DNA of 64,000 nt, from positions 6,583 through 70,582 of the forward strand of contig DYIF01000009.1 of NCBI GenBank assembly GCA_020723765.1, in the 5' to 3' direction. The position numbers and the translations under genes are program-made. Below, piece after piece: positions 1 through 64,000 of this stretch (positions within the stretch are counted from its first letter, which is position 1; every line of letters starts with the position of its first letter). Under the pieces are notes generated by a model. It had not been told where the DNA came from and searched no databases. It saw only the letters and a program-made list of their open reading frames with translations. The stretch comes from Elusimicrobium minutum (GTDB taxonomy: Bacteria > Elusimicrobiota > Elusimicrobia > Elusimicrobiales > UBA9959).

Positions 1-1
1 C

Positions 2-1558
2 GATCTGGTTTTGTATAAGTTCTGGGATTTCCATATAAACTCCATGGTCATAAATTTGCTTTTAACGCCGGGCGGTATAGAAACTTTAAATCAAAGCTGG
101 AATGTAAAAGCGTTTTTTTTCGCTCTGGTCGGTTTGTTATTTGTTTTCGAAATTTTTATATACCGTTTCGCCAAAAAAGTTTCTTTGAAAAAATACGATT
201 TTAAATCTTTTTTTAAAAAAACTATTTTATTGTTGTTTGTTTTCGTTTTGGTCGATAAGTTAGGTTTTGCTTTGTTTTCTTTATACGATTTTACGGATAT
301 AATAAAAAACAGAGATCTTTTCCCTTTGTATCAACCTCTATCTATAAGAAGCTTTGCAAACAAATATTTGGGATTTAAACTTGAAAAAGTTTACGATAAC
401 ATAGATACTTCAAAAGCAAACTTCGATTATCCCAAAAAAGAAATAAAATTTAAAAATCCTAAAAATAAATATAACATAGTCGTTCTTGTGGTGGATTCAA
501 TGAGATACGATATGTTCGATAAGGATATAACTCCGTATCTTTGGGATTTTTCAAAAAAAGCGGTTGTTTTTAAGAACCATTATAGCGGAGGCAATTGCAC
601 TCGTTTCGGTATATTTTCAATCGTATACGGAATTTACGGGAATTACTGGTTTAACGCTCTTTCCAATAGAAAAGGCCCGGTTTTGATAGATGTTTTAAAA
701 AAACTGGGGTATGATATGAGAATAATAGCAAGCTCCAAGCTCACATTCCCAGAGTTTACCAAAACTTGTTTTATAAATGTCGATAGAGAAAAGATTTTAG
801 ATAACCCGCCTCAGGGCGACGGAGCAGTTAGAGATATGGATAGCGTTAAAAAGGCCGCGGATTATATTAAAAATAGGGATAAAAAAACGCCTTATTTCAT
901 GTTCGTTTTTTTCGACGCTTCTCACGGAAGTTTCGATTATAAGCCGGAGTTTGAAAAATTTAAGCCGTCTTACGGAGTAAATTTGCTAACTTTAAATAAA
1001 GAGAATATACTTCCTCTTTTTAACAAATATAAAAATTCCATACATTTTAGCGATTGGCTTATAAACGAAATAATAAGCTCAATAAAGAAAAGCGGGGATT
1101 TGGAAAATACGATAATAATAATTACGGGAGATCACGGCGAGGCTTTCCTTGAAAGGGGATACACCGGACACAACCACTCATATTCGAAAGAAGAGGTATC
1201 GGTTCCTTTAATATTTTATCATCCCGGGATGAAGCCTTCCGTTATCGATTATAATACCTCGCATTTTGATCTGGCACCTACCTTGTTAAGTATTTTGGGA
1301 GCGGAAAACGAATATTCGGATTATTCGCAGGGTTTTAATCTTTTCGAAAATAGAGAAAGGGATTATATGGCCGCTTTTAGCTGGAGCGACGCGGGCCTTA
1401 TTTTTAAAGATTATACCATGGTAGTTCCCATTTCCAGTTACGGGGGGAGGCTTAAATTTTATAGAAACGCGGACTGGAAAGAGGTCGGAAAAGATAATAG
1501 TTTAATTCCGGTTTTGGCCGAGTTTAAAAAAGAACTTACGAGATTTGTAAAAAAATGA
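2..1558 (+). CDS. YejM/LapC-like sulfatase-fold (alkaline phosphatase superfamily) inner-membrane protein, 5' partial
   Basis: The frame is open to the window edge. Hydrophobic N-terminal segments are followed by VVLVVDSMRYD, SGGNCTRFGIF, ITGDHGEAF and GHNH motifs. There is no C/SxPxR formylglycine motif. Confidence 0.75.
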   Translation, partial: DLVLYKFWDFHINSMVINLLLTPGGIETLNQSWNVKAFFFALVGLLFVFEIFIYRFAKKVSLKKYDFKSFFKKTILLLFVFVLVDKLGFALFSLYDFTDIIKNRDLFPLYQPLSIRSFANKYLGFKLEKVYDNIDTSKANFDYPKKEIKFKNPKNKYNIVVLVVDSMRYDMFDKDITPYLWDFSKKAVVFKNHYSGGNCTRFGIFSIVYGIYGNYWFNALSNRKGPVLIDVLKKLGYDMRIIASSKLTFPEFTKTCFINVDREKILDNPPQGDGAVRDMDSVKKAADYIKNRDKKTPYFMFVFFDASHGSFDYKPEFEKFKPSYGVNLLTLNKENILPLFNKYKNSIHFSDWLINEIISSIKKSGDLENTIIIITGDHGEAFLERGYTGHNHSYSKEEVSVPLIFYHPGMKPSVIDYNTSHFDLAPTLLSILGAENEYSDYSQGFNLFENRERDYMAAFSWSDAGLIFKDYTMVVPISSYGGRLKFYRNADWKEVGKDNSLIPVLAEFKKELTRFVKK

Positions 1559-2670
1559 AGATAGAAAATAAATTTAGAAATCTTTTGGCTTTTGTTTTCA
1601 ATCTAATATCTCCGATTAAAAAAATATCTTCGGAGGAGGTTTTAAACGAATGGAATTGCGGTAAAATAAAAAAAATCTTAATAATAAGACAAAACCAGGG
1701 GATAGGAGATCTTCTTCTTTTCACGCCGGTCATATCGGCTTTAAGAAAAAATAATCCGACATGCGAAATCGATTTTATGGCGAGTTCTCATAACGTAGTC
1801 GCCATAAAATCGAATCCCGATATAAACGAAATATACGTATGGAAAAAATCTTCTTTTTTTAAAAACGTAAAAATTATTTTAAATATGAGAAAGAAAAAAT
1901 ACGATTTATGTCTTGTCGTTTCAAGCCATACGCCGTCTTTTACTTCGTTTTTATACGCAAAGCTCTCCGGTTCCAAAATAACCGTCGGTTACGACAGCAT
2001 CGGTTTTTACGGAGGGGCTTTGTGGAGCAGATATATGGCCAATATCGAGCTTCCTCCTCCCGACAATAAAACTCCGGAGATTGAAAAATTCGCGGGCTTT
2101 TTGTCGCCTTTAAATATAAAATCCGATTTAGTCCCGCGGTTTTATGTTCCCGAATCTTATTTAAAAGAAATCGAAGAGCTATATAAGGCCAAATCTTTCC
2201 CGGAGGTAGGAATTTTTTTGGGCGGAAACTCGAAAAGAACCGATAGAATGTGGAGCGCCGAAAACTGGGCTGAGGTTTATAAGGAATTGGAAAATAAAAA
2301 AATTAAAACCATAGCCGTGGTTCCGCCTTCTGATATAAAAGCAGGCGGCGGAGAAAAAGAAAAAATATTTTACGAAGACGTATGCGAGATTTTGGGTAAA
2401 AAAATAGATTTTTTTTCGGACGGAGATATCTCAAAAACCGCCGGATTTTTAAAAAAATTATCGGTTTTCGTATGCCCGGACGGGGGAATCTTTCATTTGT
2501 CGGTCGCCATCGGAGTTAATACGGTAGGCATATTCGTAAAAACCGATCCAGAGAGATGGGCTCCCAAACTGGATTGGGTTTTTACTATTAAATCCTCAGA
2601 CGGAACTCCTGACGGAGTAGCGGTAGAGGATGTCGTTAAAAAAGTAGTCGCTATTTTGGAGAAAAAATAA
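1555..2670 (+). CDS. Glycosyltransferase family 9 (ADP-heptose:LPS heptosyltransferase-like)
   Basis: ILIIRQNQGIGDLLLFTPVISALRK at the N-terminus and CPDGGIFHLSVAIG near the C-terminus are typical of GT9. It has an ATGA overlap with the upstream ORF. Confidence 0.8.
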   Translation: MKIENKFRNLLAFVFNLISPIKKISSEEVLNEWNCGKIKKILIIRQNQGIGDLLLFTPVISALRKNNPTCEIDFMASSHNVVAIKSNPDINEIYVWKKSSFFKNVKIILNMRKKKYDLCLVVSSHTPSFTSFLYAKLSGSKITVGYDSIGFYGGALWSRYMANIELPPPDNKTPEIEKFAGFLSPLNIKSDLVPRFYVPESYLKEIEELYKAKSFPEVGIFLGGNSKRTDRMWSAENWAEVYKELENKKIKTIAVVPPSDIKAGGGEKEKIFYEDVCEILGKKIDFFSDGDISKTAGFLKKLSVFVCPDGGIFHLSVAIGVNTVGIFVKTDPERWAPKLDWVFTIKSSDGTPDGVAVEDVVKKVVAILEKK

Positions 2671-3803
2671 TGAAAAGCTACGATTTGCTTTCTTGCGTTT
2701 GGGAACTTACGTTAAAATGCAATTTGAAATGCGTTCATTGCGGCTCGGCAGCCGGCAAAAACAGAGAAAACGAGTTAACGGACGATGAATCTATAAAGCT
2801 ATGCGAGGATATAAAAAAAACGGGTTGCAAATCCGTGGCGTTGATGGGAGGGGAGCCTCTTTTGAGAAAAAATTTTTGGGATATATCTAAAAAAATAAAA
2901 GATTTAAAAATGGACTTATGCGTTATTACGAACGGGACTATTTACGAAGAGGATTTTTTTAAAAGATTTAAAAGTTTAAACTTGCAGGCTCTGGCCACAA
3001 GCATAGACGGCTCAAACTCCGATACTCACGACGGAATAAGAGGCGTTAAAGGAAGTTTCGATAAAACATTAAATTTTATAGATAAGGCGCTTGAATACGA
3101 TTTGCCTTTAAGCGTGATTACCACGGTCTCCAAAAGAAACATATCGGAGTTAAACGATATTAAAAATATTATAAAAGGCCGGAAGATAGCATGGCAGATC
3201 CAGATAGCAGGAGCCGAGGGAAACAGATTCGATAGAAAAGAGGTTTTAAACGAAGAGGAGTTTTACTCGGTCGGATTGTTTATAGAAACTATGAGGCGAA
3301 ATTACGGGGTGGAAGAACTTCCCGTAATCGGAGCCCACGATTTGGGTTATAACTCCTGTTTGATTAAAAATATATGGCTTTATGAAAAATGGCCGGGTTG
3401 TCAGGCGGGGATAAGCGTAGTCGGAATTAGAAGTAACGGAGACGTTCTGGGATGTCTTTCAATAAATAACGATAGTTTTATAGAGGGCAACGTAAGAAAT
3501 AAAAGTTTATACGAAATATGGAACTCGAAAAACGCTTTTTCTTATACGAGAAACTTCAAAATGGAAGAAGCCGGAGAAAATTGCAAAGAGTGCAAATTTA
3601 TAGGCGATTGTAAAGGGGGGTGCTCGGAGATGAGCTTGACTTATACCGGTAAAATTCACAACGACCCTTACTGCTTTTATAAAATAGAAAAGAAAAATTT
3701 CGGTTTTTTAAAGAGGCTTTTTTATTCTTTCGGCGCTTATCTCAATAAATCCCAAAAAGATAAAGCGATTTTAAACAAGTTGTTTTCAGGGGTAAGGAAA
3801 TGA
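2670..3803 (+). CDS. Radical SAM enzyme with C-terminal SPASM domain
   Basis: CNLKCVHCGS is a CxxxCxxC radical SAM motif, and CKECKFIGDCKGGC is a Cx2Cx5Cx3C SPASM motif. It has a TAATG overlap with GT9. Confidence 0.85.
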   Translation: MKSYDLLSCVWELTLKCNLKCVHCGSAAGKNRENELTDDESIKLCEDIKKTGCKSVALMGGEPLLRKNFWDISKKIKDLKMDLCVITNGTIYEEDFFKRFKSLNLQALATSIDGSNSDTHDGIRGVKGSFDKTLNFIDKALEYDLPLSVITTVSKRNISELNDIKNIIKGRKIAWQIQIAGAEGNRFDRKEVLNEEEFYSVGLFIETMRRNYGVEELPVIGAHDLGYNSCLIKNIWLYEKWPGCQAGISVVGIRSNGDVLGCLSINNDSFIEGNVRNKSLYEIWNSKNAFSYTRNFKMEEAGENCKECKFIGDCKGGCSEMSLTYTGKIHNDPYCFYKIEKKNFGFLKRLFYSFGAYLNKSQKDKAILNKLFSGVRK

Positions 3804-4726
3804 AGCTAAACGTAGGCTGCGGTTATAAAAAAATGCAAGGTTATTTAAACGTAGACATAAATCCCCAAACAAAACCCGATTTCGTGATGCCTGCTTACGA
3901 CTTAGATTTCCCAGACGAGCATTTTAACGAAATAACCGCAATCCAAGTCATAGAGCATTTGGGTTTTTTTAAGACAAAATATTTTTTATCGGAGTGCTCT
4001 CGAGTTTTAAAAAAAGAAAAATTTTTAATAATTGAAACTCCTCATATAGAAAAGTCGTTCGAGCTTTTTTTAAATTCCCAAAAACCCGAAGAAAGAGAAA
4101 GAATATTAGGCTGGATATACGGAAGCGAAACCGAATTTATGAACCATGTTTACTGTTTCCCCGTGGAACTTATGGAAACCCTTTTAAAAGAATTCGGATT
4201 CGAAATTTATAAAAAAGAGTTTTACGATTACGAATACTTAAGGCCCGCGGTAAGATACGTTTGCATAAACCAAAATCCGGATATTCAAAAAGCGGTTTTA
4301 AGGAAAAATATGATTAAATACGGAGCTTTAAAATCTTTTGATGAGATATATTTTTCGGAATTTGAGAAAATAATATCAGATTTAAACTTGGGCGATTTTA
4401 ACCGCTCGGATATATACAAATATGTTTTTCTCTCGCCGATAGTCGCGGTTTCGTTGGACTTATTGAAAGAAAAAGAAAACGCCGATAAGTTTGAAGTTTT
4501 AATCGAAAACAATTTTACAGGCTGGATTTTCGAAGTTATGACTAAATATTATAAAGACTTTAGAGACGAAAAAAAAGCTTTCGAAGAGGTGAAAAAAATT
4601 TTTTTTGACAACCCGGATTCTTTTATATATAATTTTATTGATAACAAGAGAAAAAGCTCTATAAAGATTCCGATTTTAAACGAATATACTTTTTTATACG
4701 AATTTAATAAAAGGGGGATAAGATGA
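3800..4726 (+). CDS. Class I SAM-dependent methyltransferase with long C-terminal helical extension
   Basis: MKLNVGCG is the glycine-rich motif I, and ITAIQVIEHL is Methyltransf_11-like. It has an ATGA overlap upstream. Confidence 0.7.
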   Translation: MKLNVGCGYKKMQGYLNVDINPQTKPDFVMPAYDLDFPDEHFNEITAIQVIEHLGFFKTKYFLSECSRVLKKEKFLIIETPHIEKSFELFLNSQKPEERERILGWIYGSETEFMNHVYCFPVELMETLLKEFGFEIYKKEFYDYEYLRPAVRYVCINQNPDIQKAVLRKNMIKYGALKSFDEIYFSEFEKIISDLNLGDFNRSDIYKYVFLSPIVAVSLDLLKEKENADKFEVLIENNFTGWIFEVMTKYYKDFRDEKKAFEEVKKIFFDNPDSFIYNFIDNKRKSSIKIPILNEYTFLYEFNKRGIR

Positions 4727-5031
4727 ATTTAAATAAAATATCCAGGATTTGTCGAATAGACGAAAAAGAAACCAAAAAAGCGTTTCGGATTTCGTTAAGC
4801 GGTTTGTTGATTTTCGTATTGTCTTTTTTCGTATCCTCCTGCAATAAAAACGGGGTCAAAGAGGAAAAAGCTTCCGAGATCAATCAGGAGTCTTATAATA
4901 TAGAAAAAACGACTTCTTCTCTAAAGCCCGCCGAAGATTTAAATATTAAAAAGAACTGCGGCCCAACCCCGGGCTATCCTTGCGGGACCAAGTATTATAC
5001 GGTTTCCGTAAAAGATTTCGGTATCTGTTAG
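4723..5031 (+). CDS. Small putative lipoprotein with Cys-containing C-terminal motif
   Basis: It has a signal-like segment ending in the lipobox VSSC. The C-terminus reads NCGPTPGYPCGTKYYTVSVKDFGIC. An ATGA overlap couples it to the methyltransferase. Confidence 0.5.
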   Translation: MNLNKISRICRIDEKETKKAFRISLSGLLIFVLSFFVSSCNKNGVKEEKASEINQESYNIEKTTSSLKPAEDLNIKKNCGPTPGYPCGTKYYTVSVKDFGIC

Positions 5032-5058
5032 GCCAAAATTAGCAATCGGATATAACTA

Positions 5059-5087
5059 TTGACAATTTTAGTTATTTGTGGTATAAT
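5059..5087 (+). promoter_or_regulatory. Sigma70-type promoter of the hrcA operon
   Basis: TTGACA (5059-5064), a 17-nt spacer and TATAAT (5082-5087), with an extended -10 TG at 5079-5080. Confidence 0.8.
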
Positions 5088-5091
5088 ATTT

Positions 5092-5118
5092 TTAGCAATC
5101 AATTAGGCAGATTGCTAA
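5092..5118 (+). promoter_or_regulatory. CIRCE operator (HrcA binding site)
   Basis: TTAGCAATC-N9-GATTGCTAA is a perfect inverted repeat. It matches the CIRCE consensus TTAGCACTC-N9-GAGTGCTAA apart from one compensated position per arm. It lies between the -10 box and the hrcA ATG. Confidence 0.9.
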
Positions 5119-5132
5119 AAAAAGGTGCGATT

Positions 5133-6233
5133 ATGAGAATATTAAAACCGGAAGTGGCTAAAGAGAGGAAAGATAAAATACTTAACTGGCTTATATATAA
5201 CTACATTTCAAACGGAAAGCCGGTCAGTTCGAAAGAAATATTCGAATCTAAGATATTTAATATATCTCCCGCAAGCATAAGGAATATTTTAAAAGAGTTA
5301 GATGAGGAGGGTTATCTGGAACAGGTTCATACTTCCGGAGGGAGAATCCCTACCGATAAGGCTTACAGGGCTTACGTGGATAACCTTTTAAATTTGCAAA
5401 ATTTGGCCGAAATGGAAAAGGAAAGAGTGGAGCTGGATTACGAAAGAAGAATAGCGGAGCTGGATTATTTTTTAAAGCATACCACAAAAATACTTTCGGA
5501 CCTTACTAAAAAGATAGGTTTTTCGATGGTTACCGACATATCCAACGAAAGCATAAAAAGGATAGATATAGTTAAGGTTTCCTCTTTTAATTATATATTC
5601 ATAATAGTCACTCAAAGCGGAATAATAAAACATTATCCTTTTACTTTTAAAGATTCCAAGATTAACGTAAAAAATATCGTTTCCGTTTTAAATAAAAGGC
5701 TAAAAAACAACAGCATTATCGAGGCTAAGGAAATGATATTGAAAGAATTTATTGCAAAAGACAGTTCGGGAATTTACAAAATCATATACGATATTTTCGT
5801 TTCGGCGGCAAGAGAGGACGACGAGTTGTTTTTGGAAGGGCTTTCGAGCATTTACGACGATATGGAGGATTTCTCTCCGGAAGAGATAAGGAGCATGGCG
5901 AGGCTTTTGGAAGAGAAAGAAAGGTTTTCCCAAATTATAAAGGAAAGATTTAATGAAAGTTTGAATAAGGCCAAATTAATCGAAAGCGAAGGCAAAACAT
6001 CGAAAAAACACATAATAAACGTAAGCGTCGGTAGCGAAAATAAGATAAAAGAATTAAACAACTTCAGCCTCATAACATCGTCTTATTGCGCGGGGGAAAA
6101 GAATTTGGGTCTTATAGGAATAATAGGACATAAAAGAATGGAGTATCCCAAAGTTATTTCGATAGTCGATTCCGTAAGCTCTATGATAGAGAGCATTTTA
6201 TCCGAGTGGGAAGAGGAGAGCGAAGATTTATGA
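5133..6233 (+). CDS. hrcA: Heat-inducible transcription repressor HrcA
   Basis: It has a winged-helix N-terminus (ISPASIRNILKELDEEGYLEQVHTSGGRIPTDKAYRAY) and sits upstream of grpE-dnaK-dnaJ. I chose the ATG at 5133 because the 5076 start in the ORF track would include the promoter and CIRCE. Confidence 0.9.
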   Translation: MRILKPEVAKERKDKILNWLIYNYISNGKPVSSKEIFESKIFNISPASIRNILKELDEEGYLEQVHTSGGRIPTDKAYRAYVDNLLNLQNLAEMEKERVELDYERRIAELDYFLKHTTKILSDLTKKIGFSMVTDISNESIKRIDIVKVSSFNYIFIIVTQSGIIKHYPFTFKDSKINVKNIVSVLNKRLKNNSIIEAKEMILKEFIAKDSSGIYKIIYDIFVSAAREDDELFLEGLSSIYDDMEDFSPEEIRSMARLLEEKERFSQIIKERFNESLNKAKLIESEGKTSKKHIINVSVGSENKIKELNNFSLITSSYCAGEKNLGLIGIIGHKRMEYPKVISIVDSVSSMIESILSEWEEESEDL

Positions 6234-6853
6234 AAAAAGAAGAACAATGCGAAAAAAAACTGGAAGAAAAAAAAGAGAAGATAGAGGAATTGAAGGAAGA
6301 GATAAAAGAATGCGATAAAGATAAAAAAGAGATAGAGAAAGAGTTGGAAGATTATAAGAAAAAATCCGAAGAATATTACGAGCAGCTTTTAAGGTTAAAA
6401 GCGGAGTTTGAAAATTACAGAAAAAGAGTGGATAAAGAAAAACACGATCTCATAGCGTGGGGAAAATATGATTTTATGAAACATCTTCTTCCGCTTTACG
6501 AGATGATGAATATGGCTAAAAATCACCTGGAAAACTCTTCTTCTTACGAGGACATAAAAGTCGGGCTTAATATGATTTTTGCCGAGTTTGACAAGCTTTT
6601 TAAAAATCAGGGTGTAAGCGAAGTGGATGCTCTTAACAAAAAATACGACCCGATGACATGCGAGATTATCGGGACCGTTGAAGGAAACGACGAAAACGAC
6701 GGAAACGTAGTCGAAGTGGTTCAGCCGGGTTATATGATAAACGGAAAACTTCTTAAGGCGGCGAGGGTAAAGGTCGCAAAGAAAAAAGAAGAAACCCAAG
6801 ATAAATCTAAGGAAAACGATAAAAAAGAAGAAAGCGAAAAAAATAATTCTTAA
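6230..6853 (+). CDS. grpE: Nucleotide exchange factor GrpE
   Basis: A K/E-rich coiled N-terminus is followed by [13 protein letters not shown] and [16 protein letters not shown], which are typical of GrpE. The ATG at 6230 overlaps the hrcA TGA. Confidence 0.9.
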
Positions 6854-6870
6854 TTTTAAAGGAGGTAATT

Positions 6871-8721
6871 ATGGCAAAGATAATAGGAATTGATTTAGGA
6901 ACTTCGAATTCGGCGGCAGCGGTTATGGAGGGGGGTAAGGTCAGCCTTATACCGGCCGCGGAAGGAACCAGCATAGGAGGTAAAGCTTTTCCGTCTTACG
7001 TGGCTTTTACAAAAGACGGCCAGCTTTTGGTAGGAGAGCCTGCCAGAAGACAGGCGGTCGCAAACCCGGAAGGAACGGTAAGCGCTTTTAAGAGAAAAAT
7101 GGGAACAACCCATAAATATAAGATATTCGAAAAAGAATTTACGCCTCAGCAGCTTTCCGCTTTTATACTTCAAAAAATAAAAAGAGACGCGGAAGCTTTT
7201 TTGGGAGATAAAGTGGAGAAAGCGGTAATAACGGTTCCCGCTTACTTTAACGATAACCAGAGGCAAGCCACAAAAGACGCCGGAATGATAGCGGGACTTG
7301 AGGTTGTAAGGCTTGTAAACGAGCCTACCGCGGCGGCTTTGGCTTACGGCCTTGATAAGTTGGGAAAGGAGCAAAAGGTTATGGTTTTCGACTTGGGCGG
7401 CGGAACTTTAGATGTGACCATAATGGAGATAGGAAAAGAAGGGACTTTCGAGGTTATAGCCACAAGCGGGGATACGCAACTCGGCGGAACGGACATGGAT
7501 AACGCCATAATAGATTGGATAACTGGAGAGTTTAAAAAACAATACGGCATAGATTTGAAAAGCGATTCGACTGCGATGCAAAGGATAAAAGAAGCCGCGG
7601 AGAAAGCAAAAATAGAACTTTCCACGGTTTTGGAAACGGATATAAACCTTCCGTTTATAACAGCCGACTCCACCGGTCCCAAACATTTATCTATGAAGCT
7701 TTCCAGAGCCAAATTGGAATCGCTTGTGGAGCCCATAGTATCGAGATGCAAAACATCCATAGATACCGCTCTTTCCGACGCAAAATTAAAGACCTCGGAT
7801 ATACATAAAATAATACTTGTCGGAGGCCCGACCAGAATGCCGATAGTTCAAAAATTCGTGGAAGATTATGTAGGCAAAAAAGTAGAGAGAGGAATAGATC
7901 CTATGGAGTGCGTGGCTCACGGAGCCGCGATACAGGCCGCGATACTTACCGGAGAGGTTAAGGATGTTTTGTTGTTAGACGTAACTCCTCTTTCTTTAGG
8001 TATAGAGACTTTAGGCGGAGTAATGACCAGGCTTATAGAAAAAAATACCACAATACCGGTAAAGAAAACCCAGATATTTTCAACAGCTACCGATAATCAG
8101 CCCGCGGTCACCGTTCATGTGTTGCAGGGAGAAAGGCCGATGGCCAAAGATAACGTTTCGTTGGGAAAATTCGACTTGGACGGTATTCCGCCGGCCCCCA
8201 GAGGAGTTCCTCAGATAGAGGTTACTTTCGATATAGACGCAAACGGGATATTAAAAGTATCGGCTAAAGATTTAGGAACCGGAAAATCTCAGCACATAAC
8301 CATATCCGCTCCTAATAAACTTAACAAAGAAGAGATAGAAAAATATATAAAAGAGGCGGAGAAGTTTGCCGAGCAGGATAAGAAGATGAAAGAGCTCATA
8401 GAAGCCAAAAACGAAGCCGATTCTTTGGTTTATTCTACCGAAAAAGCTCTTAAAGACTACGGTGATAAGATATCTAACGACGAGAGACTTAACATAGAAA
8501 GAGCCTTGAACGATCTTAAGGAAGCGGTTAAAGGAGAGGATATAGAAAAAATAAAGAGATTAAAAGACGAGCTTATAAAAGCGTCTCAGAAATTAGGAGA
8601 GGCGGTTTATAAGGCACAACAGCAATCCTCTCAAAATCAAACTTCATCTTCTCAAACATCTTCGGAACAGCCTAAAAAAGAAGACGTGGTGGACGCCGAG
8701 GTGGTAGACGATAAAAAATAA
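6871..8721 (+). CDS. dnaK: Molecular chaperone DnaK (Hsp70)
   Basis: It carries the Hsp70 signatures [21 protein letters not shown] and [10 protein letters not shown], and is preceded by a GGAGG RBS. Confidence 0.98.
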
Positions 8722-8732
8722 AATCTGATTTT

Positions 8733-8759
8733 AACCCCGCCCGATGAAAGGGCGGGGTT
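8733..8759 (+). terminator. GC-rich hairpin between dnaK and dnaJ (attenuator/processing element; no U-tract)
   Basis: AACCCCGCCC-GATGAAA-GGGCGGGGTT forms a 10-bp perfect stem, followed by AAATAAC rather than a T run. Confidence 0.4.
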
Positions 8760-8780
8760 AAATAACGGAGAAAATCATAT

Positions 8781-9905
8781 ATGGCCGAAAAAGATTATTA
8801 CAGGACTTTGGGCGTTTCAAGAAACGCGACCGAAGAAGAAATAAAGTCCGCTTTTAGAAAATTGGCGCTAAAATATCATCCCGATAGAAACCCGGACAAC
8901 AAAGAGGCGGAGTCCAAATTTAAAGAGATAAACGAGGCTTACGAGGTTCTTTCCAATCCGGAAAAAAGAAGAATATACGACTCCTACGGAGAGGAGGGAT
9001 TAAAAGGAGGATTCGGTCAGGGGGGATTTTCCGGGGGATTTGAAGGTTTTTCTGGAGATTTCGGCGATATATTCGGCGATGTTTTCGAAAGCTTTTTCGG
9101 CGATGCTTCTTCAAAATCGAGAAGAAGATCGAGAAGGGGCGAGGATTTGAAATTTTCGATAGAAATAACATTGGAAGAGGCTTTTTCCGGAATTAAGAAA
9201 GATTTTGAGTATGAAAGAATGGACATATGCGACAAATGCGGCGGAACCGGGGCCAGAAGCTCATCTTCCGTTAAAAAGTGTCCGACTTGCGGAGGAAGAG
9301 GAAGAGTTCAGTATTCTCAAGGTTTTTTCGCTTTTACCCAAACCTGTCCCAAATGCAGAGGAGAGGGAAAGGTGATAACCGATCCGTGTTCGGCATGTTC
9401 GGGAGCGGGGGTTGTAAACAAAAAAAATAAAATAACGGTAAAGATACCTCACGGGGTCGACGATGGAAACATATTGAGAGTAAGCGGAATGGGGGATATA
9501 AATAGAGACGGCGATGCGGGAGACCTTTATCTTGAAATAAAAATAAAACATCATAATCATTTTGAAAGAAATAATTCCGACCTGTTATACTCCGTAAATA
9601 TAGACATAGCCGACGCGGTTTTGGGAACCGAGGCGGAGGTCCCATTGATAGAAGGAGGAAAGACCAGGATAAAAATACCGGCCGGAACTCAACACGGAAA
9701 GATAATGAGAATAAGCGAAAAAGGGATGAGCATAGCCAACTCCAAAAAAAGAGGGGACATGCTGGTTACGGTAAAAGTCAATATACCCACTCATCTTACC
9801 GAGGAACAAAAAGAGCTTTTCATAAAACTTAAGGAAAGTTTTAAAAAAGAAGAAGAAAAAAAACAAAAAGACGACGGCGGCTTTTTTAAGAAGATATTCA
9901 ATTGA
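8781..9905 (+). CDS. dnaJ: Co-chaperone DnaJ
   Basis: It has a J domain with HPD (KYHPDRNP), a G/F-rich region and four CxxCxGxG zinc-finger repeats. Confidence 0.97.
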
Positions 9906-10621
9906 AAATGCAATTTATCGTTTCATCCGAGATATCGAACAAAGAATTTTTGTTAGACGAAGAAGAGTCTTTCCATTTGAAAAAAGTTTTAAGGCTGAAA
10001 ATCGGGGATGAGGTAAAGGTTTTCGATGGGAAAAATAAATGGGTTTGCGAGATAATCGAATTTAAAAACGATAAAGTCTTTTTAAGGCCGATAATAAAAA
10101 TCCAATCGGCCGTGAAAAAAATCAAATTAAATCTTTATTTTCCTTTCATAGAAAAAAAACATTTCGAATATGTTTTGAAAACCGCGACCGAAATCGGGGT
10201 AGATTCTTTTACGCCGATAATTTCGGAATATACTCAAAAACATTTCGTTTTCGATATCGAATCTAAAAAAGAAAGGCTCGAGGAGATAATAAAATCGGCG
10301 GTAAAACAAAGCGAAAGAGACTCGTTTCCCGAGATAAAAAATCCGATAAATTTTAAAGATATTTTTGAAAAAAATATAAAAATAATGGTAATGTCGAAAA
10401 CCGAGATAAACGGTAAACTCTTTAAACTAACCGAGGCTTTGGAAAATTTTAAAGACGAGATTAACGTTTTAATAGGTCCCGAGGGGGGATTTTCCGAATC
10501 GGAGTTGTCTTACATGAAAGAAAATTTTTATCCCGTAAAAATTTCGGATAACGTGTTAAGGTCGGAAACGGCGGCTATCGGCGGTGTTTGCGCCATTATC
10601 GGAGTTATTGGCGAAAAATGA
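9902..10621 (+). CDS. rsmE: 16S rRNA (uracil1498-N3)-methyltransferase RsmE
   Basis: It has a PUA-like N-terminus, a C-terminal [10 protein letters not shown] motif and LRSETAAI. Its position after dnaJ matches the Bacillus yqeU arrangement. Confidence 0.85.
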
Positions 10622-11838
10622 AGTTTTACATAAAAACATTCGGTTGCAGGGTAAATCAGATAGAAAGCGAAAGCGTAGCGGAAGAGCTTATAAAATGCGG
10701 GATTTATTACGACGAAAAAAACTTCGACATCCTTATAATAAATTCTTGTTGCGTTACCGAGAAAACGGAAAAAGAGATAATAAAATATATTAAAAAATCG
10801 CTGGATTTGAAGCCGTTTATCCAAATAATCGTAACCGGTTGTTTTGCGACGGTTTTTAAAGAAAAGATAGAAGAGATAAGCAAAAACATAAAAATTTTCT
10901 CCAATTCCAACAAATCGGATATAATAAAAACTCTTACGGGAAAAGAAACAAACCGATTGTTTAGAATAGAAGGTTTTAAATCGAGAACCAGAGCGTTTGT
11001 AAAGGTTCAGGACGGTTGCGATTTAAGATGTTCTTATTGCATAGTGCCGATTGCGAGAAACGAAATGATATCAAAACCCTTATCTAATGCGGTTGAAGAA
11101 ATAAATAACCTCGTTTTAAAAGGTTATAAAGAAATAGTTCTTTCCGGGACCAGATTGGGAGCTTACGACGACGAGGGGAAAAGGTTAAACCATCTTTTAA
11201 AGAAAATATCGGATATTAAAGGAAATTTTAGAATAAGACTTTCTTCTTTGGAACCGATGGAAATAAACGAAGAATTGTGCGAGATATGCTCCGATTCTTC
11301 AAGATTTTGTTCTTATTTCCATATTCCTTTGCAAAGCGGAAGCGACGAAGTTTTGAAAAAAATGAGAAGACCTTATAATATAAATTTTTTTTCTAATAAA
11401 TTGGATTTGATAAGAAAAAAAATAAAAGATGTCGGAATATATTCGGATGTGATAGTCGGGTTTCCCGGCGAAAGCGAAAAAGATTTCTTAAATTCGGTTA
11501 ATTTCATAAAACAAGCGGAGCTTTCGGGGCTTCATGTTTTTACTTATTCTAAAAGGCCGAAAACCGAATCTTTTTATATGGAAGATTTAGGATACGAAGT
11601 TAAAAAAAAGAGATCTCAAATTATGCATGATCTGGATAAAGAGTTAAGAAAAAATTTCGGTTTAAAAATGATAGGCAAGAATATAGATTCGGTGGTAATA
11701 AGAGAAAAAAAAGGAGTTTTTTGGGCTTTGACTTCAAATTTTCTCGAAGTATCTTTAAAAAATAAAGCCGAGGTAAATGCCAGAGCCGATGTTACGATAA
11801 CCGATTTTAAAAACGGAATAGTTTATGGCGAGTTATAA
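10618..11838 (+). CDS. mtaB: MiaB-like tRNA methylthiotransferase (MtaB family)
   Basis: The N-terminus reads FYIKTFGCRVNQ, the radical SAM motif is CDLRCSYCIVP, and there is a C-terminal TRAM-like domain. The ATG at 10618 overlaps the rsmE TGA. The synteny matches the B. subtilis dnaK operon (yqeV). Confidence 0.85.
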   Translation: MKFYIKTFGCRVNQIESESVAEELIKCGIYYDEKNFDILIINSCCVTEKTEKEIIKYIKKSLDLKPFIQIIVTGCFATVFKEKIEEISKNIKIFSNSNKSDIIKTLTGKETNRLFRIEGFKSRTRAFVKVQDGCDLRCSYCIVPIARNEMISKPLSNAVEEINNLVLKGYKEIVLSGTRLGAYDDEGKRLNHLLKKISDIKGNFRIRLSSLEPMEINEELCEICSDSSRFCSYFHIPLQSGSDEVLKKMRRPYNINFFSNKLDLIRKKIKDVGIYSDVIVGFPGESEKDFLNSVNFIKQAELSGLHVFTYSKRPKTESFYMEDLGYEVKKKRSQIMHDLDKELRKNFGLKMIGKNIDSVVIREKKGVFWALTSNFLEVSLKNKAEVNARADVTITDFKNGIVYGEL

Positions 11839-12286
11839 ACTCTGCGAAGATTGCGGATATAAAAACGATATTAATTCGATCTCTTGTTCTTTATGCGGTG
11901 GGAAAAAATTAAACTTAAAAGAAGAAAACAAAAGATCAAAAATAAAATATTATTTAATTTTTTTAGGTTTATTTTTTGTCCTTTTTTATGTTTTTTATAA
12001 TAGAAAAGAAAAGGCGGAGTTAAAAACCGAAGAAATCCCGGTTTTTGTTTCGGAAAAAAGGCCGATAAATTACTATACTTATCTGAGATCTTTAAAGAAA
12101 ATATCTCGCTTAAATCCGGACGAAAACGATGAAAAAGCTATAAAAAGAGCTTTAAATTACGAGGACAAGACAATAAAAGAAACGGCTTTGTTTGTTTTAA
12201 AAAAATGGTCTCAAAACCCGGGAATAAAAGAAGAAAAAAGAAAAGAATATTTGAGTCTGATAAATACCTCATCCGATAAAAAATAA
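11825..12286 (+). CDS. Zinc-ribbon membrane protein, function unknown
   Basis: An N-terminal CEDCGY...CSLCGG zinc-ribbon motif is followed by one hydrophobic helix (YYLIFLGLFFVLFYVFY). Confidence 0.5.
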   Translation: MASYKLCEDCGYKNDINSISCSLCGGKKLNLKEENKRSKIKYYLIFLGLFFVLFYVFYNRKEKAELKTEEIPVFVSEKRPINYYTYLRSLKKISRLNPDENDEKAIKRALNYEDKTIKETALFVLKKWSQNPGIKEEKRKEYLSLINTSSDKK

Positions 12287-12369
12287 AAATTAGTCTAAAA
12301 TTTCGTAATATTAGCCGATTTATTTGAAAAAATATTTTATAATTTGTATATTGATATTAGGAGATTTTT

Positions 12370-14223
12370 ATGAATAAAAACAATAACAAGAAAGTTAACA
12401 TTAAAAAGAAAAATCTTACCGTTGTCAGATTCGCGGGAGACAGCGGAGACGGAATACAATTGGTAGGAAGCCAGTTTGCAAACGCCACCGCTATAAGCGG
12501 AAATGTTTTGTCCACTCTTCCGGATTATCCGGCGGAGATAAGAGCTCCTCAAGGAAGTTTGGGGGGAGTTAGCGGGTTTCAGGTCGCTTTTGGAGACGAC
12601 TCGGTTAAAAATCCGGGCGGGAAAGCCGATTTTCTTGTCGTTATGAATCCCGCGGCGTTAAAGGTTAATTTAAAGTATCTGGATAAGGGCAGCATAATAA
12701 TAGCCAATTCGGGAAATTTTACCGAGGAAAATCTTAAGAAAGCCGGTTATGAGAAAAATCCCCTGGAAGACGGATCTCTTTCCAACTATCGGGTTATATC
12801 CATAGACGCAAACCATCTTGTGGAGGAGGCTCTTAAAGACAGCGGACTCTCAAGAACCGAAATACTTAAAACAAAAAATTTTTTGATGTTAGGAATACTT
12901 TACTGGATGTTCGACCTTCCGATAGAGGTAACGGTAAAATGGATAGAGGAAAAGTTTTCCAAAAAACCCGTAATAATGGAGGCGAATAAAAAGGTGCTTT
13001 TTGCGGGGTATAACTATGCGGAAAACACCGAGATATTCGACGCCAAATATAAGATAGAAAAAGGAAACTTAACCAAAGGAACTTATCATAACATAACCGG
13101 AAACGAAGCGGTTTGCTACGCTTTGATAGCGGCGGCCAAGAAGCTGGGTAGAAAATGTTTTTACGGCTCATACCCCATAACGCCGGCAAGCGAGATACTT
13201 CATACGTTTGCAAAACTTAGAAAAAGAGATGTCGTCGTTTTTCAAGCCGAGGATGAGATAGCGGCGGTATGTTCTTCAATAGGCGCGGCTTTTGCCGGAT
13301 GTCTTGCAAGCACCGGAACGAGCGGTCCCGGACTTGCGCTTAAAGTGGAAGCTTTGGGGCTTGCGGTAATAAGCGAGCTTCCCCTGGTTATCGTGGATGT
13401 CCAGAGAGGCGGACCTTCGACGGGACTTCCTACAAAAACGGAGCAGTCGGACCTTTTCCTTTCCGTTTTCGGCCGTCACGGGGATTCTCCTCTGGTGGTT
13501 ATGGCGGCGACAAGCCCGAGCGATTGTTTCGATACGGTATACGAAGCCTCAAGAATCGCGGTTAAATATATGACGCCCGTTATAGTTTTGACTTCGGCAT
13601 ACATAGCTCAAGGTTCAGAGCCTTTCAGAATACCTTCGGATAAGGAGTTGAAGAGCTTCGAGTATATGACTCTTCCCGAGCCGGAGAATTTTAAGCCTTA
13701 TATGAGAAATAATGAAACCCTTTCAAGGCCCTGGGCTTATCCTCCTTTGAAAGGTTACGAGCATAGAATAGGCGGTCTTGAAAAATCCAATATAGAAGGA
13801 AACGTAAGCTACGATCCCGATAACCATCAGATAATGACCGACATTAGAAAAGAAAAAATAAACAGAATAGCCGGAGAAATCCCACCGATTCAGATTCACG
13901 GCGATAAAAACTCGGATTTGCTTATAGTCGGCTGGGGTTCGACTTACGGAGCTATAACAAGCGCGGTATCGAAAGCCGTAGCGAACGGAATGAAAGCGGC
14001 TTCCATTAACATAAAATATCTAAATCCGCTTCCTAACGACCTTGAAGATATATTAAAATCATATAAAAAAGTGGTAGTCGTCGAAGAGAATACGGGGCAG
14101 TTTGCTTATATGTTAAGAGCCAACTACCTTTTGGATGTTGTTTCGAAAACGAAAGTTACTGGACAACCTTATACCACCGAAGAGGTTTATAGCATAATAG
14201 AATCCGAAATAAAAAAGTTTTAA
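12370..14223 (+). CDS. korA: 2-oxoacid:ferredoxin oxidoreductase, fused gamma/alpha subunit (KorA-like)
   Basis: The gamma-domain N-terminus (RFAGDSGDGIQLVG...LPDYPAEIRAP) is followed by an alpha domain (GSYPITPASEIL). It is paired with a TPP-binding beta subunit. Confidence 0.85.
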   Translation: MNKNNNKKVNIKKKNLTVVRFAGDSGDGIQLVGSQFANATAISGNVLSTLPDYPAEIRAPQGSLGGVSGFQVAFGDDSVKNPGGKADFLVVMNPAALKVNLKYLDKGSIIIANSGNFTEENLKKAGYEKNPLEDGSLSNYRVISIDANHLVEEALKDSGLSRTEILKTKNFLMLGILYWMFDLPIEVTVKWIEEKFSKKPVIMEANKKVLFAGYNYAENTEIFDAKYKIEKGNLTKGTYHNITGNEAVCYALIAAAKKLGRKCFYGSYPITPASEILHTFAKLRKRDVVVFQAEDEIAAVCSSIGAAFAGCLASTGTSGPGLALKVEALGLAVISELPLVIVDVQRGGPSTGLPTKTEQSDLFLSVFGRHGDSPLVVMAATSPSDCFDTVYEASRIAVKYMTPVIVLTSAYIAQGSEPFRIPSDKELKSFEYMTLPEPENFKPYMRNNETLSRPWAYPPLKGYEHRIGGLEKSNIEGNVSYDPDNHQIMTDIRKEKINRIAGEIPPIQIHGDKNSDLLIVGWGSTYGAITSAVSKAVANGMKAASINIKYLNPLPNDLEDILKSYKKVVVVEENTGQFAYMLRANYLLDVVSKTKVTGQPYTTEEVYSIIESEIKKF

Positions 14224-14234
14224 CGGAGGATAAA

Positions 14235-15215
14235 ATGAACAAACTTACGCCCAACGATTTCGCTTCCAATCTGCCGGTCAAATGGTGTCCCGGTTGCGGA
14301 GATTTCGCCATACTTACGTCGGTTAAAAAAGCCATGGCCGAAATAGGATTGCCTCATGAAAAATATGTGGTGGTTTCCGGAATAGGATGCTCAAGCAGAT
14401 TCCCTTATTACGTCAATACCTACGGTTATCATACAATTCACGGAAGAGCCATACCCATAGCCACGGGAGTTAAACTTTCTAATCCCGATCTTATGGTTTT
14501 TGTCGTTACAGGAGATGGTGACGCAATGTCCATAGGCGGGAATCACTTGATGCACGGTATAAGAAGAAACATAGGTCTTAAGGTTTTGATGTTTAATAAC
14601 AGAATATATGCTCTTACAAAAGGACAGGCTTCGCCGACCACTCAAAAAGGATCCAAAACCAAAACTACACCCGCCGGAAATAACGATTATTCTTTTAATC
14701 CAATAGCGCTTGCCGTCAGCTTGGGTTCTCCTTTCGTGGCAAGAAGCATGGATTCGGATCTTAATTCCACTTCTTCTATAATAGTCGAGGCTTCCAAAAA
14801 CGAAGGGTTTGCTTTCGTGGAAATAATACAGAAATGCGTCGTTTTTACGGATAAAGAGTTCGATATATTTAAAAACCCCGAAACTAAAGACGAGGTTTCT
14901 TTAAAAATAGAAAACGGCAAACCTATGATATTTGGAAAAAACAAAAACAAGGCCGTCGTGATAGAAAAAAGCGGACCTAAAATAGTAGAATTCGACCCGA
15001 CAAATCCGCCTTCCAATCTTACCGTTTACGATAGCTCGGATATAAATATGGCCAGAATCGTATCTTCCTTAACTCCTCCTGATTTTCCTCTTCCTTTCGG
15101 AATATTTTTGAAAGTGGAGAAAAAGTCTTACGAAAATATGTATTATGAAGAAGCGAATAAAGATATAGACGGGATAGACGTACTTTTGGGAGAAAATTCT
15201 TACGAGATAAATTAA
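14235..15215 (+). CDS. korB: 2-oxoacid:ferredoxin oxidoreductase beta subunit (TPP-binding, KorB-like)
   Basis: WCPGCGDF, GIGCSSR and the TPP motif VVTGDGDAMSIGGNH. Confidence 0.85.
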   Translation: MNKLTPNDFASNLPVKWCPGCGDFAILTSVKKAMAEIGLPHEKYVVVSGIGCSSRFPYYVNTYGYHTIHGRAIPIATGVKLSNPDLMVFVVTGDGDAMSIGGNHLMHGIRRNIGLKVLMFNNRIYALTKGQASPTTQKGSKTKTTPAGNNDYSFNPIALAVSLGSPFVARSMDSDLNSTSSIIVEASKNEGFAFVEIIQKCVVFTDKEFDIFKNPETKDEVSLKIENGKPMIFGKNKNKAVVIEKSGPKIVEFDPTNPPSNLTVYDSSDINMARIVSSLTPPDFPLPFGIFLKVEKKSYENMYYEEANKDIDGIDVLLGENSYEIN

Positions 15216-15305
15216 GCTCGATTTAAAAAAGGGGGTATATTTATTAGTAAAAATGAAATAAATATTTAATATAATAGTTTTATAATAGTTTATTGAGATT
15301 TTTAT

Positions 15306-16457
15306 ATGAAGAAATATTTTAAAAGTTTTTTTCCCGAAGACGAAATTTTGGGGATAGACATCGGGAGTTATTCCATAAAATTCGTCCTTTTTTCAAAAAA
15401 TAACGATAAAGTGATTTTAAAAAATTGGGGTTATGTTCCTCTTTTTCTGAAAGATAATACGGACCCCGCCGAAAAAAAAGCTATAATCGCCGACGAAATA
15501 TCGAAATATGTAAAAAAATCGGGCATAAAAACAAAATACGCGGCGACTTCGGTTTCCGGCAATTCGGTAATAATAAGATACATAAAACTGCCCAAGATAG
15601 ACGATAAAGAGCTAAAAGATAAAATATACGCCGAAGCGGAAGCGTTCATACCTTTCGACATAAACGAAGTTTATCTCTCTTATTATGTGACAAATCCATC
15701 CATATTCGAAGAAGGCCAAAACAAAATCGAATTGGTTTTAGTCGCCGCTAAAAAAGAAATAGTCGACGAAAAGATAGAAATAATAAACTCCTCCGGTCTT
15801 ATTCCGGTTTTGATTGACGTGGATAGCTTCGCTTTAGAGACCCTTATAAATAAAATAGAAGGAGATCCCAAAGACGATTTCAAGTCAATAATGGCGATAA
15901 ATATGGGCAATAAAGTTACGAATCTGTCCATACTGATAAACAACCTTAACGTCGCCAGGGAAATCCCTCAAATTAAACCCGCTTACTACTCCAAGCTTGT
16001 AAGAGACATATTCGTGGCGGGAAATTCTTTCGACAGAGCCATATCTAAAAAAATGAACATAGACGCCGATAAGGTGGATGAGTTTAAAAAAACCGCCAAG
16101 GTTTTGCTTACGGACGACGATAAACTCGACGCGATAAAAAATTACGATAAATTTACCATACTTTCTTCCAAGGTAATTACGGGTGTCATGAAGGAACTTG
16201 TAAACGACATATCGAGGTCCATAGATTTTTTTATTTCAAGCGGGGTTGAAGCCAACATATCAAAGATATATCTATGCGGAGGAGTGTCTTCCATAAAAAA
16301 CATAAACATGTATTTATACGACGAACTTAAGATACCCGTGGAGTATCTAAATCCTTTTTCCATAGTGGAAAATAAGCCTTCAAATATTCCTCCTCATATA
16401 TTAAATTCTCTCTCGGTGGCGGCCGGTCTATCTTTAAGGAGGATAGAAGATTTATGA
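15306..16457 (+). CDS. pilM: Type IV pilus assembly ATPase-fold protein PilM
   Basis: It has an actin-like fold N-terminus (LGIDIGSYSIKFV) and precedes the pilN/O/Q-like genes. Confidence 0.85.
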   Translation: MKKYFKSFFPEDEILGIDIGSYSIKFVLFSKNNDKVILKNWGYVPLFLKDNTDPAEKKAIIADEISKYVKKSGIKTKYAATSVSGNSVIIRYIKLPKIDDKELKDKIYAEAEAFIPFDINEVYLSYYVTNPSIFEEGQNKIELVLVAAKKEIVDEKIEIINSSGLIPVLIDVDSFALETLINKIEGDPKDDFKSIMAINMGNKVTNLSILINNLNVAREIPQIKPAYYSKLVRDIFVAGNSFDRAISKKMNIDADKVDEFKKTAKVLLTDDDKLDAIKNYDKFTILSSKVITGVMKELVNDISRSIDFFISSGVEANISKIYLCGGVSSIKNINMYLYDELKIPVEYLNPFSIVENKPSNIPPHILNSLSVAAGLSLRRIEDL

Positions 16458-16996
16458 TAAAAATAAATCTTACTCCGAGAATCTACGTGGATAAAATTTA
16501 TTCGAGCATATTTGTGGCCAAGATATTGCTTTTCTCGGGTATAATAATTTCGGTTTTTGCGGCGTTGTCGGTAGTAAGATATACCTCTTTAAAAGGCCTT
16601 GAAATGGATTACGCTTCTTTGGAACAGGAATATAAAAATTTAAACGAAAAAGTGGCTCAATCCAAAATTTTAGAGGCTAAGATAAAAGAAATAGATAATT
16701 ATATATCGGCTGTAGATAAGCTTAATAAAAATAGATTTTTGTATGTGGCCTTTTTGCAGGATATTATAAATAATCTTCCGGATACGGTGTGGTTCGGCGG
16801 AATAGATGCGAAAAACAGGGGAGATTTTATAGAGGTTTCGATAAATCTTAATTCCCATTCTCTTGAAGATTTATTGTGGTGGTACGCATTTCTCGATAAA
16901 GGGTCGAAAAGGTATTCCGAATTAAAAATAACCGATATAAATTTTAACGGGAGTTTTTACAATACTCAGCTGAGTTTTAGGTACGCTTATTTATGA
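16454..16996 (+). CDS. pilN: PilN-like bitopic pilus assembly protein
   Basis: INLTP N-terminus, a single TM helix and then a coiled coil. It has an ATGA overlap with pilM. Confidence 0.7.
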   Translation: MIKINLTPRIYVDKIYSSIFVAKILLFSGIIISVFAALSVVRYTSLKGLEMDYASLEQEYKNLNEKVAQSKILEAKIKEIDNYISAVDKLNKNRFLYVAFLQDIINNLPDTVWFGGIDAKNRGDFIEVSINLNSHSLEDLLWWYAFLDKGSKRYSELKITDINFNGSFYNTQLSFRYAYL

Positions 16997-17541
16997 ATAA
17001 ATTGCAAATAGATCAAAACGCGTTAACTAAAATAGTCGCCGTTGTCGTATTGGTCGGAGCCATTTTGTTTTCTTATCTTTATTTTTTCTGGTTTCCTATA
17101 TCCAAAAAAATAAACGATATGAGAGATAAGGTTTTGAAAATAGAAGCCGATATAAAAAAAGCCAAAGAAATAAGTTCCAAATACCCAGACCTTTCGAAAA
17201 AACTTAGCGAACTTGAAGCCGTAAAATCGGATATAGAAAAAAAACTTCCCAAAGAAAAAAATATGCCCGATTTGATGAAGACTATAAAAAAAATAGCGGA
17301 TAAGTATTCCGTAACCATTAATTCGATATCTCCTTCGACGGCCGTAAAAGAACAGTATTTTTTCAGAATAACTTATAATATGTCGGTAAAAGGGAGTTAT
17401 CACGATATAGCTTCCTTTTTTTCGGAGATATCTCTTCAAGAAAGAATTTTAAACGTGGAAAACGTATTAATAACCGCGGGAGACGTTTCCAATTCGAACT
17501 TTGTTTTGGTATCTTATCAGTATGAAGAGGTGAAAAAATAG
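16993..17541 (+). CDS. pilO: PilO-like pilus assembly protein
   Basis: A single TM helix, a coiled coil and a C-terminal ferredoxin-like segment. It sits between pilN and pilQ. Confidence 0.65.
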   Translation: MNKLQIDQNALTKIVAVVVLVGAILFSYLYFFWFPISKKINDMRDKVLKIEADIKKAKEISSKYPDLSKKLSELEAVKSDIEKKLPKEKNMPDLMKTIKKIADKYSVTINSISPSTAVKEQYFFRITYNMSVKGSYHDIASFFSEISLQERILNVENVLITAGDVSNSNFVLVSYQYEEVKK

Positions 17542-17545
17542 AGTT

Positions 17546-17989
17546 ATGATTATTTTTTTGATTTTAAATTTTTTCTTGCCGCTATCTTCTCAAAACCTAA
17601 AGCCAGATGTTTTCGTTTCCACTACCGCGTCTTCTTTAAACGAAATATATAAACCTTACGTTAAAAGAAATCCGATGATAGAGCCTCAAACTAAAGGATC
17701 CGTCACTTTGAAGTACGACATTAAATTTTCGACTTTTAATTTGAGATACGACGATCTTTCCGTAAAAGCGTTTTCATTGCAGGGAATAATAAAGTTTTTC
17801 GGTTCGAAAGAAGCCCTTTTGAAAAATACTATAAACGGAGAGATGTATATATTGAGGGACGGAAAGATTTACGACATAAAAAAAGTTCCCTTGAAAAATA
17901 TGACGGGAGAGATAAGAGGAAAATCAGTTTTAATAAAAAATATCGAGAAAAAAGAGGAAGCGGAACTTTTTTTAAACGAAAAGGAGTAA
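17546..17989 (+). CDS. Small secreted protein in the PilP position
   Basis: It has a signal-like N-terminus. The call rests on position only, with no lipobox Cys. Confidence 0.4.
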   Translation: MIIFLILNFFLPLSSQNLKPDVFVSTTASSLNEIYKPYVKRNPMIEPQTKGSVTLKYDIKFSTFNLRYDDLSVKAFSLQGIIKFFGSKEALLKNTINGEMYILRDGKIYDIKKVPLKNMTGEIRGKSVLIKNIEKKEEAELFLNEKE

Positions 17990-17992
17990 ATT

Positions 17993-19729
17993 ATGAAATT
18001 AATTTTAAGTTTAATGACGTTCTTCTCTTTTTATGCGCTCGGAGTCTCAGAGACCGTTATAGAGGACGTTTCTTTTAGCAAAAATATTTTAACCATAAAA
18101 TATTCGGGCGACAAAATAAAGTATTCGGTTAAAAATACTAAAAATCCTTCGGGAATTAATATCGAAATCTCAGGTTCGAGATTCAAAATACTAAAAGATC
18201 AGCCGGTTAATTCCGATACGGCGAAAAGAATATATACCTCTCAAAACGGCTCCGTTTCTTTAATAAGCGTAGAAACTTTAATGGATATAAAATATCTAAT
18301 ATCCGAAAAGGAAAAGGAAGTTAATGTGGCGCTTGAACCTAACGATTTCGGTAAGACTTATTCTCAGATAGAAGACGTAAAAGTCATTCCTCCGACCGAA
18401 AAGAAAAAAACTTCTTTTTCATCGGATAGAAAAGACATAATAGACATGCTTCCCAAATATAAAATAGATCTGGACTACTCGGATGTGGATGTCAGAGACG
18501 TTTTAAGGCATCTTGCCGCTAAAGCCGGAATTAACATCATATTTTCAAACGAGGTTGTCGGAACCATATCCGTTTCTTTGAGAGGCGTCCCATTCGACGA
18601 GGCGTTTAGAACCATTTTAAATATGAAAGGACTTGTAACCCAGCAGGTAGGCGATAACATTTTAAAGGTTTCGACTCCTCAAAAACTTTTAGACGAACAA
18701 AAAAATTCTTTTCTTCAGACAAAAGTATTTTTCTTAAACTACGTTAAAGCCTCCGATATAAAATCTCAAATAGAATCAATCGCTCAAGCCGAGGGAAGGA
18801 CCACTTCCAAGTGTAATGTGGACGAAACCAATAACGCTCTAATAGTTACCGATACGCCTTTAGGCATAGAACTTACCGAAAGACTCGTAAAGAAGTTGGA
18901 TAGAATGCCTAAACAGGTATTGATAGAGGCTAAACTTGTCGAGGTTTCCTTAGACAGCGGACTTCATACAGGAATACAATGGTCCGTTTCTGGAAATAGC
19001 AATGGAAATTACATAGGAGCAAACGATGCAAGTGCGGCTATAGGTCCTATTTCTCAATGGGGCGGAGCTAAAAGCATATCAGCAAATTATGAAGGTAGTT
19101 ACACAGGAACTCCTCCAAATCTTGTAGCTTCTAAAGGAGGGAGTGGAGTTGAGCTTCCTGCAAAAGAAATTTATGGAGCTTTTAGATTTGGAAGGATTAC
19201 ATCTAATTTTATGTTTGATGCTGTGATTTCCGCGGCGGCAAAAAAAGGTAAAGCCAAAGTTTTATCGAACCCAAAGATAGCAACCTTAAACAACAAGGAA
19301 GCGAGTATAAACATAACAAATCAAATACCTTATACCACTACTGAGATAACAAACACTTCCGGAGGTTCGGTTTCTTCCACCAAAGTCACATATGTTACAA
19401 CCGGAATAATTTTAAAAGTTTTGCCGACGATAACTTCGGACGGAAGAATAGTTATGAAAGTAAATCCCACAGTTTCTCAGCCTTCTCAGGCGGCGCAGTT
19501 TCAACCACCTTCCGTGGATCAGAGAACCGCGGATACGACCGTAGTCGTTCAGGACGGTGAGACCGTGGTAATAGGCGGTTTGATACACGATAGCGAAAGC
19601 GAATATGAGTACAAGGTTCCGGTTTTGGGAGATATCCCGATAATCGGTTACGCTTTTAAGAAAAAAGGAAAAGAGAGAAACAGAATGGAGCTATTGATAT
19701 TTGTTACTCCGAAGGTTTTGGAAGATTAG
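17993..19729 (+). CDS. pilQ: Type IV pilus secretin PilQ
   Basis: A signal peptide and AMIN-like N-terminus are followed by an N0/STN-like segment (VRDVLRHLAAKAGINIIFS) and the secretin core (VLIEAKLVEVS, VLSNPKIATLNNKEA, LLIFVTPKVL). Confidence 0.9.
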   Translation: MKLILSLMTFFSFYALGVSETVIEDVSFSKNILTIKYSGDKIKYSVKNTKNPSGINIEISGSRFKILKDQPVNSDTAKRIYTSQNGSVSLISVETLMDIKYLISEKEKEVNVALEPNDFGKTYSQIEDVKVIPPTEKKKTSFSSDRKDIIDMLPKYKIDLDYSDVDVRDVLRHLAAKAGINIIFSNEVVGTISVSLRGVPFDEAFRTILNMKGLVTQQVGDNILKVSTPQKLLDEQKNSFLQTKVFFLNYVKASDIKSQIESIAQAEGRTTSKCNVDETNNALIVTDTPLGIELTERLVKKLDRMPKQVLIEAKLVEVSLDSGLHTGIQWSVSGNSNGNYIGANDASAAIGPISQWGGAKSISANYEGSYTGTPPNLVASKGGSGVELPAKEIYGAFRFGRITSNFMFDAVISAAAKKGKAKVLSNPKIATLNNKEASINITNQIPYTTTEITNTSGGSVSSTKVTYVTTGIILKVLPTITSDGRIVMKVNPTVSQPSQAAQFQPPSVDQRTADTTVVVQDGETVVIGGLIHDSESEYEYKVPVLGDIPIIGYAFKKKGKERNRMELLIFVTPKVLED

Positions 19730-19736
19730 AATCTAA

Positions 19737-21179
19737 ATGAATGTTAAAACCGCGGTTTTTATACCATTTATTTCACTTCTTTTTTACGGTTTTATAAACG
19801 TTAAAGTTTATTTTTTATTAAATTCTCTGGTTTTTATATATTTCTTTATTTATTTGATAAAACTAAGATCGGGCTCTTGTTTTTATCTTCCATACGGTTA
19901 TAAGTATTTATTTTCGGCGGTTTTTGTCTCGTTGTTTTCTTTCGCTTTAAGCCCTGTAAAAGGTTTAATTTCGATGGAATATATTAACTTTATTTCCGGG
20001 TTTATAATCTTTTTTATCGTTTTAAATATCGACGAGGAGATAGATTATAGATATTTTTATCCTTTTTTGGTCGTTATGGCGATTTCCGGGGCTTATAAAT
20101 CTTTCATGGGAAAAGAGGAGTTGATTTCAACGCTTAAAAACGCAAATACATTGGCTTTTGTTTCGATACTTATAATAGGAATGCTGGCCGAGAAGAAGAA
20201 ATATTATATGGCGATATTTTTCGCCGGGGTTCTTATTTCTACAAAATCGATAGCCGCAATGCTTTCGATTATGGTAGTAAGCTTTTATTACGGGTTTAAA
20301 AACAGGAAAAACATAGATTTTAAAAATAACCATATCGTTTTTTCCGCTATGATAATTTTATTTTTATTTTTACTGGTCAATATAGATTTCAAATCGGTTA
20401 CCGATAGAATTTCGTGGTGGAAGGCTTGTCTGGATATGTTTTTTGAAAGACCCATTTTCGGGTTTGGATACTCTTCTTTTACTCATATAATTTCGGCCTT
20501 TATGAACGGGGGACTTAAATCTTCATACGCTCACAATTACTTTTTAGAGTCCATGGCCGAAAACGGTTTGATATTTTCTTTTCTATGGTTTTTCTTTTTG
20601 TTTATTTCGGTTAGAAAATCTCAGGGTTTTTATAAGTATTCTTTAATGGCGGCTTTGATACACTCGTTTTTCGACTTCGGCATGGATACTTTGGCGGGAT
20701 GGTGGTTTTTTATGTTTTTTTTGGCTTTAAGCCATAAAAAAGAAAAACTTATGTTCAGGCTTAAAGAAGATTATCGAAAATACAGGATATATTTGATATC
20801 GAGTTCTTTAATTTTAATCGTTTCGTGGGGTTTGTATTCGTATAAATATTACCGTATAGATAAGGCGAATTACGAAATATTAAAGCTTTATTTGGAAAAA
20901 GATTTTAAAAAAGCTTCGGATAAGATTTACGAATTTGTATCGTTATATCCGGATAACATAGATTTGGCTTTGAGAAGAGTAGAGATCAATCGAAACTTTT
21001 ACGATATGACCGGAGATGAAAGGTATTTAAAAGAAACTGCAAAATCGTTGGAATATTTGCTTTTGATAAATCCTTATTACAGACCGGCCTACGACAATTT
21101 AGAGAGGATATACGAGTTTATTCGAGACGATAAATCCCTGGCCGAGATTAGAAACAGAAAAAAAACATATATAAAATAA
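19737..21179 (+). CDS. O-antigen ligase-like (Wzy_C) polytopic membrane protein with C-terminal TPR-like region
   Basis: About 10 hydrophobic helices, a YAHNYFLESMAENGL motif and a helical-repeat tail. Confidence 0.7.
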   Translation: MNVKTAVFIPFISLLFYGFINVKVYFLLNSLVFIYFFIYLIKLRSGSCFYLPYGYKYLFSAVFVSLFSFALSPVKGLISMEYINFISGFIIFFIVLNIDEEIDYRYFYPFLVVMAISGAYKSFMGKEELISTLKNANTLAFVSILIIGMLAEKKKYYMAIFFAGVLISTKSIAAMLSIMVVSFYYGFKNRKNIDFKNNHIVFSAMIILFLFLLVNIDFKSVTDRISWWKACLDMFFERPIFGFGYSSFTHIISAFMNGGLKSSYAHNYFLESMAENGLIFSFLWFFFLFISVRKSQGFYKYSLMAALIHSFFDFGMDTLAGWWFFMFFLALSHKKEKLMFRLKEDYRKYRIYLISSSLILIVSWGLYSYKYYRIDKANYEILKLYLEKDFKKASDKIYEFVSLYPDNIDLALRRVEINRNFYDMTGDERYLKETAKSLEYLLLINPYYRPAYDNLERIYEFIRDDKSLAEIRNRKKTYIK

Positions 21180-21180
21180 T

Positions 21181-22734
21181 GTGGAAAAACTCATAAGATA
21201 CAAAAAAGAACATATCGGTATTTTAATATTTTCCGCTTTTTTTATTTCGGGATTTTTTTTCGAGGGTTATAAGAAAAGCGTTTATTTTATTCCTTTGTTT
21301 GTTTTTTTGACGGTTTTTTTTTATTTAAAAAACATAAGAGTGGGATTAACATCGGGTTTTGGTTTCATTTTTTTAATGTTATTTTCCCTGTTTTTTGGCG
21401 ATTTTAAATCCGAGTCTTTTTTTTCGATTTCCGTATGGATTCTATGCGTATTTTCGTATTATTTTGTTTCGAATATGAAAGAAGAAGAAAAAAAATATTT
21501 TTTTAAATCTTTTAACGATATTCTGATTTACGCATCGACTTTTATTTCGATTCTCGTATTAATAAATTTTATAAAAGGCGGTAGATTTTACGTTATCGGC
21601 AATAATCCCAATTACGCGGCGATTTTAATTTCGATTTCAATTTTTGCGTGTTTTTTAAGGTTTCTGGATAATAAAAAGATAATTTTTTTGTTTTATACTG
21701 CCGTTTGTTTGGGTGCGATTACGGTTTTAAACTCGAGGAGCGGTTATTTGTCGTTGGTAATTTCTTTTTTTGTTTTATACGCCGATAAAAAAGGACTTAA
21801 AAAAGCTTTATTTGCGCTTTTGTTTCTTCTAATTATTTTTATTCTCTCGCCTTGGGAGATAATTTCGTATTTTCTAAAGGTGGACGATCCTAAAGCGTAT
21901 TACAGGCCTTATATATGGTTAAGTTCGTTAAAAGCCTTCGTTTCAAGCCCTATCTGGGGATTTGGCGGAGGAAGTTTCGAATATGTTTTTGAAAAGTTTA
22001 AATTTCCTTATTTCGACGGTTTTTGCTATTATAATCACTCTTCCGTTCACGCTCACAACGAATTTTTAAATATTGCGGTTGAAAACGGGATGGCGGTTTT
22101 ATTGGCATACTTATTAATTTTAAAAAAATGGTTTTTATCAAAAGAAAAAAACGAGATCTATTTTTCCATTATGATTATTACCGTTTTTTCTTTATTCGAC
22201 ATAGTTTTAAAATTGCCTTTTATTAGGATAATATATTTTTTGTTTTTGGGTTACTACGAGTCTAATTTTAAATACGAAGTGGGATTTAGAAAAATAATTT
22301 TATTAGTCGTTTTGTTTTTTGTGGCGTTTGTTTATGCTATCAAAGACAAAAACTTTAAAAAATATGAAAAAGGGTACGTGGAATTGTCGCAAAATCCGAA
22401 CGATTTTAGGAAATCGGCAGTTTCCGAATATTTGTTTTATCATTATCCTTTAAATCCGATTTTTGCGTTTGAAACGGCCAAGTTTTATGAAAGCGTAGAA
22501 GACTACGATAAAGCTTTGAATTATGCGGAAAAAGCCTTAAAGATTGAGCCCAATTTCAATAACGCTTTGATTATGACGGCGTATCTTAAATTTATTAAAG
22601 GCGAAGCAAAAGATTTTAAAAATTATATCGATAAAATTAAAATCGTCGAAAACGGCGAGCGGAATTTTTATTTTTCATATATTTCGTCTTTGAATTTAAA
22701 TCTTTATTATCGTCTTTTAAAAGAAGTTAAATAA
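21181..22734 (+). CDS. O-antigen ligase-like (Wzy_C) membrane protein with C-terminal TPR, paralog of the preceding gene
   Basis: VHAHNEFLNIAVENGM motif and a C-terminal TPR (AKFYESVEDYDKALNYAEKALKIEPN). It has a GTG start. Confidence 0.7.
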   Translation: MEKLIRYKKEHIGILIFSAFFISGFFFEGYKKSVYFIPLFVFLTVFFYLKNIRVGLTSGFGFIFLMLFSLFFGDFKSESFFSISVWILCVFSYYFVSNMKEEEKKYFFKSFNDILIYASTFISILVLINFIKGGRFYVIGNNPNYAAILISISIFACFLRFLDNKKIIFLFYTAVCLGAITVLNSRSGYLSLVISFFVLYADKKGLKKALFALLFLLIIFILSPWEIISYFLKVDDPKAYYRPYIWLSSLKAFVSSPIWGFGGGSFEYVFEKFKFPYFDGFCYYNHSSVHAHNEFLNIAVENGMAVLLAYLLILKKWFLSKEKNEIYFSIMIITVFSLFDIVLKLPFIRIIYFLFLGYYESNFKYEVGFRKIILLVVLFFVAFVYAIKDKNFKKYEKGYVELSQNPNDFRKSAVSEYLFYHYPLNPIFAFETAKFYESVEDYDKALNYAEKALKIEPNFNNALIMTAYLKFIKGEAKDFKNYIDKIKIVENGERNFYFSYISSLNLNLYYRLLKEVK

Positions 22735-22763
22735 AAAAGCCCAATAATATATAAAATATTTAT

Positions 22764-23897
22764 ATGGACTTATATAGAATCAAGAAATACTGTTCGGATG
22801 TTTCTTCCGTGCGTATGGCTTATAACATAAAGCTGATAGACAGCGGAGAAATGTTTTTTAATACTCTTTTCGACATCATTTCAAACGCTAAAAAATCGGT
22901 ACTCATAGAGTTTTACGAAATAGCGGACGATAAAATAGGCGAAGAACTTAAAAAACTATTGATAAAGAAAGTTAAAGAAAAGGTAACCGTAAGAGTAATA
23001 TACGATAGCATAGGTTCCCGCTTAAGTTCCAAAAAGTTTTTTGAGGAACTTCAAACTAACGGAGTCCGAGTTATAGAATATAACCCGATAAAAATGTTCG
23101 GTTCGGTAAGAAGATGGTTTAGAAGAGATCATAGGAAGATAATAGTCGCTGATTTTGAAAAAGCCTTAACTGGCGGATTTAATTTAAGCTTAGATTTTGC
23201 GCCTTATTCGATGGGGGGAAATAATTGGAAAGATTTCGGAGTTTATTTCGAGGGGGAAAGCGTTTACGACATATCGTTGATATTTAGAGAAACATGGGTA
23301 GGGGCCGGGGGAGATTTTTTTGAAATAACTTTGCCCGAAGTAAAAGGAGATATACCGGTATCCATAGCGTGGGAGTTTGGAATAAGAAATATACACTCGG
23401 TTAGAAGAAATTACAAATACGCCATGGATAACGCTAAAAATTTCATATACATAACAAACGCATATTTCTTGCCCGACGGTTTAATATACAGATGTCTTAA
23501 AAGAGCAGTCATAAGAGGGGTGGATGTAAAAATAATTCTTCCTTTTAAAACGGATCATCCTTACGTCAGAATAGCTTCGCTTAGCATAATTAGACATTTG
23601 ATAAAACACGGAATAAAGGTTTACGAGTGGCAGAAAGAGGTTTTGCATGCGAAAACCGCAGTAATAGACGGAGTCTGGACTTCCATAGGCTCTCATAACT
23701 TGGACCACATAAGCCTGCATTATAATTTGGAGCTTAATTTAAATATATACGACGAAACTATCGGATTTAAAATGAAGGAGATTTTTGAAAACGATTTAAA
23801 AAACTCTTGCGAAATGACGTTAGATTATATAAATTCTCTTCCCGTTTCCACCAAAATTATGAGTCAGTTCATATATATTTTGAGAGATTTTTTATGA
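22764..23897 (+). CDS. Phospholipase D-family cardiolipin synthase (ClsB-like, no TM)
   Basis: It has two HKD motifs, HRKIIVAD and HAKTAVIDGVWTSIGSHNLD. Confidence 0.85.
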   Translation: MDLYRIKKYCSDVSSVRMAYNIKLIDSGEMFFNTLFDIISNAKKSVLIEFYEIADDKIGEELKKLLIKKVKEKVTVRVIYDSIGSRLSSKKFFEELQTNGVRVIEYNPIKMFGSVRRWFRRDHRKIIVADFEKALTGGFNLSLDFAPYSMGGNNWKDFGVYFEGESVYDISLIFRETWVGAGGDFFEITLPEVKGDIPVSIAWEFGIRNIHSVRRNYKYAMDNAKNFIYITNAYFLPDGLIYRCLKRAVIRGVDVKIILPFKTDHPYVRIASLSIIRHLIKHGIKVYEWQKEVLHAKTAVIDGVWTSIGSHNLDHISLHYNLELNLNIYDETIGFKMKEIFENDLKNSCEMTLDYINSLPVSTKIMSQFIYILRDFL

Positions 23898-25183
23898 AGC
23901 TTCTTTTTTTATATCTTTTTTTTGCGGCTTTAGGGTTTTGCGAATCTTTTGAGGATGTATATAACAGAATAATTACCGATAAATTTTTTAGAGGGGTGGT
24001 CGCCGATAATATAATAGAAAACGATAAGTATAAAGATGTGGTCGAGGGGAATTTTTATACATATTCGGAACTAAGAGCCCGGGTGATGATTTGGATTGAA
24101 GAAGATCCGAAGGAAGCCGCAAAGAGGTTTTTGGAGATAGTCGATAAAAAAGGGGAGTACGGGGTTAGGTATCAAATTTACGATTATAAAATTAATCCCA
24201 AACTTAAGGAACTGATAGATAAAATGGAGTTTGCATCTAAAAACGATATAAAAGACGAAAAGATCAGAGATTACGCTTCTCTTCTTTTCGAAGGTTTTAA
24301 AGAAAACGATTCTCAAGGGGTGGAAATAAATAAATCGTCTAAAAAACAAGATTATTCCAAAACGCTTTCTTATAACTACGTAAACATAAATGCCGATAAT
24401 CTTTATAAAGAAGCTGAAAGAGTGAATAAAGCTTACGATTATCTTAAAAACATAAAAATAGAGGATATAGGCGGAATAATCGAAAAAACCGACGCTAAAT
24501 ACAAAGAATTTTTGGAGCATGTCTCGGTTTTAAAAGGCAGCAAAAGAATAAGCCTGGAACAGGGGGAAAGACTAAAAAAGGTTTTGGACGAGGTTTTGAG
24601 ATTTTTAACCCTAAAAGCTCTTTTAGTGAAGTATTCAAACATAAAAGATTTGGCTTATATCCCTAAATATAAAGTATCAATAGCAAAAATAAAATCGGAT
24701 CTGGAGTCGTATTATCTTTTAAAATCCGATAACTTTAACCGGGATTTTTTTAATCTTTACTCGTTTATGGATAATCTTGAAAGGGAAAGCGTTTTTATAA
24801 ATAAGGTAAAGGAAATTAAAACCGCTTTGTCTTACGATATATATTCTTGTTTTTTGGATTATCTCGTAAAAAGCCTAAGCCCTATTTTTTTTCCGGACTC
24901 AAAATATTCCGATTATAAAAAAAAGAAAAAGGAGCTTTGCGAATATTTTTCCAAATTTTACGAGAATCTCATAAACTCGCATAACGAAACCGATTATTAC
25001 GAAGATGCGGAAGAGAAAATAAAAGACGCTTTAGAAATAGTCGATTTGGAAAACAGGGCTGGTTATAAAAACAGGAAATTGCAGTTTTTGTTTTGCGATA
25101 ATTTATTGCCGTGGGATTTATATTGGGATAAGAATGGTAAATATTTCGGACTAAAAATCGATGTTTTTCGTGAGAAAAAATAA
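23894..25183 (+). CDS. Secreted hypothetical protein
   Basis: I chose the ATG at 23894, which overlaps the cls TGA. This gives the signal-like N-terminus MKLLFLYLFFAALGFCES. I recognised no motif. Confidence 0.5.
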   Translation: MKLLFLYLFFAALGFCESFEDVYNRIITDKFFRGVVADNIIENDKYKDVVEGNFYTYSELRARVMIWIEEDPKEAAKRFLEIVDKKGEYGVRYQIYDYKINPKLKELIDKMEFASKNDIKDEKIRDYASLLFEGFKENDSQGVEINKSSKKQDYSKTLSYNYVNINADNLYKEAERVNKAYDYLKNIKIEDIGGIIEKTDAKYKEFLEHVSVLKGSKRISLEQGERLKKVLDEVLRFLTLKALLVKYSNIKDLAYIPKYKVSIAKIKSDLESYYLLKSDNFNRDFFNLYSFMDNLERESVFINKVKEIKTALSYDIYSCFLDYLVKSLSPIFFPDSKYSDYKKKKKELCEYFSKFYENLINSHNETDYYEDAEEKIKDALEIVDLENRAGYKNRKLQFLFCDNLLPWDLYWDKNGKYFGLKIDVFREKK

Positions 25184-25187
25184 AGGC

Positions 25188-26753
25188 TTACTTATCTTCA
25201 TGGTATTCCTTTTCGGTATTTATGTTCCAGATGTCTTTTTTGTCTCTTCCTTCCAAAATACACCTGACCGCTTCTATAGCCGTTAGCATAGAGTGGTCCA
25301 TGTTGTTGTAGCGATGCATTCCGTTTCTACCGACCGGATATAAATTTTCTATTTTATCCAGATAATTTTTTACGACATCGAAGTTTTCATAGCTTCCAAA
25401 ATACGCGGGATAAGCTTTTTCCACTCTTTCAACCGTTCCGTCTATAAAATCCGAAGATTCTATAATTCCGCATTTTTCCAATTCTTTTACCGATAAATTT
25501 ATTAATTCATTATCTCCCATATTCCATAAATTGTCGTTTTTATTGCAGAAAAATTCGACTCCGAGCCAAACGGTGTTTAAATCGGCTACCAGATAAGGGC
25601 TCCAGTTATTGAATATTTGAAGTCTTCCGGCTATCATATCTCTATCCTGAAGATATATCCAGTTATCCGGGATAATATCATTTATCGTTTTTTCTTTTGT
25701 TTCGTTTTTGATTTTAAGTTTTTTTACCAGAATACCGGTTGTTAAAAAATCTCTATAAACAAGATTTTCGGCCACTTTTTTAGCTTTTTCTTCTTTTCTA
25801 TCCATAGCGTTTAATAAATCTTTTATGGCCATAGAGGATATAACAAAATCGGATTTGATTTCTATTTTTTCCCGGTTTTTCAAATTTTTTGCTATTACTT
25901 TAGTTATTTTAAATCCGTCGGTTTCCAATCTTACCACCTCGGTATTTTTCAATATGATTCCGCCTTTTTTTTCTATTATATCGGCCATCTCGTCCCATAG
26001 CTGTCCGGGGCCGTATTTAGGATAATAAAATTTTCTTATAAGTGTGGTTTCTATTTTTTTGTTATCCGAATAGTTTTTGGATAAAGAATTTAGAATTATG
26101 TCTTTTAATATCGATTTTATCGAAAGCCCTTTTATTCTTTGCTCTCCCCATTCGGGCTTTATTTCCGAGCATTTTGTTCCCCAAACCTTTTCGGTGTAAT
26201 CTCTAAAAAAAGTATCGTATAGTTCGTAGCCGAATCTGTTAATGAAAAAATCCTCTAATGACTTTTCCGGCTTTATGGGAAATATCTGACTTTTTAAATA
26301 ACTAATTCCTATCTTGGACATCTTTAAAAAACCCAAATTTTTTATAGTATTTTTATTTAAAGATACCGGATAGTCGAAGAATTTTTTGAGGTAATATATC
26401 CTTGAAGTCCTTTTCCTGATAAGCATTACCTTGTCCTCTTTTTCTGGGTCAGGTCCTTCGAAGGGGTAATTTATTTCTTTATATCTTTCGGTCAGTATAT
26501 CGTCTTTTGAAGGTTTTGATTGAATCGGAAGTAACTCCTCCCATATCTTTTTTACATTTTCCGATTTTGTAAAAAACCTATGTCCTCCGAGGTCCATTCT
26601 ATTGCCTTTATAGGAGATGGTTCTGGCTATTCCTCCAAAGATATTTAATTTTTCTATTATTATCGCTTTAAATCCCGATTTTTTTAAAAGTTCGTATCCG
26701 GCGGTTAGGCCGCTCGGTCCAGCCCCTATTATTACAACCGTTTTTTCGCTCAT
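25188..26753 (-). CDS. NAD(P)/FAD-dependent oxidoreductase (amine oxidase / UDP-galactopyranose mutase-like fold)
   Basis: N-terminal Rossmann motif VVIIGAGPSGLTAGYEL and C-terminal YPVGRNGMHRYNNMDHS. It lies downstream of gtrA in the same operon. Confidence 0.7.
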   Translation of the reverse strand: MSEKTVVIIGAGPSGLTAGYELLKKSGFKAIIIEKLNIFGGIARTISYKGNRMDLGGHRFFTKSENVKKIWEELLPIQSKPSKDDILTERYKEINYPFEGPDPEKEDKVMLIRKRTSRIYYLKKFFDYPVSLNKNTIKNLGFLKMSKIGISYLKSQIFPIKPEKSLEDFFINRFGYELYDTFFRDYTEKVWGTKCSEIKPEWGEQRIKGLSIKSILKDIILNSLSKNYSDNKKIETTLIRKFYYPKYGPGQLWDEMADIIEKKGGIILKNTEVVRLETDGFKITKVIAKNLKNREKIEIKSDFVISSMAIKDLLNAMDRKEEKAKKVAENLVYRDFLTTGILVKKLKIKNETKEKTINDIIPDNWIYLQDRDMIAGRLQIFNNWSPYLVADLNTVWLGVEFFCNKNDNLWNMGDNELINLSVKELEKCGIIESSDFIDGTVERVEKAYPAYFGSYENFDVVKNYLDKIENLYPVGRNGMHRYNNMDHSMLTAIEAVRCILEGRDKKDIWNINTEKEYHEDK

Positions 26754-26765
26754 AATATTATTTTA

Positions 26766-27152
26766 TTAAAAAAGGAAAAACTTTCTTACTCCGAAGTTCC
26801 ATAAAAGAACAATTGCGGAAGATAAAAGCTTTGAATACATATAAAAAATTTTAAGTTTTTCGGTAAAAAACCATATGGAAAGTTGATTTATCGCTAGTCC
26901 AGCTATTCCTACAAGCGAGAAAAAAAGAAACTCTAATTTTTTATTTTTTAGTTTTCTTTTGTCGAATACCCATCTTACGCTTAAAAGATAATTAAATATT
27001 AAACCGCAGATAAAAGATATCGCTGAAGATATAAGATAAAAAAAATTAAACCTTTCGGTTAAAATCCACAAAAGAGAGTAATCTATTAAAAAAGCCGAGC
27101 CGCCTATTAAAATATATTTGAAAAATTGGATTATGGTTTTGTCCACAATCAA
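26766..27152 (-). CDS. GtrA-family membrane protein
   Basis: 128 aa with four hydrophobic helices. FFKYILIGGSAFLIDY and FGVRKFFLF are typical of GtrA. Confidence 0.8.
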   Translation of the reverse strand: MIVDKTIIQFFKYILIGGSAFLIDYSLLWILTERFNFFYLISSAISFICGLIFNYLLSVRWVFDKRKLKNKKLEFLFFSLVGIAGLAINQLSIWFFTEKLKIFYMYSKLLSSAIVLLWNFGVRKFFLF

Positions 27153-28537
27153 TCTTCTTTCAATATTTCCAGAGTTCCGAATTTGTCCAATTTCCCCCCG
27201 ATTTTTTTCAAGTCTCCAACGATAAATATTAGATAGTTTTCCATATCGTACATTTCTTTTGCTATGTTTATCGCGTCTTGTTCCTTAACCGAATCTATAT
27301 TTGAAGTGTATTTGTATATGTAATCGGAAGGGTAAGAATACAAATCGTAGCTTGCTATCTCGTTTAACAATGATGCTACCGTTTCAAATCTAAAAACGAA
27401 AGAGTTGATTATTTGCGATTTGGCCATATCGAATTCTTTGGTTTCTATTTTTCCTTCTTTTGCGTTTTTAAATTCTAAAAATATTTGATCTATCGCTTCT
27501 TCGACGCTTTCGGGCTTAGTTCCCAAATAAGTCATTATGAATCCCGATTCGTTTCTTTTGGCGAAATAAGAGTATACGCTATAGGCAAGTCCTCTTTTAG
27601 AGCGTATCTCGTTTCCCAATTTGGATTGTATTCCGCCGCCCATATATTCGCTTAATACCGCTAAAGGAAATTCCTTCGGGTCGTGTCTTTTAATACCTTT
27701 ATTAAGTATTACCACGAAAGCCTGTCTTAAAGGTTTATCTATAAGATATATTTTTTTTCCTTTTACGGTAGCGGGTTCCTGTATTTTGGGTAAAGGCGTT
27801 TTTTTGTTCGGAATGTCCGAAAAAGCCTTTTTTATCTTTTCAATCATTTCTTTTTCGTCGAAATCCCCGGCCACGGAGATTATCATTTTATCCGAATCCA
27901 TTATTTGTAAATGATAGTTTTTCAAATCTTCTACGGTTATAGGGGATACCGTTTCTATCTCGGGCCTTTTGCCGTAGGGGTGGTCTTTGCCGAAAAACAT
28001 TCTAAGCGCCTCTCTTGTGGCTTGCTTGGAAGGATTGTCGTTTCTTCTTTTAATCATTTCTATCATTTCTTGTTTTTTAAGTTCGAATCTTTCTGGTTCA
28101 AAGGCCGGGTTTTTTATTATGTCCGAAAATATTTCGAAAACCTCGTCGAAATTCTTTTTATGAGAATACATGGATACGCTTGCGTCCTCGTTATTGATCG
28201 CCGCCGATATCTCAGCTCCAAAGTACTCCAATTTCTTGTCTATTTCTTCTGATTTAAATTTTTTACTGCCGCCTTCCTTTAATAATTCGAAAAAAAGTTC
28301 TCCCATACCGAATTTGTCTTTCGGGTCGTATACCTTCCCCGCTTTTAAAAATAAAGTTATTCTGACTGTCGGAAGAGAGGCGTCTTTTTTAATGTAAATT
28401 TTAAGTTTGTTATCAAGAAATACTGGATTGGTCTCTTCGGGTTTGAAGTCGATGTTTTTATAAGAAGGTATTTCGTAAGAATGCATGTTGGATATATTCA
28501 TAATCGCTCCGATTAAAAAAATATATATTTTTTTCAT
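27149..28537 (-). CDS. M16-family peptidase-like protein lacking the HxxEH motif (probable non-catalytic partner)
   Basis: The length and layout are M16B-like. It has a signal peptide but no HxxEH, and it is adjacent to a catalytic M16 paralog. Confidence 0.7.
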   Translation of the reverse strand: MKKIYIFLIGAIMNISNMHSYEIPSYKNIDFKPEETNPVFLDNKLKIYIKKDASLPTVRITLFLKAGKVYDPKDKFGMGELFFELLKEGGSKKFKSEEIDKKLEYFGAEISAAINNEDASVSMYSHKKNFDEVFEIFSDIIKNPAFEPERFELKKQEMIEMIKRRNDNPSKQATREALRMFFGKDHPYGKRPEIETVSPITVEDLKNYHLQIMDSDKMIISVAGDFDEKEMIEKIKKAFSDIPNKKTPLPKIQEPATVKGKKIYLIDKPLRQAFVVILNKGIKRHDPKEFPLAVLSEYMGGGIQSKLGNEIRSKRGLAYSVYSYFAKRNESGFIMTYLGTKPESVEEAIDQIFLEFKNAKEGKIETKEFDMAKSQIINSFVFRFETVASLLNEIASYDLYSYPSDYIYKYTSNIDSVKEQDAINIAKEMYDMENYLIFIVGDLKKIGGKLDKFGTLEILKED

Positions 28538-28546
28538 ATTCGCTCC

Positions 28547-30064
28547 TTATTTGCTTTCCACTACGTATACCGCGGTTCTGTTGTTTCTGTTCAGGTATTT
28601 TTTCGCGGCGTTTACCACATCTTCGCTTTTAACTTTTTTTATTTTTTCTATCATATCCCAGGAAAATTTCCAGCTTCCCATAATTTGCTCGTTTGTCGCC
28701 AGGGTCTGCGCAAACTCCAGATTTGACTCTAAATCCTTAATTATGCTCATTTCGTAGTTGTTTATGACCTTTTCTATCTCCCATTGAGTGGGCGGTTCGG
28801 ATTTGAACTTTTCTATCTCGTTCATTATCTCGTTATCCAGCTCTTCCACTTTAAAATCGCCTTTCGGAGCCGATACTACGATGAAAAGAGAAGGATATCT
28901 GTTGCCCGGGGTCGAGTGGTAAGCTCCGGTGTACAAGGCTATCTTTTTTTCTTCGACGAGCTTTTTGTAGAGTCTTGAAGTATTGCCGTTAGCCAATAGT
29001 TCGCTTGCAACGATTAAAGCCGGCATATCTTCGGAGTTTATTCCGTCGTTTTTAAAACCTATTCTAAGGCTCGGTTTTGAAGGGAATGGTACTTTTATTA
29101 TCTTTTCCGCGTTTTGTTGAGGTTCTTTTGTATAGTTGGTATCGGGCAGTTCGGCCGGTTTCCAATCGGAAAAGTATTTTTCCGAAAGTTTTATTATTTT
29201 AATCGGATCTATGTCTCCTACCACGGCCAGAGTGGCGTTATTTGGAAGATAAAATTTTTTATAAAAATCCTCCGCTTGTTTTCTGGTTAAATGGCTTACG
29301 TCATCCTCCCATCCTATTGTGGGATTATGATAAGGATGAGCTATGAAAGCGTGGGACAAAAGGTTTTCCCAGCTGACTCTGGATGGATCCGATTTGTTCA
29401 TTCTCAGTTCTTCCAAAACGACGCTTCTTTCTTTGTAAAAATCTCTTAAAACCGGGTTTTTAAACCTGTCCGATTCTATTATGAAATAAGCCTCGGTTCT
29501 ATCCGACGGAAGCGATACTATGTATCCGGTGTAATCGGTCGATGTAAACGCATTCATTCCGTTTTGACCTAACTCGTTATATATTTTCCAGAACTCTTCT
29601 CTGACCTGATACTTTTCAGCTTCCGCTTCCAACTTTTTTATCTCTTCCTTAAGTTTATTTATTTTTTCCATATCTTTGTTGGTCTTTTTGTCTTCGTTAT
29701 TTATCTCCGTTTCGAGTTTGTCTATTTTGTCTAAAATTTCTTTTTCTTTAGAATAATTTCTCGTTCCTATTTTCTTAGTGCCTTTAAAAGCCATATGCTC
29801 AAATAAATGCGCAAGCCCGGTTTGACCCTGAATGTTATCAACGTTTCCTACTTTAAACATCATGGTAAAAGAAACCGTTGGTGCGAATTTTTTTTCAAGC
29901 ATTAGAATTTTTAGCCCGTTCTTCATTTTATATGATATTACCTGAGGGTACTTGGGATCCGTTTCAACATTGGCGCCCAATTTTTTTAATTCCGTAATTT
30001 TAGAGTTTTCCATACAAAACGCTCCCTGAATTAAAAGAGAAGAGATTAGTATTATGAGGTTCAT
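28547..30064 (-). CDS. M16-family zinc peptidase (insulinase-like, catalytic)
   Basis: It has a signal peptide and HLFEHMAFKGT, an inverted zinc-binding HxxEH motif. Confidence 0.85.
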   Translation of the reverse strand: MNLIILISSLLIQGAFCMENSKITELKKLGANVETDPKYPQVISYKMKNGLKILMLEKKFAPTVSFTMMFKVGNVDNIQGQTGLAHLFEHMAFKGTKKIGTRNYSKEKEILDKIDKLETEINNEDKKTNKDMEKINKLKEEIKKLEAEAEKYQVREEFWKIYNELGQNGMNAFTSTDYTGYIVSLPSDRTEAYFIIESDRFKNPVLRDFYKERSVVLEELRMNKSDPSRVSWENLLSHAFIAHPYHNPTIGWEDDVSHLTRKQAEDFYKKFYLPNNATLAVVGDIDPIKIIKLSEKYFSDWKPAELPDTNYTKEPQQNAEKIIKVPFPSKPSLRIGFKNDGINSEDMPALIVASELLANGNTSRLYKKLVEEKKIALYTGAYHSTPGNRYPSLFIVVSAPKGDFKVEELDNEIMNEIEKFKSEPPTQWEIEKVINNYEMSIIKDLESNLEFAQTLATNEQIMGSWKFSWDMIEKIKKVKSEDVVNAAKKYLNRNNRTAVYVVESK

Positions 30065-30138
30065 TTATCCTCCGATTATTAGCATTTGCTTTAAATATTA
30101 TATAATTTTTTTAGATTTATGTTCCCGACGGAGTTTTT

Positions 30139-32232
30139 ATGAATAGAATAAAAAATCATCCTATTCTGGATGTTAAAGAAAAAAAAGAGATTGTGTTTTA
30201 TTTCGAAGGAAATCCTTTAAAAGCTTATGAAGAGGAGGTTATCTCTTCGGCGTTATTTGCAAACGGAATAAAAATATTCAGTTATCATAAAAAAGATACG
30301 GCTCCTCAAGGAATATTCTGCGCCAACGGCCAGTGCGCTCAGTGCAGCGTCGTAGCCGACGGCCGCGTGGTCAAGGCCTGCGTCAGTAAGGTAAAGGAAA
30401 GTATGAAAATAGAGACTCTTAAAGGGGCCGCAAAGATAAATTTGAAAGAGGAAACGAGTTTTAACTATTCTTCCATAGAAGAAATAGATACGGATGTGCT
30501 TATAATCGGGGGGGGGCCCAGCGGAATGAGCGCCGCCGCCGAAATAAGCAAGTTTAATCTGGATGTCATTTTGGTAGACGACAAGGATAAGTTGGGTGGA
30601 AAACTTGTTCTTCAAACTCACAAGTTTTTCGGCTCGGTCGACGATTGTTACGCGGGAACCAGAGGTATAGAAATAGCTGAAAAATTATACGAAGAACTCA
30701 TAAAATACCCCTCTTTAAAGATATGGACCGAATCCGTTTGTTTCGGAGTTTTTTCGGATAAAAAGATAGGTGTTATAAAAAACGGCGTTTGTTATCTTGT
30801 AAAACCCAAAGTGGCGGTTTTTGCCACCGGAGCCAGAGAAAAAACTCTGTTATTCCAAGGCAATACCCTTCCCGGGGTCTATGGAGCCGGAGCTTTTCAG
30901 ACTCTTGTAAATAGAGATCTCGTAAAACCGTCGGATAAGCTTTTTGTGGTCGGCGGAGGCAATGTCGGGCTTATAGCGGCTTATCACGCATTGCAAGCCG
31001 GAATAAAGGTAGTAGGATTGTGCGAAATATCCGAAAGGTGCGGCGGTTATAAAGTTCACGAGGATAAAATAAAGAGGCTTGGAGTTCCTATCTTTACCAG
31101 ACATACCGTTTTAAAGGTAGAAGGAGATAAATCGGTCGAAAGAGTCGTAATATGCGAGGTGGATGAAAAATTTAATCCGATAAAAGGAAAAGAAAAAGTT
31201 TTCGATGTGGATACCGTTTTGGTGGCGGCTGGATTAAATCCGGTAAACGAATTTTATAATCAGGCTGTGGAATATCAGCTCCCTTCTTTCGTATGCGGAG
31301 ACGCCGAAGAGATAGCCGAGGCTTCTGCGGCTATGTTTAGCGGAAAAATAACCGCTCATAGAGTTCTAAAACACTTAGGTTTTATAACTACCGATGTTCC
31401 AAAGTTTTGGTTTGAGAAGCTTGAAATACTTAAATCCAGACCGGGAAATACTTACGACATGGAACCTAATAAAGAAAATTTTCTTGTCTATCCGGTTATT
31501 CATTGCAATCAGGAAATTCCATGCAACCCTTGCTCTAGCGTTTGCCCTAAAAAATCTATAAAAATGAAAAATAACGATATGAGGTCTTTGCCGGAATTTA
31601 ACGGAGAATGCATAGGATGTTTTAGGTGTTTAATAATATGTCCCGGGCTTGCAATAACCATAGTGGATAAAAGAAAGGATAAAGAAAATCCGATAGTCTG
31701 GTTACCTTTGGAATTAAATTTGGGAATTAAAAAAGGCGATAAGGTTTTAGGGGTAGATTCTGACGGAAAGTTTTTGGGGGAGTTTGAGGTTTTAGACGTA
31801 AGAAATTTTAAAGCTGAAAATACTGTGGCGGTGGCGGTTAAAGTAAAAAACGATATATCTTCTAAAATAACCTCAATAAGGATATTAAACGAAGAAGTTT
31901 TAAAATCATATGCCGGAGAAATATCCTCTTTAAGCGACGAAATCGTAGTTTGCAGATGCGAGAGAGTAAGCCTTGGAGAAATAAGAAAATGGATTAAAAA
32001 AGGGGTTAGAGATTTAAATCAGTTAAAAGCTTTGACCAGAGCTGGTATGGGGGCCTGCGGTTCCAAAACATGCGGAAGTTTGCTTTTGTCGATAATGAAA
32101 GCGGAAGGAGTAAAAATAGAGGATGTTACCGACCTTACCAAAAGACCTCTTTTTATAGAAATAGAGCTGAAATCTTTTGCGGGTTTGGATAAAAAAGAAG
32201 AAGAACCCAAAAACAATTTTAGTAATTTTTAA
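30139..32232 (+). CDS. Multi-domain flavoprotein: 2Fe-2S domain, two-dinucleotide-binding pyridine nucleotide-disulfide oxidoreductase, 2x[4Fe-4S] ferredoxin and BFD-like 2Fe-2S domain
   Basis: CANGQCAQCSV, DVLIIGGGPSGMSAA, FVVGGGNVGLIAA, CNPCSSVCP plus CIGCFRCLIICP, and CRCERVSLGEI...GMGACGSKTC. It resembles fused HcnA/HcnB or the alpha subunit of sarcosine/proline/opine oxidases. Confidence 0.7.
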   Translation: MNRIKNHPILDVKEKKEIVFYFEGNPLKAYEEEVISSALFANGIKIFSYHKKDTAPQGIFCANGQCAQCSVVADGRVVKACVSKVKESMKIETLKGAAKINLKEETSFNYSSIEEIDTDVLIIGGGPSGMSAAAEISKFNLDVILVDDKDKLGGKLVLQTHKFFGSVDDCYAGTRGIEIAEKLYEELIKYPSLKIWTESVCFGVFSDKKIGVIKNGVCYLVKPKVAVFATGAREKTLLFQGNTLPGVYGAGAFQTLVNRDLVKPSDKLFVVGGGNVGLIAAYHALQAGIKVVGLCEISERCGGYKVHEDKIKRLGVPIFTRHTVLKVEGDKSVERVVICEVDEKFNPIKGKEKVFDVDTVLVAAGLNPVNEFYNQAVEYQLPSFVCGDAEEIAEASAAMFSGKITAHRVLKHLGFITTDVPKFWFEKLEILKSRPGNTYDMEPNKENFLVYPVIHCNQEIPCNPCSSVCPKKSIKMKNNDMRSLPEFNGECIGCFRCLIICPGLAITIVDKRKDKENPIVWLPLELNLGIKKGDKVLGVDSDGKFLGEFEVLDVRNFKAENTVAVAVKVKNDISSKITSIRILNEEVLKSYAGEISSLSDEIVVCRCERVSLGEIRKWIKKGVRDLNQLKALTRAGMGACGSKTCGSLLLSIMKAEGVKIEDVTDLTKRPLFIEIELKSFAGLDKKEEEPKNNFSNF

Positions 32233-32242
32233 AGGAGATAAA

Positions 32243-33388
32243 ATGGAAAAATTTGACGTTATAATCGTCGGCGCCGGAAGCGTTGGCGTTCCTCTTTCCT
32301 TGTTTCTTTCCAAAGAGAAATTTAAGGTTTTGGTCTTAGAAAAAAACCCTTCTCCGGGTCAAGGGCAGAATAAAGCCGCAATAGGCGGAATTAGAGCGAC
32401 TCACTCCGATTCTTCTAAAATAAAGACCTGTCTTAAAAGTCTCGAGATATTTTCAACTTGGAAAGAAACCTACGGGGATGATATCGGATGGTTGAAAGGT
32501 GGATATCTGTTTCCGGTTTATAATCCTCAAGACGAAAAAATTTTAAAAGACCTTTTGCTAGTTCAGAAATCTTACGGGCTTAATATTAAATGGATAGATA
32601 AAGACGAGGTATGCGAACTGGTTAAGGGGATAAATAAGGAAGGGCTTTTGGGCGCGACATATTCTCCGGACGACGGTTCCGCTTCTCCTTTGCTTTCCAT
32701 AAACGCTTTTTATTTTAAATCTAAGGAATACGGAACGCAATTTAATTTTAACGAAAAGATAATAGAAGTTTCCAAAAAAGAAAACTTCATTATAAAAACC
32801 GATAAAGGAGACTATGAATCTAAATATTTCATAAACGCATCCGGTTCTCACGCAAAGGCAGTATCTTTGATGCTGGGAGTCGATGTGCCGGTAAAACCCG
32901 ATTCTCATCCGGCCGGAATAACAGAGCCTCTTGAAAGAATTTTGGATCCGATGTTGGTGGATATAAGGAAAGGAGAAAAATCAAAAAACTGTTATTTTTA
33001 TCAAAACTTTGAGGGACAGATAATATTTTGTTTAACGCCCGAGCCTCCTCAATGGGGGTATGATCGAAAAGTTTCTTCCGAATTTTTAAACGAGATATCT
33101 AAAAGAATGTTAAATTTAATCCCGGGACTCAAAGATATAAGGATAAGAAGATTATGGAAAGGTCTATATCCTATGACTCCTGACGGTTTCCCGATAGTCG
33201 ATTTTAATTCCGGCGGTATTGAAAATTATATACTTTGCGTGGGAATGTGCGGACAGGGGTTTATGTTGGGACCCGGCATAGGTTGGGTGGTTTCTCAGGT
33301 TTTAACAGGCAAAAAAACGAAAGACGACGATATGATAATAAACTTTAGGCTTAGCAGAAACTTCACCGGCCAGGAAAAACTGAAATAG
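32243..33388 (+). CDS. FAD-dependent oxidoreductase (DAO family; HcnC / sarcosine-oxidase-beta-like)
   Basis: I chose the ATG at 32243, which follows an AGGAG RBS. FDVIIVGAGSVGVPLSLFLS is the dinucleotide motif, and the gene is paired with the preceding flavoprotein. Confidence 0.75.
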   Translation: MEKFDVIIVGAGSVGVPLSLFLSKEKFKVLVLEKNPSPGQGQNKAAIGGIRATHSDSSKIKTCLKSLEIFSTWKETYGDDIGWLKGGYLFPVYNPQDEKILKDLLLVQKSYGLNIKWIDKDEVCELVKGINKEGLLGATYSPDDGSASPLLSINAFYFKSKEYGTQFNFNEKIIEVSKKENFIIKTDKGDYESKYFINASGSHAKAVSLMLGVDVPVKPDSHPAGITEPLERILDPMLVDIRKGEKSKNCYFYQNFEGQIIFCLTPEPPQWGYDRKVSSEFLNEISKRMLNLIPGLKDIRIRRLWKGLYPMTPDGFPIVDFNSGGIENYILCVGMCGQGFMLGPGIGWVVSQVLTGKKTKDDDMIINFRLSRNFTGQEKLK

Positions 33389-33488
33389 TTTTTTAAAAGA
33401 TTTCCTATCGTTTTTTGCTGCTTGTTCAACATCTTGAAGATAGATAAAATATTAATATTCGAAAGGAATAATATGATATAATTAAATT

Positions 33489-34646
33489 ATGATAAGAAAA
33501 TTAAAAATAAAAAACTTTAGAGGAATTTCAGAATTGTCTTTTGATGCAAAATTTATAAATATATTGGTTGGGAAGAATAATGTCGGAAAAAGTAGTGTTC
33601 TTGAAGCAATAGATTTATTGTTTAACACTCATAAGATTGATAGATATGATAGATATAATAATAGATACGACGATAATATCGATTATATAGTTAAATGTAG
33701 AAGAGATGTCGCGCATGTTGAGGCAATATATTTTAATAATAAGAAAAATATTCTTCAGTTAAAAAAAATTTCCGAAGAAGAGAAAAATATTCTATATGAA
33801 AAAATAAAAGGTGATATAATTTCCAATTTGACAGAAAAATACAGTATAAAACAGGATAAACTATTCGGGGAGAGAGAGGAAAAATATTATAAAAATAGAA
33901 TTATAAAGATAAAAAAGAATAACAAAGAAGTTTTGTTTATACCGAGTTTTATGTATTTTTCATTGGCAGACTATCTTGTACCAGAGAAAGAAATAAAACA
34001 TGGAAAACTGGTTAGAGTTCAGGTTTATGACGATTTCCTAAAGATATACAATAAAACTCATTATCAGATGCTTAAAACATTAAAAAGGAATTCACGTAAC
34101 ATTAGAGTAATCTTGATAAGAGACCTTTTAAGATTAAGAGAAAATAATACTTCAAAAAAGGTCTTTGTTAAAATAGAAAACTTTTTAAGAGAAAATAATA
34201 TTTTGGATGTTAAAAGATTTGGTTTTGATTCAATACTTTATGGTAACGGAATAGAAGTTCCTTTTAATGTATTGGGTGATGGGTTAAAATCTTTTACGAA
34301 AATGCTTTACATTTATTTTGATGATAAAACTAAAAAAAATGTAATACTTATGGACGAACCAGACTCTCATATGCATCCAGGATATCTTAAGGAGTTTATA
34401 AAATTAATAATAAAGTGGTCTATGCTGGAACGGGTTCAATTTTTCATTGCTACTCACAGTTCTGATTTAATAGATTTACTTTTGTCGCAAGAATTTGATG
34501 AAAAATCTAAAAAATACTTAGAAAAAGAACTAAATGTTATAAGACTTTTCAAAACAAAAAATGATATTGATTTGATTAGTACGTATACTTATTCAGATGC
34601 CGTTGAAAGCATTAATGATTTGTTTTTGGATTTAAGAGGGATTTAA
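33489..34646 (+). CDS. ABC-type (AAA_15/AAA_21-like) ATPase, OLD/AriA/GajA-like N-terminal module only
   Basis: LKIKNFRGI followed by Walker A GKNNVGKSS, a signature-like LGDGLKS, Walker B VILMDEPDSHMHP and H-loop IATHS. There is no nuclease domain in this ORF. Confidence 0.75.
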   Translation: MIRKLKIKNFRGISELSFDAKFINILVGKNNVGKSSVLEAIDLLFNTHKIDRYDRYNNRYDDNIDYIVKCRRDVAHVEAIYFNNKKNILQLKKISEEEKNILYEKIKGDIISNLTEKYSIKQDKLFGEREEKYYKNRIIKIKKNNKEVLFIPSFMYFSLADYLVPEKEIKHGKLVRVQVYDDFLKIYNKTHYQMLKTLKRNSRNIRVILIRDLLRLRENNTSKKVFVKIENFLRENNILDVKRFGFDSILYGNGIEVPFNVLGDGLKSFTKMLYIYFDDKTKKNVILMDEPDSHMHPGYLKEFIKLIIKWSMLERVQFFIATHSSDLIDLLLSQEFDEKSKKYLEKELNVIRLFKTKNDIDLISTYTYSDAVESINDLFLDLRGI

Positions 34647-34972
34647 TGCAGAAGGTGGTTATCTTGTGTGAGGGGAAAAAAGATAGTGAGTTTTTGAGGG
34701 AAATATTAAATATTCTTGGGAAAAAAGCTAAGATATTTGACCAAAATGAAAGATATAAAATTAAAAACTTGAAGTTTTGTGAAAACCGTGAGTTTAATAA
34801 ATTTTTACAAAATACAAGTCCATATTCTGTGCTGGTTAAGTCTGAGGCTGGAAAACAAAAAGCAATTAAGCTTTTGGTAAGCATATTAGACTTTCTTATT
34901 GATAATAATTTAAAAACAATTTTATTGCTTGATCTTGATGGATCCACTCTTAATAATCTGGAAAAAAAATAA
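34646..34972 (+). CDS. Small Toprim-like protein (conserved Glu then DxD), apparently truncated at an A8 run
   Basis: VVILCEGKKDSEFL carries the Toprim Glu and LLLDLDGS carries the DxD. The start overlaps the ATPase stop (TAATG). The ORF stops immediately after gaaaaaaaa. Confidence 0.55.
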   Translation: MQKVVILCEGKKDSEFLREILNILGKKAKIFDQNERYKIKNLKFCENREFNKFLQNTSPYSVLVKSEAGKQKAIKLLVSILDFLIDNNLKTILLLDLDGSTLNNLEKK

Positions 34973-35196
34973 ATGATTGTGTTAGAAGGAATAACTATAA
35001 TCTTTCTTGTAAAAAAACTAAACAGGTTAATAATATGATAAACTGTAAAGTTAAAATTTATAAATCTAAAAAAGAAAAAGAAATATATGATTTAGATCTT
35101 GTGCTTTTTGCTAATTCTCTGGAAAAAGAGTTGGAAGTAATGAGTTTGAATCAATTGGTTAAAAAATATAAGGAAGTTATTTCTAGTTGTTTTTAA
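34969..35196 (+). other. Open -1 frame continuation of the Toprim-like ORF (76 sense codons)
   Basis: Reading from A34969 gives INDCVRRNNYNLSCKKTKQVNNMINCKVKIYKSKKEKEIYDLDLVLFANSLEKELEVMSLNQLVKKYKEVISSCF with no stop, in very AT-rich DNA. Confidence 0.45.
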
Positions 35197-35392
35197 TATC
35201 TCAAAACTAATTAAAGCATTTTTGACTTCAGATGAAATGTTATATTATATAAGTAAAGTATATCATAGATATTATATTAAGTTTAAAGAGTTGAATATTC
35301 CCAAAAAATAAGTTTTGTTTTAAAAATCACAAAAATCCATATATATTTTAAGGCTGTTCCGAGGTAAAGTCTTTTTTATAAAGTAGATATAA

Positions 35393-35466
35393 CGGCCTGT
35401 ACGGGATTCGAACCCGTGATCTCCGCCTTGAGAGGGCGGCGTCCTGGGCCGCTAGACGAACAGGCC
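35393..35466 (-). tRNA. tRNA-Glu (anticodon CUC), no encoded CCA
   Basis: The reverse complement is GGCCTGTTCGTCTAGCGGCCCAGGACGCCGCCCTCTCAAGGCGGAGATCACGGGTTCGAATCCCGTACAGGCCG. It folds as a cloverleaf with a 7-bp acceptor stem, anticodon stem CCGCC/GGCGG, loop CTCTCAA and T-loop GGTTCGAATCC. It closely resembles E. coli tRNA-Glu. Confidence 0.92.
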
Positions 35467-35589
35467 TATACCTTCTATTTTATAAAATTTATCCGAATAA
35501 AAAAAATTAACAAATAAAAACGGTTATTTATGTCTCGTTTAATTTTTGATAAAATTATATATATAAGCATTTTTAAGCAAGGAGGCATT

Positions 35590-36492
35590 ATGGCATTGTT
35601 TAGAATAGCTAAAAGAGTTTTTCTCTTTGCGATACTGAATATACTTGTAATAATAACTCTTTCCATAACGTTAAACATATTGGGTATAAAAGGTTATCTG
35701 ACAAACTACGGCATAGACTATTACGCTTTGATGGTGTTTTGCCTTATATGGGGTATGGGCGGAGCTTTTATCTCGCTTATGCTTTCCAGAATAATGGCCA
35801 AGTGGATGATGGGCGTTCATGTAATAGAGCCGGATACCAGAGATCCTGGGCTTAAGTGGCTTGTAGATACCGTCTATAAACTTTCAAGACAGGCGGGATT
35901 AAGTAAAATGCCGGAGGTTGGAATTTACGAAAGCAGAGAGATAAACGCTTTCGCCACCGGACCGACAAGAAACAGAGCTCTTGTGGCGGTATCTTCGGGA
36001 CTTCTTGAAAGTATGAGCGAAGAGGAGATAGAAGGGGTTATCGCCCATGAGGTTTCTCATATATCAAACGGCGATATGGTAACTATGACGCTTCTTCAAG
36101 GAGTTATAAACGCGATAGTAATGTTTTTAGCCCGAGTTATCGCCTTTGCGGTAACTTCAAGAAGAGACGGAGATAGGGATTCATCGCCGCTTATGAGGTA
36201 TGTTGTTACGGTTATGCTGGAAATAGCTCTGAGCTTTTTGGGAATGATTCTTTTAGCCTGGTTTTCAAGATTTAGAGAATTTAAAGCCGACGAGGGTGGA
36301 GCGAAGCTTGCCGGAAAAGAAAAGATGATAGCGGCTCTTGAAAGACTTAAGAGAACTATCGAAAGAGCCGACTTAACGCAGGTTGAAAGCGTTAAAACTT
36401 TTAAAATTTCGTCAAAATCTTCTTTTTTCCATCTCTTTGCGACTCATCCTCCTCTTGAGGACAGGATAAATCGTCTTAAAGAGCTTTATTAG
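35590..36492 (+). CDS. htpX: M48-family membrane protease HtpX
   Basis: I chose the ATG at 35590, which follows a GGAGG RBS. It has the HEVSHISNGD zinc motif (HExxH) and four TM helices. Confidence 0.9.
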   Translation: MALFRIAKRVFLFAILNILVIITLSITLNILGIKGYLTNYGIDYYALMVFCLIWGMGGAFISLMLSRIMAKWMMGVHVIEPDTRDPGLKWLVDTVYKLSRQAGLSKMPEVGIYESREINAFATGPTRNRALVAVSSGLLESMSEEEIEGVIAHEVSHISNGDMVTMTLLQGVINAIVMFLARVIAFAVTSRRDGDRDSSPLMRYVVTVMLEIALSFLGMILLAWFSRFREFKADEGGAKLAGKEKMIAALERLKRTIERADLTQVESVKTFKISSKSSFFHLFATHPPLEDRINRLKELY

Positions 36493-36493
36493 A

Positions 36494-37612
36494 ATGAAAT
36501 ATTTTGTTAAAGCAGTTACTAACAATAAAGACTTAGAAAAATTTATAGAGCTTCCCTGGAAGGTTTACGAAAATTATCCCAATTGGGTTCCGCCTTTAAA
36601 ATCCGAGGTAAGATTTCTTGTCGGTAAAGATAATCCCTTCTGGGAACACGCCGAAAGAGAGATTTTTTTAGCTTATGACGAAAAAGAAAATATAGTCGGA
36701 AGAATAGTTGCGATATCGGATAAACGTCACAACGAATTTCATAACGAAAAAACCGGTTTTTTCGGTTTTTTCGAATGTATAAACGATACCGAGGTTTCCG
36801 GTCTTTTATTCGATTCGGCTTTAAAATGGGTTAAAGAAAAGGGAATGAGTTTGATAAGGGGACCTGTCAACCCGAGCATGAATGACGAGTGCGGTTTTTT
36901 AATAGAAGGTTACGATAAGATGCCTTCCATAATGATGCCCTATACTCCAAATTATTACATAAAACTCTACGAGAACTACGGCTTTAGAAAAGCCAAGGAT
37001 CTCTACGCTTTAATTAAATATACTTCCGAAGGGATTCCACAGAGGATAGAGAGAATGATAGATGGAGTAATAAAAAAAACGGGTGTAAAGATAAGAACTC
37101 TGGATATGAGAAATTTTGAAAGAGATATAAACATATTAAAGGATATATATAATTCTGCATGGGAAAAAAATTGGGGTTTTGTCCCGATGACCGACAACGA
37201 GATCAATATATCCGCAAAAAAACTAAAGGATTTCGTAGATCCCGATTTGGTTTTGTTTGCCGAAGTAAACGGTTCTCCCGTGGGAGTGGCCGTTACCATT
37301 CCGGACATAAACCCTATATTAAAGAAAATGAATGGAGAGCTCAATTTGTTAAATATTTTCAGGTTTTTATATTATAGAAAAAAGATGAAAGGCATAAGGT
37401 CTTTGATAGGCGGGGTTAAAAAAGAATACAGAAATACTGGAATAATAGCCGTACTTTATTATCAAACCGAGATAAACGCCAGAAAAAAAGGATATGAGTG
37501 GTGTGAGTTGGGGTGGAATCTGGAAAATAATGATCTTATAAATAGATTCGATATGGCGATAGGGGGAAAGATTTATAAAAAATATAGAATAGTGGAAAAA
37601 GATATAATCTAA
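36494..37612 (+). CDS. GNAT-like N-acetyltransferase family protein (tentative)
   Basis: The C-terminal region YRNTGIIAVLYYQ resembles an acetyl-CoA-binding R/QxxGxG/A segment. The assignment is weak. Confidence 0.4.
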   Translation: MKYFVKAVTNNKDLEKFIELPWKVYENYPNWVPPLKSEVRFLVGKDNPFWEHAEREIFLAYDEKENIVGRIVAISDKRHNEFHNEKTGFFGFFECINDTEVSGLLFDSALKWVKEKGMSLIRGPVNPSMNDECGFLIEGYDKMPSIMMPYTPNYYIKLYENYGFRKAKDLYALIKYTSEGIPQRIERMIDGVIKKTGVKIRTLDMRNFERDINILKDIYNSAWEKNWGFVPMTDNEINISAKKLKDFVDPDLVLFAEVNGSPVGVAVTIPDINPILKKMNGELNLLNIFRFLYYRKKMKGIRSLIGGVKKEYRNTGIIAVLYYQTEINARKKGYEWCELGWNLENNDLINRFDMAIGGKIYKKYRIVEKDII

Positions 37613-37765
37613 CCAATATTTTTCCGAAATAAATTTTGCGGTTATATAAAGATGGATAGGTTTAAAAAATAACATGGCAATTTGGTGTTGTATCCATTGA
37701 TTTTCAAAATTATTTTTTTAATTTTTGTAATTGTGTGAAATATTTGTGGTTTGGTTTTTGTGGTG

Positions 37766-37795
37766 TTGACAAGCTTTGAAAATATTTAATATAAT
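37766..37795 (+). promoter_or_regulatory. Sigma70-type promoter of the efflux operon
   Basis: TTGACA (37766-37771), an 18-nt spacer and TATAAT (37790-37795). Confidence 0.7.
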
Positions 37796-37797
37796 TT

Positions 37798-37815
37798 ACT
37801 TACCAGTAGGTAAGT
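37798..37815 (+). promoter_or_regulatory. Inverted-repeat operator candidate (TetR-type)
   Basis: ACTTACC-AGTA-GGTAAGT has 7-nt perfect arms. It lies between the -10 box and the ATG of the TetR-domain ORF. Confidence 0.6.
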
Positions 37816-37816
37816 T

Positions 37817-39658
37817 ATGAAAAAAGCAAAAATAACCAGAGAAATAATAACTCAGAAAGCGATAGAGCTTTTCGCTCAAAACGGGATAGACAACGTTTCC
37901 ATGAACGAAATAGCCAAAGAACTCGGAGTAACAAAGCCAGTAATATATTACTATTTTAAAAATAAAGACGAAATGATAAAGTACGCTTTTTCGATGAGAG
38001 TAAAAGAAATGGACAGTATTTATAAAGATATTGAAAGCTCGGGAGATATTAAAGAGTTTATCAAAAGTTTAATAGATAAACACATCTCTTTTTTTTCCAA
38101 AAATTCTTCCAATATCAAGTGTTTTTTTAAGATAATAGATTCAGACAAGAGAAAATATATGATTAAAATGGCAAACGACCTGGTCGATAAAAATAGAAAA
38201 TATGTATACGATAAAATAGAAGAAATGAAAAAAATGGACGAGAAGATTTCAAAAACCGATACCATGGTTATTTCGGATTTTATTTTTTCTATGATTAGCT
38301 ATCTTATTATGGAGAAAAAGATGGATAGAAAAATAGACGTTAAAAGGATATATAAAGTGGTGGATATATTTTTGAAAGGTCTTTCGATTTTTTTATTTTT
38401 GTTTGTTTCGCCTTCCTTTGTAAACTCCCTCGAGGTTACGGCGGATAATATAGTCGATATGGCGTTTGAAAAAAACATATCTCTTCAAAACGCTTACACT
38501 CTGGAAAGCGTTTATAAAGAAAAAATAAACGAGTATTACGGTTCTGCCTATCCTCAAATATCGCTATCTGCTTCTTATACCAAGAACATAGAAAAACCAC
38601 TGGCTTTTTTCGGCGGAAGGAAAACGGAAGTGGGAATGGAAAACAGTTATTCTCTCGCTTTAAATTTAAATCAGGTTTTATGGGCCGGAGGCAAGGTCGA
38701 TACCGCGATTAAAATGGCCGAGATTTACGCGGATATTTCGAAAGAAAATACGAGATTATCTCAAAATTTCGTTAAAAGATCGGTGAAGCAGATTTTTTAT
38801 TCGGTTTTATACGCAAAGGAACTTGTTAAAATACAAAACGATATGCTGAATATATCTAAAGAGCATTTAAAAACGACCGAAGAAAAATTCAAACAGGGTC
38901 TGGCCAGCGATTTAAACGTATTGAGGCAGAAGGTCGAGGTTTCCAATAACGAACCCGCCCTTATAAAAGCGGATAATCTTTATAAAACAGGTTTGTTGAA
39001 TTTGAAAAACCTTTTGGGGCTCGAACTTGACGATTCGATAAATGTTTCTGGGAAGTTCGATTATAAATTTTCGGATTACGATTTTAACGAATTGTATAGA
39101 TCCGCTCTCGTAAACAGGCCGGATTATAAACTTGCGATTTTGAACAAAAAGATGAGCGAAAAGCAACTCAAATTGGAAAAAGCCGGGCATTGGCCGACTC
39201 TTTCGCTTTTTGCCTCAAGACAGTTTTCGGGTCAGAGCGAAACCTCACGTTTTCCGAGCGAAAACTCAAGAGGCTGGAGCATGGCCGCTGGAATTAGTTT
39301 TTCGATGCCCGTTTTTAACGGATTTTCTACGGTATCCAAAATAAAACAGGCCGAGTATAATTTAGAGATATCGGAGCGTAATATAGAAGACTTAAGAAGA
39401 AAAATAAAGATAGAGTTAATGCAGGCGCTTTTTAACATAGAAGAGTCGAAAAAAAGAATAGAAAGCCAGAGAGTCGGGGTGGAAAACGCCGCTAAAGTTT
39501 TAAAGTCGACCGAAGAAAGGTTTAATAACGGTCTTAGCAGCCAGCTGGAACTAAACGATGCGACTCTTGTTTATAACACGGCCCGGCTTTCTTACATATC
39601 CGCGGTTTACGATTATATAACCGCCGTCGTAAATCTTGATTATGTCGTCGGAATTTAA
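37817..39658 (+). CDS. In-frame TetR-family HTH domain (about aa 1-170) continuous with a TolC-like outer-membrane efflux protein (about aa 169-613)
   Basis: The N-terminus IITQKAIELFAQNGIDNVSMNEIAKELGVTKPVIYYYF is a TetR_N domain. From the internal ATG at 38321, which is preceded by GGAG, there is a signal-like MDRKIDVKRIYKVVDIFLKGLSIFLFLFVSPSFVNS and then the two OEP repeats. No stop codon separates the two modules. Confidence 0.8.
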   Translation: MKKAKITREIITQKAIELFAQNGIDNVSMNEIAKELGVTKPVIYYYFKNKDEMIKYAFSMRVKEMDSIYKDIESSGDIKEFIKSLIDKHISFFSKNSSNIKCFFKIIDSDKRKYMIKMANDLVDKNRKYVYDKIEEMKKMDEKISKTDTMVISDFIFSMISYLIMEKKMDRKIDVKRIYKVVDIFLKGLSIFLFLFVSPSFVNSLEVTADNIVDMAFEKNISLQNAYTLESVYKEKINEYYGSAYPQISLSASYTKNIEKPLAFFGGRKTEVGMENSYSLALNLNQVLWAGGKVDTAIKMAEIYADISKENTRLSQNFVKRSVKQIFYSVLYAKELVKIQNDMLNISKEHLKTTEEKFKQGLASDLNVLRQKVEVSNNEPALIKADNLYKTGLLNLKNLLGLELDDSINVSGKFDYKFSDYDFNELYRSALVNRPDYKLAILNKKMSEKQLKLEKAGHWPTLSLFASRQFSGQSETSRFPSENSRGWSMAAGISFSMPVFNGFSTVSKIKQAEYNLEISERNIEDLRRKIKIELMQALFNIEESKKRIESQRVGVENAAKVLKSTEERFNNGLSSQLELNDATLVYNTARLSYISAVYDYITAVVNLDYVVGI

Positions 39659-39670
39659 CCGGAGGAGTTT

Positions 39671-40537
39671 ATGAAAAGAATAATGATATCTATTATTTTC
39701 TTGTCTATGTCGGTTTCATGCGTTAAGAAAACTCAAGAGGCAAACGGCAACGTTTTTTACGTTCAAACTCAAAAGGTTATGAGAAAAGACCTAAAAGAAG
39801 AGATTGTGCTCGCGGGCAACATAAAAGGAAAAGATGAGGCCGTCATATATCCGAGGGTCGGGGGAAAACTGATAAAAAATTTGGTTAAAGAAGGGGATTT
39901 CGTAAAAAAAGACGAAACGATATCTTTGATAAAAAAAGACGAGGTGGGAGTGGTTTACGAGCCGGCTCCGGTTCCTTCGACGCTTGACGGATATGTTGGC
40001 AGGGTTTATCAGGATGTGGGGGCGGATGTAAATCAGATGACCCCGATAGCTCTTGTGGTGGATCAAAGCGCCGTAAGAGTTCAGGCGGATGTGCCCGAAA
40101 AATATCTTTCGGATTTAAAAATCGGACAGGATATTTATTTTAAAGTTGACGCTTATAAGGATAAGATATTCAGGTCGAAGATAAATAAAATAAGTCCCGT
40201 GGTAGATAAAATGACAAGAACATTTGCGATAGAATCTATGGTCGATAATAAAGATAATTTGCTTAAATCCGGAATGACAGCCGAGGTTCATATAATACTT
40301 AAAGAGGCTCCAAGGGCGCTCTCGGTTCCAATTTCCGCATTGGTCGAAAAAAACGGAAAATATTACGTTTATATCGCCGACAGAGTCAACAATACGGCTA
40401 TAGAGAAAGAAATTAAAATCGGCCTTAAAAATACCGATTGCGTAGAAGTGAAAAATCTGGCGGAGGGAAGCGAGATAATAACGGTAGGACTTTACGGAAT
40501 AAAAAACGATTCTAAAATAAAAATTCTAAACGATTGA
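39671..40537 (+). CDS. RND efflux periplasmic adaptor (MFP) lipoprotein, short form without alpha-hairpin
   Basis: It has the lipobox SVSC. The two lipoyl-domain halves (PRVGGKLIKNLVKEGDFVKKDETI and TLDGYVGRVYQDVGADVNQ) are separated by only about 15 aa, and beta-barrel and membrane-proximal domains follow. Confidence 0.8.
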   Translation: MKRIMISIIFLSMSVSCVKKTQEANGNVFYVQTQKVMRKDLKEEIVLAGNIKGKDEAVIYPRVGGKLIKNLVKEGDFVKKDETISLIKKDEVGVVYEPAPVPSTLDGYVGRVYQDVGADVNQMTPIALVVDQSAVRVQADVPEKYLSDLKIGQDIYFKVDAYKDKIFRSKINKISPVVDKMTRTFAIESMVDNKDNLLKSGMTAEVHIILKEAPRALSVPISALVEKNGKYYVYIADRVNNTAIEKEIKIGLKNTDCVEVKNLAEGSEIITVGLYGIKNDSKIKILND

Positions 40538-40562
40538 GCCGTTTGATCATTAAGGAGAAATT

Positions 40563-43500
40563 ATGAAACTTTCCGAATTTTCCATAAAAAGACCGGTATT
40601 TACCACAATGATGGGCGTGGCCATAATAACGTTGGGCATATTTTCTTATATAAGAATAGGGGTGGATCTGTTTCCCAATGTGGAGTTTCCTTTTGTTACC
40701 ATAAAAACCACGTTGAGAGGAGCAAGTCCGGAAGAGATGGAGTCTTCCGTTACCAAGCTGATAGAAGAGGCGGTTAATACGGTTAGCGGAATAGAAGACT
40801 TAAACTCTACCAGTTACGAAGGCATGAGCCTTGTAATGATAGAATTCGATCTGGATAAAGACCCGGATGTGGCGGCTCAAGAAGTGAGAGATAAGGTTAA
40901 TACCATATTATCGCAACTGCCTCAGGGGACCGATACTCCGGTGGTAAGCAAGGTCGATTTCGGGGCGATGCCGGTAATAAACGTGGCTATTTCTTCGGAT
41001 AGAGACATAGTAAATCTTACCGAAACGGTCAAAAAAAAGGTTAAGGAATCCATTGAAACGGTAAACGGGGTCGGCTCGGTTGACATTGTAGGCGGAAGGG
41101 AAAGAGAAGTACATATAATTTTAAACCCGTTGAAAATGCAGTCTTACGGAATAAGCGTAAAACAGGTAACCGACGCCATAAAACAACAAAATGTCGAAAT
41201 TCCCGGCGGAAATGTCGAGCAAAAAGATATGGATTTCGTTTTAAGGACGATGGGTAGAATAAAAAAAGTAAGCGAGTTTAACGATATACTGATAACTTCT
41301 TATAACGGAACGCTTATAAAACTGAGCGATATAGCCAGGGTGGAAGATACCGGCGAAGATATTCAAAGCATATCCTATTTAAACGGAAAACCCGCGGTTA
41401 CTCTGGTTATAAAAAAACAGTCGGGAACGAATACCGTTAAGGTTATAGAAAACGTAAAGGAAAAACTAAAAGAAATACAAAAAACTCTTCCTCCCGATAT
41501 GACCCTGGATATAATCGGAGATCAAAGCGTTTTCATAAAAGGTTCGTTAAACGCGGTTAAAGAACATCTGGTATTGGGAGCGATACTTGCGTCTCTTGTC
41601 ATACTTCTTTTTATAGGGGATTTAAGAAGCACTATAATAGCCGCCATAGCCATACCAGTATCGGTAATAGGAAGTTTTTCTCTAATGGAGACGAGCGGTT
41701 TTACTTTGAATAACATAACTCTTTTAGCTCTGGTGGTTGGAGTGGGACTGGTTATAGACGACGCGATAGTCATGATAGAAAATATACACAGACACTTGGA
41801 ACACGAAAACGTATCCTCAAAAGACGCGGCCATAACTGGCTCAAGGGAAATAGGTTTTGCGGTCCTTGCTATATCCATTTCGCTTCTCGCCATATTCGTT
41901 CCGTTAGCTTATATGTACGGAATGGCCGGGAGATTTATGAAAAGTTTCGGTCTCACCCTGGCTTACGCGGTGGGAATATCCACATTTGTGGCTTTGACTA
42001 TTACTCCGAGTTATTCCGGTTTGATATTGAAAAAATTAAAGAAAACAAAGTTTACGGAATTTGCCGATAAGATCAACGATTTTATAGGTAATTGGTATAT
42101 AAAAATTCTGGAATTTGCTCTTTCTCATGTTAAACTTATGGTTATAAGTTCTGTCATTCTTATGATATCGACGGTTTTTCTTTTGAAATTTATAGGAAAA
42201 GATTTTCTGCCGGTAGACGATACATCAATGTTTCAGGTTAACGTTACCGCAAAAGAAGGGACGAATATAGAAATGATGAAAAAAATTTTGTCTCAGATAG
42301 AAAAGGAGGTGAAAGCCGAGATCCCTTACATAACCAAAACTCTGGTTAATATAGGTTCTTCTCAGTCGGGAGTGGCTAACAAGAACGAAGGGTATTTGTT
42401 TTTCGAGATAGTCGGGGTTCATGAAAGAAAAGAAACGCTGACCGATGTTATGGCCAGGGTCAGAAGAATGCTTTCCAAATACGAAGGTTTGAGAACCTCG
42501 GTAATAGTCGGAGGGCAGGGAAGCATATCCGGAATGAAAAATTACGATATGGAGTATGTCATAACCGGTCCGGATCTGAACGAGCTTCAGGTTTATTCCA
42601 AAAGCATTATAGATGAATTAAAAAAGGTGGAAGGAGCCGTGGATATAGATACGAGTTTCTCAAACGCAAAACCGGAGTATAGAGTGATAATAGACAGAGA
42701 TAGAGCTCATAAATTGGGCGTAAAGATAGAAGATATAGCCAACACCATGAGGAGTTTCGTCTCCGGTCAGGAAAGCGTTACGAAATACAAAGAAGGGGAT
42801 GAGCTTTACGAGGTGAAGGTGAGAGCGGATAGAGAGTGGAGAAGTTCTGATAATATAATAAAATCTTTAATAGTTCCTTCCTCCGTCAATAAAGTGGTAA
42901 GGCTGGATAGCGTTGCGGATGTCGAGTCCGGATACGGTCCGACCCAGATAGATAGATTTAACAGGCAGAGGAAAATATCCATTTACGCAAATATACAGGG
43001 CAAAGCTTCTTTAAATCAGTTGCTCGACATAGCGGATAAAACTTTTAAAAAAATAAATACTAATCCCCAATACTCTTCTCAGCCCGTGGGTAAGGCCAAG
43101 GAGTTTGGAAAAATGTTGAAAAGCTTTTTAATGGCTTTCATATTCGCCTTTTTGTTTGTCTATATAGTTCTTGCGGCTCAATTTGAAAGCTTTACTTATC
43201 CTATATCCATAATAATAATTCTGCCTTTAACGATTCCATTTGCGTTGATTTCTTTGTATATTACCGGAGCTAAACTGACAATATTCGCTCTTATGGGAAT
43301 GTTTATGCTTTTCGGAATAGTCAAAAAAAATTCCATACTTCAAGTCGACTATACCAATACCTTAAGAGCTCAGGGTTACGAAAGATATAAAGCCATGATA
43401 GAGGCCAACAGGACCAGGCTCAGGCCAATACTTATGACGACGGTAACGCTTGTTTTTGCGATGATTCCTACGGCTCTTGGAACCGGTCCAGGAGCGAATA

Positions 43501-43640
43501 TGAGAAGGTCTTTGGCCGGAGTCATAATAGGCGGACAGGTTTTGTCTCTGCTTATCACTCTTCTCATGACCCCGGTAACATATCTTTTGATGGATAACCT
43601 TCAGGAGTGGTTTAAAAAGAAGTTTAATCTTGAGAAATAA
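40563..43640 (+). CDS. RND-family efflux permease (AcrB/HAE1-like)
   Basis: 1025 aa with a 12-TM layout and two large periplasmic loops. The N-terminus FSIKRPVFTTMM and the motifs GLVIDDAIVMIENI and FGIVKKNSIL are typical of ACR_tran. Confidence 0.92.
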   Translation: MKLSEFSIKRPVFTTMMGVAIITLGIFSYIRIGVDLFPNVEFPFVTIKTTLRGASPEEMESSVTKLIEEAVNTVSGIEDLNSTSYEGMSLVMIEFDLDKDPDVAAQEVRDKVNTILSQLPQGTDTPVVSKVDFGAMPVINVAISSDRDIVNLTETVKKKVKESIETVNGVGSVDIVGGREREVHIILNPLKMQSYGISVKQVTDAIKQQNVEIPGGNVEQKDMDFVLRTMGRIKKVSEFNDILITSYNGTLIKLSDIARVEDTGEDIQSISYLNGKPAVTLVIKKQSGTNTVKVIENVKEKLKEIQKTLPPDMTLDIIGDQSVFIKGSLNAVKEHLVLGAILASLVILLFIGDLRSTIIAAIAIPVSVIGSFSLMETSGFTLNNITLLALVVGVGLVIDDAIVMIENIHRHLEHENVSSKDAAITGSREIGFAVLAISISLLAIFVPLAYMYGMAGRFMKSFGLTLAYAVGISTFVALTITPSYSGLILKKLKKTKFTEFADKINDFIGNWYIKILEFALSHVKLMVISSVILMISTVFLLKFIGKDFLPVDDTSMFQVNVTAKEGTNIEMMKKILSQIEKEVKAEIPYITKTLVNIGSSQSGVANKNEGYLFFEIVGVHERKETLTDVMARVRRMLSKYEGLRTSVIVGGQGSISGMKNYDMEYVITGPDLNELQVYSKSIIDELKKVEGAVDIDTSFSNAKPEYRVIIDRDRAHKLGVKIEDIANTMRSFVSGQESVTKYKEGDELYEVKVRADREWRSSDNIIKSLIVPSSVNKVVRLDSVADVESGYGPTQIDRFNRQRKISIYANIQGKASLNQLLDIADKTFKKINTNPQYSSQPVGKAKEFGKMLKSFLMAFIFAFLFVYIVLAAQFESFTYPISIIIILPLTIPFALISLYITGAKLTIFALMGMFMLFGIVKKNSILQVDYTNTLRAQGYERYKAMIEANRTRLRPILMTTVTLVFAMIPTALGTGPGANMRRSLAGVIIGGQVLSLLITLLMTPVTYLLMDNLQEWFKKKFNLEK

Positions 43641-43644
43641 CCGA

Positions 43645-43660
43645 TATTGACATGTCAATA
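43645..43660. promoter_or_regulatory. 16-bp perfect palindrome (operator candidate)
   Basis: TATTGACATGTCAATA is a perfect palindrome, and the half-site TATTGACA recurs at 43668-43675, overlapping the -35 box. Confidence 0.4.
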
Positions 43661-43669
43661 GTTTGGGTA

Positions 43670-43697
43670 TTGACAAAATAGCGAAATCTGCTATAAT
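43670..43697 (+). promoter_or_regulatory. Sigma70-type promoter upstream of the riboswitch leader
   Basis: TTGACA (43670-43675), a 16-nt spacer and TATAAT (43692-43697). Confidence 0.65.
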
Positions 43698-43756
43698 ATA
43701 AATGTAACAGCTTTGTAAGGCAAGCGTAATATATTTGTAACGCAAATATAGTACGA

Positions 43757-43830
43757 TAATAGCAAACCCGTCGTAAGACGGGGGCGCAAAGCTAAAGACC
43801 CCGGAGTATACCGGGGGGTCAGGCTGCCGA
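43757..43830 (+). promoter_or_regulatory. c-di-GMP-I (GEMM-I)-like riboswitch aptamer
   Basis: GCAAACC-CGUC-GUAA-GACG-GGGGCGCAAAGCU parallels V. cholerae Vc2 GCAAACC-AUUC-GAAA-GAGU-GGGACGCAAAGCC, including the GNRA-capped hairpin. A second hairpin follows (GACCCCGG-AGUAUA-CCGGGGGGUC). The element sits directly 5' of the ATG at 43835. Confidence 0.65.
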
Positions 43831-43834
43831 AACT

Positions 43835-45427
43835 ATGAAAAGAGAATTTATAAATATAATTAGACCGTTATATATACAGAGCATAATTTCTGTATTTATA
43901 GCGGTTTTTTCGTTTTATACCGATTTGTTTTCTCAAGCCGGAGGTCAGCCCGGAGCGTTTTTGTCGTATGGAGTAGGAGCCAGAGCCTTAGGAATGGGGG
44001 GAGCTTTTTTTGCGATAAGCGACGACGCCACGGCAAGCTACTGGAATCCCGCCGCTTTAACGCTTGTTGAAAGGAAAGAATTTGCTTTTATGCAGGCTCA
44101 GATGTTTGAACAGACCACTTTAAATTTTATAGGCTACGTTCAGCCGACCGCTTCCAAAGGAACATTCGGTATTTTTATGAATCAAATGAATTCCGGCGGA
44201 TTTGAAAAAGTTTCAATAACCGTAGATCCTAATACAGATGAGATAGTCAAATTGGATAGTTTGGGAAGTTTTAGCGTAAGCGAAAGAGCCATAGGACTGA
44301 GCTGGGGAAGGGCAGTATCTTCGAAACTCGCTTTCGGAATAGGCATAAAAAATATTTCGAGAAGCATAGACGTATCCAAAGATTCTTTTAATACGATAGA
44401 TCTCGCCATGAACTATAACGTTTCAAAAACATACAGATTCGCTTTCGGAGTCCAAAACATTTTTTCAATGAAAAGCGGAGATACCGACGACGAGTTCCCT
44501 TTGGTTTTTAAAATAGGTCAGTCCTTTTCCCTTTTTAAAGGCAGTTTAATATTCGATTTGGACGTAAGTAAGACCCAGGGCGGCGGGCAGAATCTCAGAT
44601 TCGGCGGCGAGTACTGGCCGCTTTACTGGGCGGCTTTCAGATTCGGGATAATGGCCACGCCTCAAATTCAAGAGGCGAGTTTCGGGATAGGTCTTAAATA
44701 CAGGGGAATAAATTTAGATATCGCTCAGGGCATTCATTCTTTAGGAAGTACGACCAAATTTTCGGTCGGTATGAGGTTCGGTGATTCCACAAAGGCCAAA
44801 CACGACAGTGAAATAAGAAACATTGTAAGACAGGCTTTGCAATATTTTAAATCGGGATATTTTTCAAAAGCCGTGGAAAAATTAAAAGCGGCCATGGACG
44901 CGGACCCCGGAAATCAGGAAGTTAGGAATATGCTGGATAAACTTCAGGCCGCCATAACCTATGTCCCCAACGCCACCGGAAACGACGAGATACAAACTCT
45001 GGTAAGAAGAGGTATAGTGGCATATGTGGACGGGAAAGATTTAAGAACCGCGGTAAACGTTTTAAGGCACGCTTACAATAAAAATCCGAAAGACGATAAG
45101 TTATTGTCTCTTTTAAATATGATAGAAAGAGAGGCCGGAGTAAGCGAGCTTACCAGAAGACCGGAAGGACCTGAGATGTTTACTTTGATAGATCAAAAGA
45201 TTTACGACGCAAGACAGGCCATATACGAAGGCAAATACGACGTGGCGCTTAGAAGAGCTCAGGATATATTGGATCTTGAACCAAATAACGAGACCGCTCT
45301 CGAAATAATGGGTAGCGCATTCTTCTTAATGGATCAAAAATCGAAAGCGAAAGCCATTTGGGAAAAAGTCGTCGAAATAAATCCCAATAATACCACGGTT
45401 AAACAATTCTTAGACCAGATAAGATAA
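43835..45427 (+). CDS. PorV/PorQ/UPF0164-like outer-membrane beta-barrel fused to a C-terminal TPR region
   Basis: It has a signal-like N-terminus. YGVGARALGMGGAFFAISDDATASYWNPAAL is the hallmark N-terminal motif of the PorV/UPF0164 (FadL-like) family. Alternating beta-strand sequence runs to about aa 320, followed by TPR-like repeats. Confidence 0.65.
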   Translation: MKREFINIIRPLYIQSIISVFIAVFSFYTDLFSQAGGQPGAFLSYGVGARALGMGGAFFAISDDATASYWNPAALTLVERKEFAFMQAQMFEQTTLNFIGYVQPTASKGTFGIFMNQMNSGGFEKVSITVDPNTDEIVKLDSLGSFSVSERAIGLSWGRAVSSKLAFGIGIKNISRSIDVSKDSFNTIDLAMNYNVSKTYRFAFGVQNIFSMKSGDTDDEFPLVFKIGQSFSLFKGSLIFDLDVSKTQGGGQNLRFGGEYWPLYWAAFRFGIMATPQIQEASFGIGLKYRGINLDIAQGIHSLGSTTKFSVGMRFGDSTKAKHDSEIRNIVRQALQYFKSGYFSKAVEKLKAAMDADPGNQEVRNMLDKLQAAITYVPNATGNDEIQTLVRRGIVAYVDGKDLRTAVNVLRHAYNKNPKDDKLLSLLNMIEREAGVSELTRRPEGPEMFTLIDQKIYDARQAIYEGKYDVALRRAQDILDLEPNNETALEIMGSAFFLMDQKSKAKAIWEKVVEINPNNTTVKQFLDQIR

Positions 45428-45495
45428 TATTAAATTGATACGATTTTAAATATTTATGAAATCTTTTTGTAATTATTATAAGGTAAAATTATATT

Positions 45496-47421
45496 ATGAG
45501 GCTTAAAAAAGCTTTAAATTTTTTGTTTGCATTAGTATTAATATCTTCGTTTTTATATTCTCAAGAAAAATCTTCTTCCAAAGACATAAACGTAATACTT
45601 ATAGAAAAACAAAACGAGTTTAGAAAGGAAATAGAAGATAAAATAAAAAACAATATTTTAGATCCTGTTTTGGGAAAAGATAAGGCATTCGCCTTTGCGG
45701 ACATATTGTTCGACATAATTACCAGAAAACAAGATCAGACAAAAGAAGGCGTCGGAGTTTTGCAACAGTATAAAGAAAAAGGAGCGGCCCAGTCTCAGGC
45801 CGATACCGACTTTATTCTCCCTGGAATTCCAAAACCGAAATCAATACTTGGAGATAATAATAAAAGACCCGAGGCCGCGCATGGAACTCAAACCCAGCAA
45901 ACAAAAGCCATAGAAGAAACCAAATTTTCGGTAGAGCCAGAAATAACCAGATTCCAGGTGACCGTTTTACACGATGAAAGTTTGCCTCAGGATCTTTTGA
46001 TGATAGCAAGACAAAGAATAGACGACCTTTTGCTCCCTTATAAAATAAAAGGTAAAGACGCTCCGATAGTAATATTCAAACCGACAAAATTTAAAGCTAC
46101 AAACATATGGGACGACTTGAAAAAACCAATGGTTTATCTTCCTTTGTTATACGCTTTGCTTTTTCTGTTGCTTCTTTTTTATCTTTTCGGCCCTTTGTGG
46201 TCTTTTTTAAGAAAATATATAAAAGCTCTTATGGAAAAACCGGGTGCGGAGGTTAACATAGAGGATAAGCGAGAAGAGGGGGGAGGAAAAGGCGAAGGAG
46301 AAGGAGAGGAAGAGCAGGAAGGACATCAACAGATAGATATGAATTTTACTCAAAAAGAGGAAGAACCGCCCCCGCCGCCCGAGGAGGATGAGTCTATGAA
46401 AAAACTTGAGCCCTTTACTTATATAAACGAAGAAAATTTAAAAAGACTCGTTTATCTTTTCTTATTAAGGAAAGAAGACCCGTGGATAATAGCGATAGTT
46501 TTGAGTTATTTAAAACCCGAGCTTTCGAAGCAGGCTTTTGCGATGTTGCCGGTAGAGTTGCAATCGAAAGTGGCGTTGGAATCGCTAAAAGTCAAACAGG
46601 CTACCAGAGAGCAGATAGAAGCCATAGATAAGGATATAAAAGAAAATGTGGAATTCGTTATGGGGGGGGTTGAGCAGTTAATGAAGATATTGGAAGAGGC
46701 GGATGCTCAGACAAGAAAAAACGTTTTGGAATATTTGAAAACTCAAAAGCCGGATATATACGAAAAAATAAAAACGATAATGCTTACTTTCGAGGACCTG
46801 GTTTCTTTTTCGGATAAGGATATACAGACAATAATAAGAAACATATCCAACGAGGACCTCGCGAAAGCCTTAAAAGGAGCCGCTCCGGAAATAGTGGATA
46901 AATTTTTTAACAATATGTCCGCGGGCGCAAAGGCCACAATAAGAGAAATAATGGAATATATGGGAGAGCAGAACCAGCAGCAGATAGACGACGCCCAGAT
47001 GAAGGTTTTGGATACCGCTAAAACTCTGGAAGCGGAGGGAAAGATATCCAGTTATAGAAGAAGCGATGCGGGGGGAGTTTATATATTGGACTCATCGGAC
47101 GTTTCCCAAAGCTCTTTAAGAGAAAGCAAAATGGGAAAAGCGGCTCAGTCTCAAAATTTAAACGCGTCTGCCGAAGACTATTTCAATTCGGCGGTGGAGC
47201 TTTATAACTCGGGCAATTACGAAGAAGCTGCGTCTTATTTTAAATATATAACGGATTCCGATCCGAATAACGCATCGGCATGGCAGTACCTGGGTTCTTC
47301 TTATTACTCATTGGGCAATTATCAGGAGGCTGTATCCGCTTATGAAAATTACGTAAATATTACTGGAGACGAAGAGTTTAGGTCCTGGCTTGAGGATTTA
47401 AAAAGGCAATTAGGAATGTAA
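45496..47421 (+). CDS. Membrane-anchored FliG-like protein (TM, ~190 aa periplasmic domain, TM, acidic/Pro linker, FliG middle and C-terminal domains, TPR)
   Basis: The two hydrophobic segments are aa 8-22 and MVYLPLLYALLFLLLLFYLFGPLW. The FliG_M-like part is WIIAIVLSYLKPELSKQAFAMLPVELQSKVA. The FliG_C-like part is FEDLVSFSDKDIQTIIRNISNEDLAKALKGAAPEIVDKFFNNMSAGAKATIREIMEYMG. C-terminal TPRs include GNYEEAASYFKYITDSDPNNASAW. Confidence 0.7.
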   Translation: MRLKKALNFLFALVLISSFLYSQEKSSSKDINVILIEKQNEFRKEIEDKIKNNILDPVLGKDKAFAFADILFDIITRKQDQTKEGVGVLQQYKEKGAAQSQADTDFILPGIPKPKSILGDNNKRPEAAHGTQTQQTKAIEETKFSVEPEITRFQVTVLHDESLPQDLLMIARQRIDDLLLPYKIKGKDAPIVIFKPTKFKATNIWDDLKKPMVYLPLLYALLFLLLLFYLFGPLWSFLRKYIKALMEKPGAEVNIEDKREEGGGKGEGEGEEEQEGHQQIDMNFTQKEEEPPPPPEEDESMKKLEPFTYINEENLKRLVYLFLLRKEDPWIIAIVLSYLKPELSKQAFAMLPVELQSKVALESLKVKQATREQIEAIDKDIKENVEFVMGGVEQLMKILEEADAQTRKNVLEYLKTQKPDIYEKIKTIMLTFEDLVSFSDKDIQTIIRNISNEDLAKALKGAAPEIVDKFFNNMSAGAKATIREIMEYMGEQNQQQIDDAQMKVLDTAKTLEAEGKISSYRRSDAGGVYILDSSDVSQSSLRESKMGKAAQSQNLNASAEDYFNSAVELYNSGNYEEAASYFKYITDSDPNNASAWQYLGSSYYSLGNYQEAVSAYENYVNITGDEEFRSWLEDLKRQLGM

Positions 47422-47468
47422 CATTTTTTTAATTTTATTGAAATACGAGTATTTTAAAATATAAATAT

Positions 47469-50252
47469 ATGGCAGAGAATAAAAAAATACCTCCGATACC
47501 GCCGCTGGGCTTCCCTTCAAAGCCCGCTAATAAGCCGGCCGGATCCGTTCCTCAAATACCGAGTCCCATAACCCCCAGGGTTTCTCCTCCTTCTTTTCAA
47601 AAACCGCAGGCTCAGGAAGATAGAGGAAAAGAAGAAAGAGAAAAACTTGAAAAAAAGATAGCGGAACTTGAAAAAAGTTTAAGCGAAGAAAGAGAAAAAG
47701 TCCTGGCCTTAACCATAAAAAATCAACAGGAAGAGGTTTTGGCGGCCAAACTTGAAAATTCCATAAGAGACGTGGAAGAGAAAATAAAAAGAACTCAGCA
47801 GGAAAAAGCTTTAGAAGAAGAGAAAAATCAGTTGAAAGCGAAAATAAAGGAGCTTGAAACAAGATTGATTCAGGAGAGAGAAACATGGATGCAAACCCTT
47901 AAGTCTCAAATAAAAGACAAAGAGAAAGAGTCCAAAGACATAGAAGAACATTTCATATTGAGATTTCAAGAGTTTGAAAGAAAGTTCTTGGACGAAAAGG
48001 CTCAGTGGCAGAAGGCGATTTTTTCAAAAGACGAGGAGATTAAAAATATTAAGCTGCTGCTCGAACAAAAAACGAGAATCGAAGAAGATTATAAAAGGCT
48101 TTTGATGGAAAGAGAGGGGGATAAAAAAGAAATAGAAAGGCTTAAAGAAAGCTTGAATTCTTTAGAGAAGGAAAGGATTTCCTTGGATTCCTACATAAAA
48201 CTCATACCCGAAAAAGAAAAAGAAATAATAATGTTGAAAAACGAGATATCCAATTTAAAAATTCTATTTGAAAACGAAGTCGGCAAATTTAAAAATAAGG
48301 AAGAGGCTTTGAATAAAGAGATTTTGGAGCTGAAAAATAAACTTTCCCAGGTAAGCGAAAAAAATCTGATAGAAAGACAAAAAGAAATAGAGAAGATAAA
48401 ATTCGATTACGAAAAACTGCTTAAAGAAAAAGAGCTTTTAATATCCGATATAAATTTGGCAAAGACCGCGTTGGCTCAGGAAAACTTTAAATTAAAAAAT
48501 AGCGTTTCGGAAGCGGAAAAAGAGTTGTTTTTCCATAAAGAAAAAAATAAAAACTTGGAGCTCGAGAAGAAAGAGTTGGCTTCGGAGCTTGCGAAATTAA
48601 TAGAGGCGAATAAGGTCCTTATGAGCCAAAACGCGGAGCTTAAAGCCGAAAACGAAAATATGCATTCCAATTTGAAAAACGAGATAAATAAAATAGAAAT
48701 GAAATATTCGGATAAAATAAGAAACTTAGAATTTGAAAACTCCAATTTAACTCAGGATATTAAGAGAAAAGAAAACGAATATAACGCTCTTTTAAACAGA
48801 TATAAAAGCGAGACGGAATCTTTGTCGGAACAACTAAAAAAAATCGAGTCTTTTAGAAGGCAGGCGGAAAAAGATTACTCCGAAGCCTTAAACGAAAATA
48901 GAGAGCTTATCAAAGAATTGAATAAAATTAAATACGAAAACGAAAAAATCAATTCGGAGCTTACTATAGCCAAAGAAAAATTGGCGGATGTGGAAAGGGA
49001 GTTAAAACAAAAGGAAGATATAATAAAAAACGTTAAAAAAACTTATAACGACAGGTTTGAAAAAGTAAGCGAATCCATAAAGAAAATAGCGGCCACCAAG
49101 GTTTTTATAGAATCCGAAAACAAAAGGCTTCAAAGCGAGAAAATGGAGCTTTCCAAAAAATTGGCCGGTTTGATGCAGGATATTAAAAAGTTAGAGATGG
49201 AAAATGCGGCCGTAAGATCCGCTTACGAAGAGGAAATAGAGAACTATAAAAAAATAATAGAAAACATAAAAAATTCCAATAACGAAAATATAATTTCGGA
49301 GTATGAAAATAAGATAAACTCTCTGGTAGCCAGATATGAGACGGAGATAGGAAATTACAAAAAAGAAATCGAAAATATCAGGGCGAAATACGATGAAGAT
49401 ATTAAAAAGATATCGGCGGAGTACGAAGAAAAGATAAAACATATATCTTCAAACGAGATGAAAAATGTAGAGGCCGATTACGAGAAAAAAATAGCGGATA
49501 TAAAAGCGGAGTATGAGGCAAGGATTTCTCAAATCGTGGAATCGGGCAAAAAAGAGTATGAAGATATAAAATCGAAGTTTGACGAAAGTCAGAAAAAAAT
49601 AGACGAATTAAATGATATAATAAAAAATCGAGGGGAAGAGACGGGTAATATCGAAAAAATTAAATCGGAATATGAAGAAGAATTGAAAAAGAAGGATATG
49701 GAAATAAGCGATTTGAAATCCGAGATATCCAAAAAACAAGAAGAATTGGAGTCGTCTAAAAACAATTCCCCGGATTTTTCAACCGAGATGGAAAATAAGG
49801 CGAAAGAAATCGAATTTAGTTATGAGAATAAAATTAAAGAAATGGAGGCAAAATATATCTCTCAAATAGAAGCGCTTTCCAACGAATTGAAGGAAGAAAG
49901 AAGCAAGATATCTTTGCTGGAAGAAGAGATAAAAAAACTAAAAACGCAATCCGAAAATATCCCTCAAGATCCTTCCAAATTAAACGGGGAGCTTTTAAAA
50001 TATAAACAGTTTCTCGAAAAATACAAATCCGAATACGAAAAACTTAAAAACGCTTATTTTATGATCAAAGCCAAAGAGGAAGCCTCGGAAAAAAGAATAA
50101 ACGAATTGAATTCCAATCTCAACGCCTTAAACTCCGATTACAACGAACTTCTCGGAGAATTGCATAAACATGTTATGAATATCGAAGAAAAAGATAAAAA
50201 GATAGAAGAACTTAAACAACTTGTCGAAGAAATAAAGAAACAACAGAAATAA
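47469..50252 (+). CDS. 927-aa coiled-coil protein with Pro-rich N-terminus
   Basis: The first ~45 aa are Pro-rich (IPPIPPLGFPSKPANKPAGSVPQIPSPITPRVSPP). The remainder is K/E/L heptad-like sequence with no TM helix and no recognisable enzymatic motif. Confidence 0.7.
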   Translation: MAENKKIPPIPPLGFPSKPANKPAGSVPQIPSPITPRVSPPSFQKPQAQEDRGKEEREKLEKKIAELEKSLSEEREKVLALTIKNQQEEVLAAKLENSIRDVEEKIKRTQQEKALEEEKNQLKAKIKELETRLIQERETWMQTLKSQIKDKEKESKDIEEHFILRFQEFERKFLDEKAQWQKAIFSKDEEIKNIKLLLEQKTRIEEDYKRLLMEREGDKKEIERLKESLNSLEKERISLDSYIKLIPEKEKEIIMLKNEISNLKILFENEVGKFKNKEEALNKEILELKNKLSQVSEKNLIERQKEIEKIKFDYEKLLKEKELLISDINLAKTALAQENFKLKNSVSEAEKELFFHKEKNKNLELEKKELASELAKLIEANKVLMSQNAELKAENENMHSNLKNEINKIEMKYSDKIRNLEFENSNLTQDIKRKENEYNALLNRYKSETESLSEQLKKIESFRRQAEKDYSEALNENRELIKELNKIKYENEKINSELTIAKEKLADVERELKQKEDIIKNVKKTYNDRFEKVSESIKKIAATKVFIESENKRLQSEKMELSKKLAGLMQDIKKLEMENAAVRSAYEEEIENYKKIIENIKNSNNENIISEYENKINSLVARYETEIGNYKKEIENIRAKYDEDIKKISAEYEEKIKHISSNEMKNVEADYEKKIADIKAEYEARISQIVESGKKEYEDIKSKFDESQKKIDELNDIIKNRGEETGNIEKIKSEYEEELKKKDMEISDLKSEISKKQEELESSKNNSPDFSTEMENKAKEIEFSYENKIKEMEAKYISQIEALSNELKEERSKISLLEEEIKKLKTQSENIPQDPSKLNGELLKYKQFLEKYKSEYEKLKNAYFMIKAKEEASEKRINELNSNLNALNSDYNELLGELHKHVMNIEEKDKKIEELKQLVEEIKKQQK

Positions 50253-50277
50253 TCTTTTTTGATATAATTATACTTAG

Positions 50278-50502
50278 ATGATATTATTGCATAAACTTAA
50301 CAATTGCGAGATATTGATAAACGCCGAGCTTATAGAAAGCGTCGAGTCTTCTCCGGATACCGTAATAAATCTTGTTACCGGTAACAGGTTTATAGTAAGA
50401 GAATCTAAAGAAGATGTGGAAATGAAAGTGATAGAATATAAAAAAAAGGTTTATTCGGAAAGAAGAATTTTGAATCCCATAGAGGGATTTGAAAAAAAAT
50501 GA
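50278..50502 (+). CDS. flbD: FlbD (SwrD)-family small flagellar-associated protein
   Basis: 74 aa. ILLHKLNNCEILINAELIESVESSPDTVINLVTGNRFIVRES matches the FlbD family pattern, and the gene lies immediately 5' of motA-motB as in spirochete flagellar operons. Confidence 0.75.
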   Translation: MILLHKLNNCEILINAELIESVESSPDTVINLVTGNRFIVRESKEDVEMKVIEYKKKVYSERRILNPIEGFEKK

Positions 50503-50510
50503 GGTGAGAA

Positions 50511-51308
50511 ATGGATATAGCCACCTTTAGCGGTATAATAGTTTTCGCCGGCTTTGTGGTCGGAGCGGTTTATTTGCAAGAAGGAATCAACGGTTTTAAG
50601 CCGTTTATGAACGTCGAAGCGCTTTTGGTAGTTATGGGCGGTACATTTTGCGCTTTGCTTGTCAATTTCCCGCTATCCAAAGTAATCGGAATGGGTAAGG
50701 TTTTAAAAAAGGTAATGGCGTCTAAAGGAGAAGACACGTCTAAACTCGTTTCCACTTTCGTTTCTCTTTCTCAGAAAGCCAAAAAAGAAGGTTTTTTGGC
50801 TCTTGAAGCCGACGTTAAGAACATAGAAGACGATTTTATGAAAAGAGCCATACAGCTGGTGATAGACGGCGCGGACCACGATTTTATAAAAAACATGTTG
50901 GAGACCGAAATAGATTTCATACGCGAAAGGCATAAGGTAGGAAGAGAGATATTTAACGCTTTGGGAACGTACGCTCCGGCTTTCGGAATAATAGGTACCG
51001 TTTTAGGTATGATTCTTATGTTGTCTACGATAGACGATGTGGCTCAGGTGCCCAGAAGAATGGCTCTCGCTTTAGCCGCCGCTTTTTACGGCCTTGGTTC
51101 CGGTTACTGGCTTTTTCTGCCTATGGCCGGTAAATTAAAGCTAAGATCGGAGGAAGAGATTTTTATAAAAGAGATAATTATAAGAGGTGTTTTGTTGCTT
51201 CAAAGCGGCGCCACGCCTTCGGTTGTGGAAGCCAATTTAAAGGCATATCTTGAACCTTCCAAAAGACAATCCGTTAAGAAAGAAGAGGGGGAAGGAGAAA
51301 ATAGATAA
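50511..51308 (+). CDS. motA: Stator protein MotA (MotA/TolQ/ExbB channel family, flagellar type)
   Basis: It has four TM helices and a cytoplasmic loop with KKEGFLALEADV. The C-terminal channel helices are YAPAFGIIGTVLGMILML and ALAAAFYGLGSGYWLFLP. Confidence 0.85.
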   Translation: MDIATFSGIIVFAGFVVGAVYLQEGINGFKPFMNVEALLVVMGGTFCALLVNFPLSKVIGMGKVLKKVMASKGEDTSKLVSTFVSLSQKAKKEGFLALEADVKNIEDDFMKRAIQLVIDGADHDFIKNMLETEIDFIRERHKVGREIFNALGTYAPAFGIIGTVLGMILMLSTIDDVAQVPRRMALALAAAFYGLGSGYWLFLPMAGKLKLRSEEEIFIKEIIIRGVLLLQSGATPSVVEANLKAYLEPSKRQSVKKEEGEGENR

Positions 51309-51946
51309 TGGCGGTAAAACTTAAAAATATGATACCGGAGGACGACCCTCGTGTCGCTCCAATAGGCCATCCGGCGCCTCCCTGGATGGTTAATTACGCC
51401 GACCTTATGACCGAGATGGTTTGTTTTTTTATAATACTCTACGCTTTAAGCGCGGCTTTAAACAAAAATGTTCAAAATGCCGCTCAACAGATTAAAGAGA
51501 TGATGGAAAAGGGGGAGATGGCGGGTCAGGTCGAGATAAATAAAGAGGGGTTAAAGATAACTCTGGAAGAACAGGGGAACTTGCCTTTTTTTGAAAGCGG
51601 CAAGGCGACTTTAACCGAAGAGATGACCGGCAATATAGATAAAATAGTTCCGACTTTAAAAAAGCTTTCTCAAGATTATGAAATAATAGTCGAAGGCCAT
51701 ACGGATAACGTTCCGATATTTACCCAGCAGTTCGCATCCAATTGGGAACTTTCAACGGCAAGAGCCACTTCGGTTGTAAAATATTTGATAGATAAAGGGA
51801 TATCTCCAAAAAAAATATCCGCGATAGGTTACGGGGAGTTCAGGCCGGTCGTTCCAAACGACACTCCGCAAAACAGACAAAAAAATAGGAGAGTAGTTTT
51901 TTTTGTAAAAACTTTTGCAGGGAAGGTGAAGGATGAAAAAAAATAA
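51308..51946 (+). CDS. motB: Stator protein MotB (OmpA-like peptidoglycan-binding C-terminus)
   Basis: PPWMVNYADLMTEMVCFFIILYAL contains the conserved channel Asp. The OmpA-like domain carries VEGHTDNVP, NWELSTARATSV and NRRVVFFV. It has a TAATG overlap with motA. Confidence 0.88.
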   Translation: MAVKLKNMIPEDDPRVAPIGHPAPPWMVNYADLMTEMVCFFIILYALSAALNKNVQNAAQQIKEMMEKGEMAGQVEINKEGLKITLEEQGNLPFFESGKATLTEEMTGNIDKIVPTLKKLSQDYEIIVEGHTDNVPIFTQQFASNWELSTARATSVVKYLIDKGISPKKISAIGYGEFRPVVPNDTPQNRQKNRRVVFFVKTFAGKVKDEKK

Positions 51947-52640
51947 AATAATTTTTTTGCTTTTTTTCCTTAGCGGATGTTTTTCTTCTTCAAATATAAA
52001 AGTTGTGGATTTTACAGACGGCAGAGTTTCGGATCTGGCGTTAACTAAAAAGGTTATAGGCAAGAAAAATTTCCTATTTTTTACGACTACCAAATTGGGA
52101 ATATTCTTGGAAGGTTCCATAGCGGGGGTTGTTACCGATTATTACGGAAATCCAATAGAGGGGGTTACCGTAAAAGCGGTAAGCGATGTGGTAAAAAAGG
52201 AAGATGAAAATATAATAGAAGAAAACGCCAATTCCATGATAAGCTTAAACTTTACTCCGGGAGTAAGCGACACTATGGGAATTTATAAAATAAGGTTTTC
52301 CCTTCCCGTAATAGATAACGAGGTGGACGTAAGAGGAAGACTTGTCTATAACCCCGGGTGGGAGCAGCAGAAAAACAATTTAGGCAAGACTTACGAGCCA
52401 CAGATAAAGGAATCCCCGTTTAGACTTTATTACAATTTAGAAAACGGTTTTTTGGCTTTTGCGGAAGGAGTAAGGTCGGTGGTGGTGGCTCCCGTCGGAG
52501 AGGGAATAGGAAAGATGAAAACTCTTCCCGGTCAAAAGCCTCCTCAGACGAAAGAGGAAAAGCCTAAGACCGAAGAGAAAAAAGAGGAAAAACCGGCGAC
52601 CAATAACGAGGACGACATATTTAAAGCCTTCGGCTTTTAG
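51933..52640 (+). CDS. Lipoprotein with carboxypeptidase-regulatory-like beta-sandwich and K/E/P-rich tail
   Basis: It has the lipobox LSGC. GSIAGVVTDYYGNPIEGVTVKAV is CarboxypepD_reg-like, and the tail is low-complexity (QKPPQTKEEKPKTEEKKEEKP). It overlaps motB by 14 nt. Confidence 0.55.
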   Translation: MKKNKIIFLLFFLSGCFSSSNIKVVDFTDGRVSDLALTKKVIGKKNFLFFTTTKLGIFLEGSIAGVVTDYYGNPIEGVTVKAVSDVVKKEDENIIEENANSMISLNFTPGVSDTMGIYKIRFSLPVIDNEVDVRGRLVYNPGWEQQKNNLGKTYEPQIKESPFRLYYNLENGFLAFAEGVRSVVVAPVGEGIGKMKTLPGQKPPQTKEEKPKTEEKKEEKPATNNEDDIFKAFGF

Positions 52641-52950
52641 AGATTTGTGTTCAAAGTTCAATGTTTAATGTTCAATGTTGCATGTTTAAAGTTTCACGAG
52701 AGGAAAGAAATTAAATTCATTTAAATAGCAAATCATCTAATCTTCAAATCATCCGGTCATCTATTAATCCAATCATCCAATTCTTTTATACTCTCTAAAG
52801 CTTCTAACTCCTCTAAACCCTCTATATTTGAAAATTCTTGATAATTCCGTAATAATAATTTTTAAACTATTTTGAATTATTTAACTTAACACTTCAAACT
52901 TTGAACATTAAACTTTTAAGATTGGAGTTCTATTGATTTAAACTTATTTT
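52641..52950. repeat. 310-bp non-coding spacer with terminal inverted repeats and two internal families of short direct repeats
   Basis: The left end consists of GTTCAA(A/T)GTT-type units (52648-52690). The right-end sequence AACTTTGAACATTAAAC (52897-52913) is the reverse complement of those left-end words. Internally there are four AATCATCY copies (52730-52790) and three CTCTAAA-like units (52790-52825). Confidence 0.5.
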
Positions 52951-52969
52951 TTTGATATATTTTTTATCT

Positions 52970-54460
52970 ATGATTACACTTATAAAATTCGGTACCTCCG
53001 GATGGAGGGCAAAAATAGGAGAACATTTCAGCGTCCATAATATCCGTCGTGTCGCATGCGCTACGGCATTGCATATAAAAGAAAATAAACGATACGGCTA
53101 TAACGGCGAAGAATACGAGTTTTACCTCAAAAGCAGAAATAAGTCCAAACCTAATGTGCCTTTGGTGATAATAGGATACGATACGAGATTTTTTTCGGAA
53201 ATAGCCGCAAGGATTGTTGCCGAGGTTTTCGCTTATCACGGCATAAATGTGATATTTTCAAATATAGAATCTCCGACTCCTACCGTTGCATGGATGGTTA
53301 TGAAAAACAACGCCGTCGGAGGAGTAATGATAACGGCGAGTCATAATCCGCCGGAATATAACGGCTATAAATGGACTCCTTTTTGGGGAGGGCCCGCTAC
53401 GGTTGAAATAACAAACGACATAGAATCGAAGGCTTTTTCTTTGCCGGATTCTTTGTGCGAAAGGTATATGGATTTCGAGGCCGGGGTTTCCAATAAAATA
53501 ATAAAGGTGGCCGATTTCCACCAGGATTATTTCGAGCAGATTAATAAAATAATAGATTTTAAAAAAATAAAATCCGTAAAACCGAAGGTGGCCATAGATA
53601 GCGTATACGGAACCGCGAGAACATATTTAAAGAAACTTCTTCTTGACTGCGGACTAAATATAGTGGGGATAAGAGAAAACAGGGATGTATATTTCGGAGG
53701 GCATTCCCCGGATACAGATGAGGATAATTTAAAAGATTTGAAGCTTAACGTTACGAAAAACAAATGCGACATAGGTCTTGCCTGCGACGGAGACGCCGAT
53801 AGATTCGGTATAGTCACTTCGAGCGGAAAATGGCTTTCTCCTAATCTTGTGCTGGGGTTGTGTTACTATCATCTTCTTGAAAATAAAAAGATGAAAGGCG
53901 GTGTGGTCAGAAGCGTAATGACCTCTCATATGGTGGATGTTATAGCCAAAAACTACGGTTGCGAGGTTAGAGAAACTCCGGTAGGGTTTAAATACATAGG
54001 AGATCTGTTAAAAACGGGGTCTTATCTGATAGGAGGGGAGGAGTCCGGGGGACTAAGCATAACGGGACATGTTCCGGAGAAGGACGGAATACTCGCCTGT
54101 CTTTTGGTAACCGAAATGATTTGTTACGATAGAAGCGGAATAGATAAGATAATAGAAAAAGCGGAAAAGATGTTCGGTAAATTTTACAACGCGAGAATTA
54201 ACTTCAAGATAAGCGAGGATATGGATATGGGAAAAATCGTCGAAAGGCTTAAAAACAATCCTCCGCTTAAAATAGGGAATAACGCGGTTTGGAGAATAGA
54301 CCATACCGATGGTTTTAAGTTTATTCTTAAAAACGGAGCATGGTTGGGTTTAAGGCCGAGCGGAACCGAGCCGGTAGTTAGAATATATGCCGAGGCAAAC
54401 GAACAATCCCTATTAAATAAACTCATAGAAGAAGGCAAAAATATAGTAAACGGAAAATAG
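52970..54460 (+). CDS. alpha-D-phosphohexomutase family (phosphoglucomutase/phosphomannomutase)
   Basis: FGTSGWR, the active-site loop TASHNPPEYNGYK, the Mg-binding motif ACDGDADRFG and the sugar loop GGEESGG. Confidence 0.9.
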   Translation: MITLIKFGTSGWRAKIGEHFSVHNIRRVACATALHIKENKRYGYNGEEYEFYLKSRNKSKPNVPLVIIGYDTRFFSEIAARIVAEVFAYHGINVIFSNIESPTPTVAWMVMKNNAVGGVMITASHNPPEYNGYKWTPFWGGPATVEITNDIESKAFSLPDSLCERYMDFEAGVSNKIIKVADFHQDYFEQINKIIDFKKIKSVKPKVAIDSVYGTARTYLKKLLLDCGLNIVGIRENRDVYFGGHSPDTDEDNLKDLKLNVTKNKCDIGLACDGDADRFGIVTSSGKWLSPNLVLGLCYYHLLENKKMKGGVVRSVMTSHMVDVIAKNYGCEVRETPVGFKYIGDLLKTGSYLIGGEESGGLSITGHVPEKDGILACLLVTEMICYDRSGIDKIIEKAEKMFGKFYNARINFKISEDMDMGKIVERLKNNPPLKIGNNAVWRIDHTDGFKFILKNGAWLGLRPSGTEPVVRIYAEANEQSLLNKLIEEGKNIVNGK

Positions 54461-54500
54461 TTTTTTAAAATGATATAATTTATATATAGGAGGTTTTTTT

Positions 54501-55787
54501 ATGGACATTAAAATTAAAAAGATTTTTTCCAGAGAAATACTCGATTCAAGAGGCTTTCCTACAGTGGAAACCGACGTTTATCTTTCCGACGGTTCATTCG
54601 GAAGAGCCGCGGTTCCAAGCGGCGCTTCTACGGGAAGCAACGAGGCTTTAGAGTTAAGAGACGGGGATAAGAGATACGGCGGGAAAGGGGTTTTAAAGGC
54701 GATAAATAACGTAAATACCACAATATCAAAAGCTCTTGTCGGAATAAAAGCTACCGAACAGCAGAAGATCGACAAGATTATGATAGATTTAGACGGCACT
54801 CAAAATAAATCCAAGTTGGGAGCTAACGCCATACTTTCGGTTTCTATGGCCGTAGCCAGAGCCTGCGCTTTGGCGACCAAAATGCCGCTTTACGCTTATA
54901 TTAGAAAAACATACGGGCTTAAAGAGAAGGATTATCTAATACCTACTCCTATGTTAAACATAGTAAACGGCGGAAAACATGCCGATAGCGGATTAAGCGT
55001 TCAGGAGTTTATGATAGTACCGGTAGGAGCCCAAAGCTTTAAAGACGCCATAAGGATGGCGAGCGAAGTTTATCATAGTCTTAAAAAAATACTCGCCTCC
55101 AAAGGTTATACGGTTTCCGTAGGAGACGAAGGAGGATTTGCTCCGAAAATATTTACTCACGAAGCGGTTTTGGAAACCATTATGGAAGCGGTTTCGAAAG
55201 CCGGATATACCCAGAAAGAAATAAAAATAGGAATAGATTCAGCGGCAAGCGAATTTTATAAGGACGGTAAGTACATATTCGAAGGTTCGGCAATGAGCTC
55301 AAAAGAACTTTCGGCCAAATACGAGGAATGGAGAAAATATTTCCCGATAATATCTTACGAAGATCCTTTGGCCGAATACGATTGGGAAGGATGGCAGAGT
55401 TTTACCAAAATGATGGGTAAAAAATTGAGAATAATAGGCGACGATATATTCGTCACCAATCCCATAATATTCGAAAAAGGAATAACCGAGGATGTTGCCA
55501 ACGCCATACTTATAAAACTAAACCAGATAGGAAGCTTAACGGAAACGATAGAAGTAATAAATATGGCTAAAAAGAACGGCTATTCTACGGTTATATCTCA
55601 CAGATCGGGAGAGACCGAGGATAATTTTATAGCCGATCTTGCGGTTGCGGTTAACGCCGGAGCCATTAAAACCGGAGCTCCTTGCAGAAGCGAAAGGCTT
55701 TCAAAATACAATCAACTTATAAGAATAGAAGAAGAGCTGGGTAAAAAATCCAAATACTCGGGCGATATCGCCTTTAAAGTCAAATAA
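54501..55787 (+). CDS. eno: Enolase
   Basis: REILDSRGFPTVE, SGASTG, IKLNQIGSLTET and SHRSGETED. Confidence 0.98.
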   Translation: MDIKIKKIFSREILDSRGFPTVETDVYLSDGSFGRAAVPSGASTGSNEALELRDGDKRYGGKGVLKAINNVNTTISKALVGIKATEQQKIDKIMIDLDGTQNKSKLGANAILSVSMAVARACALATKMPLYAYIRKTYGLKEKDYLIPTPMLNIVNGGKHADSGLSVQEFMIVPVGAQSFKDAIRMASEVYHSLKKILASKGYTVSVGDEGGFAPKIFTHEAVLETIMEAVSKAGYTQKEIKIGIDSAASEFYKDGKYIFEGSAMSSKELSAKYEEWRKYFPIISYEDPLAEYDWEGWQSFTKMMGKKLRIIGDDIFVTNPIIFEKGITEDVANAILIKLNQIGSLTETIEVINMAKKNGYSTVISHRSGETEDNFIADLAVAVNAGAIKTGAPCRSERLSKYNQLIRIEEELGKKSKYSGDIAFKVK

Positions 55788-56068
55788 TGAAGTTTAAAAA
55801 ATTAAAGCCCGGGACAAAGTATTTTTTAATATTTATCCTGGGCTTTGTTTTTTGGATCGGCGGCATATATTCCGTAGTATCCAATTATTATCATATATAC
55901 AAGCTTAATAAATATAAAGCCAAACTTGAAAAAGAGAACGAATTGTTAAAAACGAAGATAAAACACGGCGACTCCAACGAATTTGTCGAATATAACGCGA
56001 GGGTGAGATTGGGTTTTAAAAAAGACGACGAGATAGAATACAGATTCGAACCTCCCGGTAACAAATGA
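55787..56068 (+). CDS. ftsB: Septum formation initiator (FtsB/DivIC family)
   Basis: 93 aa with a single TM helix followed by a leucine-zipper-like coiled coil. Its position directly after eno is common. Confidence 0.7.
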   Translation: MKFKKLKPGTKYFLIFILGFVFWIGGIYSVVSNYYHIYKLNKYKAKLEKENELLKTKIKHGDSNEFVEYNARVRLGFKKDDEIEYRFEPPGNK

Positions 56069-56682
56069 GCGAAATAATACAGATAAAAGTCGGAAAAATG
56101 GATAATTTTCTTTATATTATTTCGGCTCGCGCTTCTTTTGTGGTAATAGACCCTTCATGGGGATTTGAGAAGATAAAGGAGTACTCTTTAAAAACTTCGA
56201 AAAAGTTGTCCGCGGTTTTGCTTACTCACGGACATTTCGACCATTCGAACGATATAGATAAGTTGGCTAAAGAATACGGCGTAGATATATATATGTCTAA
56301 TGAAGACTCGGAATTTGTGGATTTAAAATACGATTTTAAATCGCTGTCCGACGTAAAAGAGCTGAATATCGACGGGATAAGAATAAAAGTTTTGTCGACC
56401 CCGGGGCATACCCCTGGTAGCGTATGCTATCTTTATGAAAATAATATATTTACCGGAGATACTCTTTTTTGTAAGGCCTGCGGAAGGGTGGACCTTCCAA
56501 AATCCGATCCGGAGGAAATGCGAAAAAGCTTATTAAAGCTATCCTCGCTTTCAAACGATACTGTGGTCTGGCCTGGCCACGATTATAACGGTTTTAAAAC
56601 CACAATAGGCGAGGAAAAAGAAAATAACATATTTTTAAAAACGGCTTCTTTTAGAGACGAGTTTTTATCCATAGTTTTATGA
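56065..56682 (+). CDS. MBL-fold metallo-hydrolase (glyoxalase II-like)
   Basis: It has the THGHFDH metal-binding motif, TPGHTPGS and a downstream GD/PGH. Confidence 0.85.
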   Translation: MSEIIQIKVGKMDNFLYIISARASFVVIDPSWGFEKIKEYSLKTSKKLSAVLLTHGHFDHSNDIDKLAKEYGVDIYMSNEDSEFVDLKYDFKSLSDVKELNIDGIRIKVLSTPGHTPGSVCYLYENNIFTGDTLFCKACGRVDLPKSDPEEMRKSLLKLSSLSNDTVVWPGHDYNGFKTTIGEEKENNIFLKTASFRDEFLSIVL

Positions 56683-57302
56683 AAATAGCTCTTGTAACCG
56701 ATTTTGACGGAACTATAACGACAAGAGATGTCGGAGATTTCCTTCTTCTTTATTTTAAATTGGCCACTTTGGAAGAAATTGAAGATTCTTATCGGCTCGG
56801 AATAAAAATAGAAGAATGGATGAAAACATATTTTTCCAGAATGAATAAGATAAAAAAAGAAGACGTAAAAAAAGCGGTGAGAGAAAATATAAAGATAAGA
56901 GAGGGTTTTAAAGAGGCGGTCGAATCTTTGAAAAAACATAATATGCCGGTAGAGGTTGTCAGCGGCGGAGTGGATCTTTACATAGAAGAAGTTTTTTCGA
57001 TATACGGTATAGATTTAAAAGGTTTTTACGGAAAATTTAACGACGGCAAAATTTCTTTCGATTTTTTGGGCTCCGACACCCTTTCCGATTTTAAGGCTTA
57101 TAGAGTCGATTATTATAAGAATTTGGGATATAAAACGATTTTTTGCGGGGATGCCGTTAACGATTATAAAGCCGCTAAAAAAGCGGATATCGCTTTTGCC
57201 GCTTTGAGACTTAAAGAGATTTTAAAAAAAGAAAACTATCCGTTTAAAGAATTGGACGATTTTAAAGAACTTAAGGAATTGATAAATGCATCCGTTTATT
57301 GA
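56679..57302 (+). CDS. HAD-IB family phosphatase (MtnX/PSP-like)
   Basis: VTDFDGTIT is HAD motif I (DxDxT), VVSGG is motif II, and GDAVNDYKAAKKAD is motif III. Confidence 0.75.
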   Translation: MKIALVTDFDGTITTRDVGDFLLLYFKLATLEEIEDSYRLGIKIEEWMKTYFSRMNKIKKEDVKKAVRENIKIREGFKEAVESLKKHNMPVEVVSGGVDLYIEEVFSIYGIDLKGFYGKFNDGKISFDFLGSDTLSDFKAYRVDYYKNLGYKTIFCGDAVNDYKAAKKADIAFAALRLKEILKKENYPFKELDDFKELKELINASVY

Positions 57303-58077
57303 TTTAGGGTTTGTAAAAATTCCGATGTACGGGGTTATGATAGCCTCGGCCTATTTAGTTTCTTATCTTTATCTTGTTAAGAGAGGAAAAGATGCGGGTT
57401 TTGATAAAAGTAAAATTTCGGATATTACATTTTATATCGTTTTGTGGGGTTTTATAGGGGCGAAGATTTTATATATATTTACTTTTTATAACGATTTCGG
57501 AAATAATTTTTACGAAAGATTTATAAATATATTTACATTAAGTAATTTAAGGGCCGGTTTCGTTTTCTACGGCGGTTTTATAGCCGCTTCTATTTTTGTT
57601 TATTATTATTCGCAAAAGAATAAAATTAATTTTTTCAAATTGGCCGACTTTTTCGCTCCGGCGATACCGCTTGCTCATTCGATAGGAAGATTGGGTTGTT
57701 TTTTTGCTGGGTGTTGTCACGGCAGAGAAACAAATTCCTTTTTGGGAGTAGTATTTACGAGCCCTTATTGCGAAGTCGATGTGTCTCTAATAGGGCATAA
57801 AATACATCCGACACAATTATACGAGTCTATCGGAAATTTTATAATTTTTTTGTTTTTAAACGGATTGTCGAAAAATAAAAATTTAAAAGAAGGGACCCTT
57901 ATATTCGGGTATTTTGTATTCTATTCTTTTTTAAGATTTATAGTCGAGTTTTTTAGGGGAGATAATAGAGGCGGTTATTGGCTCGGTTATCTTTCTCAGG
58001 CGCAACTCATATCGATTTTAGTAATAGTATTTTCTTTTATTTTTTTAAAATTTTACATATGGAAAATCAAAAAATAG
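57286..58077 (+). CDS. lgt: Prolipoprotein diacylglyceryl transferase
   Basis: It is a polytopic membrane protein with GRLGCFFAGCCHGRE and HPTQLYES motifs typical of Lgt. Confidence 0.88.
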   Translation: MHPFIDLGFVKIPMYGVMIASAYLVSYLYLVKRGKDAGFDKSKISDITFYIVLWGFIGAKILYIFTFYNDFGNNFYERFINIFTLSNLRAGFVFYGGFIAASIFVYYYSQKNKINFFKLADFFAPAIPLAHSIGRLGCFFAGCCHGRETNSFLGVVFTSPYCEVDVSLIGHKIHPTQLYESIGNFIIFLFLNGLSKNKNLKEGTLIFGYFVFYSFLRFIVEFFRGDNRGGYWLGYLSQAQLISILVIVFSFIFLKFYIWKIKK

Positions 58078-58958
58078 AGTATAAAGGCGGGGGGGATAGA
58101 ATAGATGTTTTCATAAAAACTTTGCTCCCGTATTCGCGCGAATTTATAAAAAAACTGATTTTGTCAGGAAATATTTCTGTAAACTCTAAAAAAGTAAAAC
58201 CTTCTTTTGTTTTGTCTGAAGGCGATGTCATAGAAATAATAGAAGAAACGCAATCTAAAGAAGATATCTTATTGACCGATATAAAGATTTATGAAGACGA
58301 AGACATACTTGTTTTAAATAAGCCATTCGGCCTTTTGGTTCATCCTACGGACGACAACTGGAATTCTGATTTGTCCGCTCTTAATTTTTCAAAAGACAGC
58401 TTGGTGTGGCTTTTGTACTCTCAAAAATTTTCAAAAGATATGGAAAAACTCGACAGGCTTGGCCTTGTTCACAGATTGGACGCCGATACCAGCGGGGTTA
58501 TGGTTATAGCTAAAAACGTTTCCGCTCAAAAAAAACTTATAGAGCAATTTTCAAAAAGAGAGGTTTTTAAAAATTACAAAGCGGTTTCTTCGGGAGTTTT
58601 TCAAAAAGAAGAGCTTACCATAGACGCTCCGATAGGGAGGTTTTCCGGCTCGAAGAAATTGGAGGTTATGGAATACGGGCGAGACGCCGTGACCGAGATT
58701 AAAGTTATAAAAAAAGGAAAGCAAAACACTTATTTAGACATATTCCCGAAAACCGGAAGGACCAATCAAATAAGAGTTCATCTTTCTTTTATAAATCATC
58801 CCATAATAGGAGATAGGATATATTCAAAAACAAATTACGACAGATTGATGCTTCATTCCCATAAAATTTCTTTTTTCCATCCTTCCAAAAACAAAAAAGT
58901 TTCTTTCGAAGCGGAATTAGACCCGGATTTTAAAAAAAGGTTATCCAAACTCGTTTGA
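58059..58958 (+). CDS. RluA/RluD-family 23S rRNA pseudouridine synthase
   Basis: It has an S4-like N-terminus, the catalytic motif HRLDADTSGVMV and TGRTNQIRVH. I chose the ATG at 58059 because the 57978 start would overlap lgt by 100 nt. Confidence 0.88.
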   Translation: MENQKIEYKGGGDRIDVFIKTLLPYSREFIKKLILSGNISVNSKKVKPSFVLSEGDVIEIIEETQSKEDILLTDIKIYEDEDILVLNKPFGLLVHPTDDNWNSDLSALNFSKDSLVWLLYSQKFSKDMEKLDRLGLVHRLDADTSGVMVIAKNVSAQKKLIEQFSKREVFKNYKAVSSGVFQKEELTIDAPIGRFSGSKKLEVMEYGRDAVTEIKVIKKGKQNTYLDIFPKTGRTNQIRVHLSFINHPIIGDRIYSKTNYDRLMLHSHKISFFHPSKNKKVSFEAELDPDFKKRLSKLV

Positions 58959-58990
58959 TTATTTCTCTCTTTTTTTGTTAAATTATAGAT

Positions 58991-59353
58991 ATGAGTTTTA
59001 ATTTGACCACCAGATCCATACTCGACGAAAACTACTGCCTTGTTCTTCCCAAAAATTCTTGTGAGGTTTTCGTTTTCTGGAAGTTTTCGGATTTTAAGAT
59101 TTCTCAATTTGAAAAAGGTTATTATTTGAAAAACATAATATTCAGGGTTTTGGACGAAAATAAAAACACAGTCGCGGATGTTCCTTGCGAGTGGGCGAGA
59201 GCCAAGTTTTATATATCGCTTCCTAAATTCGTAAATTCTATTACGGTGGAACTCTACGCGGAAAACTCTAACGGCAAGGAAAAGATTTCGGTTTCAAACG
59301 AGATAAATATTTCTTACGAAAAGGAAATAAAGAAAGAATATACGAGAATATAA
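58991..59353 (+). CDS. DUF4912-like small protein (commonly precedes GH57 enzymes)
   Basis: The call rests on size, the CLVLPKNSCEVFVFW pattern and its position directly 5' of a GH57 gene. It is tentative. Confidence 0.45.
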   Translation: MSFNLTTRSILDENYCLVLPKNSCEVFVFWKFSDFKISQFEKGYYLKNIIFRVLDENKNTVADVPCEWARAKFYISLPKFVNSITVELYAENSNGKEKISVSNEINISYEKEIKKEYTRI

Positions 59354-60924
59354 TGAGCTCAAAAATAAATCACATTTTTATTCTTCACGCTCATCTTCCA
59401 TACATAAACCATATAAATTCCAATTATATAGAAGAGAATTGGTATTTTGAAAATGTCGTAGAGTCGTATATACCGATTCTTGGAATGATAGAAAGGCTTT
59501 CAAACGACGGGATAAATCCGAAGCTTACCGTTTCCCTGTCTCCGACGCTTTGTTCTATGATGGAAAACGAGATCTTGGAAAAAAAATTAAAACGGTATAT
59601 AGAACTTAGACTGAAACTCATAGAATCGGAAACGGAAATAAACGAAGACGAGAGGATTATAGCTCTTTTGGATTTTTATCATAAAAAATATTTAGAGGCT
59701 CTGGAATTTTTAAACAAATACAGCGGAGATTTGATAACTCCTTTTAAACTATATCAAAATCAAGGTTTAATCGAGGTTATTACCACCCCTGCCACTTATC
59801 CCATAATACCTTTAACTTTAAACAGAGAGACCATCGACGCTCAGATAACTTTAGCGTCGAACGATTATAAAGAAAGATTTTCAAAGGATCTTAACGGTAT
59901 TTTTTTAAGCGAATGCGCTTACGACAGCCGTGTCGAGCCGTATCTTAAAAAAAATTCGATAAAATATTTTTTTGTAGACGAAAACGCCGTAGATAAAACA
60001 AAGAATTCTCCTTATAACTCGTATAAAACGGATAACGGAATAACATTTTTTGTGCTCGATTATCTGACGTCCGAAAGGATATTCGGAGAATATTCTTATC
60101 TTTCAAATCCTTTGTACAGAGATTTTTACAGAGATATAGGTTATGAGAGAGATATGGATTATCTAAAAAAATTTACGCTTTCGGATCAAAGGATACCTAC
60201 TGGAATTAAATATCATAAAATAACCGACGTTAATAAACCTCTTAAAGACAAAGAGGTTTACGAAATAGATAAAGCATTCGACCAGGCTGATTTGGACAGT
60301 AAGAGTTTTTTAAGCGATATGATTAAAAGGTTTGAAAATTATCAGGGAGATCCCGTTTCGGTAAGCTGTTTTAATATGGAACTTTTCGGCCACAGGTGGT
60401 TTGAGGGTGTGGCGTTTTTGGAATCTTTTTTTAGAAATATAAGAGCTCAAAGATATCCGGTTCAGATGTATACCCCTTCCGAATATATTTCGAATAATTC
60501 TTCCCCATACATATTAAGACCTTCAATATCCAGCTGGAGCGATAACGGCTTTTTCGATAAGTGGCTGAACGATAAAAACGATTTTATTTATCCGTATCTC
60601 TATGAGGTTACCAGAAAATACATAAGAACCGTTAACAGGTTTATAAACTCTTCTATTTCCGCGGACGTGGATAAAGCGTTGAAACAACTCACCAGAGAAA
60701 TTCTTTTGATGCAATCGAGCGACTGGGCCGTTCTTATAAACTACGATACCCATAAGGATTACGCGATATTTAGGTTAAAGACTCATTACGAAAACGCGCT
60801 AAAAATCATAAACGATTTAAATTCGGGATCTCTGGATTTCGATTTTTTGAAAAGAATAGAGCAAGAAAACGGGGTTTTTCACTCCCTTGATTGGAAAAGT
60901 TTCGCCACCAAATCATCATTTTAA
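59353..60924 (+). CDS. Glycoside hydrolase family 57 1,4-alpha-glucan branching enzyme-like (DUF1957)
   Basis: The N-terminus FILHAHLPY, an ECAYD segment and the C-terminal QSSDW motif are typical of the GH57/DUF1957 branching enzymes. Confidence 0.8.
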   Translation: MSSKINHIFILHAHLPYINHINSNYIEENWYFENVVESYIPILGMIERLSNDGINPKLTVSLSPTLCSMMENEILEKKLKRYIELRLKLIESETEINEDERIIALLDFYHKKYLEALEFLNKYSGDLITPFKLYQNQGLIEVITTPATYPIIPLTLNRETIDAQITLASNDYKERFSKDLNGIFLSECAYDSRVEPYLKKNSIKYFFVDENAVDKTKNSPYNSYKTDNGITFFVLDYLTSERIFGEYSYLSNPLYRDFYRDIGYERDMDYLKKFTLSDQRIPTGIKYHKITDVNKPLKDKEVYEIDKAFDQADLDSKSFLSDMIKRFENYQGDPVSVSCFNMELFGHRWFEGVAFLESFFRNIRAQRYPVQMYTPSEYISNNSSPYILRPSISSWSDNGFFDKWLNDKNDFIYPYLYEVTRKYIRTVNRFINSSISADVDKALKQLTREILLMQSSDWAVLINYDTHKDYAIFRLKTHYENALKIINDLNSGSLDFDFLKRIEQENGVFHSLDWKSFATKSSF

Positions 60925-60952
60925 AAATGCTATCATATATTTAGGAGGGATT

Positions 60953-62134
60953 ATGAAGATGGTAGAAATATCTAACGGGGTGTATTCGCTCAGAGTAAAT
61001 CATTTCAACAGAAAGCTTTTCGACGCCTTGATTCCGCTTCCGGACGGCACAAGCTATAACGCTTATCTGTTAATGGGAACCAAACATACGGTTTTGTTGG
61101 ATACCGCCGACCCTGAAAAAAAAGATTTATTCTTAGATTATCTGAAAGACATAAATAAGATAGATTTTGTGGTGGCTCATCACGCCGAGCAAGATCATAG
61201 CGGCCTTATCCCCGTTGTTTTGGATAAATATCCGCAATGCAAGGTTTTGACTAACGAAAAATGCGCTGATCTTTTAAAAACTCATCTTCATATAAAAGAC
61301 GACAGAATCGTTTTGATAAAAGACGGCGAGAAAATGGATATAGGGGGAAAAACTTTGGAGTTTGTTTTTATCCCCTGGGTTCATTGGCCGGAAACATTCG
61401 CCACATATTTGCACGAAGACAGAATTTTATTCCCTTGCGATTTCTTCGGATCTCACTTAGCTACCGACGAGGTTTATTCTACGCCGGAAATGGTTTATGA
61501 GCCGATGAAAAGATATTACGCCGAGATAATGATGCCTTTTTCCGCGAATATAAAATCTAATCTTGAAAAAATTTCGAAATTTGAAATAAAAACCATATGT
61601 CCGAGCCACGGCCCGATACATAACAACGTCAATTTTCCGATAGATTGTTATAAAAAATGGAGCTTTGGGGAGCTTGAAAATAAAGTTTCGGTTCTTTATG
61701 TTTCCATGCATAACTCCACTTATATGATGGTGGACAGGCTTATAAGCAAATTAAACGATTACGGAGTTATGGTGGAAAAACTTAATCTGGAAGACGCGGA
61801 TTTGGGAAGAGTGGCTATGAGTCTCGTGGACTCTAAAACGGTTGTAATAGCCACCCCTACGGTGCTCGGCGGGCCTCATCCCAAAGCTATATACGCCGCT
61901 TATCTTTTTTCTCTTTTAAGGCCGAGAACGAAAAACTTAGCCGTTATGTTTTCATACGGATGGGGCGGTAAAACCGTAGAGTTTTTATCCGGAGTGCTTT
62001 CAAATTCAAAAGCGGAACTTATAGGCCAGGTCGGTATAAAGGGAATGCCGAACGACGATGCCTATAAGCTAATAGATACTCTTGCGAGAGAAATATCCGA
62101 AAAACACTTGAAAGTTGGAGCGGCAAACAAATGA
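60953..62134 (+). CDS. Flavodiiron protein (FprA-type: MBL-like diiron domain plus flavodoxin domain)
   Basis: I chose the ATG at 60953, which follows a GGAGG RBS. It has the HHAEQDHSG diiron motif and a C-terminal flavodoxin-like VSVLYVSMHNST. Confidence 0.85.
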   Translation: MKMVEISNGVYSLRVNHFNRKLFDALIPLPDGTSYNAYLLMGTKHTVLLDTADPEKKDLFLDYLKDINKIDFVVAHHAEQDHSGLIPVVLDKYPQCKVLTNEKCADLLKTHLHIKDDRIVLIKDGEKMDIGGKTLEFVFIPWVHWPETFATYLHEDRILFPCDFFGSHLATDEVYSTPEMVYEPMKRYYAEIMMPFSANIKSNLEKISKFEIKTICPSHGPIHNNVNFPIDCYKKWSFGELENKVSVLYVSMHNSTYMMVDRLISKLNDYGVMVEKLNLEDADLGRVAMSLVDSKTVVIATPTVLGGPHPKAIYAAYLFSLLRPRTKNLAVMFSYGWGGKTVEFLSGVLSNSKAELIGQVGIKGMPNDDAYKLIDTLAREISEKHLKVGAANK

Positions 62135-63120
62135 AAAAAATATTTTTTTGTTCGATATTGTTTATATCGGGATGTTCTTATATGAGCAAAAAAAGCGATT
62201 CTTTTTCCGATATAAAATTCGATTACGAGACAGTCGTTAAAAAAGGAGAGATTCGTTCCGATCTCCATATAAAAAAAGCATGTTCGGACACTTATGCCTT
62301 ATTGATAGATTTGCTTTCAAATAAAGATAGCTCTAAATTTTTTCTTGAAGATAAGGATGGAAAGTGTTTTTACTATATAAACTCTTTTAAACCGAAAGTT
62401 TTAAAAAAAACAAAAGATGCCGACACCGTTTCGTATAAATTTATTATTAACTCCGAAAAATTGATTTCGGAGTTGAAGGAAAAACAAGCTTTCTCTAAAG
62501 CTCTTCCCGATATTCTTTTTTTAGCCGATAAAGATATTTATGAGTTTAAAGATAGTTTAAAACTCGATTTTGCCAATCTGGATTTTAAAATAAAGGGTGA
62601 AACGTACGATTCTTCCAAATACGATTTTATATTGGATTCATATTTGATTAATTCCGAGATTAAAACCGCCGTTTCGTCGGTTTATTTTTCAAGTTTTACC
62701 GCCAATATTATAAATTCTTATACCGGAGCTCAGTTGGCCGAATTTAAAACTTCGGCAATATCTCAGCTCTCTTTTGAAGATGCCGTTAAAAAATTGGCCG
62801 AAGATTTAAACTCGAAACTTTACCAAAAAAAAGATGTTTTTAATATTAAGCATTATACTTTTAAAATATACGGATATCAAAAGTACTCTTATCTTTCCGG
62901 CATCGTTTCGGTTTTAAAACAAAATAATTTGAAATTTTCGGTAGATTCTTTAAATTCGGAGTTTTTATCGATTAAAATATATAAAAAAGACTCAAGGACA
63001 TTACAGGAGCTTGTAAGTTTATTTTTAAAAGACGTTAAAAACCTTTCGATAGATAGCATAGACGAAGAAAACAATTCGGCTTTGTTTTATTTCTCAAATA
63101 CGGGATTAAACATATTGTAA
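62131..63120 (+). CDS. Lipoprotein, function unknown
   Basis: It has the lipobox ISGC after a signal peptide. I recognised no motif. Confidence 0.5.
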   Translation: MKKIFFCSILFISGCSYMSKKSDSFSDIKFDYETVVKKGEIRSDLHIKKACSDTYALLIDLLSNKDSSKFFLEDKDGKCFYYINSFKPKVLKKTKDADTVSYKFIINSEKLISELKEKQAFSKALPDILFLADKDIYEFKDSLKLDFANLDFKIKGETYDSSKYDFILDSYLINSEIKTAVSSVYFSSFTANIINSYTGAQLAEFKTSAISQLSFEDAVKKLAEDLNSKLYQKKDVFNIKHYTFKIYGYQKYSYLSGIVSVLKQNNLKFSVDSLNSEFLSIKIYKKDSRTLQELVSLFLKDVKNLSIDSIDEENNSALFYFSNTGLNIL

Positions 63121-63121
63121 T

Positions 63122-63718
63122 ATGAAAAAAATATTGTTTTTCTCTTTTCTTTTGGTTTCTTGCTCTTCGCTTAACGTGAAAAAACAGGATAATAAATATT
63201 CTTCTCTTAGCTCGAGAGGTTCAATAGCCGTTTTGCCTTTCGATAATCTTTCAAACGATATAACCGCCGAGACCATGATAAGAGATATGATAACTTCGGG
63301 ACTTGAAAAAAAGGGGTGGCAGGTTATAAAAAACGAGATTACCGACGAAAAGCTCAAAAGCGTAGGGATAACCGACGGGGGACAGCTTAATTCCGTAACG
63401 CCAAAAGAAATTTCCGAACTTTTAACCGCGGATTATTTGTTATACGGAACAATAGAAGATTTTAAACTACAAAATTTGGGATATGTAGTAAAAAAAACCG
63501 TCGAGATAAATGTTAAAATAGTTAAAGGGGCAACGGAAGAAACGGTTTTTGATGAGAAAGGATCCGGAGGAGATTTTAAAGTTTTTCTAAAAAGCGACGA
63601 AGCCAAGAAGGCTTTTATAGAATATAACGCTTTGAAACTTGTTCAAAATATTGTAAAAAGACCTTTGTATAAAGAAGCTAAAGATGCGGTAAGTAAAATT
63701 TTAAATAAGATACCTTAG
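63122..63718 (+). CDS. Lipoprotein, DUF799/LpoB-like (CsgG-cluster associated)
   Basis: It has the lipobox LVSC. IAVLPFDNLSNDITAETMIRDMI resembles the DUF799/GNA1162-type lipoproteins that neighbour CsgG-like genes. Confidence 0.5.
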   Translation: MKKILFFSFLLVSCSSLNVKKQDNKYSSLSSRGSIAVLPFDNLSNDITAETMIRDMITSGLEKKGWQVIKNEITDEKLKSVGITDGGQLNSVTPKEISELLTADYLLYGTIEDFKLQNLGYVVKKTVEINVKIVKGATEETVFDEKGSGGDFKVFLKSDEAKKAFIEYNALKLVQNIVKRPLYKEAKDAVSKILNKIP

Positions 63719-63726
63719 GAGGAAAG

Positions 63727-64000
63727 ATGAAAAAAATTATCGCGATTGTTTTCGGTTTGGCGGTCGTTTCATGCGCTCCTTCCAAATCGATAAAAATGGA
63801 CCATACCACAACGGTAAAAGAGACCGAAAAAGTGGATGCCAAATATATAGGGCCGAAGAGAAGAATAGGAGTCGTCGAATTTGAAAACAAAACGGCATAC
63901 GGTCAAAAAAGATTGGGTCAGGCCGCAAGCGACATCCTTATTACCGAACTTGTAAAATCCGAAAAATTTATAGTAGTGGAAAGGGACAGGCTTGAAAAAA
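63727..64000 (+). CDS. CsgG-family lipoprotein, 3' partial
   Basis: It follows a GGAGG RBS and has the lipobox VVSC. RRIGVVEFENKTAYGQKRLGQAASDILITELVKSEKFIVVERDRLE matches the CsgG N-terminal pattern. The ORF is open to the window end. Confidence 0.75.
   Translation, partial: MKKIIAIVFGLAVVSCAPSKSIKMDHTTTVKETEKVDAKYIGPKRRIGVVEFENKTAYGQKRLGQAASDILITELVKSEKFIVVERDRLEK

Follow-up and report, generated by a model that had tools for sequence, protein, structure and literature searches.

PARIS, class 4 of the OLD family, is a split system in which an ABC ATPase of the AAA_15/21 type (AriA, ~55 kDa) adjoins a separate gene for a Toprim-type effector (AriB, a DUF4435 protein of ~35 kDa). PARIS senses an anti-restriction protein and releases AriB, and tRNA is cleaved. 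Its ATPase serves as sensor and scaffold, and the nuclease is released (PMC11464382). AbiL of Lactococcus (AbiLi plus AbiLii) and RloAB of Campylobacter have a common two-gene abortive-infection architecture, again an ATPase with a Toprim/OLD-like partner (PMC13064643), while the two parts are fused in the OLD proteins (P2 Old and Ts OLD, class 1) and in GajA (class 2); for mechanistic analogy we draw on a review of the OLD family (PMC10568477). The named system nearest to the locus described here is PDC-M38 of PADLOC, which likewise consists of two genes and whose ATPase falls in a similar length range. PDC-M38 belongs to a set of 145 untested candidates put forward by a guilt-by-embedding study, and HEC-01, a related ATPase and TOPRIM candidate, gave no protection on testing (bioRxiv 10.1101/2024.01.29.577857); a literature search for PDC-M38 and DUF3226 returned no papers.

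The window, that is, the whole stretch of 64,000 nt that was analysed, carries at 33389-35392 an islet with a compact ATPase gene (A) followed by a small gene (B). Our best explanation, to which we assign a probability of roughly 0.55, is that the islet holds a horizontally acquired minimal two-gene cassette of an ATPase sensor and a Toprim-like effector. As part of this same reading, B (~21 kDa) would comprise a Toprim-like core of ~105 N-terminal residues and a separate C-terminal beta-sheet/helix subdomain of ~75 residues, and a homopolymeric A-tract would, being prone to slippage, switch this putative toxic effector on and off or between high and low.

The islet stands out by its composition. 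G+C content over 33389-35392 is 0.250, and its 22 CpG dinucleotides (11.0 per kb) correspond to an observed/expected ratio of 0.76, as against 0.363, 49.9 per kb and 1.54 for the entire window, with 49.5 CpG per kb in the flanking genes on the left and 44.2 on the right. No other 2-kb segment of the window, at steps of 100 nt, is as low in G+C or in CpG observed/expected, and the islet lies ~3 sd below the mean in each. The earlier note, made by reading the letters, had already called the islet CpG-poor and richer in A+T; its hand count of ~19 CpG in 33481-35400 compares with 21 computed, and the G+C content of 25% versus 36% for the window agrees with its second impression.

Gene A (33489-34646, plus strand) encodes an apparently intact ABC-type ATPase of 385 aa and is preceded by an AT-rich leader (33389-33488, plus strand), where the promoter is presumed to lie; a promoter scan returned sites no more frequently than in shuffled sequence, and a terminator scan found none. 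The protein matches AAA_15 (3.7e-24) and AAA_21 (1.1e-23) of Pfam, and among the PADLOC models the best match, AbiLi (8e-28), scores no better than AriA (1.1e-27) or PDC-M38A (1.3e-27). The PDC-M38A match runs from end to end (residues 2-383 against positions 5-366 of a 367-position profile), and gene A can be counted as component A of that system. The GajA and Old models of PADLOC match in two short stretches alone, and the NCBIfam MAD3 model covers only residues 1-50, at 46.9 bits for a cut-off of 420. The Walker A (GKNNVGKSS), Walker B (ILMDEPD) and H-loop (ATHS) motifs first picked out by eye are all present, and the family invariants comprise the Walker A residues G28..G33-K34, G263-D264-G265, E290, H296-P297, T322-H323 and the C-terminal D381-L-R-G384. 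By these matches, gene A belongs with the compact ABC ATPases, in the AAA_15/21 clade (OLD/AriA/AbiLi/PtuA). Its stop codon is coupled to the start of B by a TAATG, as had been noticed, with ORF B beginning at 34646 in a 1-nt overlap.

The ORF of gene B in the window (34646-34972, plus strand) is 108 codons long and contains the Toprim-like core residues E9, G10, D13, K65, E67, G69, D96 and D98. A search of 1.84 billion representative sequences gave a family of 230 representative clusters, mostly archaeal, all of ~200 aa, matching from end to end and carrying no annotation. Across 103 diverse members E9, G10, D13, K65 and D96 are invariant, and E67, G69, D98, L159 and E160 nearly so. Profile-profile comparison by hhalign aligned the N-terminal 105 residues with the Toprim domain of the OLD family. 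The probability was 74.9% when the OLD profile was used at full length and rose to 84.5% (E 7e-6) for its Toprim part alone, whereas three controls gave 0.1-0.7%; the alignment pairs CEGKxD with VEGKSD, GG with GG and DLD with DSD, so that the Glu and the DxD are in register. An AF2 model (pLDDT 90.7 in full, 85.9 for the 108-aa form) places E9 at the close of strand 4-9 and D96-x-D98 after strand 90-96. Gene B therefore has the sequence features of the Toprim superfamily, namely a conserved Glu after the first strand, a later DxD and a small alpha/beta domain, and its N-terminal half appears homologous, at the profile level, to the OLD Toprim domain, which makes B a putative nuclease. The earlier note had proposed as much from ILCEGKKD and LLDLDGS, both of which the ORF contains, and had made its proposal depend on a profile or structure hit. 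The profile hit was obtained; the structural one was not, as the top 50 Foldseek matches of the full model (PDB, BFVD) and of the N-terminal model (PDB) contained no Toprim, OLD, GajA or AriB entry and consisted of generic alpha/beta folds, with best E-values of 1.8e-3 and 1.1e-2. Sequence searches of B against the PDB, single and profile, likewise returned nothing under E 0.2.

Model matches of B are marginal. The 183-aa form of the protein, discussed below, matches RT-Toprim at 3.8e-4, PDC-M38B at 9.2e-4 (a partial match, residues 43-127) and Pfam Toprim at 0.16. Of the PADLOC models, PDC-M38B was matched by the 103 members more often than any other (up to 35, best 3.8e-8), followed by mad4 (12) and RT-Toprim_I-C (10). 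With Pfam, 10 members match OLD-like_TOPRIM and 37 match DUF3226 (PF11536; best 4.6e-6), the latter over the N-terminal ~85-100 of 208 positions; the scores of those inspected, 18.9-26.8 bits, all lie below the gathering cut-off of 27, and the window protein itself has no DUF3226 hit.

These results set the cassette apart from PARIS, AbiL, Gabija and OLD. It resembles PARIS in its split arrangement of an AAA_15/21 ATPase beside a separate Toprim-type effector gene, but the ATPase has 385 aa as opposed to the ~55 kDa of AriA, and B, at 183 aa, has no DUF4435 match (E<=10; nor do the 103 members at E<=0.01), while PADLOC AriB matches neither B nor any of its 103 relatives at E<=1e-3. It has the architecture of AbiL and RloAB, yet neither AbiLii nor RloB (PF13707) is matched by the 183-aa protein or by any of the 103 members. 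OLD and Gabija share its ATPase clade and a Toprim onto which the B core can be aligned, but here the two parts are separate polypeptides, the Toprim core of B is interrupted by an insert of 25-30 residues and B has a C-terminal subdomain of its own, and no helicase ORF (GajB) lies in or beside the islet. The weak RT-Toprim_I-C and Ec67 matches recall the Toprim effectors of Ec67/Eco8-type retrons, though no reverse transcriptase or ncRNA is present here, and the weak MAD3 and mad4 matches do not make the locus a MADS system, as the other mad genes are absent from the islet. The B profiles of PDC-M38 are longer (219-293 positions), and the present cassette is not surrounded by BREX, DISARM or RM genes. 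The suggestion that the pair is distinct from PARIS, AbiL, Gabija and OLD is thus borne out, and the cassette seems to be a previously unnamed variant of the split ATPase and Toprim kind.

The ORF of B ends at a run of eight A residues (34962-34969, plus strand) followed by TAA. A single additional A joins it to a second segment in the -1 frame (34969-35196, plus strand), which encodes residues 109-183, including the conserved F155, L159 and E160, and yields a protein of 183 aa. Public data contain 17 contigs that encode this exact protein (P0001) and four others that encode the 108-aa form. Homologues confirm 183 aa as the intact length, since the 3' segment aligns with the archaeal partner proteins, and the 108-aa ORF of the window is accordingly a frameshift-truncated form. 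The marked shortness of B that had been taken as miniaturisation is, in its extreme form, the product of this truncation; the view of the pair as a distinct variant stands. Of the 14 public loci that were fetched, 10 have A9 (L001-L010); the other four (L011-L014) have A8, as does the window. Contigs with A8 and A9 on the same host backbone are 0-2 SNPs apart in 1.2-5.3 kb, and A8 occurs on both of the backbones described below, while two further A8 tracts within gene A are invariant in the 13 loci that cover this gene. Homopolymer length hence differs between near-identical contigs and shifts the reading frame, as in a phase-variable locus. The A8/A9 difference could also be a single mutation that moved between backbones together with the islet; an assembly error is less likely.

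An A_AAA_AAA sequence directly before a stop codon is a classical slippery context. The full 183 aa would be read from the A9 allele, or from A8 if the ribosome slips by -1 or if transcription slips by +1A. A stimulatory RNA structure 3' of the tract was sought, and the hairpin found there is weak (z -1.83, with 9 of 200 shuffles folding equally well) and is not counted as evidence.

It is possible, though we consider it less probable than a switch, that the window holds a dead remnant in which A8 is a fixed loss of function. B is indeed cut at residue 108, with loss of the conserved C-terminal subdomain (F155, L159, E160); the window's own backbone has been observed with A8 only (the window and L012); and none of the listed samples carries both alleles. 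On the other hand, the tract is the one lesion in the 2 kb of the islet, which otherwise is identical to A9 copies, and any inactivation must therefore be extremely recent. Moreover, A8 is found on the other backbone as well, in contigs otherwise identical to A9 contigs, and by inspection a -1 slip at A_AAA_AAA before the stop recreates the exact 183-aa product.

The right-hand boundary of the islet bears on how the cassette arrived. A tRNA-Glu(CTC) gene of the host, identified by ARAGORN, occupies 35393-35466 on the minus strand, and its 3' end points toward the islet; its orientation is opposite to that of the same gene in relatives, and 72 of its 74 positions match the tRNA of one of them (L096). 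Between gene B and this tRNA, at 35234-35308 (plus strand), lies what is left of a lytic transglycosylase (SLT) gene, a piece of its 3' end. It was recognised by synteny and by tblastn with the SLT proteins of relatives, which align over 24 aa (35234-35305) at 50-62% identity, with E-values between 4e-4 and 2e-3. The end of the insert is therefore placed near 35200-35233, short of the tRNA, which would make the foreign piece ~1.85 kb long, with the low-G+C composition continuing up to the tRNA. The earlier statement that the islet ends exactly at the tRNA 3' end consequently holds for composition and fails for the foreign DNA. An island inserted at a tRNA by an integrase was rejected: no integrase-like ORF is present in the islet (its absence had been remarked on from the start), no direct repeat of the tRNA end or att-like repeat was found at the far boundary, and the SLT remnant lies between insert and tRNA.

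Informative relatives came from a metagenome scan with the protein of the DAO-like oxidoreductase gene (DAO). These are related at the genus level, the protein of the neighbouring gene being 75-81% identical, and have the gene order DAO - SLT - tRNA-Glu - HtpX, with A and B absent; SLT is syntenic at the locus in four of them (L096, L098, L103 and L104). The locus comparison proposed by the earlier note thus finds an SLT gene where the pair would be. A search for an empty site by HtpX among genome contigs was uninformative, the nearest genomes being just 69% identical and non-syntenic, and eight Elusimicrobia loci had no tRNA nearby. From the synteny it appears that the cassette took the place of most of the SLT gene, between the oxidoreductase gene and tRNA-Glu. 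Because of its aberrant composition, its absence in genus-level relatives and its nearest homologues being archaeal, the islet is read as foreign DNA.

Alignment of the two host backbones on which the cassette occurs reveals a substitution-free block of 2266 bp (33320-35585) that takes in the cassette and the tRNA and extends a short way into the flanking genes. The flanks differ by 5-7% (81 of 1212 positions on the left, 44 of 963 on the right), and the nearest differences outside the block are at 33319 and 35586. Within it, the sole differences are in A-tract length, together with one SNP (33431) in L011. The cassette has spread very recently between two host sub-lineages, most likely by homologous recombination via the flanking genes, sweeping across diverged strains without sequence change.

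Both genes are present at six homologous loci, where the ATPase gene is followed within 0-3 nt by that of a Pfam-less protein of 198-217 aa; a seventh begins inside B, its upstream gene being off the contig. The nearest homologues are 31-34% (A) and 31-37% (B) identical and lie on archaeal contigs (Altiarchaeales, DPANN-like) with TBP, proteasome, exosome and Rpp14 genes nearby. The homologous cassettes have a G+C content of 0.25-0.32 and a CpG observed/expected ratio of 0.49-0.77, and the cassette probably derives, in the last resort, from archaea or from another gene pool of low G+C. Two Altiarchaeales MAGs carry the pair in synteny, between the genes for HisRS and a nitroreductase, as expected for a vertically kept gene, while DDE or rve transposase genes adjoin it in three archaeal loci. 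Defence islands were not recognisable around the inspected pairs, whose neighbours are housekeeping genes or transposases; the single suggestive context is that of P0004, with an SLFN-like helicase and a MazG-like gene.

Such solitary settings could suit a selfish addiction module of the toxin-antitoxin kind, in which B would be a toxic nuclease and A its ATP-dependent antidote, with no anti-phage role. The compact, translationally coupled architecture, the adjoining transposases, the position outside defence islands and the very recent spread between backbones would all agree with this, as would the slippage in the putative toxin B, since toxin genes are typically inactivated in this way; PARIS, too, acts like a TA pair of type II (PMC13064643). 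Nevertheless, we consider a purely selfish role unlikely: the characterised AAA_15/21 and Toprim pairs with positive tests all act in phage defence (PMC11464382), and TA and abortive-infection roles are compatible, differing mainly in selective rationale. Less probable still is an archaeal housekeeping accessory of DNA repair or recombination (an SMC/RecF-like ATPase with a RecR-like Toprim protein), transferred by chance and decaying here, a view to which the RecF (2.3e-10) and RecN matches of gene A, the RecR-like size and Toprim-like core of B, the Altiarchaeales synteny, the mostly housekeeping neighbours and the frameshift in the window would lend themselves, but the RecF and RecN matches do not extend beyond residues 1-53, around the P-loop, and score well under the curated cut-offs, B by inspection has neither the helix-hairpin-helix nor the Cys4 motif of RecR, the best full-length matches of the ATPase are defence-system models, and so patchy a spread of the family fits accessory genes and not core repair.

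Under the preferred reading of a horizontally acquired ATPase and Toprim-like cassette, a defence role is suggested by analogy and by the weak similarity to the PADLOC candidate PDC-M38. By analogy with PARIS and other split systems, gene A may act as a sensor and scaffold that keeps B inactive until an infection cue frees or activates it; B would then cut nucleic acid (tRNA or DNA) and halt the infected cell. The A8 copy in the window would give the 108-aa product without the C-terminal subdomain, and the A9 allele, the more frequent of the two among public assemblies, the full 183 aa. A bolder version, which we regard as speculative and rather improbable, is that the mini-Toprim proteins of ~200 aa, together with the compact ABC ATPases that accompany them, constitute a distinct, mainly archaeal, OLD-like split class not described before, and that in this bacterium the slippery A8/A9 tract sets effector dose, either by phase variation or by slippage (-1 ribosomal or transcriptional) at A_AAA_AAA-UAA. 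If true, such dosing would allow populations to hedge, weighing immunity against what a toxic nuclease costs them.

If the pair should prove inactive or not defensive, the locus would represent an ordinary accessory-gene insertion. As it stands in natural metagenome data, it offers a candidate defence cassette in place of a host gene and a putative toxic effector that may be switched by single-base slippage. If active, the pair would provide a compact model (385 + 183 aa) for the control of a Toprim nuclease by an ABC ATPase, and the immune systems built from an ATPase and a Toprim protein would gain a very small branch, most of it archaeal.

The islet at 33389-35392 has a G+C content of 0.250 and contains 22 CpG dinucleotides (11.0 per kb; CpG observed/expected 0.76), compared with 0.363, 3191 and 49.9 per kb (1.54) for the whole window, and of all 2-kb windows taken in 100-nt steps it scores lowest on both measures, G+C and CpG observed/expected. 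The earlier note was therefore correct in describing a CpG-poor, AT-rich islet, although its count of about 19 CpG for 33481-35400 becomes 21 on recounting. The host value is itself strikingly high (CpG observed/expected 1.55 at 36% G+C); genus-level relatives at similar G+C (compared: L095, L098, L099, L103 and L104) range from 0.36 to 0.48, with L096 at 1.04, so that dinucleotide bias shifts strongly from one related lineage to another. The islet carries ORF A (33489-34646; 385 aa) and ORF B, which starts at 34646 with a one-base overlap, as TAATG; this overlap and every motif quoted earlier for the two ORFs were found. The absence of an integrase was also borne out, as neither strand contains an integrase-like frame. 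A two-codon mini-ORF, ATG ATA TAA (33473-33481), is preceded by a GGA motif and lies 7 nt before gene A begins. The surrounding 12-mer, AATAATATGATA, occurs in exact copies at 33467-33478 and 35029-35040, the second at an internal ATG (35035) of a 53-aa ORF equivalent to B residues 131-183.

ORF B ends in the window after 108 codons, directly past an A8 run (GAA AAA AAA TAA; run at 34962-34969), while the -1 frame beyond the run stays open to 35196. One extra A in the tract yields a 183-aa protein, and an identical protein (P0001), annotated only as 'hypothetical protein' from an Elusimicrobiales MAG, is present in the public collection. Seventeen contigs, drawn from many samples, encode P0001 at this locus, and four others the 108-aa form; among the public contigs with the cassette the tract reads A9 for L001-L010 and A8 for L011-L014, as in the window. 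The 183-aa form can be aligned along its full length, including the post-frameshift part (invariant F155, L159 and E160), with partner proteins encoded alongside distant homologues. Since an exact 183-aa public protein exists and homologues align throughout, the intact product of gene B is 183 aa, and the window holds a truncated allele. The small size remarked upon earlier for B, 108 aa in the window, reflects a frameshift truncation of the longer form.

The gene B tract fits, on sequence comparison, a slippage-prone, toggling effector gene. On the second of two host backbones, the single-base indel is accompanied by 0-2 SNPs over 1.2-5.3 kb when A8 contigs (L011, L013 and L014) are compared with A9 contigs, and the A8 allele is seen on both backbones. 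Two further A8 tracts inside gene A do not vary across the 13 loci covering that gene, which argues against random homopolymer miscalls. Alternatively, a single mutation may have arisen and later been carried along with the islet; the A8 and A9 alleles occur together in no listed sample. Homopolymer-based gene switching, for its part, is described as well known across prokaryotes in general (PMC2831843). By inspection, the A8 allele also places a slippery heptamer, A_AAA_AAA, immediately 5' of the stop codon, where a -1 ribosomal slip, or one A inserted by RNA polymerase, would give exactly the 183-aa product; the hairpin downstream of the tract is weak (z -1.83) and is not counted as support for slippage. 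The only other homopolymers of at least 9 in the window are a T9 at 21314 and a G9 at 30508, the latter inside a SoxA-like gene whose product is called as 697 aa in the window and 696 aa on the other backbone.

Gene A encodes an ABC ATPase (Pfam AAA_15, 3.7e-24; AAA_21, 1.1e-23), with top PADLOC matches to AbiLi (8e-28), AriA (1.1e-27) and PDC-M38A (1.3e-27; over residues 2-383) and weaker ones to PtuA, GajA and Old; against solved structures it gives just short motif-level matches, to Ts OLD and PtuA. Invariant among 17 family members are the Walker A residues (G28..G33-K34), a signature-like G263-D264-G265, E290, H296-P297, T322-H323 and a C-terminal DLRG(I) tail. This invariant end (D381-L-R-G384, then I; window 34629-34643), in relatives that are 26-35% identical overall, is a possible docking element for B.

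The 183-aa B protein alone gave marginal matches (RT-Toprim_I-C, 3.8e-4; PDC-M38B, 9.2e-4; OLD-like_TOPRIM, 0.15; Pfam Toprim, 0.16). It belongs to a coherent family: word searching with a profile of four sequences recovered 25 proteins, and an exhaustive HMM search through 1.84 billion representatives yielded 230 representative clusters, nearly all about 200 aa long and matching end to end. Across 103 diverse members E9, G10, D13, K65 and D96 are invariant, and L63, E67, G69, D98, L159 and E160 nearly so. Pfam DUF3226 was matched by 37 of the 103 (best 4.6e-6; below the gathering cut-off in all inspected) and OLD-like_TOPRIM by 10 (1.9e-4), while the PADLOC models PDC-M38B, mad4 and RT-Toprim_I-C were matched by up to 35 (3.8e-8), 12 (6.5e-6) and 10 (1.2e-6), respectively. 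None of the 103 matched DUF4435, RloB, DUF4276, AriB or AbiLii in Pfam or PADLOC, in agreement with the earlier suspicion of a distinct variant.

When the family was aligned by hhalign with twelve fused OLD-family nucleases, the probability of the match between B residues 1-104 and the OLD Toprim region was 74.9%, rising to 84.5% (E 7e-6) with the Toprim part alone; the pairing superimposes CEGKxD on VEGKSD, the GG of KSEGGK on GG, and DLD on DSD. The controls scored 0.7% (OLD ATPase part), 0.1% (A family) and 0.1% (reversed Toprim alignment). A confident AlphaFold2 model from the family alignment (pLDDT 90.7, pTM 0.87) has a four-stranded alpha/beta core, in which E9 closes strand 1 and D96-x-D98 comes after strand 4; behind this core it has a C-terminal subdomain made up of three strands plus two helices. 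The Foldseek top 50 contained no Toprim, OLD, GajA or AriB structure (full model against PDB and BFVD; 108-aa model against PDB), matches of both models being weak and generic alpha/beta. The proposed Toprim-like character of B is therefore based on the evidence of profiles and paired Glu/DxD motifs rather than of structure.

The ATPase and B form a conserved, mainly archaeal pair. The closest homologues of gene A are only 31-34% identical, and at the six loci where both genes are visible (P0004, P0008, P0009, P0015, P0020 and P0086) the ATPase is followed after 0-3 nt by a 198-217-aa protein without a Pfam family; at a seventh (P0097) the contig begins inside B, leaving the upstream gene off the contig. 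The homologue contigs bear archaeal markers (TBP, proteasome, Rpp14, exosome subunits and archaeal-type ribosomal proteins), and Altiarchaeales, Micrarchaeota or 'archaeon' appears in the names of some. Most neighbours are housekeeping genes; a DDE or rve transposase gene adjoins the pair at three loci, and one locus has genes for an SLFN-like helicase and a MazG-like protein close by. In two Altiarchaeales MAGs (L157, 4001-5931; L165, 8001-9769) the pair lies between HisRS and nitroreductase genes, a shared position that suggests vertical retention; an AAA_14/DUF4143 ATPase gene is seen beyond HisRS. Like the islet, the homologous cassettes have low G+C (0.25-0.32) and CpG observed/expected of 0.49-0.77.

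Comparison of the tRNA-Glu locus with relatives, a check named beforehand, indicated what the islet replaced. A metagenome scan with the protein of the left-flanking oxidoreductase-like gene (DAO) found relatives at 75-81% amino acid identity, with the order M16 peptidase, SoxA-like, DAO, an SLT-type lytic transglycosylase of ~250 aa, tRNA-Glu(CTC), HtpX, orf372 and TetR/TolC; neither A nor B occurs in any of them, the SLT gene being there instead. In the window only the last 24 SLT codons are left (35234-35305; 50-62% identity to the relatives' C-termini, E 4e-4 to 2e-3), so the foreign insert spans approximately 33389 to 35233 and comprises the two genes, some 100 nt ahead of them and about 40 nt after them. 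The tRNA-Glu(CTC), the sole tRNA that ARAGORN detects in the window, lies on the minus strand (35393-35466), and its 3' end thus faces the islet, as had been proposed for an insertion hotspot; however, the SLT remnant intervenes and no direct repeat of the tRNA end was found. The tRNA matches that of the relatives at 72 of 74 positions in opposite orientation (reversed relative to L096, L098, L103 and L104). A 14-nt inverted repeat (13/14 complementary; 35374-35387 and 35474-35487) brackets it, and its right arm reads FYFIKF, the C-terminus of the relatives' SLT protein. These features may mark a small inversion, or the repeat could be due to chance in such AT-rich DNA.

The public contigs represent two host backbones, one identical to the window (L012) and a second (L001-L011, L013 and L014) that differs from it at 81 of 1212 positions in DAO and 44 of 963 in HtpX. 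Between them, 33320-35585 (2266 bp) carries zero substitutions, where ~125 would be expected at a flank divergence of ~5.5%. Leftward the block reaches 69 nt into DAO, and rightward it passes the tRNA and enters the beginning of the HtpX region. The pattern fits an exchange by homologous recombination through the flanking sequences, as a gene-specific sweep and not site-specific integration. Elsewhere, identity to L001 drops from ~94% to 50-69% at ~37500-37880, after orf372 and before the TetR/TolC-like gene; three independent contigs (L001-L003) end there, L001 with a minus-strand gene fragment instead, and the region is possibly a second spot that is variable or bounded by repeats.

Split ATPase and Toprim pairs are recognised as one type of immune system. 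In PARIS, AriB is held by AriA hexamers until a phage anti-restriction protein triggers its release, whereupon AriB dimers cut tRNA-Lys (PMC11464382). PARIS shares its group with AbiL, RloAB and MADS3-4 (PMC11464382; PMC13064643), and OLD and Gabija are fused forms (PMC10568477). The nearest named entity to the cassette is PDC-M38 of PADLOC, one of 145 untested candidates from 'guilt by embedding'; in the same study an ATPase and TOPRIM candidate, HEC-01, gave no protection (10.1101/2024.01.29.577857). AriB is longer than B. The cassette architecture, the intact ATPase motifs and the Toprim-like acidic constellation are shown or profile-supported, and an anti-phage effect of the candidate defence module is proposed by analogy. 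By the same analogy A would sense a cue and restrain B in a physical complex, and B would be a metal-dependent nuclease effector acting on a putative target. This kind of system is already known; the B effector family has its own C-terminal subdomain, a mostly archaeal distribution and no Pfam or PADLOC assignment past threshold. Among the new facts, four are the most useful: B is cut short at the A tract, an intact 183-aa allele exists in public data, the SLT gene was displaced, and a zero-divergence block is shared by two backbones.

What the first reader, a model, noticed from the sequence alone, without database searches (positions are those of the whole stretch)
43645..52640. Riboswitch-led operon joining a flagellar-type stator (FlbD-MotA-MotB) to a membrane-anchored FliG-like protein, a PorV-like OM barrel and a giant coiled coil, with no other flagellar genes
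Seven same-strand ORFs (43835-52640) with short spacers or overlaps follow one strong promoter and a GEMM-I-like leader.

Their products are:
- an outer-membrane barrel with the PorV/UPF0164 signature fused to TPRs;
- a bitopic inner-membrane protein whose cytoplasmic part is FliG middle plus C-terminal domains followed by TPRs;
- a 927-aa Pro-rich/coiled-coil protein;
- FlbD;
- MotA;
- MotB with the channel Asp and an OmpA-like domain;
- a lipoprotein with a carboxypeptidase-regulatory-like fold.

From established knowledge, flbD-motA-motB normally sit inside flagellar operons next to flgE or fliL/fliM/fliN, as in the Borrelia flgB operon. Here no fliF, fliM/N, flg rod/hook, flhA/B, fliI or flagellin gene appears in the cluster or anywhere in the 64 kb, although a type IV pilus module does.

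The parts list comprises an ion-driven stator, a rotor-like inner-membrane protein, a cytoplasmic coiled coil, TPR scaffolds, an outer-membrane barrel and a lipoprotein. It is conceptually like trans-envelope motors such as Myxococcus Agl-Glt or Bacteroidetes GldLM/T9SS, but it is built from bona fide MotAB/FliG modules.

My hypothesis is a c-di-GMP-controlled, non-flagellar (or drastically reduced) rotary or force-transducing envelope machine.
Basis: partly seen in the sequence, partly recalled or inferred. Interest (0 to 1): 0.85.

Follow-up and report, generated by a model that had tools for sequence, protein, structure and literature searches.

The report
Flagellar motor parts without a flagellum
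A seven-gene operon found throughout one group of bacteria (Elusimicrobiales) joins the flagellar torque proteins MotA/MotB/FlbD and a membrane-anchored FliG-like protein to an outer-membrane PorV-like barrel, and it matters because it probably forms an undescribed ion-driven machine for a giant surface protein rather than part of a flagellum.

Summary
Seven tightly spaced + strand ORFs (43835-52640) follow a perfect sigma-70 promoter and a GEMM-I aptamer (Rfam 59.2 bits). Profile searches confirm five products: a PorV/PorQ-family barrel with TPRs, a FliG_M+FliG_C+TPR protein with a signal peptide and one membrane helix, FlbD, a flagellar-type MotA, and MotB with plug, Asp32 and OmpA domain. 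The sixth is a 927-aa coiled coil. The seventh is a lipoprotein whose fold is unconfirmed. No other flagellar family occurs in the 64 kb.

New findings:
- The block keeps the same order in 57 loci, all Elusimicrobia MAGs.
- The riboswitch precedes the first gene in all 48 loci that reach it, and its 3' end lies 3-8 nt from the start codon.
- In about 40 loci the gene directly upstream is a giant ORF (gene calls of 11,824-16,733 aa) ending in a T9SS-type C-terminal domain. The window's own clade has an RND pump there instead.
- The FliG-like protein lacks FliG_N and the FliM-binding motif, and keeps one stator charge pair.
- The aptamer has A at the G20 position, so the ligand may be c-di-GMP or cGAMP.

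Verdict: a non-flagellar MotAB/FliG machine, probably serving the giant surface protein. It is undescribed apart from one passing note in a preprint.

The parts
43670..43697 (+). sigma-70-type promoter (TTGACA, 16 nt, TG-n-TATAAT)
   Evidence: It matches 12 of 12 positions and has an extended -10 TG. A -10-like TATTAAT/TATAAT sits at the equivalent place, about 45 nt 5' of the aptamer, in the relatives (alignment A4).
43751..43831 (+). GEMM-I (c-di-GMP-I family) aptamer, A20 variant
   Evidence: Rfam RF01051 scores 59.2 bits, E 5e-9. A covariance model finds one copy in each of 48 loci, always directly 5' of the PorV-like gene. Compensatory changes support P2 and P3. The base 5' of GCAAA (window 43761, equivalent to Vc2 G20) is A.
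43747..43837 (+). candidate P1 closing helix (43747-43752 UAUAGU with 43832-43837 ACUAUG), which includes the AUG start codon
   Evidence: Duplex prediction gives 6 bp in the window clade and 7 bp (UAUUGUU/AACGAUG) in the main clade, with three compensatory positions between clades. The energies are weak and many family members show only 4 bp.
43835..45427 (+). outer-membrane PorV/PorQ-family beta-barrel with a C-terminal TPR domain (530 aa)
   Evidence: NF033709 scores 113.8 bits against a cut-off of 90 over residues 42-315, and TPR_19/TPR_2 cover residues 330-528. It has a signal peptide. Identity across the loci is 43-86%.
45496..47421 (+). bitopic inner-membrane FliG-like protein: signal peptide, periplasmic alpha-beta-beta-alpha-beta domain with an insert (residues ~26-200), membrane helix (~211-236), acidic/Gly linker, FliG_M+FliG_C (residues ~304-520), TPR (~560-625)
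   Evidence: Pfam gives FliG_C 1.5e-30 and FliG_M 2.4e-10. The match to T. maritima FliG 1lkv is 1.4e-34. The AlphaFold2 model of residues 1-249 has mean pLDDT 69.
47469..50252 (+). 927-aa cytoplasmic coiled-coil protein with a Pro-rich N-terminus
   Evidence: Only SMC-, filament- and Mlp-like coiled-coil matches were found, and no hydrophobic segment was noticed on reading the translation. It keeps its position in all loci but is only 24-50% identical.
50278..50502 (+). FlbD/SwrD-family small protein (74 aa)
   Evidence: PF06289 matches at 2.3e-22 over residues 1-58.
50511..51308 (+). flagellar-type stator A subunit (MotA/PomA/MotP-like, 265 aa)
   Evidence: NCBIfam MotP, MotA and PomA models score 218-240 bits. 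The best PDB matches are flagellar stators: 6ysf at 3e-51 and PomA at 1.6e-45. It is the most conserved gene of the block, at 65-93% identity. K91 is K or R in 42 of 42 family members; E99 is E in 30 and Q in 12.
51308..51946 (+). stator B subunit (MotB-like, 212 aa) with plug, channel Asp32 and OmpA-like peptidoglycan-binding domain
   Evidence: MotB_plug matches at 9e-13 and OmpA at 1.6e-22, and the MotD and MotB models score 133-162 bits. Asp32 is confirmed.
51933..52640 (+). conserved 235-aa lipoprotein, all-beta, with a conserved C-terminal tail EDD[IL]FK[AG]F[GD]F
   Evidence: The lipobox Cys16 is invariant. The family has 338 homologues; every one that carries a source name is from Elusimicrobia, and the listed ones have no Pfam domain. 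The AlphaFold2 model has pLDDT 57 and the fold search found nothing.

Best explanation
The block encodes a non-flagellar, ion-driven trans-envelope machine specific to Elusimicrobiales.

Shown:
- A flagellar-type stator module (FlbD, MotA, MotB with plug, channel Asp and peptidoglycan anchor) is co-encoded and co-conserved with four partners.
- The first partner carries the FliG middle and C-terminal (torque) domains. It is tethered to the inner membrane by one helix and has a conserved periplasmic domain.
- The other partners are a cytoplasmic coiled coil, a lipoprotein, and an outer-membrane PorV/PorQ-family barrel with TPRs.
- A GEMM-I cyclic-dinucleotide aptamer abuts the first start codon in every family member.
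- In most relatives a giant ORF ending in a T9SS-type sorting domain lies immediately upstream.

Inferred mechanism:
- The FliG-like protein oligomerises through its periplasmic domain, whose topology resembles a ring-building motif, into an inner-membrane ring that displays FliG_C.
- MotA5B2 units, anchored to peptidoglycan, turn against it through the retained charge pair: MotA K91 (the E. coli R90 equivalent) with FliG-like E484 (the D288 equivalent).
- The movement is passed through the periplasm by the ring domain, the lipoprotein and the TPR domain of the barrel to the PorV-like barrel.
- The barrel holds the C-terminal domain of the giant surface protein, much as PorP/SprF-type barrels hold SprB.
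- The coiled coil and the cytoplasmic TPRs act as scaffold or track.

The most likely output is movement of the giant adhesin on the cell surface, that is, gliding-type motility. The second most likely is its export or deployment.

When the aptamer binds its ligand it is expected to close a P1 helix over the AUG and shut off translation of the first gene. This would make it an OFF switch at high cyclic-dinucleotide levels, like Vc2/tfoY.

My estimates: non-flagellar MotAB/FliG machine about 0.8; functionally tied to the giant CTD protein about 0.6; motility rather than secretion about 0.55 of that; OFF switch about 0.55.
For: -
- MotA is closest to solved flagellar stators. ExbB and TolQ do not appear at E<=1e-5.
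- MotB has Asp32, the plug and the OmpA domain.
- The FliG-like protein aligns with T. maritima FliG residues 2-221 at 1.4e-34, and with E. coli FliG from about residue 104 onward (tblastn hits span residues 121-321). It keeps the Gly-Gly linker and the N-M-S...G frame of the torque helix as invariant columns.
- It lacks FliG_N (Pfam E 0.0064, below cut-off), and EHPQ is changed to EDPW.
- Charge-pair logic: FliG R281 becomes an invariant Gly, and its partner, the MotA E98 equivalent, relaxes to Q in 12 of 42 members. The MotA R90 equivalent stays K or R in 42 of 42, and the FliG D288 equivalent stays an invariant Glu.
- The whole FliG-like protein is strongly conserved, including its membrane helix (VYLPLLYA..L..LFGPLW is invariant).
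- The AlphaFold2 model of the N-terminal part shows helix, strand, an insert, strand, helix, strand, then the membrane helix.
- The Foldseek top 50 contains EscJ, four FliF MS-ring chains, MxiJ and PrgK, although none is significant.
- Seven-gene synteny holds in 57 Elusimicrobia loci.
- The riboswitch is present in 48 of 48 loci that include the region, with covariation.
- The distance from the aptamer to the AUG is 3-8 nt, with no Shine-Dalgarno sequence between them.
- The giant upstream ORF is shown. Its C-terminal domain matches FlgD_ig at 29 bits (cut-off 27), TIGR04183 at 23.1 bits (cut-off 23), and the C-terminal ends of PorZ and PorU.
- A family HMM finds that domain at 177-210 bits in every giant ORF.
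- NCBI names one fragment 'T9SS type A sorting domain-containing protein'.
- The preprint 10.1101/2022.07.08.499144 states that these genes occur in flagellum-less Elusimicrobiota and that their role is 'enigmatic'.
Against: - No complete genome was surveyed, so absence of flagella in this organism rests on the literature and on 1.1 Mb of flanking DNA.
- The window's own clade (window, L004, L007, L008) has an RND pump in place of the giant gene. No CTD protein was found in the DNA available for that clade. The cargo link is therefore indirect for this genome.
- Three of the five classical FliG torque-helix charges are lost.
- Similarity of the ring-building motif to FliF is not significant: Foldseek E >= 0.2, hhalign probability 1.75%, and the PDB profile search found nothing.
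- No SprA/Sov, PorK/L/M/N or PorU was seen near the block, and T9SS is not reported for this phylum.
- The P1/AUG pairing energies are weak and often no better than shuffles.
- One locus (L045) lacks FlbD-MotAB-lipoprotein at this site, and the most distant locus (L062) lacks the lipoprotein and has an extra ORF.
Confidence: 0.55

Rival explanations
1. The machine is a secretion or attachment engine rather than a motility engine. In this reading MotAB and the FliG-like ring energise export of the giant CTD protein across the outer membrane and its anchoring on the PorV-like barrel. It would be a minimal, T9SS-like system in which a flagellar stator takes the place of PorLM/GldLM.
For: - A PorV/PorQ-family barrel lies next to a gene for a protein with a T9SS-type C-terminal domain.
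- In Bacteroidota the same motor powers both secretion and gliding (PMC8986121, listed).
- The CTD is extremely conserved, at 177-210 bits.
Against: - No translocon (SprA/Sov) or PorK/N ring gene lies in or near the block.
- The block persists, well conserved, in the window clade where no CTD gene is adjacent.
- A cytoplasmic FliG/coiled-coil/TPR platform has no counterpart in T9SS.
- An adhesin-export system would be expected to switch on at high c-di-GMP, whereas the leader looks like an OFF switch. That inference is weak.
Confidence: 0.25
2. These are ordinary flagellar accessory genes: an extra stator set plus a FliG paralogue or collar proteins, in organisms that do build flagella elsewhere in the genome.
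For: - flbD-motA-motB is a standard flagellar gene trio in Firmicutes and spirochaetes (own knowledge).
- NCBIfam shows faint similarities of the TPR parts to spirochaete collar proteins, with E about 0.01.
- The preprint says a few Elusimicrobiota do have full flagellar sets.
Against: - No flagellar gene flanks the block in any of 57 loci or in the window.
- The preprint reports these genes in most free-living Elusimicrobiota that lack structural flagellar genes.
- The FliG-like protein lacks FliG_N and the EHPQR motif and is membrane-anchored.
- Its consistent partners are a PorV-like barrel and a giant CTD protein, not flagellar parts.
Confidence: 0.07
3. The block is an envelope-maintenance or force-transduction system of the Tol-Pal or Ton type: an inner-membrane 5:2 motor, TPR proteins, a peptidoglycan binder, an outer-membrane barrel and a lipoprotein. 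On this view it has no role in motility or cargo handling.
For: The parts are formally analogous to TolQR-TolA-TolB-Pal-CpoB, namely motor, TPR, OmpA-like domain and lipoprotein.
Against: - MotA is of the flagellar type, not TolQ/ExbB-like.
- Elusimicrobia have a separate Tol-Pal/CpoB system (PMC12204202).
- Control by a cyclic-dinucleotide riboswitch and linkage to a giant CTD gene are not expected for a housekeeping envelope system.
Confidence: 0.05
4. The block is a Zorya-like anti-phage system: a MotAB-type ZorAB with a long coiled-coil tail. Alternatively it is a decaying relic of an ancestral flagellum with no function.
For: - MotB matches the ZorB models at 70 bits.
- A long coiled coil is encoded next to the stator.
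Against: - MotA matches no ZorA model, no ZorC or ZorD is present, and MotB scores far higher on flagellar MotB/MotD models, at 162 bits.
- Relic status is contradicted by intact frames and by 65-93% MotA identity across 57 loci with fixed gene order and a fixed riboswitch.
Confidence: 0.02

Closest known systems
Bacterial flagellar motor core (MotA5B2/PomAB stator acting on FliG of the C-ring; FlbD/SwrD accessory)
   Same: - MotA and MotB are homologous at the level of flagellar stators, with plug, Asp32, peptidoglycan-binding domain and the charged cytoplasmic loop.
- The FliG middle and C-terminal domains are present, with the Gly-Gly linker and a conserved torque helix.
- An FlbD-family gene lies 5' of motA.
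   Different: - No FliF, FliM/N, export apparatus, rod, hook or filament genes occur in the window or the flanks.
- The FliG-like protein lacks FliG_N and the EHPQR motif. It is itself membrane-anchored, with a periplasmic domain and C-terminal TPRs.
- R281, D289 and R297 are lost.
- Scores fall below the NCBIfam equivalog cut-offs (fliG 126 against 226.7; MotA 224-240 against 340-394).
Bacteroidota gliding/T9SS machinery (GldLM/PorLM motor, PorV, PorP/SprF-type barrels, giant adhesin SprB)
   Same: - A giant surface-protein gene with a T9SS-type C-terminal domain lies next to the gene for a PorV/PorQ-family outer-membrane barrel.
- An inner-membrane 5:2 ion-driven motor is encoded alongside.
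- The likely output is adhesin movement and/or export (PMC9143113 and PMC8986121, listed).
   Different: - The motor is MotAB, not GldLM.
- A cytoplasmic FliG-like element and a coiled coil are present.
- No SprA/Sov, PorK/N, PorU or GldJ was seen.
- The phylum lies outside the known T9SS range.
- The barrel carries a fused TPR domain.
Myxococcus Agl-Glt gliding complex
   Same: The parts list matches conceptually: a TolQR/MotAB-class motor, bitopic inner-membrane proteins, a cytoplasmic coiled coil (AglZ) and TPR protein (GltI), periplasmic TPR, outer-membrane barrels, a lipoprotein and a surface adhesin. This comparison rests on my own knowledge and on PMC13104615.
   Different: No homology was shown beyond the motor class. 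The motor here is of the flagellar type and comes with a FliG element. No MglA or MreB link is known.
GEMM-I riboswitches controlling motility (Vc2 upstream of tfoY; C. difficile Cd1 upstream of flgB; Geobacter GEMM-Ib cGAMP switches)
   Same: - It is the same aptamer family, scoring above the Rfam gathering score and supported by covariation.
- It sits in front of a motility-type operon.
- As in Vc2, the aptamer lies directly against the translation start (the behaviour of Vc2 and Cd1 is from my own knowledge).
   Different: - Position G20 is A in 46 of 47 members, as in cGAMP-sensing or bispecific variants (PMC6140456).
- There is no terminator, and the aptamer ends 3-8 nt from the AUG.
- The ligand and the sign of regulation are untested.
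FliF MS-ring RBM3 with beta-collar, and SctJ/EscJ/PrgK ring-building motifs
   Same: - The periplasmic domain has alpha-beta-beta-alpha-beta topology with a large insert after the first strand, followed by a membrane helix.
- FliF, EscJ, MxiJ and PrgK appear among the top Foldseek matches.
- The only hhalign match to E. coli FliF falls at residues 225-272, which from my own knowledge I place at about the start of RBM3.
   Different: None of these similarities is statistically significant (E >= 0.2; probability 1.75%). The insert is modelled at low confidence. No ring has been shown.

Membership tests
c-di-GMP-I riboswitch (Rfam RF01051, GEMM-I) | Covariance-model score above the curated gathering score | tested here: met
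   The window scores 59.2 bits against 35, and L001 and L002 score 58.2 and 57.8.
c-di-GMP-I riboswitch (Rfam RF01051, GEMM-I) | P2 and P3 helices supported by compensatory changes | tested here: met
   Of 18 RNAalifold pairs, 11 show changes on both sides. No shuffle out of 500 reached the observed covariation.
c-di-GMP-I riboswitch (Rfam RF01051, GEMM-I) | G at the Vc2-G20 position, which reads G-alpha of c-di-GMP | tested here: not met
   It is A in the window (43761) and in 46 of 47 aptamers; only L059 has G. An A at this position marks cGAMP-sensing or bispecific variants (PMC6140456).
c-di-GMP-I riboswitch (Rfam RF01051, GEMM-I) | C92 equivalent and the intercalating A47 (ACGCAAAGC junction) | tested here: met
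   CGCAAAG and the 3' CCG are invariant in all 47 sequences, and the A that follows CCG is invariant or nearly so. The mapping to Vc2 numbering is from my own knowledge.
c-di-GMP-I riboswitch (Rfam RF01051, GEMM-I) | Binds the ligand and changes gene expression | not testable with these tools
   This needs in-line probing or ITC, plus a reporter assay.
Flagellar stator MotA/MotB (the 'FIT' clade of PMC12505986) | The A subunit is closest to flagellar stators and has the cytoplasmic torque-generating region | tested here: met
   The best PDB hits are MotA 6ysf (3e-51), 6ysl, and PomA (1.6e-45). MotP, MotA and PomA models match full length at 218-240 bits.
Flagellar stator MotA/MotB (the 'FIT' clade of PMC12505986) | Scores reach the NCBIfam equivalog cut-offs | tested here: not met
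   MotA scores 240 against 394 (MotP), 224 against 340 (MotA) and 218 against 341 (PomA). MotB scores 162 against 283.
Flagellar stator MotA/MotB (the 'FIT' clade of PMC12505986) | Rotor-facing charged residues (E. coli R90 and E98) | tested here: inconclusive
   K91 is K or R in 42 of 42 members. E99 is E in 30 and Q in 12.
Flagellar stator MotA/MotB (the 'FIT' clade of PMC12505986) | The B subunit has a plug, the channel Asp and a peptidoglycan-binding domain | tested here: met
   MotB_plug matches at 9e-13, Asp32 is present, and OmpA matches at 1.6e-22.
Flagellar stator MotA/MotB (the 'FIT' clade of PMC12505986) | Works in a flagellum (a flagellar gene set is present in the genome) | not testable with these tools
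   No whole genome was available. No flagellar gene occurs in the window or in 1.1 Mb of flanks. The literature says such genes are mostly absent.
FliG (flagellar switch protein) | FliG middle and C-terminal domains | tested here: met
   FliG_M matches at 2.4e-10 and FliG_C at 1.5e-30, and 1lkv matches at 1.4e-34.
FliG (flagellar switch protein) | N-terminal domain that binds FliF | tested here: not met
   FliG_N reaches only E 0.0064 (17.5 bits against 25) and overlaps the M region. The N-terminal 300 residues are instead a signal peptide, a periplasmic domain, a membrane helix and an acidic linker.
FliG (flagellar switch protein) | EHPQR motif that binds FliM | tested here: not met
   EHPQ is replaced by EDPW, with D328 nearly invariant and W330 invariant.
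FliG (flagellar switch protein) | Charged torque-helix residues (E. coli K264, R281, D288, D289, R297) | tested here: inconclusive
   K264 is roughly kept. D288 becomes Glu (invariant E484). R281 becomes an invariant Gly, D289 becomes Ile, and R297 becomes Asn, Thr or Ser.
FliG (flagellar switch protein) | Equivalog score (TIGR00207) | tested here: not met
   It scores 126 bits against a cut-off of 226.7.
T9SS PorV/PorQ outer-membrane shuttle family | Subfamily model NF033709 above its cut-off | tested here: met
   It scores 113.8 bits against 90 over residues 42-315.
T9SS PorV/PorQ outer-membrane shuttle family | Equivalog to PorV, PorQ or PorV2 | tested here: not met
   The scores are 27 against 250, 60.6 against 220 and 75 against 325.
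T9SS PorV/PorQ outer-membrane shuttle family | A partner cargo with a T9SS C-terminal sorting domain | tested here: inconclusive
   This is met in about 40 related loci: the giant ORF directly upstream has FlgD_ig at 29 bits against 27 and TIGR04183 at 23.1 against 23. It is not met in the window or its clade.
T9SS PorV/PorQ outer-membrane shuttle family | Core T9SS (SprA/Sov, PorK/L/M/N, PorU) present in the genome | not testable with these tools
   None lies in the loci. Genomes could not be scanned. No paper was found that links the phylum to T9SS.
Zorya (ZorAB) defence | ZorA-type A subunit and ZorC/ZorD partners | tested here: not met
   MotA matches no PADLOC model, and MotB matches ZorB at only 70 bits.
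FliF/SctJ ring-building motif | Significant fold or profile similarity to RBM domains | tested here: inconclusive
   The topology fits. FliF, EscJ, MxiJ and PrgK are among the top Foldseek hits, but E >= 0.2. hhalign gives probability 1.75%, and the PDB profile search found nothing.

The most novel reading that the evidence does not exclude
This is a previously unrecognised type of bacterial surface machine. In it the flagellar torque couple (MotAB stator and FliG) has been uncoupled from the flagellum. A self-anchored FliF/FliG-like ring in the inner membrane is driven by MotAB. Through a lipoprotein and a TPR-bearing PorV-like barrel it propels or deploys a 12,000-17,000-residue adhesin carrying a T9SS-type C-terminal domain, giving flagellum-less Elusimicrobia a gliding-type motility. 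The whole is gated by a cyclic-dinucleotide (possibly cGAMP) riboswitch that occludes the start codon. If true, it would also be a living example of a stator-rotor pair working without a type III export apparatus, which bears on how the flagellar motor arose.
Probability: 0.35. Interest if true: 0.92.

Novelty: new variant of a known kind. Interest (0 to 1): 0.82.

Why it matters
FliG has so far been known only as part of the flagellar C-ring. Flagellar-type MotAB is regarded as specific to flagella; the mBio 2025 classification PMC12505986 treats it that way.

A conserved operon in a largely flagellum-less lineage would show that the flagellar torque interface can be reused as a stand-alone module. 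This operon pairs MotAB with a membrane-anchored FliG, an outer-membrane PorV-like barrel and a giant CTD protein.

It would give a concrete candidate for the unexplained 'motAB/flbD/fliG without flagella' pattern noted for Elusimicrobiota, including the magnetotactic ones that need some form of motility. It would also assign a first functional context to the giant proteins in which this phylum is enriched.

Finally, it offers a testable system for asking how stator-rotor pairs evolved relative to the export apparatus.

Tried and rejected
- Zorya-like defence was rejected. MotA matches no ZorA model, and MotB matches ZorB far more weakly than flagellar MotB.
- A Tol-Pal analogue is unlikely, because MotA is of the flagellar type and Elusimicrobia have their own Tol-Pal.
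- Sequence tests of homology between the periplasmic domain and FliF led nowhere. The PDB profile search found nothing, and hhalign against E. coli FliF gave probability 1.75%. Foldseek was only suggestive.
- The lipoprotein gave a low-confidence model (pLDDT 57) and no fold match.
- tblastn of 2,600-aa C-terminal pieces of six giant proteins found no copy in the window. Six-frame hmmsearch with a CTD HMM also found none.
- A database search with the giant C-terminus returned only 29 fragments, none assignable to the window's clade. Whether this genome has the giant gene elsewhere therefore stays open.
- RNAalifold did not recover a P1 helix, partly because MAFFT shifts the window clade by one base. 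Per-sequence duplex folding gave only weak support.
- The E. minutum genome paper (PMC2681670) and PMC7785019 could not be read because they are not held.
- Short proteins of 160-240 aa that match the periplasmic domain have no Pfam family and were not followed further.

Full report
**1. Is it there?**

Yes. Seven + strand ORFs occupy 43835-52640, with spacers of 68, 47, 25 and 8 nt followed by overlaps of 1 and 14 nt. A perfect sigma-70 consensus lies upstream at 43670-43697: TTGACA, 16 nt, TATAAT, with an extended -10 TG. It is the only 12/12 match in the 9.7 kb scanned. Rfam places a c-di-GMP-I (GEMM-I) aptamer at 43751-43831, scoring 59.2 bits against a gathering score of 35.

Pfam and NCBIfam confirm the parts list.
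- Gene 1 belongs to the PorV/PorQ family (NF033709, 113.8 bits, cut-off 90) and carries C-terminal TPRs.
- Gene 2 has FliG_M (2.4e-10), FliG_C (1.5e-30) and TPRs. These follow a signal peptide, a conserved domain of about 180 residues, and one membrane helix.
- Gene 3 gives only coiled-coil matches.
- Gene 4 is FlbD (2.3e-22).
- Gene 5 matches the flagellar MotP, MotA and PomA models over their full length (218-240 bits).
- Gene 6 has the MotB plug, Asp32 and an OmpA-like domain.
- Gene 7 has a lipobox with an invariant Cys. The proposed carboxypeptidase-regulatory fold is below threshold (E 0.019).

The other 42 large ORFs that I scanned show no flagellar family. The three I did not scan (56065-58958) correspond to ordinary enzyme gene calls in L064. 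Together these ORFs encode:
- chaperones;
- pyruvate:ferredoxin oxidoreductase;
- PilM/(N)/O/(P)/Q (15306-19729);
- O-antigen-ligase-like proteins;
- M16 peptidases;
- an RND pump directly upstream (37817-43640);
- phosphoglucomutase, enolase and others downstream.

**2. Whose is it, and is it conserved?**

The FliG-like protein has more than 120 listed homologues at 55-98% identity, nearly all full-length (the shortest listed is a 537-aa partial). Every source name says Elusimicrobia, Elusimicrobiales or Elusimicrobiota. The window's exact lipoprotein is encoded on MAG GCA_040753895.1.

A scan of one genome per GTDB species returned 57 loci. Nearly all are titled as Elusimicrobia-group MAGs (four are titled only 'bacterium'). 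tblastn with the seven window proteins shows the same seven genes in the same order wherever the contig is long enough.
- MotA is the most conserved, at 65-93% identity.
- The coiled coil is the least conserved, at 24-50%.
- L045 lacks FlbD-MotAB-lipoprotein at this site.
- L062, the most distant locus, has an extra 581-aa ORF and no detectable lipoprotein.

The periplasmic-plus-membrane part of the FliG-like protein is a small family: 99 clusters at 50% identity among 1.84 billion proteins.

**3.

In gene calls for related contigs, the gene directly upstream on the same strand is a giant ORF of 11,824 to 16,733 residues.

Across the loci with enough upstream DNA, about 40 of 46 have a + strand frame that stays open over the whole 7.5-8 kb available and stops 180-580 nt before the PorV-like gene. 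All of these ORFs end in the same roughly 100-residue domain: '..NYPNPFD.RKGG.EGKT.I.YTL...AEVTITIYDLLGYVVKEF...WDG.N..G..VSKGGYI.RIKA...G.....RKIGVIH'.

This domain matches:
- Pfam FlgD_ig at 29 bits (cut-off 27);
- NCBIfam TIGR04183 'T9SS type A sorting domain' at 23.1 bits (cut-off 23);
- the C-terminal ends of PorZ, PorU and a T9SS cargo model.

NCBI's own annotation calls one fragment a T9SS type A sorting domain protein. An HMM of the domain scores 177-210 bits in every giant ORF and finds nothing in the window or in L004, L007 and L008.

Those four share a different upstream neighbour, the TetR-OEP/MFP/AcrB pump. The window's clade has therefore lost the adjacency. Whether it keeps the giant gene elsewhere could not be settled.

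A giant adhesin gene next to the gene for its own PorV/PorP-type barrel is the arrangement known for SprB and SprF and for type B CTD proteins in Bacteroidota (PMC9143113, listed; the operon detail is from my own knowledge).

**4. The riboswitch**

A covariance model built from three aptamers finds exactly one copy in each of 48 loci, always directly 5' of the PorV-like gene. P2 and P3 show compensatory changes: 11 of 18 pairs, and no shuffle out of 500 reached the observed covariation. A -10-like TATTAAT lies about 45 nt 5' of the aptamer in the relatives. The block therefore has its own promoter even where it sits behind the giant gene.

In every member the conserved 3' 'CCGAA' of the aptamer is only 3-8 nt from the start codon (GTG in L056; no ATG was found in the 12-nt scan for L059). 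No Shine-Dalgarno sequence lies between them, although many other genes in the window have a clear GGAGG.

The bases just 5' of the aptamer can pair with those just 3' of it.
- In the main clade the pairing is UAUUGUU with AACGAUG.
- In the window clade it is UAUAGU with ACUAUG.
- Three positions differ in a compensatory way, and the helix covers the AUG.
- Many members have only 4 bp, and the energies are weak.

I infer a translational OFF switch in which ligand binding closes P1 over the start codon. This resembles Vc2 in front of tfoY (my own knowledge). I put the confidence at about 0.55.

The base that corresponds to Vc2 G20 is A in 46 of 47 aptamers. According to PMC6140456:
- G20 reads G-alpha of c-di-GMP;
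- cGAMP-sensing GEMM-Ib RNAs have A at this position;
- Vc2 G20A binds both ligands, at 53 and 120 nM.

The ligand may therefore be c-di-GMP, 3'3'-cGAMP or both.

**5. The motor proteins in detail**

MotA's best solved relatives are flagellar stators: Clostridium MotA 6ysf (3e-51), Bacillus MotA, and Vibrio PomA (1.6e-45). No ExbB or TolQ appears at E <= 1e-5. This places it with the 'flagellar ion transporters' of PMC12505986.

The FliG part aligns with T. maritima FliG over 215 residues (1.4e-34) and with E. coli FliG from residue ~104 onward.

Kept as invariant columns:
- E125 and P127;
- the M-G-G linker;
- F236;
- the N277-M278-S279...G294 frame of the torque helix.

Changed:
- EHPQ becomes EDPW, altering the FliM-binding motif;
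- R281 becomes an invariant Gly;
- D289 becomes Ile;
- R297 becomes Asn, Thr or Ser.

D288 is kept as an invariant Glu (E484), and K264 is roughly kept.

In 42 family MotA sequences the partner of FliG D288/D289, the E. coli R90 equivalent K91, is K or R in all. The partner of the lost R281, the E98 equivalent E99, is E in 30 and Q in 12. One of the two classical stator-rotor charge pairs is thus retained and the other has relaxed on both sides. I read this as a working but remodelled interface. That reading is an inference.

There is no FliG_N. In its place are a signal peptide, a periplasmic domain and a membrane helix whose sequence is almost invariant (VYLPLLYA.L.L..L..LFGPLW).

AlphaFold2 on residues 1-249 (pLDDT 69) gives a helix (26-59) and a strand (65-78). 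A low-confidence insert (78-145) follows, which holds invariant motifs. Next come a strand (146-160), a helix (165-178), a strand (191-197) and the membrane helix. This is the alpha-beta-beta-alpha-beta order of ring-building motifs, with an insert where FliF RBM3 carries its beta-collar (my own knowledge).

Foldseek finds nothing significant (best E 0.2). Its top 50 nevertheless includes EscJ (rank 1), FliF MS-ring chains (ranks 3, 13, 16 and 23; target TM-score up to 0.47), MxiJ and PrgK. hhalign against E. coli FliF aligns only residues 31-75 with FliF 225-272, at probability 1.75%. The ring idea is therefore a lead, not a result.

**6. Most likely mechanism**

Section 5 gives the basis for the motor part. 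The coupling steps below are inferred from domain content alone.

- An inner-membrane ring of the FliG-like protein is turned by peptidoglycan-anchored MotA5B2 units, with FlbD as a stator accessory.
- The cytoplasmic TPRs and the Pro-rich coiled coil form a platform or track.
- On the periplasmic side, the ring domain, the lipoprotein (with its conserved C-terminal FKAFGF tail) and the TPR domain of the barrel couple the motor to the PorV-like barrel.
- The barrel holds the C-terminal domain of the giant surface protein.

I favour movement of that protein along the surface, that is, gliding, with repression by a cyclic dinucleotide. The main rival is that the motor energises its export or attachment.

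The preprint 10.1101/2022.07.08.499144 independently notes that most free-living Elusimicrobiota, including magnetotactic ones, carry motAB, flbD and fliG without structural flagellar genes. It calls their role enigmatic and speculates about gliding or twitching. It does not describe the operon, the riboswitch, the PorV-like gene, the membrane-anchored architecture or the giant-gene link.

Two papers report that the phylum is enriched in huge proteins but assign no function. A 2026 review of gliding does not mention the phylum or FliG.

**7. Rivals**

- Flagellar accessory genes in a flagellated organism. This is unlikely, because no flagellar gene flanks the block in any locus. E. coli FliE, FliF, FliH and FliI find nothing in 1.11 Mb of flanks plus the window, and FliG hits only residues 121-321 of the FliG-like gene. 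It is not excluded for this genome, because no full genome could be scanned.
- Tol-Pal-like envelope system. This is unlikely.
- Zorya. Rejected.
- Relic. Rejected on conservation.

**8. Novelty and score**

The parts are homologues of known modules, and one preprint has noticed the bare co-occurrence. I therefore file it as a new variant of a known kind, namely ion-driven 5:2-motor envelope machines.

The combination has no described counterpart in the literature I could search. It comprises:
- a flagellar stator;
- a self-anchored FliG;
- a PorV-like barrel;
- a giant CTD protein;
- an A20 GEMM-I switch at the start codon.

If the mechanism holds, it would count as a new kind of machine. Interest 0.82.

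Noticed in passing
L001 1-7728, L002 2-7891, L005 2-7813, L054 2-8080 and about 36 other loci (not in the window): Giant ORFs (gene calls of 11,824-16,733 aa) with a highly conserved T9SS-type C-terminal domain lie directly upstream of the riboswitch and the seven-gene block in most Elusimicrobiales. Apart from that domain, the last 2,600 residues match almost no Pfam family.
   Followed up: partly
window 43761 (and the same column in alignments A3 and A4): The aptamer base equivalent to Vc2 G20 is A in 46 of 47 family members; only L059 has G. This is the signature of cGAMP-sensing or bispecific GEMM-I variants, so the ligand may not be c-di-GMP, or not only c-di-GMP.
   Followed up: partly
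Relatives, about +7 to +24 of the PorV-like ORF (e.g. L032 8014-8167; alignment A4 columns ~146-163): A hairpin in the first codons (GCAUU-loop-AAUGC or GCAAU-loop-AUUGC) is conserved with compensatory swaps. The string UUUGUAAUGC also occurs 5' of the aptamer, so a long-range alternative pairing may be part of the expression platform. The window clade lacks this hairpin and instead has a hairpin 5' of the aptamer, at about 43729-43751 (UAUAUUUGU-AAC-GCAAAUAUA), which overlaps the P1 5' strand.
   Followed up: no
window 37817-39658: A single 613-aa ORF combines an N-terminal TetR DNA-binding domain (residues 11-55) with two outer-membrane efflux protein (TolC-like OEP) repeats. The same fusion (616 aa) is called in L004. 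A cytoplasmic DNA-binding domain fused to an outer-membrane channel is topologically odd.
   Followed up: no
window 15306-22734: A type IV pilus assembly set comprises PilM, an unassigned 180-aa ORF, PilO, an unassigned 147-aa ORF and the secretin PilQ. It is followed by two large Wzy_C/O-antigen-ligase-like membrane proteins, which may be pilin glycosylation enzymes.
   Followed up: no
L062 166-8345 and L045 8218-14413: Two variant architectures were seen. The most distant locus (L062, 33% identity) has an extra 581-aa ORF between the FliG-like gene and the coiled coil, and no lipoprotein homologue. L045 has the PorV-like gene, the FliG-like gene and the coiled coil, but no FlbD-MotAB-lipoprotein at the locus, and a 1,460-aa upstream ORF without the CTD.
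   Followed up: partly
proteins P0286, P0289, P0308, P0318, P0319, P0324 and others: Stand-alone proteins of 160-240 aa match only the periplasmic domain of the FliG-like protein (E 1e-8 to 1e-4) and have no Pfam family. The domain may therefore also exist on its own in other contexts.
   Followed up: partly
window 51933-52640 (C-terminus) and alignment A6: The lipoprotein ends in a strongly conserved acidic-aromatic tail, EDD[IL]FK[AG]F[GD]F(GQ), which follows a variable Pro/Lys/Glu-rich linker. It looks like a docking peptide, possibly for one of the TPR domains.
   Followed up: no
window 33489-35466: An AAA_15/AAA_21 (AbiEii-like) ATPase gene at 33489-34646 lies next to a tRNA-Glu(CUC) gene at 35393-35466 on the - strand. 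The interval has the lowest GC content of the window (0.30). It may be a small mobile or defence island.
   Followed up: no

Follow-up and report, generated by a model that had tools for sequence, protein, structure and literature searches.

We describe here a 641-aa protein of Elusimicrobium minutum in which a predicted FliF-type periplasmic ring module and the middle and C-terminal domains of FliG are carried on one polypeptide, and which is probably the rotor subunit of a flagellum-derived, non-flagellar rotary motor driven by MotAB. The window analyzed is a stretch of 64,000 nt (GCA_020723765.1 DYIF01000009.1:6583-70582), to which all coordinates below refer. Because the FliF–FliG fusion is encoded in one operon with MotA and MotB, in a phylum reported to be without flagella, the system is probably a rotary motor whose load is not a flagellum.

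Architecture and topology of the fusion protein

The fusion ORF (45496..47421, plus strand) opens with an ATG, and its product is arranged as a signal peptide or first transmembrane helix (TM1), a periplasmic FliF RBM3 with β-collar (the S-ring module), a second transmembrane helix (TM2), an acidic linker, FliG_M, FliG_C with its torque helix, and a TPR domain:

45496..45567, plus strand: aa 1-24, signal peptide or FliF-like TM1 (hydropathy, positively charged n-region)
45568..46125, plus strand: aa 25-210, predicted periplasmic FliF-type RBM3 with a β-collar-like hairpin (PF08345, profile, AF2, Foldseek)
46126..46209, plus strand: aa 211-238, transmembrane helix equivalent to FliF TM2 (Kyte-Doolittle, conservation)
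46210..46410, plus strand: aa 239-305, acidic, Gly/Glu/Pro-rich flexible linker at the position of the FliF C-tail/FliG_N joint (composition, AF2)
46411..47055, plus strand: aa 306-520, FliG middle and C-terminal domains (PF14841, PF01706, 1lkv, Foldseek)
47161..47418, plus strand: aa 556-641, two TPRs and a capping helix, cytoplasmic (Pfam, AF2, Foldseek)

Hydropathy gives exactly two hydrophobic segments, aa 3-21 and aa 211-238 (DNA 46126-46209), in agreement with the hydrophobic N-terminus and the second strong TM helix (~46129-46210) that the first-pass annotation had read. The first segment resembles a Sec signal peptide or a FliF-type TM1 and is poorly conserved in sequence across the family; of its first 24 codons, compared with the related locus L014, dN is about as high as dS, and 15 nonsynonymous changes were counted. 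TM2 reaches a Kyte-Doolittle peak of 2.47 and is nearly invariant across Elusimicrobiales; in an alignment of 37 sequences its stretch VYLPLLYALLFLLLLxFLFGPLW varies little or not at all. Since there are only two hydrophobic segments and the first has a signal-like positive n-region, we infer that the FliG part lies on the cytoplasmic side of the membrane and aa 25-210 outside, which fits the extracytoplasmic placement proposed earlier for the ~190 aa that follow the N-terminal segment. The cytoplasm is also the only side on which the FliG part can meet the MotA loop.

The acidic, Pro-rich linker noted after TM2 (EGGGKGEGEGEEEQEG...EEPPPPPEEDES) was located at aa 261-300. The linker region as a whole (aa 239-305, ~65 aa) has 21 D+E vs 10 K+R, and AF2 assigns it pLDDT <50 over aa 249-301. 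The two to three TPRs that were said to close the protein are recovered as 2.5 C-terminal TPRs, with Pfam TPR matches at aa 556-626, AF2 helices over aa 559-639 (pLDDT 84-92) and Foldseek matches to TPR designs at TM 0.6-0.9. The AF2 model of the full-length fusion is poor overall (pTM 0.27).

A FliF-like module in the periplasm

The segment before TM2 had been suggested to recall the ring-building region of FliF, and our comparisons are in line with this and narrow it down: the domain is RBM-like, and the assignment of residues 25-210 to a FliF RBM3/β-collar (S-ring) module is supported by profile comparison and predicted structure. The N-domain of the window protein, taken alone, has no Pfam match at E <= 0.01, PF08345 included, and the link to FliF is therefore drawn from family members, the family profile and the predicted fold. 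Pfam PF08345 (YscJ_FliF_C) is matched by 11 of 26 family N-domains (best E 4.7e-9), and it scores above the gathering cutoff in 4 of the 10 full-length members scanned. Against PDB sequences, the family profile finds FliF as its best match (E 3.8e-4), SpoIIIAG as its second (E 1.3e-3), and Salmonella FliF over residues 239-288 (E 4.2e-3). With the AF2 model of the N-domain (pLDDT 79.4) as Foldseek query, the 18 best matches are without exception FliF S-ring or RBM3/collar entries, the TM-scores to FliF being modest (0.3-0.55) with high rmsd. The predicted fold runs α33-59, β64-81, an insert at 82-140, β141-160, α165-178 and β191-197; the insert carries a family-wide LPG(I/V)PxPK motif, and the whole region is flanked by two hydrophobic segments, as in FliF. 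RBM1/RBM2 (PF01514) gave no match, whether to the window protein or to the family members scanned, and RBM3 and the collar fully account for the ~185-aa periplasmic region. In FliF, RBM1 and RBM2 house the export gate.

The FliG module and its torque helix

Residues 306-520 of the fusion are a bona fide FliG middle and C-terminal module. The identification made by eye at first is borne out by highly significant Pfam profile matches, far beyond chance, to FliG_M (PF14841, aa 323-386, E 2.4e-10, 40.9 bits vs a cutoff of 25) and FliG_C (PF01706, aa 413-517, E 1.5e-30, 106 bits vs a cutoff of 23.3). A phmmer comparison aligns aa 304-519 with Thermotoga maritima FliG (1lkv) at E 1.3e-33, FliG structures rank on top in Foldseek for the full-length model, and the Gly-Gly hinge (M389-G390-G391) is present and invariant in the family. 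FliG_N, by contrast, was not found in the fusion protein with Pfam or NCBIfam: TIGR00207 scores 126 bits vs a cutoff of 226.7 and aligns only over model positions 124-326 of 338, and the sole FliG_N match (17.5 bits) overlaps FliG_M. In the AF2 model the disordered acidic linker sits at the position of FliG_N. The earlier proposal that FliG_N is absent and replaced by a covalent membrane anchor thus holds, with the linker substituting for the non-covalent joint between the FliF tail and FliG_N.

The torque helix spans aa 474-489 (DNA 46915-46962), and N473, M474, S475, G477, E484 and Y488, in and next to it, are invariant across the family. The first-pass annotation had aligned E. coli R281/D288/D289 to G/E/I and taken this to suggest a divergent stator interface; phmmer against 1lkv reproduces G477/E484/I485, and most of the classical charges are replaced in that alignment, where the E. 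coli numbering follows an E. coli-to-T. maritima register that we assume to be correct. The five conserved stator-interface charges, K264, R281, D288, D289 and R297, correspond to K460, G477, E484, I485 and N493, and are thus not all kept. K460 is variable in the family and a conserved acidic residue is kept at the D288 equivalent alone, so that only one or two of the five classical charges survive, which counts against a motor. The EHPQR motif, which we take to be the FliM-binding surface of FliG_M, is degenerate: 'SEHPQT' of T. maritima aligns to 'KEDPWI', the Arg of 'LKRIA' aligns to 'ALESL', and across clades the position reads KE(D/E/S/P)P(W/D/E/K).

Operon context and leader

The fusion gene is the second of seven in a tight operon, in which a PorV-like outer-membrane barrel with TPRs is followed by the FliF–FliG fusion, a ~900-aa coiled coil, FlbD, MotA, MotB and a lipoprotein. 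Neighboring genes are at most 68 bp apart and some overlap slightly, and one consensus promoter precedes the set. The promoter, the leader and the remaining genes are:

43670..43697, plus strand: sigma-70-type promoter-like site (TTGACA, 16 nt with TG, TATAAT; consensus match only)
43752..43832, plus strand: candidate c-di-GMP-I (GEMM-I) class riboswitch aptamer in the operon leader (RF03167 match)
43835..45427, plus strand: PorV/PorQ-family outer-membrane β-barrel (aa ~42-315) with a C-terminal TPR domain (aa ~325-530) (NF033709, TPR Pfam)
47469..50252, plus strand: 927-aa cytoplasmic coiled-coil protein (composition, hydropathy)
50278..50502, plus strand: FlbD, SwrD-type small stator-associated protein (PF06289, E 2.3e-22)
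50511..51308, plus strand: MotA, flagellar-type stator A subunit (PF01618)
51308..51946, plus strand: MotB with plug, TM helix bearing the conserved Asp (YADLMT) and OmpA-like peptidoglycan-binding domain (PF13677, PF00691)
51933..52640, plus strand: 235-aa predicted lipoprotein, last gene of the operon (LSGC lipobox read from the sequence)

MotA had been described as adjacent to the fusion gene; it is co-operonic but lies two genes downstream. Its nearest PDB chains are MotA of Clostridium sporogenes and Bacillus subtilis and Vibrio PomA (E 1e-45 to 3e-51), its sequence groups with the MotA/PomA flagellar clade and not with the Exb/Tol clade, and its cytoplasmic loop AKKEGFLALEAD keeps the equivalents of PomA R88/K89 and E96. 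The stator genes do not reach the NCBIfam equivalog cutoffs (240 vs 394), indicating a divergent member. The YADLMT motif of MotB is conserved across loci in the alignment.

The PorV-like protein scores 113.8 bits with NF033709 (PorV_fam) vs a cutoff of 90. The coiled-coil protein begins with a region rich in Pro (14 among its first 60 aa) and continues as a coiled coil of ~850 aa that is rich in E/K and free of Pro/Gly, corresponding to a length of ~125 nm; it has no hydrophobic segment (maximum KD 0.46), and searches of Pfam, NCBIfam and the PDB gave only weak coiled-coil-type Pfam matches and no informative relative. The lipoprotein matches nothing in Pfam, NCBIfam or the PDB. Beyond the genes listed, the 64-kb window encodes nothing flagellar, and FliM/N, export, rod, hook and filament genes are all absent from it.

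The promoter-like site lies in the 195-bp gap upstream of the operon and makes 12/12 consensus matches; it is conserved in L014, and its -10 region also in L011. The leader is predicted to carry a riboswitch of the c-di-GMP-I class (Rfam clan CL00126), which recurs in related loci. The candidate aptamer matches RF03167 over the full model (1-80) with E 1.2e-12 and a score of 54.5 bits, below the gathering score of 59. Only 2 nt separate its end from the ATG of the PorV-like gene, the first of the operon, and it has an SD-like GGGGGGUCAGG inside its 3' half. Upstream of the PorV-like gene in related loci, RF01051 is found in four leaders (L006, L002, L012 and L009; 54-65 bits vs a gathering score of 35) and RF03167 in that of L010 (61 vs 59), the matches in the leaders of L001 and L013 being sub-threshold. 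Both aptamer hairpins show compensatory changes among related leaders.

Distribution and conservation of the family

The family is found phylum-wide in Elusimicrobiota, from which almost all named homologues of the fusion come, in both Elusimicrobia and Endomicrobiia; the architecture is kept in hundreds of 90%-identity clusters from these two classes, many of whose members carry the JGI annotation 'flagellar motor switch protein FliG', and within the order the protein is conserved at 55-77%. Three further matches from a contig scan with the fusion protein as query, in Methanosarcina and Wallbacteria, are TPR-only and were rejected, the true loci being only L001 and L002. A PorV-like gene stands immediately 5' of the fusion in all related loci examined, which span 98% down to 27% identity, and its orthologues share 30-80% identity. 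Every related locus with a recovered downstream flank has a coiled-coil orthologue, conserved in its N-terminal 200-400 aa, and MotAB is adjacent or nearby in all of them except the distant L009, where none lies within 10 kb. Between loci MotA shares 67-90% identity, FlbD is conserved in L006, L007, L010, L011 and L014, and the lipoprotein shares 46-77% identity in L006, L007, L010 and L011. No flagellar gene occurs in any of the 20-kb related contexts.

Compared with L014, both the PorV-like gene (dN/dS 0.017) and the periplasmic domain of the fusion (about 0.07) are under purifying selection. The 3' two-thirds of the fusion gene have no differences from this 98%-identical relative, and dN/dS is uninformative there. 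The comparison with L014 shows a recombination mosaic.

Directly 5' of the operon, 5 of ~10 related contexts encode a protein of 12,000-17,000 aa with a T9SS-like C-terminal domain (CTD), which matches FlgD_ig and Por_Secre_tail only below cutoff (Por_Secre_tail 17-22 vs 23). An HMM built from five of these CTDs found none in the 64-kb window, which has no giant CTD gene. A role of the CTD as a general secretion signal in this organism was not supported, as the window has none and database matches are mainly proteins or fragments of 100-180 aa, not diverse cargo. The system was not assigned to the T9SS, as the equivalog models fail: the PorV-like protein scores 27 vs 250 with T9SS_OM_PorV and is also far below cutoff with the PorQ equivalog. 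The window has no core T9SS genes, and no GldK/N or SprA was seen nearby.

A previous study (PMC11257099) finds no flagellar machinery in any Elusimicrobiota genome. Another (10.1101/2022.07.08.499144) reports a complete flagellar gene set in few genomes of the phylum, most free-living members being without the structural genes and keeping motAB, flbD and fliG, in a role called enigmatic. The absence of a flagellar gene set from the organism of the window is taken from this literature on the phylum. In the literature on Elusimicrobia FliG/MotA, non-flagellar FliG-like proteins and MotAB, and FliF–FliG fusions, we found no description of the present architecture; a MotAB phylogeny (PMC12505986) mentions neither Elusimicrobia nor FlbD, and FliG, MotA and PorV are likewise absent from the giant-gene preprint.

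A proposed motor and its alternatives

By homology with FliF RBM3, the periplasmic module would oligomerize into a ring in the inner membrane and hold a ring of FliG_MC domains beneath it, and peptidoglycan-anchored MotA5B2 units would push on the FliG_C torque helix and so turn the ring. The retained rotor–stator contact may be that of MotA Lys91/Lys92 with FliG Glu484. At this interface the R281 equivalent of FliG is Gly in all clades and either E or Q is found at its MotA partner (the E98 equivalent), while the D288 equivalent (Glu) and the MotA Lys-Lys pair are invariant; we count this apparently matched pattern of conservation in favor of a motor. The ring cannot serve as the base of a flagellum or of a secretion system, given that the protein is without RBM1/RBM2 and the EHPQR FliM-binding motif and the window is without genes for export, rod, hook and filament. 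As recipients of the output, two conserved partner sets are the most likely: upward, where the conserved β-collar tip motif would couple to the PorV-like barrel/TPR protein and, in many relatives, to the giant CTD surface protein, or downward, where the TPR domain would couple to the ~125-nm coiled-coil protein. Expression of the operon would be set by a cyclic dinucleotide, which fits surface motility, adhesin movement or an envelope function.

The same components could be read differently. Other 5:2 motors, such as ExbBD and TolQR, act as energy transducers, and MotAB might work in their manner, with the fusion as a TonB/TolA-like inner-membrane adaptor that energizes the PorV-like outer-membrane protein through stator-driven conformational work; its task could be to release, insert or secrete the giant CTD protein, without a continuously rotating ring. 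The invariable PorV-like neighbor with its periplasmic TPRs, the T9SS/FlgD_ig-like giants directly upstream in half of the contexts (5 of ~10) and the loss of most torque-helix charges would all suit such a transducer. We nevertheless consider it unlikely, as the FliF RBM3/collar module has the known role of building a ring of ~33-34 subunits, the ARM_M, Gly-Gly hinge and ARM_C organization of FliG for ring stacking is kept, and the MotA is of the flagellar and not the Exb/Tol clade. That a static membrane array of FliG_C recruits, parks or gates MotAB under c-di-GMP control, performing no mechanical work and serving, for example, to modulate PMF or envelope stress, would agree with the predicted cyclic-dinucleotide control and with TPR and coiled-coil partners typical of scaffolds; it appears improbable, having no precedent and leaving the conserved periplasmic ring module, the collar-tip motif and the obligatory outer-membrane partner unexplained.

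Two further readings have still less to recommend them. The fusion could be a divergent FliG paralogue, comparable to the second FliG of spirochaetes, that serves an ordinary flagellum encoded elsewhere in the genome, as its JGI label, the flagellar-type FlbD, MotA and MotB, and the complete flagellar sets of a few Elusimicrobiota genomes (10.1101/2022.07.08.499144) might suggest. We reject this as very unlikely: FliG_N and the EHPQR motif are missing, a protein with its own FliF-like ring module and TM anchor would compete with FliF, the phylum is described as being without flagellar machinery (PMC11257099; 10.1101/2022.07.08.499144), and neither the window nor the related contexts add a flagellar gene. 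The loss of torque-helix charges and of the FliM site could also be read as decay, the locus being a chance fusion of fragments of a lost flagellum that drifts without function. This is hardly credible and was rejected, as it is already contradicted by the conservation data, namely the spread and conservation of the architecture given above, the invariant TM and torque-helix residues, the similarity among MotA sequences, the low dN/dS and the conserved candidate riboswitch and promoter.

Relation to known systems

The motor that we favor resembles the flagellar MS-ring/C-ring rotor in having a FliF RBM3/β-collar followed by a TM helix, FliG_M, the Gly-Gly hinge and the FliG_C torque helix, together with co-encoded flagellar-type MotA, MotB and FlbD that retain the MotA loop charges and the MotB channel Asp. 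It differs in that FliF and FliG form one polypeptide without RBM1/RBM2 or the FliF tail/FliG_N joint, EHPQR is degenerate, R281, D289 and R297 are replaced and C-terminal TPRs are added; moreover, it is found in a phylum reported to be non-flagellated, without genes for FliM/N, export gate, rod, hook or filament. A covalent link between FliF and FliG also exists in engineered or laboratory full-length fusions, for example that of PDB 8z4d/8z4g (chain 'Flagellar M-ring protein, Flagellar motor switch protein FliG', 945 aa), to whose FliG part the window protein aligns and whose RBM3 part is weakly matched by the family N-domain profile (E 0.2). Those fusions contain complete FliF and FliG inside a normal flagellum, whereas the one described here is natural, has 641 aa and is without RBM1/2 and FliG_N. 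The SpoIIIAG ring of the sporulation feeding channel (PDB 5wc3) shares the RBM fold with a β-insertion and forms a large ring in a non-flagellar context, but has no FliG module or stator partner, and the Foldseek top ranks hold only FliF entries.

To our knowledge, every FliG–MotA torque interface studied so far is flagellar, the partners of all other 5:2 ion motors (Exb, Tol, Gld, Agl, Zor) are unrelated, and no ExbBD-TonB, TolQR-TolA, AglRQS or ZorAB motor has a FliG-type torque interface or a FliF-type ring. These last four are nevertheless alike as stator-like units outside the flagellum (PMC12505986 for the context of the MotAB family). The T9SS/gliding apparatus of Bacteroidota (GldLM motor, PorV shuttle, SprB) is similar in that an ion-driven 5:2 motor is encoded with a PorV-family barrel and, in many relatives, with a giant protein ending in a CTD-like β-sandwich, but the motor here is MotAB with a FliF/FliG rotor and not GldLM.

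More tentatively, and with somewhat less than even confidence, these parts may belong to an undescribed envelope-spanning rotary organelle of Elusimicrobiota, with a single-polypeptide FliF(RBM3)–FliG(MC)–TPR rotor, a MotAB/FlbD drive, coupling through the collar tip to the PorV-like protein and, in many lineages, to the giant CTD protein, and riboswitch control. If the proposal is true, it would be the first non-flagellar use of the FliG–MotA torque interface, the flagellar torque module having been redeployed for another task if the motor turns. It would then also offer a naturally minimal MS/C-ring, without FliM/N or export gate and with the FliF:FliG ratio fixed at 1:1 by the covalent linkage, for structural and biophysical work and for studies of torque generation and flagellar evolution. 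The 'enigmatic' motAB, flbD and fliG of non-flagellated Elusimicrobiota would gain a concrete model. The candidate riboswitch, the obligatory PorV-like partner and the recurrent giant CTD protein point to a function in surface motility, adhesion or the envelope. Such an organelle could account for gliding-like movement or the transport of adhesins in a phylum that is considered non-motile, and the view of these widespread groundwater and gut bacteria could change.

Gene context of the fusion

The gene at 45496-47421 lies in a run of seven same-strand genes (43835-52640), spaced by at most 68 bp and in places overlapping slightly, that follows a consensus promoter and a putative riboswitch.

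Features of the operon and its leader
43670-43697 (+): consensus promoter, 12/12 consensus positions
43752-43832 (+): putative c-di-GMP-I (GEMM-I) class aptamer (Rfam), between promoter and first start codon
Gene 1, 43835-45427 (+): PorV/PorQ-family OM barrel with C-terminal TPRs (NF033709, 113.8 bits vs 90)
Gene 2, 45496-47421 (+): FliF-FliG fusion (FliG_M, FliG_C, TPR, FliF RBM3), ATG start, 641 aa
47469-50252 (+): 927-aa coiled-coil protein with a Pro-rich N-terminus, lacking a hydrophobic segment
Gene 4 (+): FlbD (PF06289)
Gene 5 (+): MotA (PF01618, flagellar type)
Gene 6 (+): MotB (plug and OmpA)
Gene 7, last (+): 235-aa predicted lipoprotein (from sequence)

The lipoprotein has no relatives in Pfam, NCBIfam or PDB. 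In the 927-aa protein, about 850 residues are E/K-rich and free of Pro and Gly, which would span ~125 nm if they formed one continuous coiled coil; conservation across clades is confined to its Pro-rich N-terminal 200-400 aa. The operon's neighbours are unrelated, with an RND efflux pump upstream and phosphoglucomutase and enolase downstream. Other features of the window are as follows.

Other features of the window
15306-19729 (+): type IV pilus assembly cluster of PilM, a 180-aa ORF (probably PilN), PilO, a 147-aa ORF (probably PilP) and the PilQ secretin
19737-22734: two Wzy_C/O-antigen-ligase-like genes, after the pilus cluster
37817-39658 (+): 613-aa ORF with N-terminal TetR_N and two OEP/TolC-like repeats, preceding the MFP and RND pump genes and called as one gene also in two related loci (L011 and L014); the combination of domains is unusual, unless a gene boundary was missed

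The FliG module and the stator interface

In Pfam, aa 323-386 of the fusion match FliG_M (E 2.4e-10) and aa 413-517 match FliG_C (E 1.5e-30), and a phmmer search of PDB sequences aligns 1lkv, the crystal structure of the T. maritima FliG middle and C-terminal domains, with aa 304-519 (E 1.3e-33). The NCBIfam fliG model TIGR00207 is matched by aa 321-517 over positions 124-326 of 338, with 126 bits against an equivalog cutoff of 226.7, which indicates that the fusion lacks the first third of FliG. These matches confirm, far beyond chance, the FliG_M and FliG_C domains that a first-pass annotation had proposed for this ORF, and bear out the loss of the FliG N-terminal domain. The two membrane segments, acidic and Pro-rich linker and TPRs that it described likewise agree with hydropathy (only two hydrophobic segments, aa 3-21 and aa 211-238), with composition (aa 261-300 being the Glu/Gly/Pro-rich stretch quoted there) and with Pfam, where several TPR models match aa 556-626.

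E. coli FliG numbering was transferred through the 1lkv alignment, using what we take to be the E. coli/T. maritima register. On that register, R281, D288, D289, R297 and K264 correspond to G477, E484, I485, N493 and K460, and the G/E/I earlier guessed for the first three is exactly what is obtained. Among 37 aligned Elusimicrobiales homologues, no variation is seen at N473, M474, S475, G477, E484 and Y488 or in the Gly-Gly hinge (M389-G390-G391), and the torque helix of more distant clades reads NMS(A/Q/E)GA....(K/R)E.(M/I)(E/D)(Y/F). The EHPQR motif of FliG binds FliM; its position is occupied by KEDPW in the window and by KE(D/E/S/P)P(W/D/E/K) in other clades, and the motif Arg is gone. The invariant hinge and torque-helix residues, together with the degenerate EHPQR position, argue that the module retains what is needed for ring stacking and for facing a stator, and that the FliM site and most of the classical interface charges have disappeared.

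The accompanying MotA is nearest to C. sporogenes MotA, B. subtilis MotA and Vibrio PomA (E 1e-45 to 3e-51). In its loop AKKEGFLALEAD, K91/K92 correspond to PomA R88/K89 and E99 to PomA E96, and MotB retains the channel Asp (YADLMT). Across loci, the MotA Lys-Lys pair and Glu484 of the fusion are invariant; the MotA Glu is either E or Q, and Gly invariably replaces R281, the FliG residue with which it classically pairs. This residue pattern agrees with an interface that is simplified yet genuine.

A FliF-like periplasmic module

With aa 1-253 as the query, only 69 representatives were retrieved from 1.84 billion representative proteins, most of them 600-700 aa long. Nine of ten scanned relatives share the FliG_M, FliG_C and TPR architecture, and four of the ten exceed the gathering score of PF08345 (YscJ_FliF_C, "Flagellar M-ring protein C-terminal"), with matches that span the whole model and stop just short of the TM helix. 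In an alignment of 26 family N-domains, 11 match PF08345 (best E 4.7e-9); for the window's own N-domain, no Pfam match to this family reached E 0.01. Searched against PDB sequences, the profile of this alignment finds the FliF chain 9yh6_Oj best (E 3.8e-4, in two stretches either side of an insert), along with SpoIIIAG (E 1.3e-3) and Salmonella FliF residues 239-288, the start of RBM3 (E 4.2e-3).

An AlphaFold2 model of the N-terminal part, built with the same alignment (mean pLDDT 79.4), comprises α33-59, β64-81, a low-confidence insert (82-140), β141-160, α165-178, β191-197 and a TM helix (211-246). All of its top 18 Foldseek matches in PDB are FliF MS-ring entries (E 3e-6 to 7e-3), among them "RBM3/collar region", "S ring" and "33-mer RBM3", at moderate similarity scores (target-normalised TM <=0.55). 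FliF entries are also retrieved by the full-length model, which is of poor quality (pTM 0.27). Together, PF08345 in the relatives, the alignment profile and the structural model identify the periplasmic domain, as modelled, as FliF RBM3 with a β-collar-like hairpin, in line with the RBM-like fold suggested in the first-pass annotation. RBM1 and RBM2 have neither signal nor space in the periplasmic part. The only residues conserved family-wide (G60, L108, P109 and P112; motif LPG(I/V)PxPK) are placed at the collar-tip insert.

The first hydrophobic segment has a positive n-region, an unconserved sequence and dN ~ dS, and behaves as a signal peptide or plain anchor. Since only one further TM helix follows, aa 25-210 are predicted to be periplasmic and aa 239-641 cytoplasmic, as in FliF and in the sole arrangement that would allow contact between FliG_C and MotA.

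Distribution, synteny and regulation

The closest 120 homologues of the fusion are full-length and 55-98% identical, the named ones coming from Elusimicrobiota/Elusimicrobiales MAGs. Searching with a profile built from distant members brings in Endomicrobiia and other Elusimicrobiota, with one match labelled Omnitrophica, and one distant member clusters at 90% identity with a Thermoprotei-labelled protein, which is probably mis-binned. Apart from these two labels, the family, where named, is restricted to Elusimicrobiota. The operon genes are conserved, and purifying selection is shown by a dN/dS of 0.017 in the PorV-like gene and of ~0.07 in the part of the fusion gene that encodes the periplasmic domain.

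Related loci carrying fusion homologues (own coordinates)
L011 (assembly GCA_017880035.1), L014: window gene order kept, RND pump upstream included
L006 (assembly GCA_050174915.1): all seven operon genes; leader aptamer 7881-7959; giant ORF 1-7728
L007: all seven operon genes; giant ORF 1-7891
L010: all seven operon genes; leader aptamer 7863-7941
L012: PorV-like, fusion, MotA, MotB, then large proteins including the coiled-coil orthologue; leader aptamer 2016-2115
L009: PorV-like, fusion and coiled-coil orthologue, no MotAB within 10 kb; leader aptamer 7729-7856; giant ORF 1-7241
L013: PorV-like and fusion, contig ending shortly after the fusion; giant ORF 1-7973
L002: leader aptamer 8079-8157; giant ORF 2-7801
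L001: leader aptamer match 8258-8339, below the gathering score

Compared with a 98%-identical relative (L014, 6108-9695), window positions 43835-47421 show mosaic divergence. Divergence affects the PorV-like gene (dS 0.29) and the first third of the fusion gene, whose 24-codon signal region has 15 nonsynonymous changes. From about codon 240 of the fusion to the operon end the two sequences are nearly identical (dS <= 0.01), a pattern suggestive of recent recombination with a breakpoint within the fusion gene.

The best Rfam model for the window aptamer is RF03167, matched over its full length at 54.5 bits (gathering score 59; E 1.2e-12). Upstream of the PorV-like gene, four related loci (L006, L002, L012 and L009) exceed the gathering score of RF01051 (54.5-64.8 bits vs 35) and L010 exceeds that of RF03167 (61 vs 59); the L001 and L013 leaders match the c-di-GMP-I aptamer class below the gathering score. 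Both aptamer hairpins show compensatory substitutions across related loci. The window aptamer ends 2 bases before the ATG of the PorV-like gene and contains the SD-like GGGGGGUCAGG, which makes ligand-dependent occlusion of translation initiation plausible. Immediately 5' of GCAAAC, A replaces G in the window leader and its nearest relatives. A for G at this position shifts GEMM-I towards cGAMP, and the window clade may, as a lead, have an altered ligand specificity.

A giant ORF occurs in roughly half of the related loci (L002, L006, L007/8, L009 and L013), where it stops immediately before the riboswitch and PorV-like gene. Called sizes are 11,824 aa (L007), 12,671 aa (L006) and 17,141 aa (L009); those of L002 and L013 are cut by the contig end. 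The giants are orthologous and share an almost invariant C-terminal domain (CTD) of ~100 aa, YPNPxD...VxIxIYDLLGY...KGGYI.RIK...IRKIGVI, which falls just below threshold against FlgD_ig and T9SS type-A sorting domains. No CTD-bearing ORF occurs within the 64 kb of the window, where the RND efflux operon occupies the giant-ORF position. At L009, a 159-aa protein (7869-8348) between riboswitch and PorV-like gene consists essentially of the CTD-like domain (HMM E 6e-10). Elusimicrobiota metagenomes contain many homologues of 100-180 aa, and some of these lie on very long contigs; a stand-alone CTD family thus seems to exist.

A proposed machine and its alternatives

According to one paper (PMC11257099), flagellar machinery is lacking from every genome of the phylum. 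Uzun et al. report a full flagellar set in only a few Elusimicrobiota genomes, and motAB, flbD and fliG homologues in most free-living members, in a role that they call enigmatic (bioRxiv 10.1101/2022.07.08.499144). Our literature search found no paper describing the FliF-RBM3/FliG_MC fusion, nor one describing the PorV-like partner, giant CTD neighbour or riboswitch of the fusion loci.

We lean, on evidence that is computational throughout, towards a rotor, in which the RBM3 modules of the fusion would form a ring in the inner membrane and present a FliG_MC ring to MotA5B2 stators, which would turn it. With RBM1/2 missing from the fusion, and no genes for FliM/N, export gate or axial proteins in the 64-kb window, such a machine would not be a flagellum. 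The motor output is the weakest link of this rotor model. Along an envelope route, by analogy with gliding/T9SS, motion could pass from the collar tip to the TPRs of the PorV-like barrel and on to the giant CTD protein; along a cytoplasmic route, it could pass from the fusion's TPRs to the coiled-coil protein. A variant in which the complex acts as a non-rotary, Ton/Tol-like transducer seems to us rather unlikely, and we give little weight to the possibilities of a flagellar paralogue, of a relic and of a static platform.

The FliF-FliG-like fusion of the first-pass annotation is thus supported by the domain architecture, the FliG matches and the RBM3-like fold, and represents a variant of the flagellar rotor/stator module not described before. 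The module is probably central to a hitherto undescribed machine other than a flagellum.
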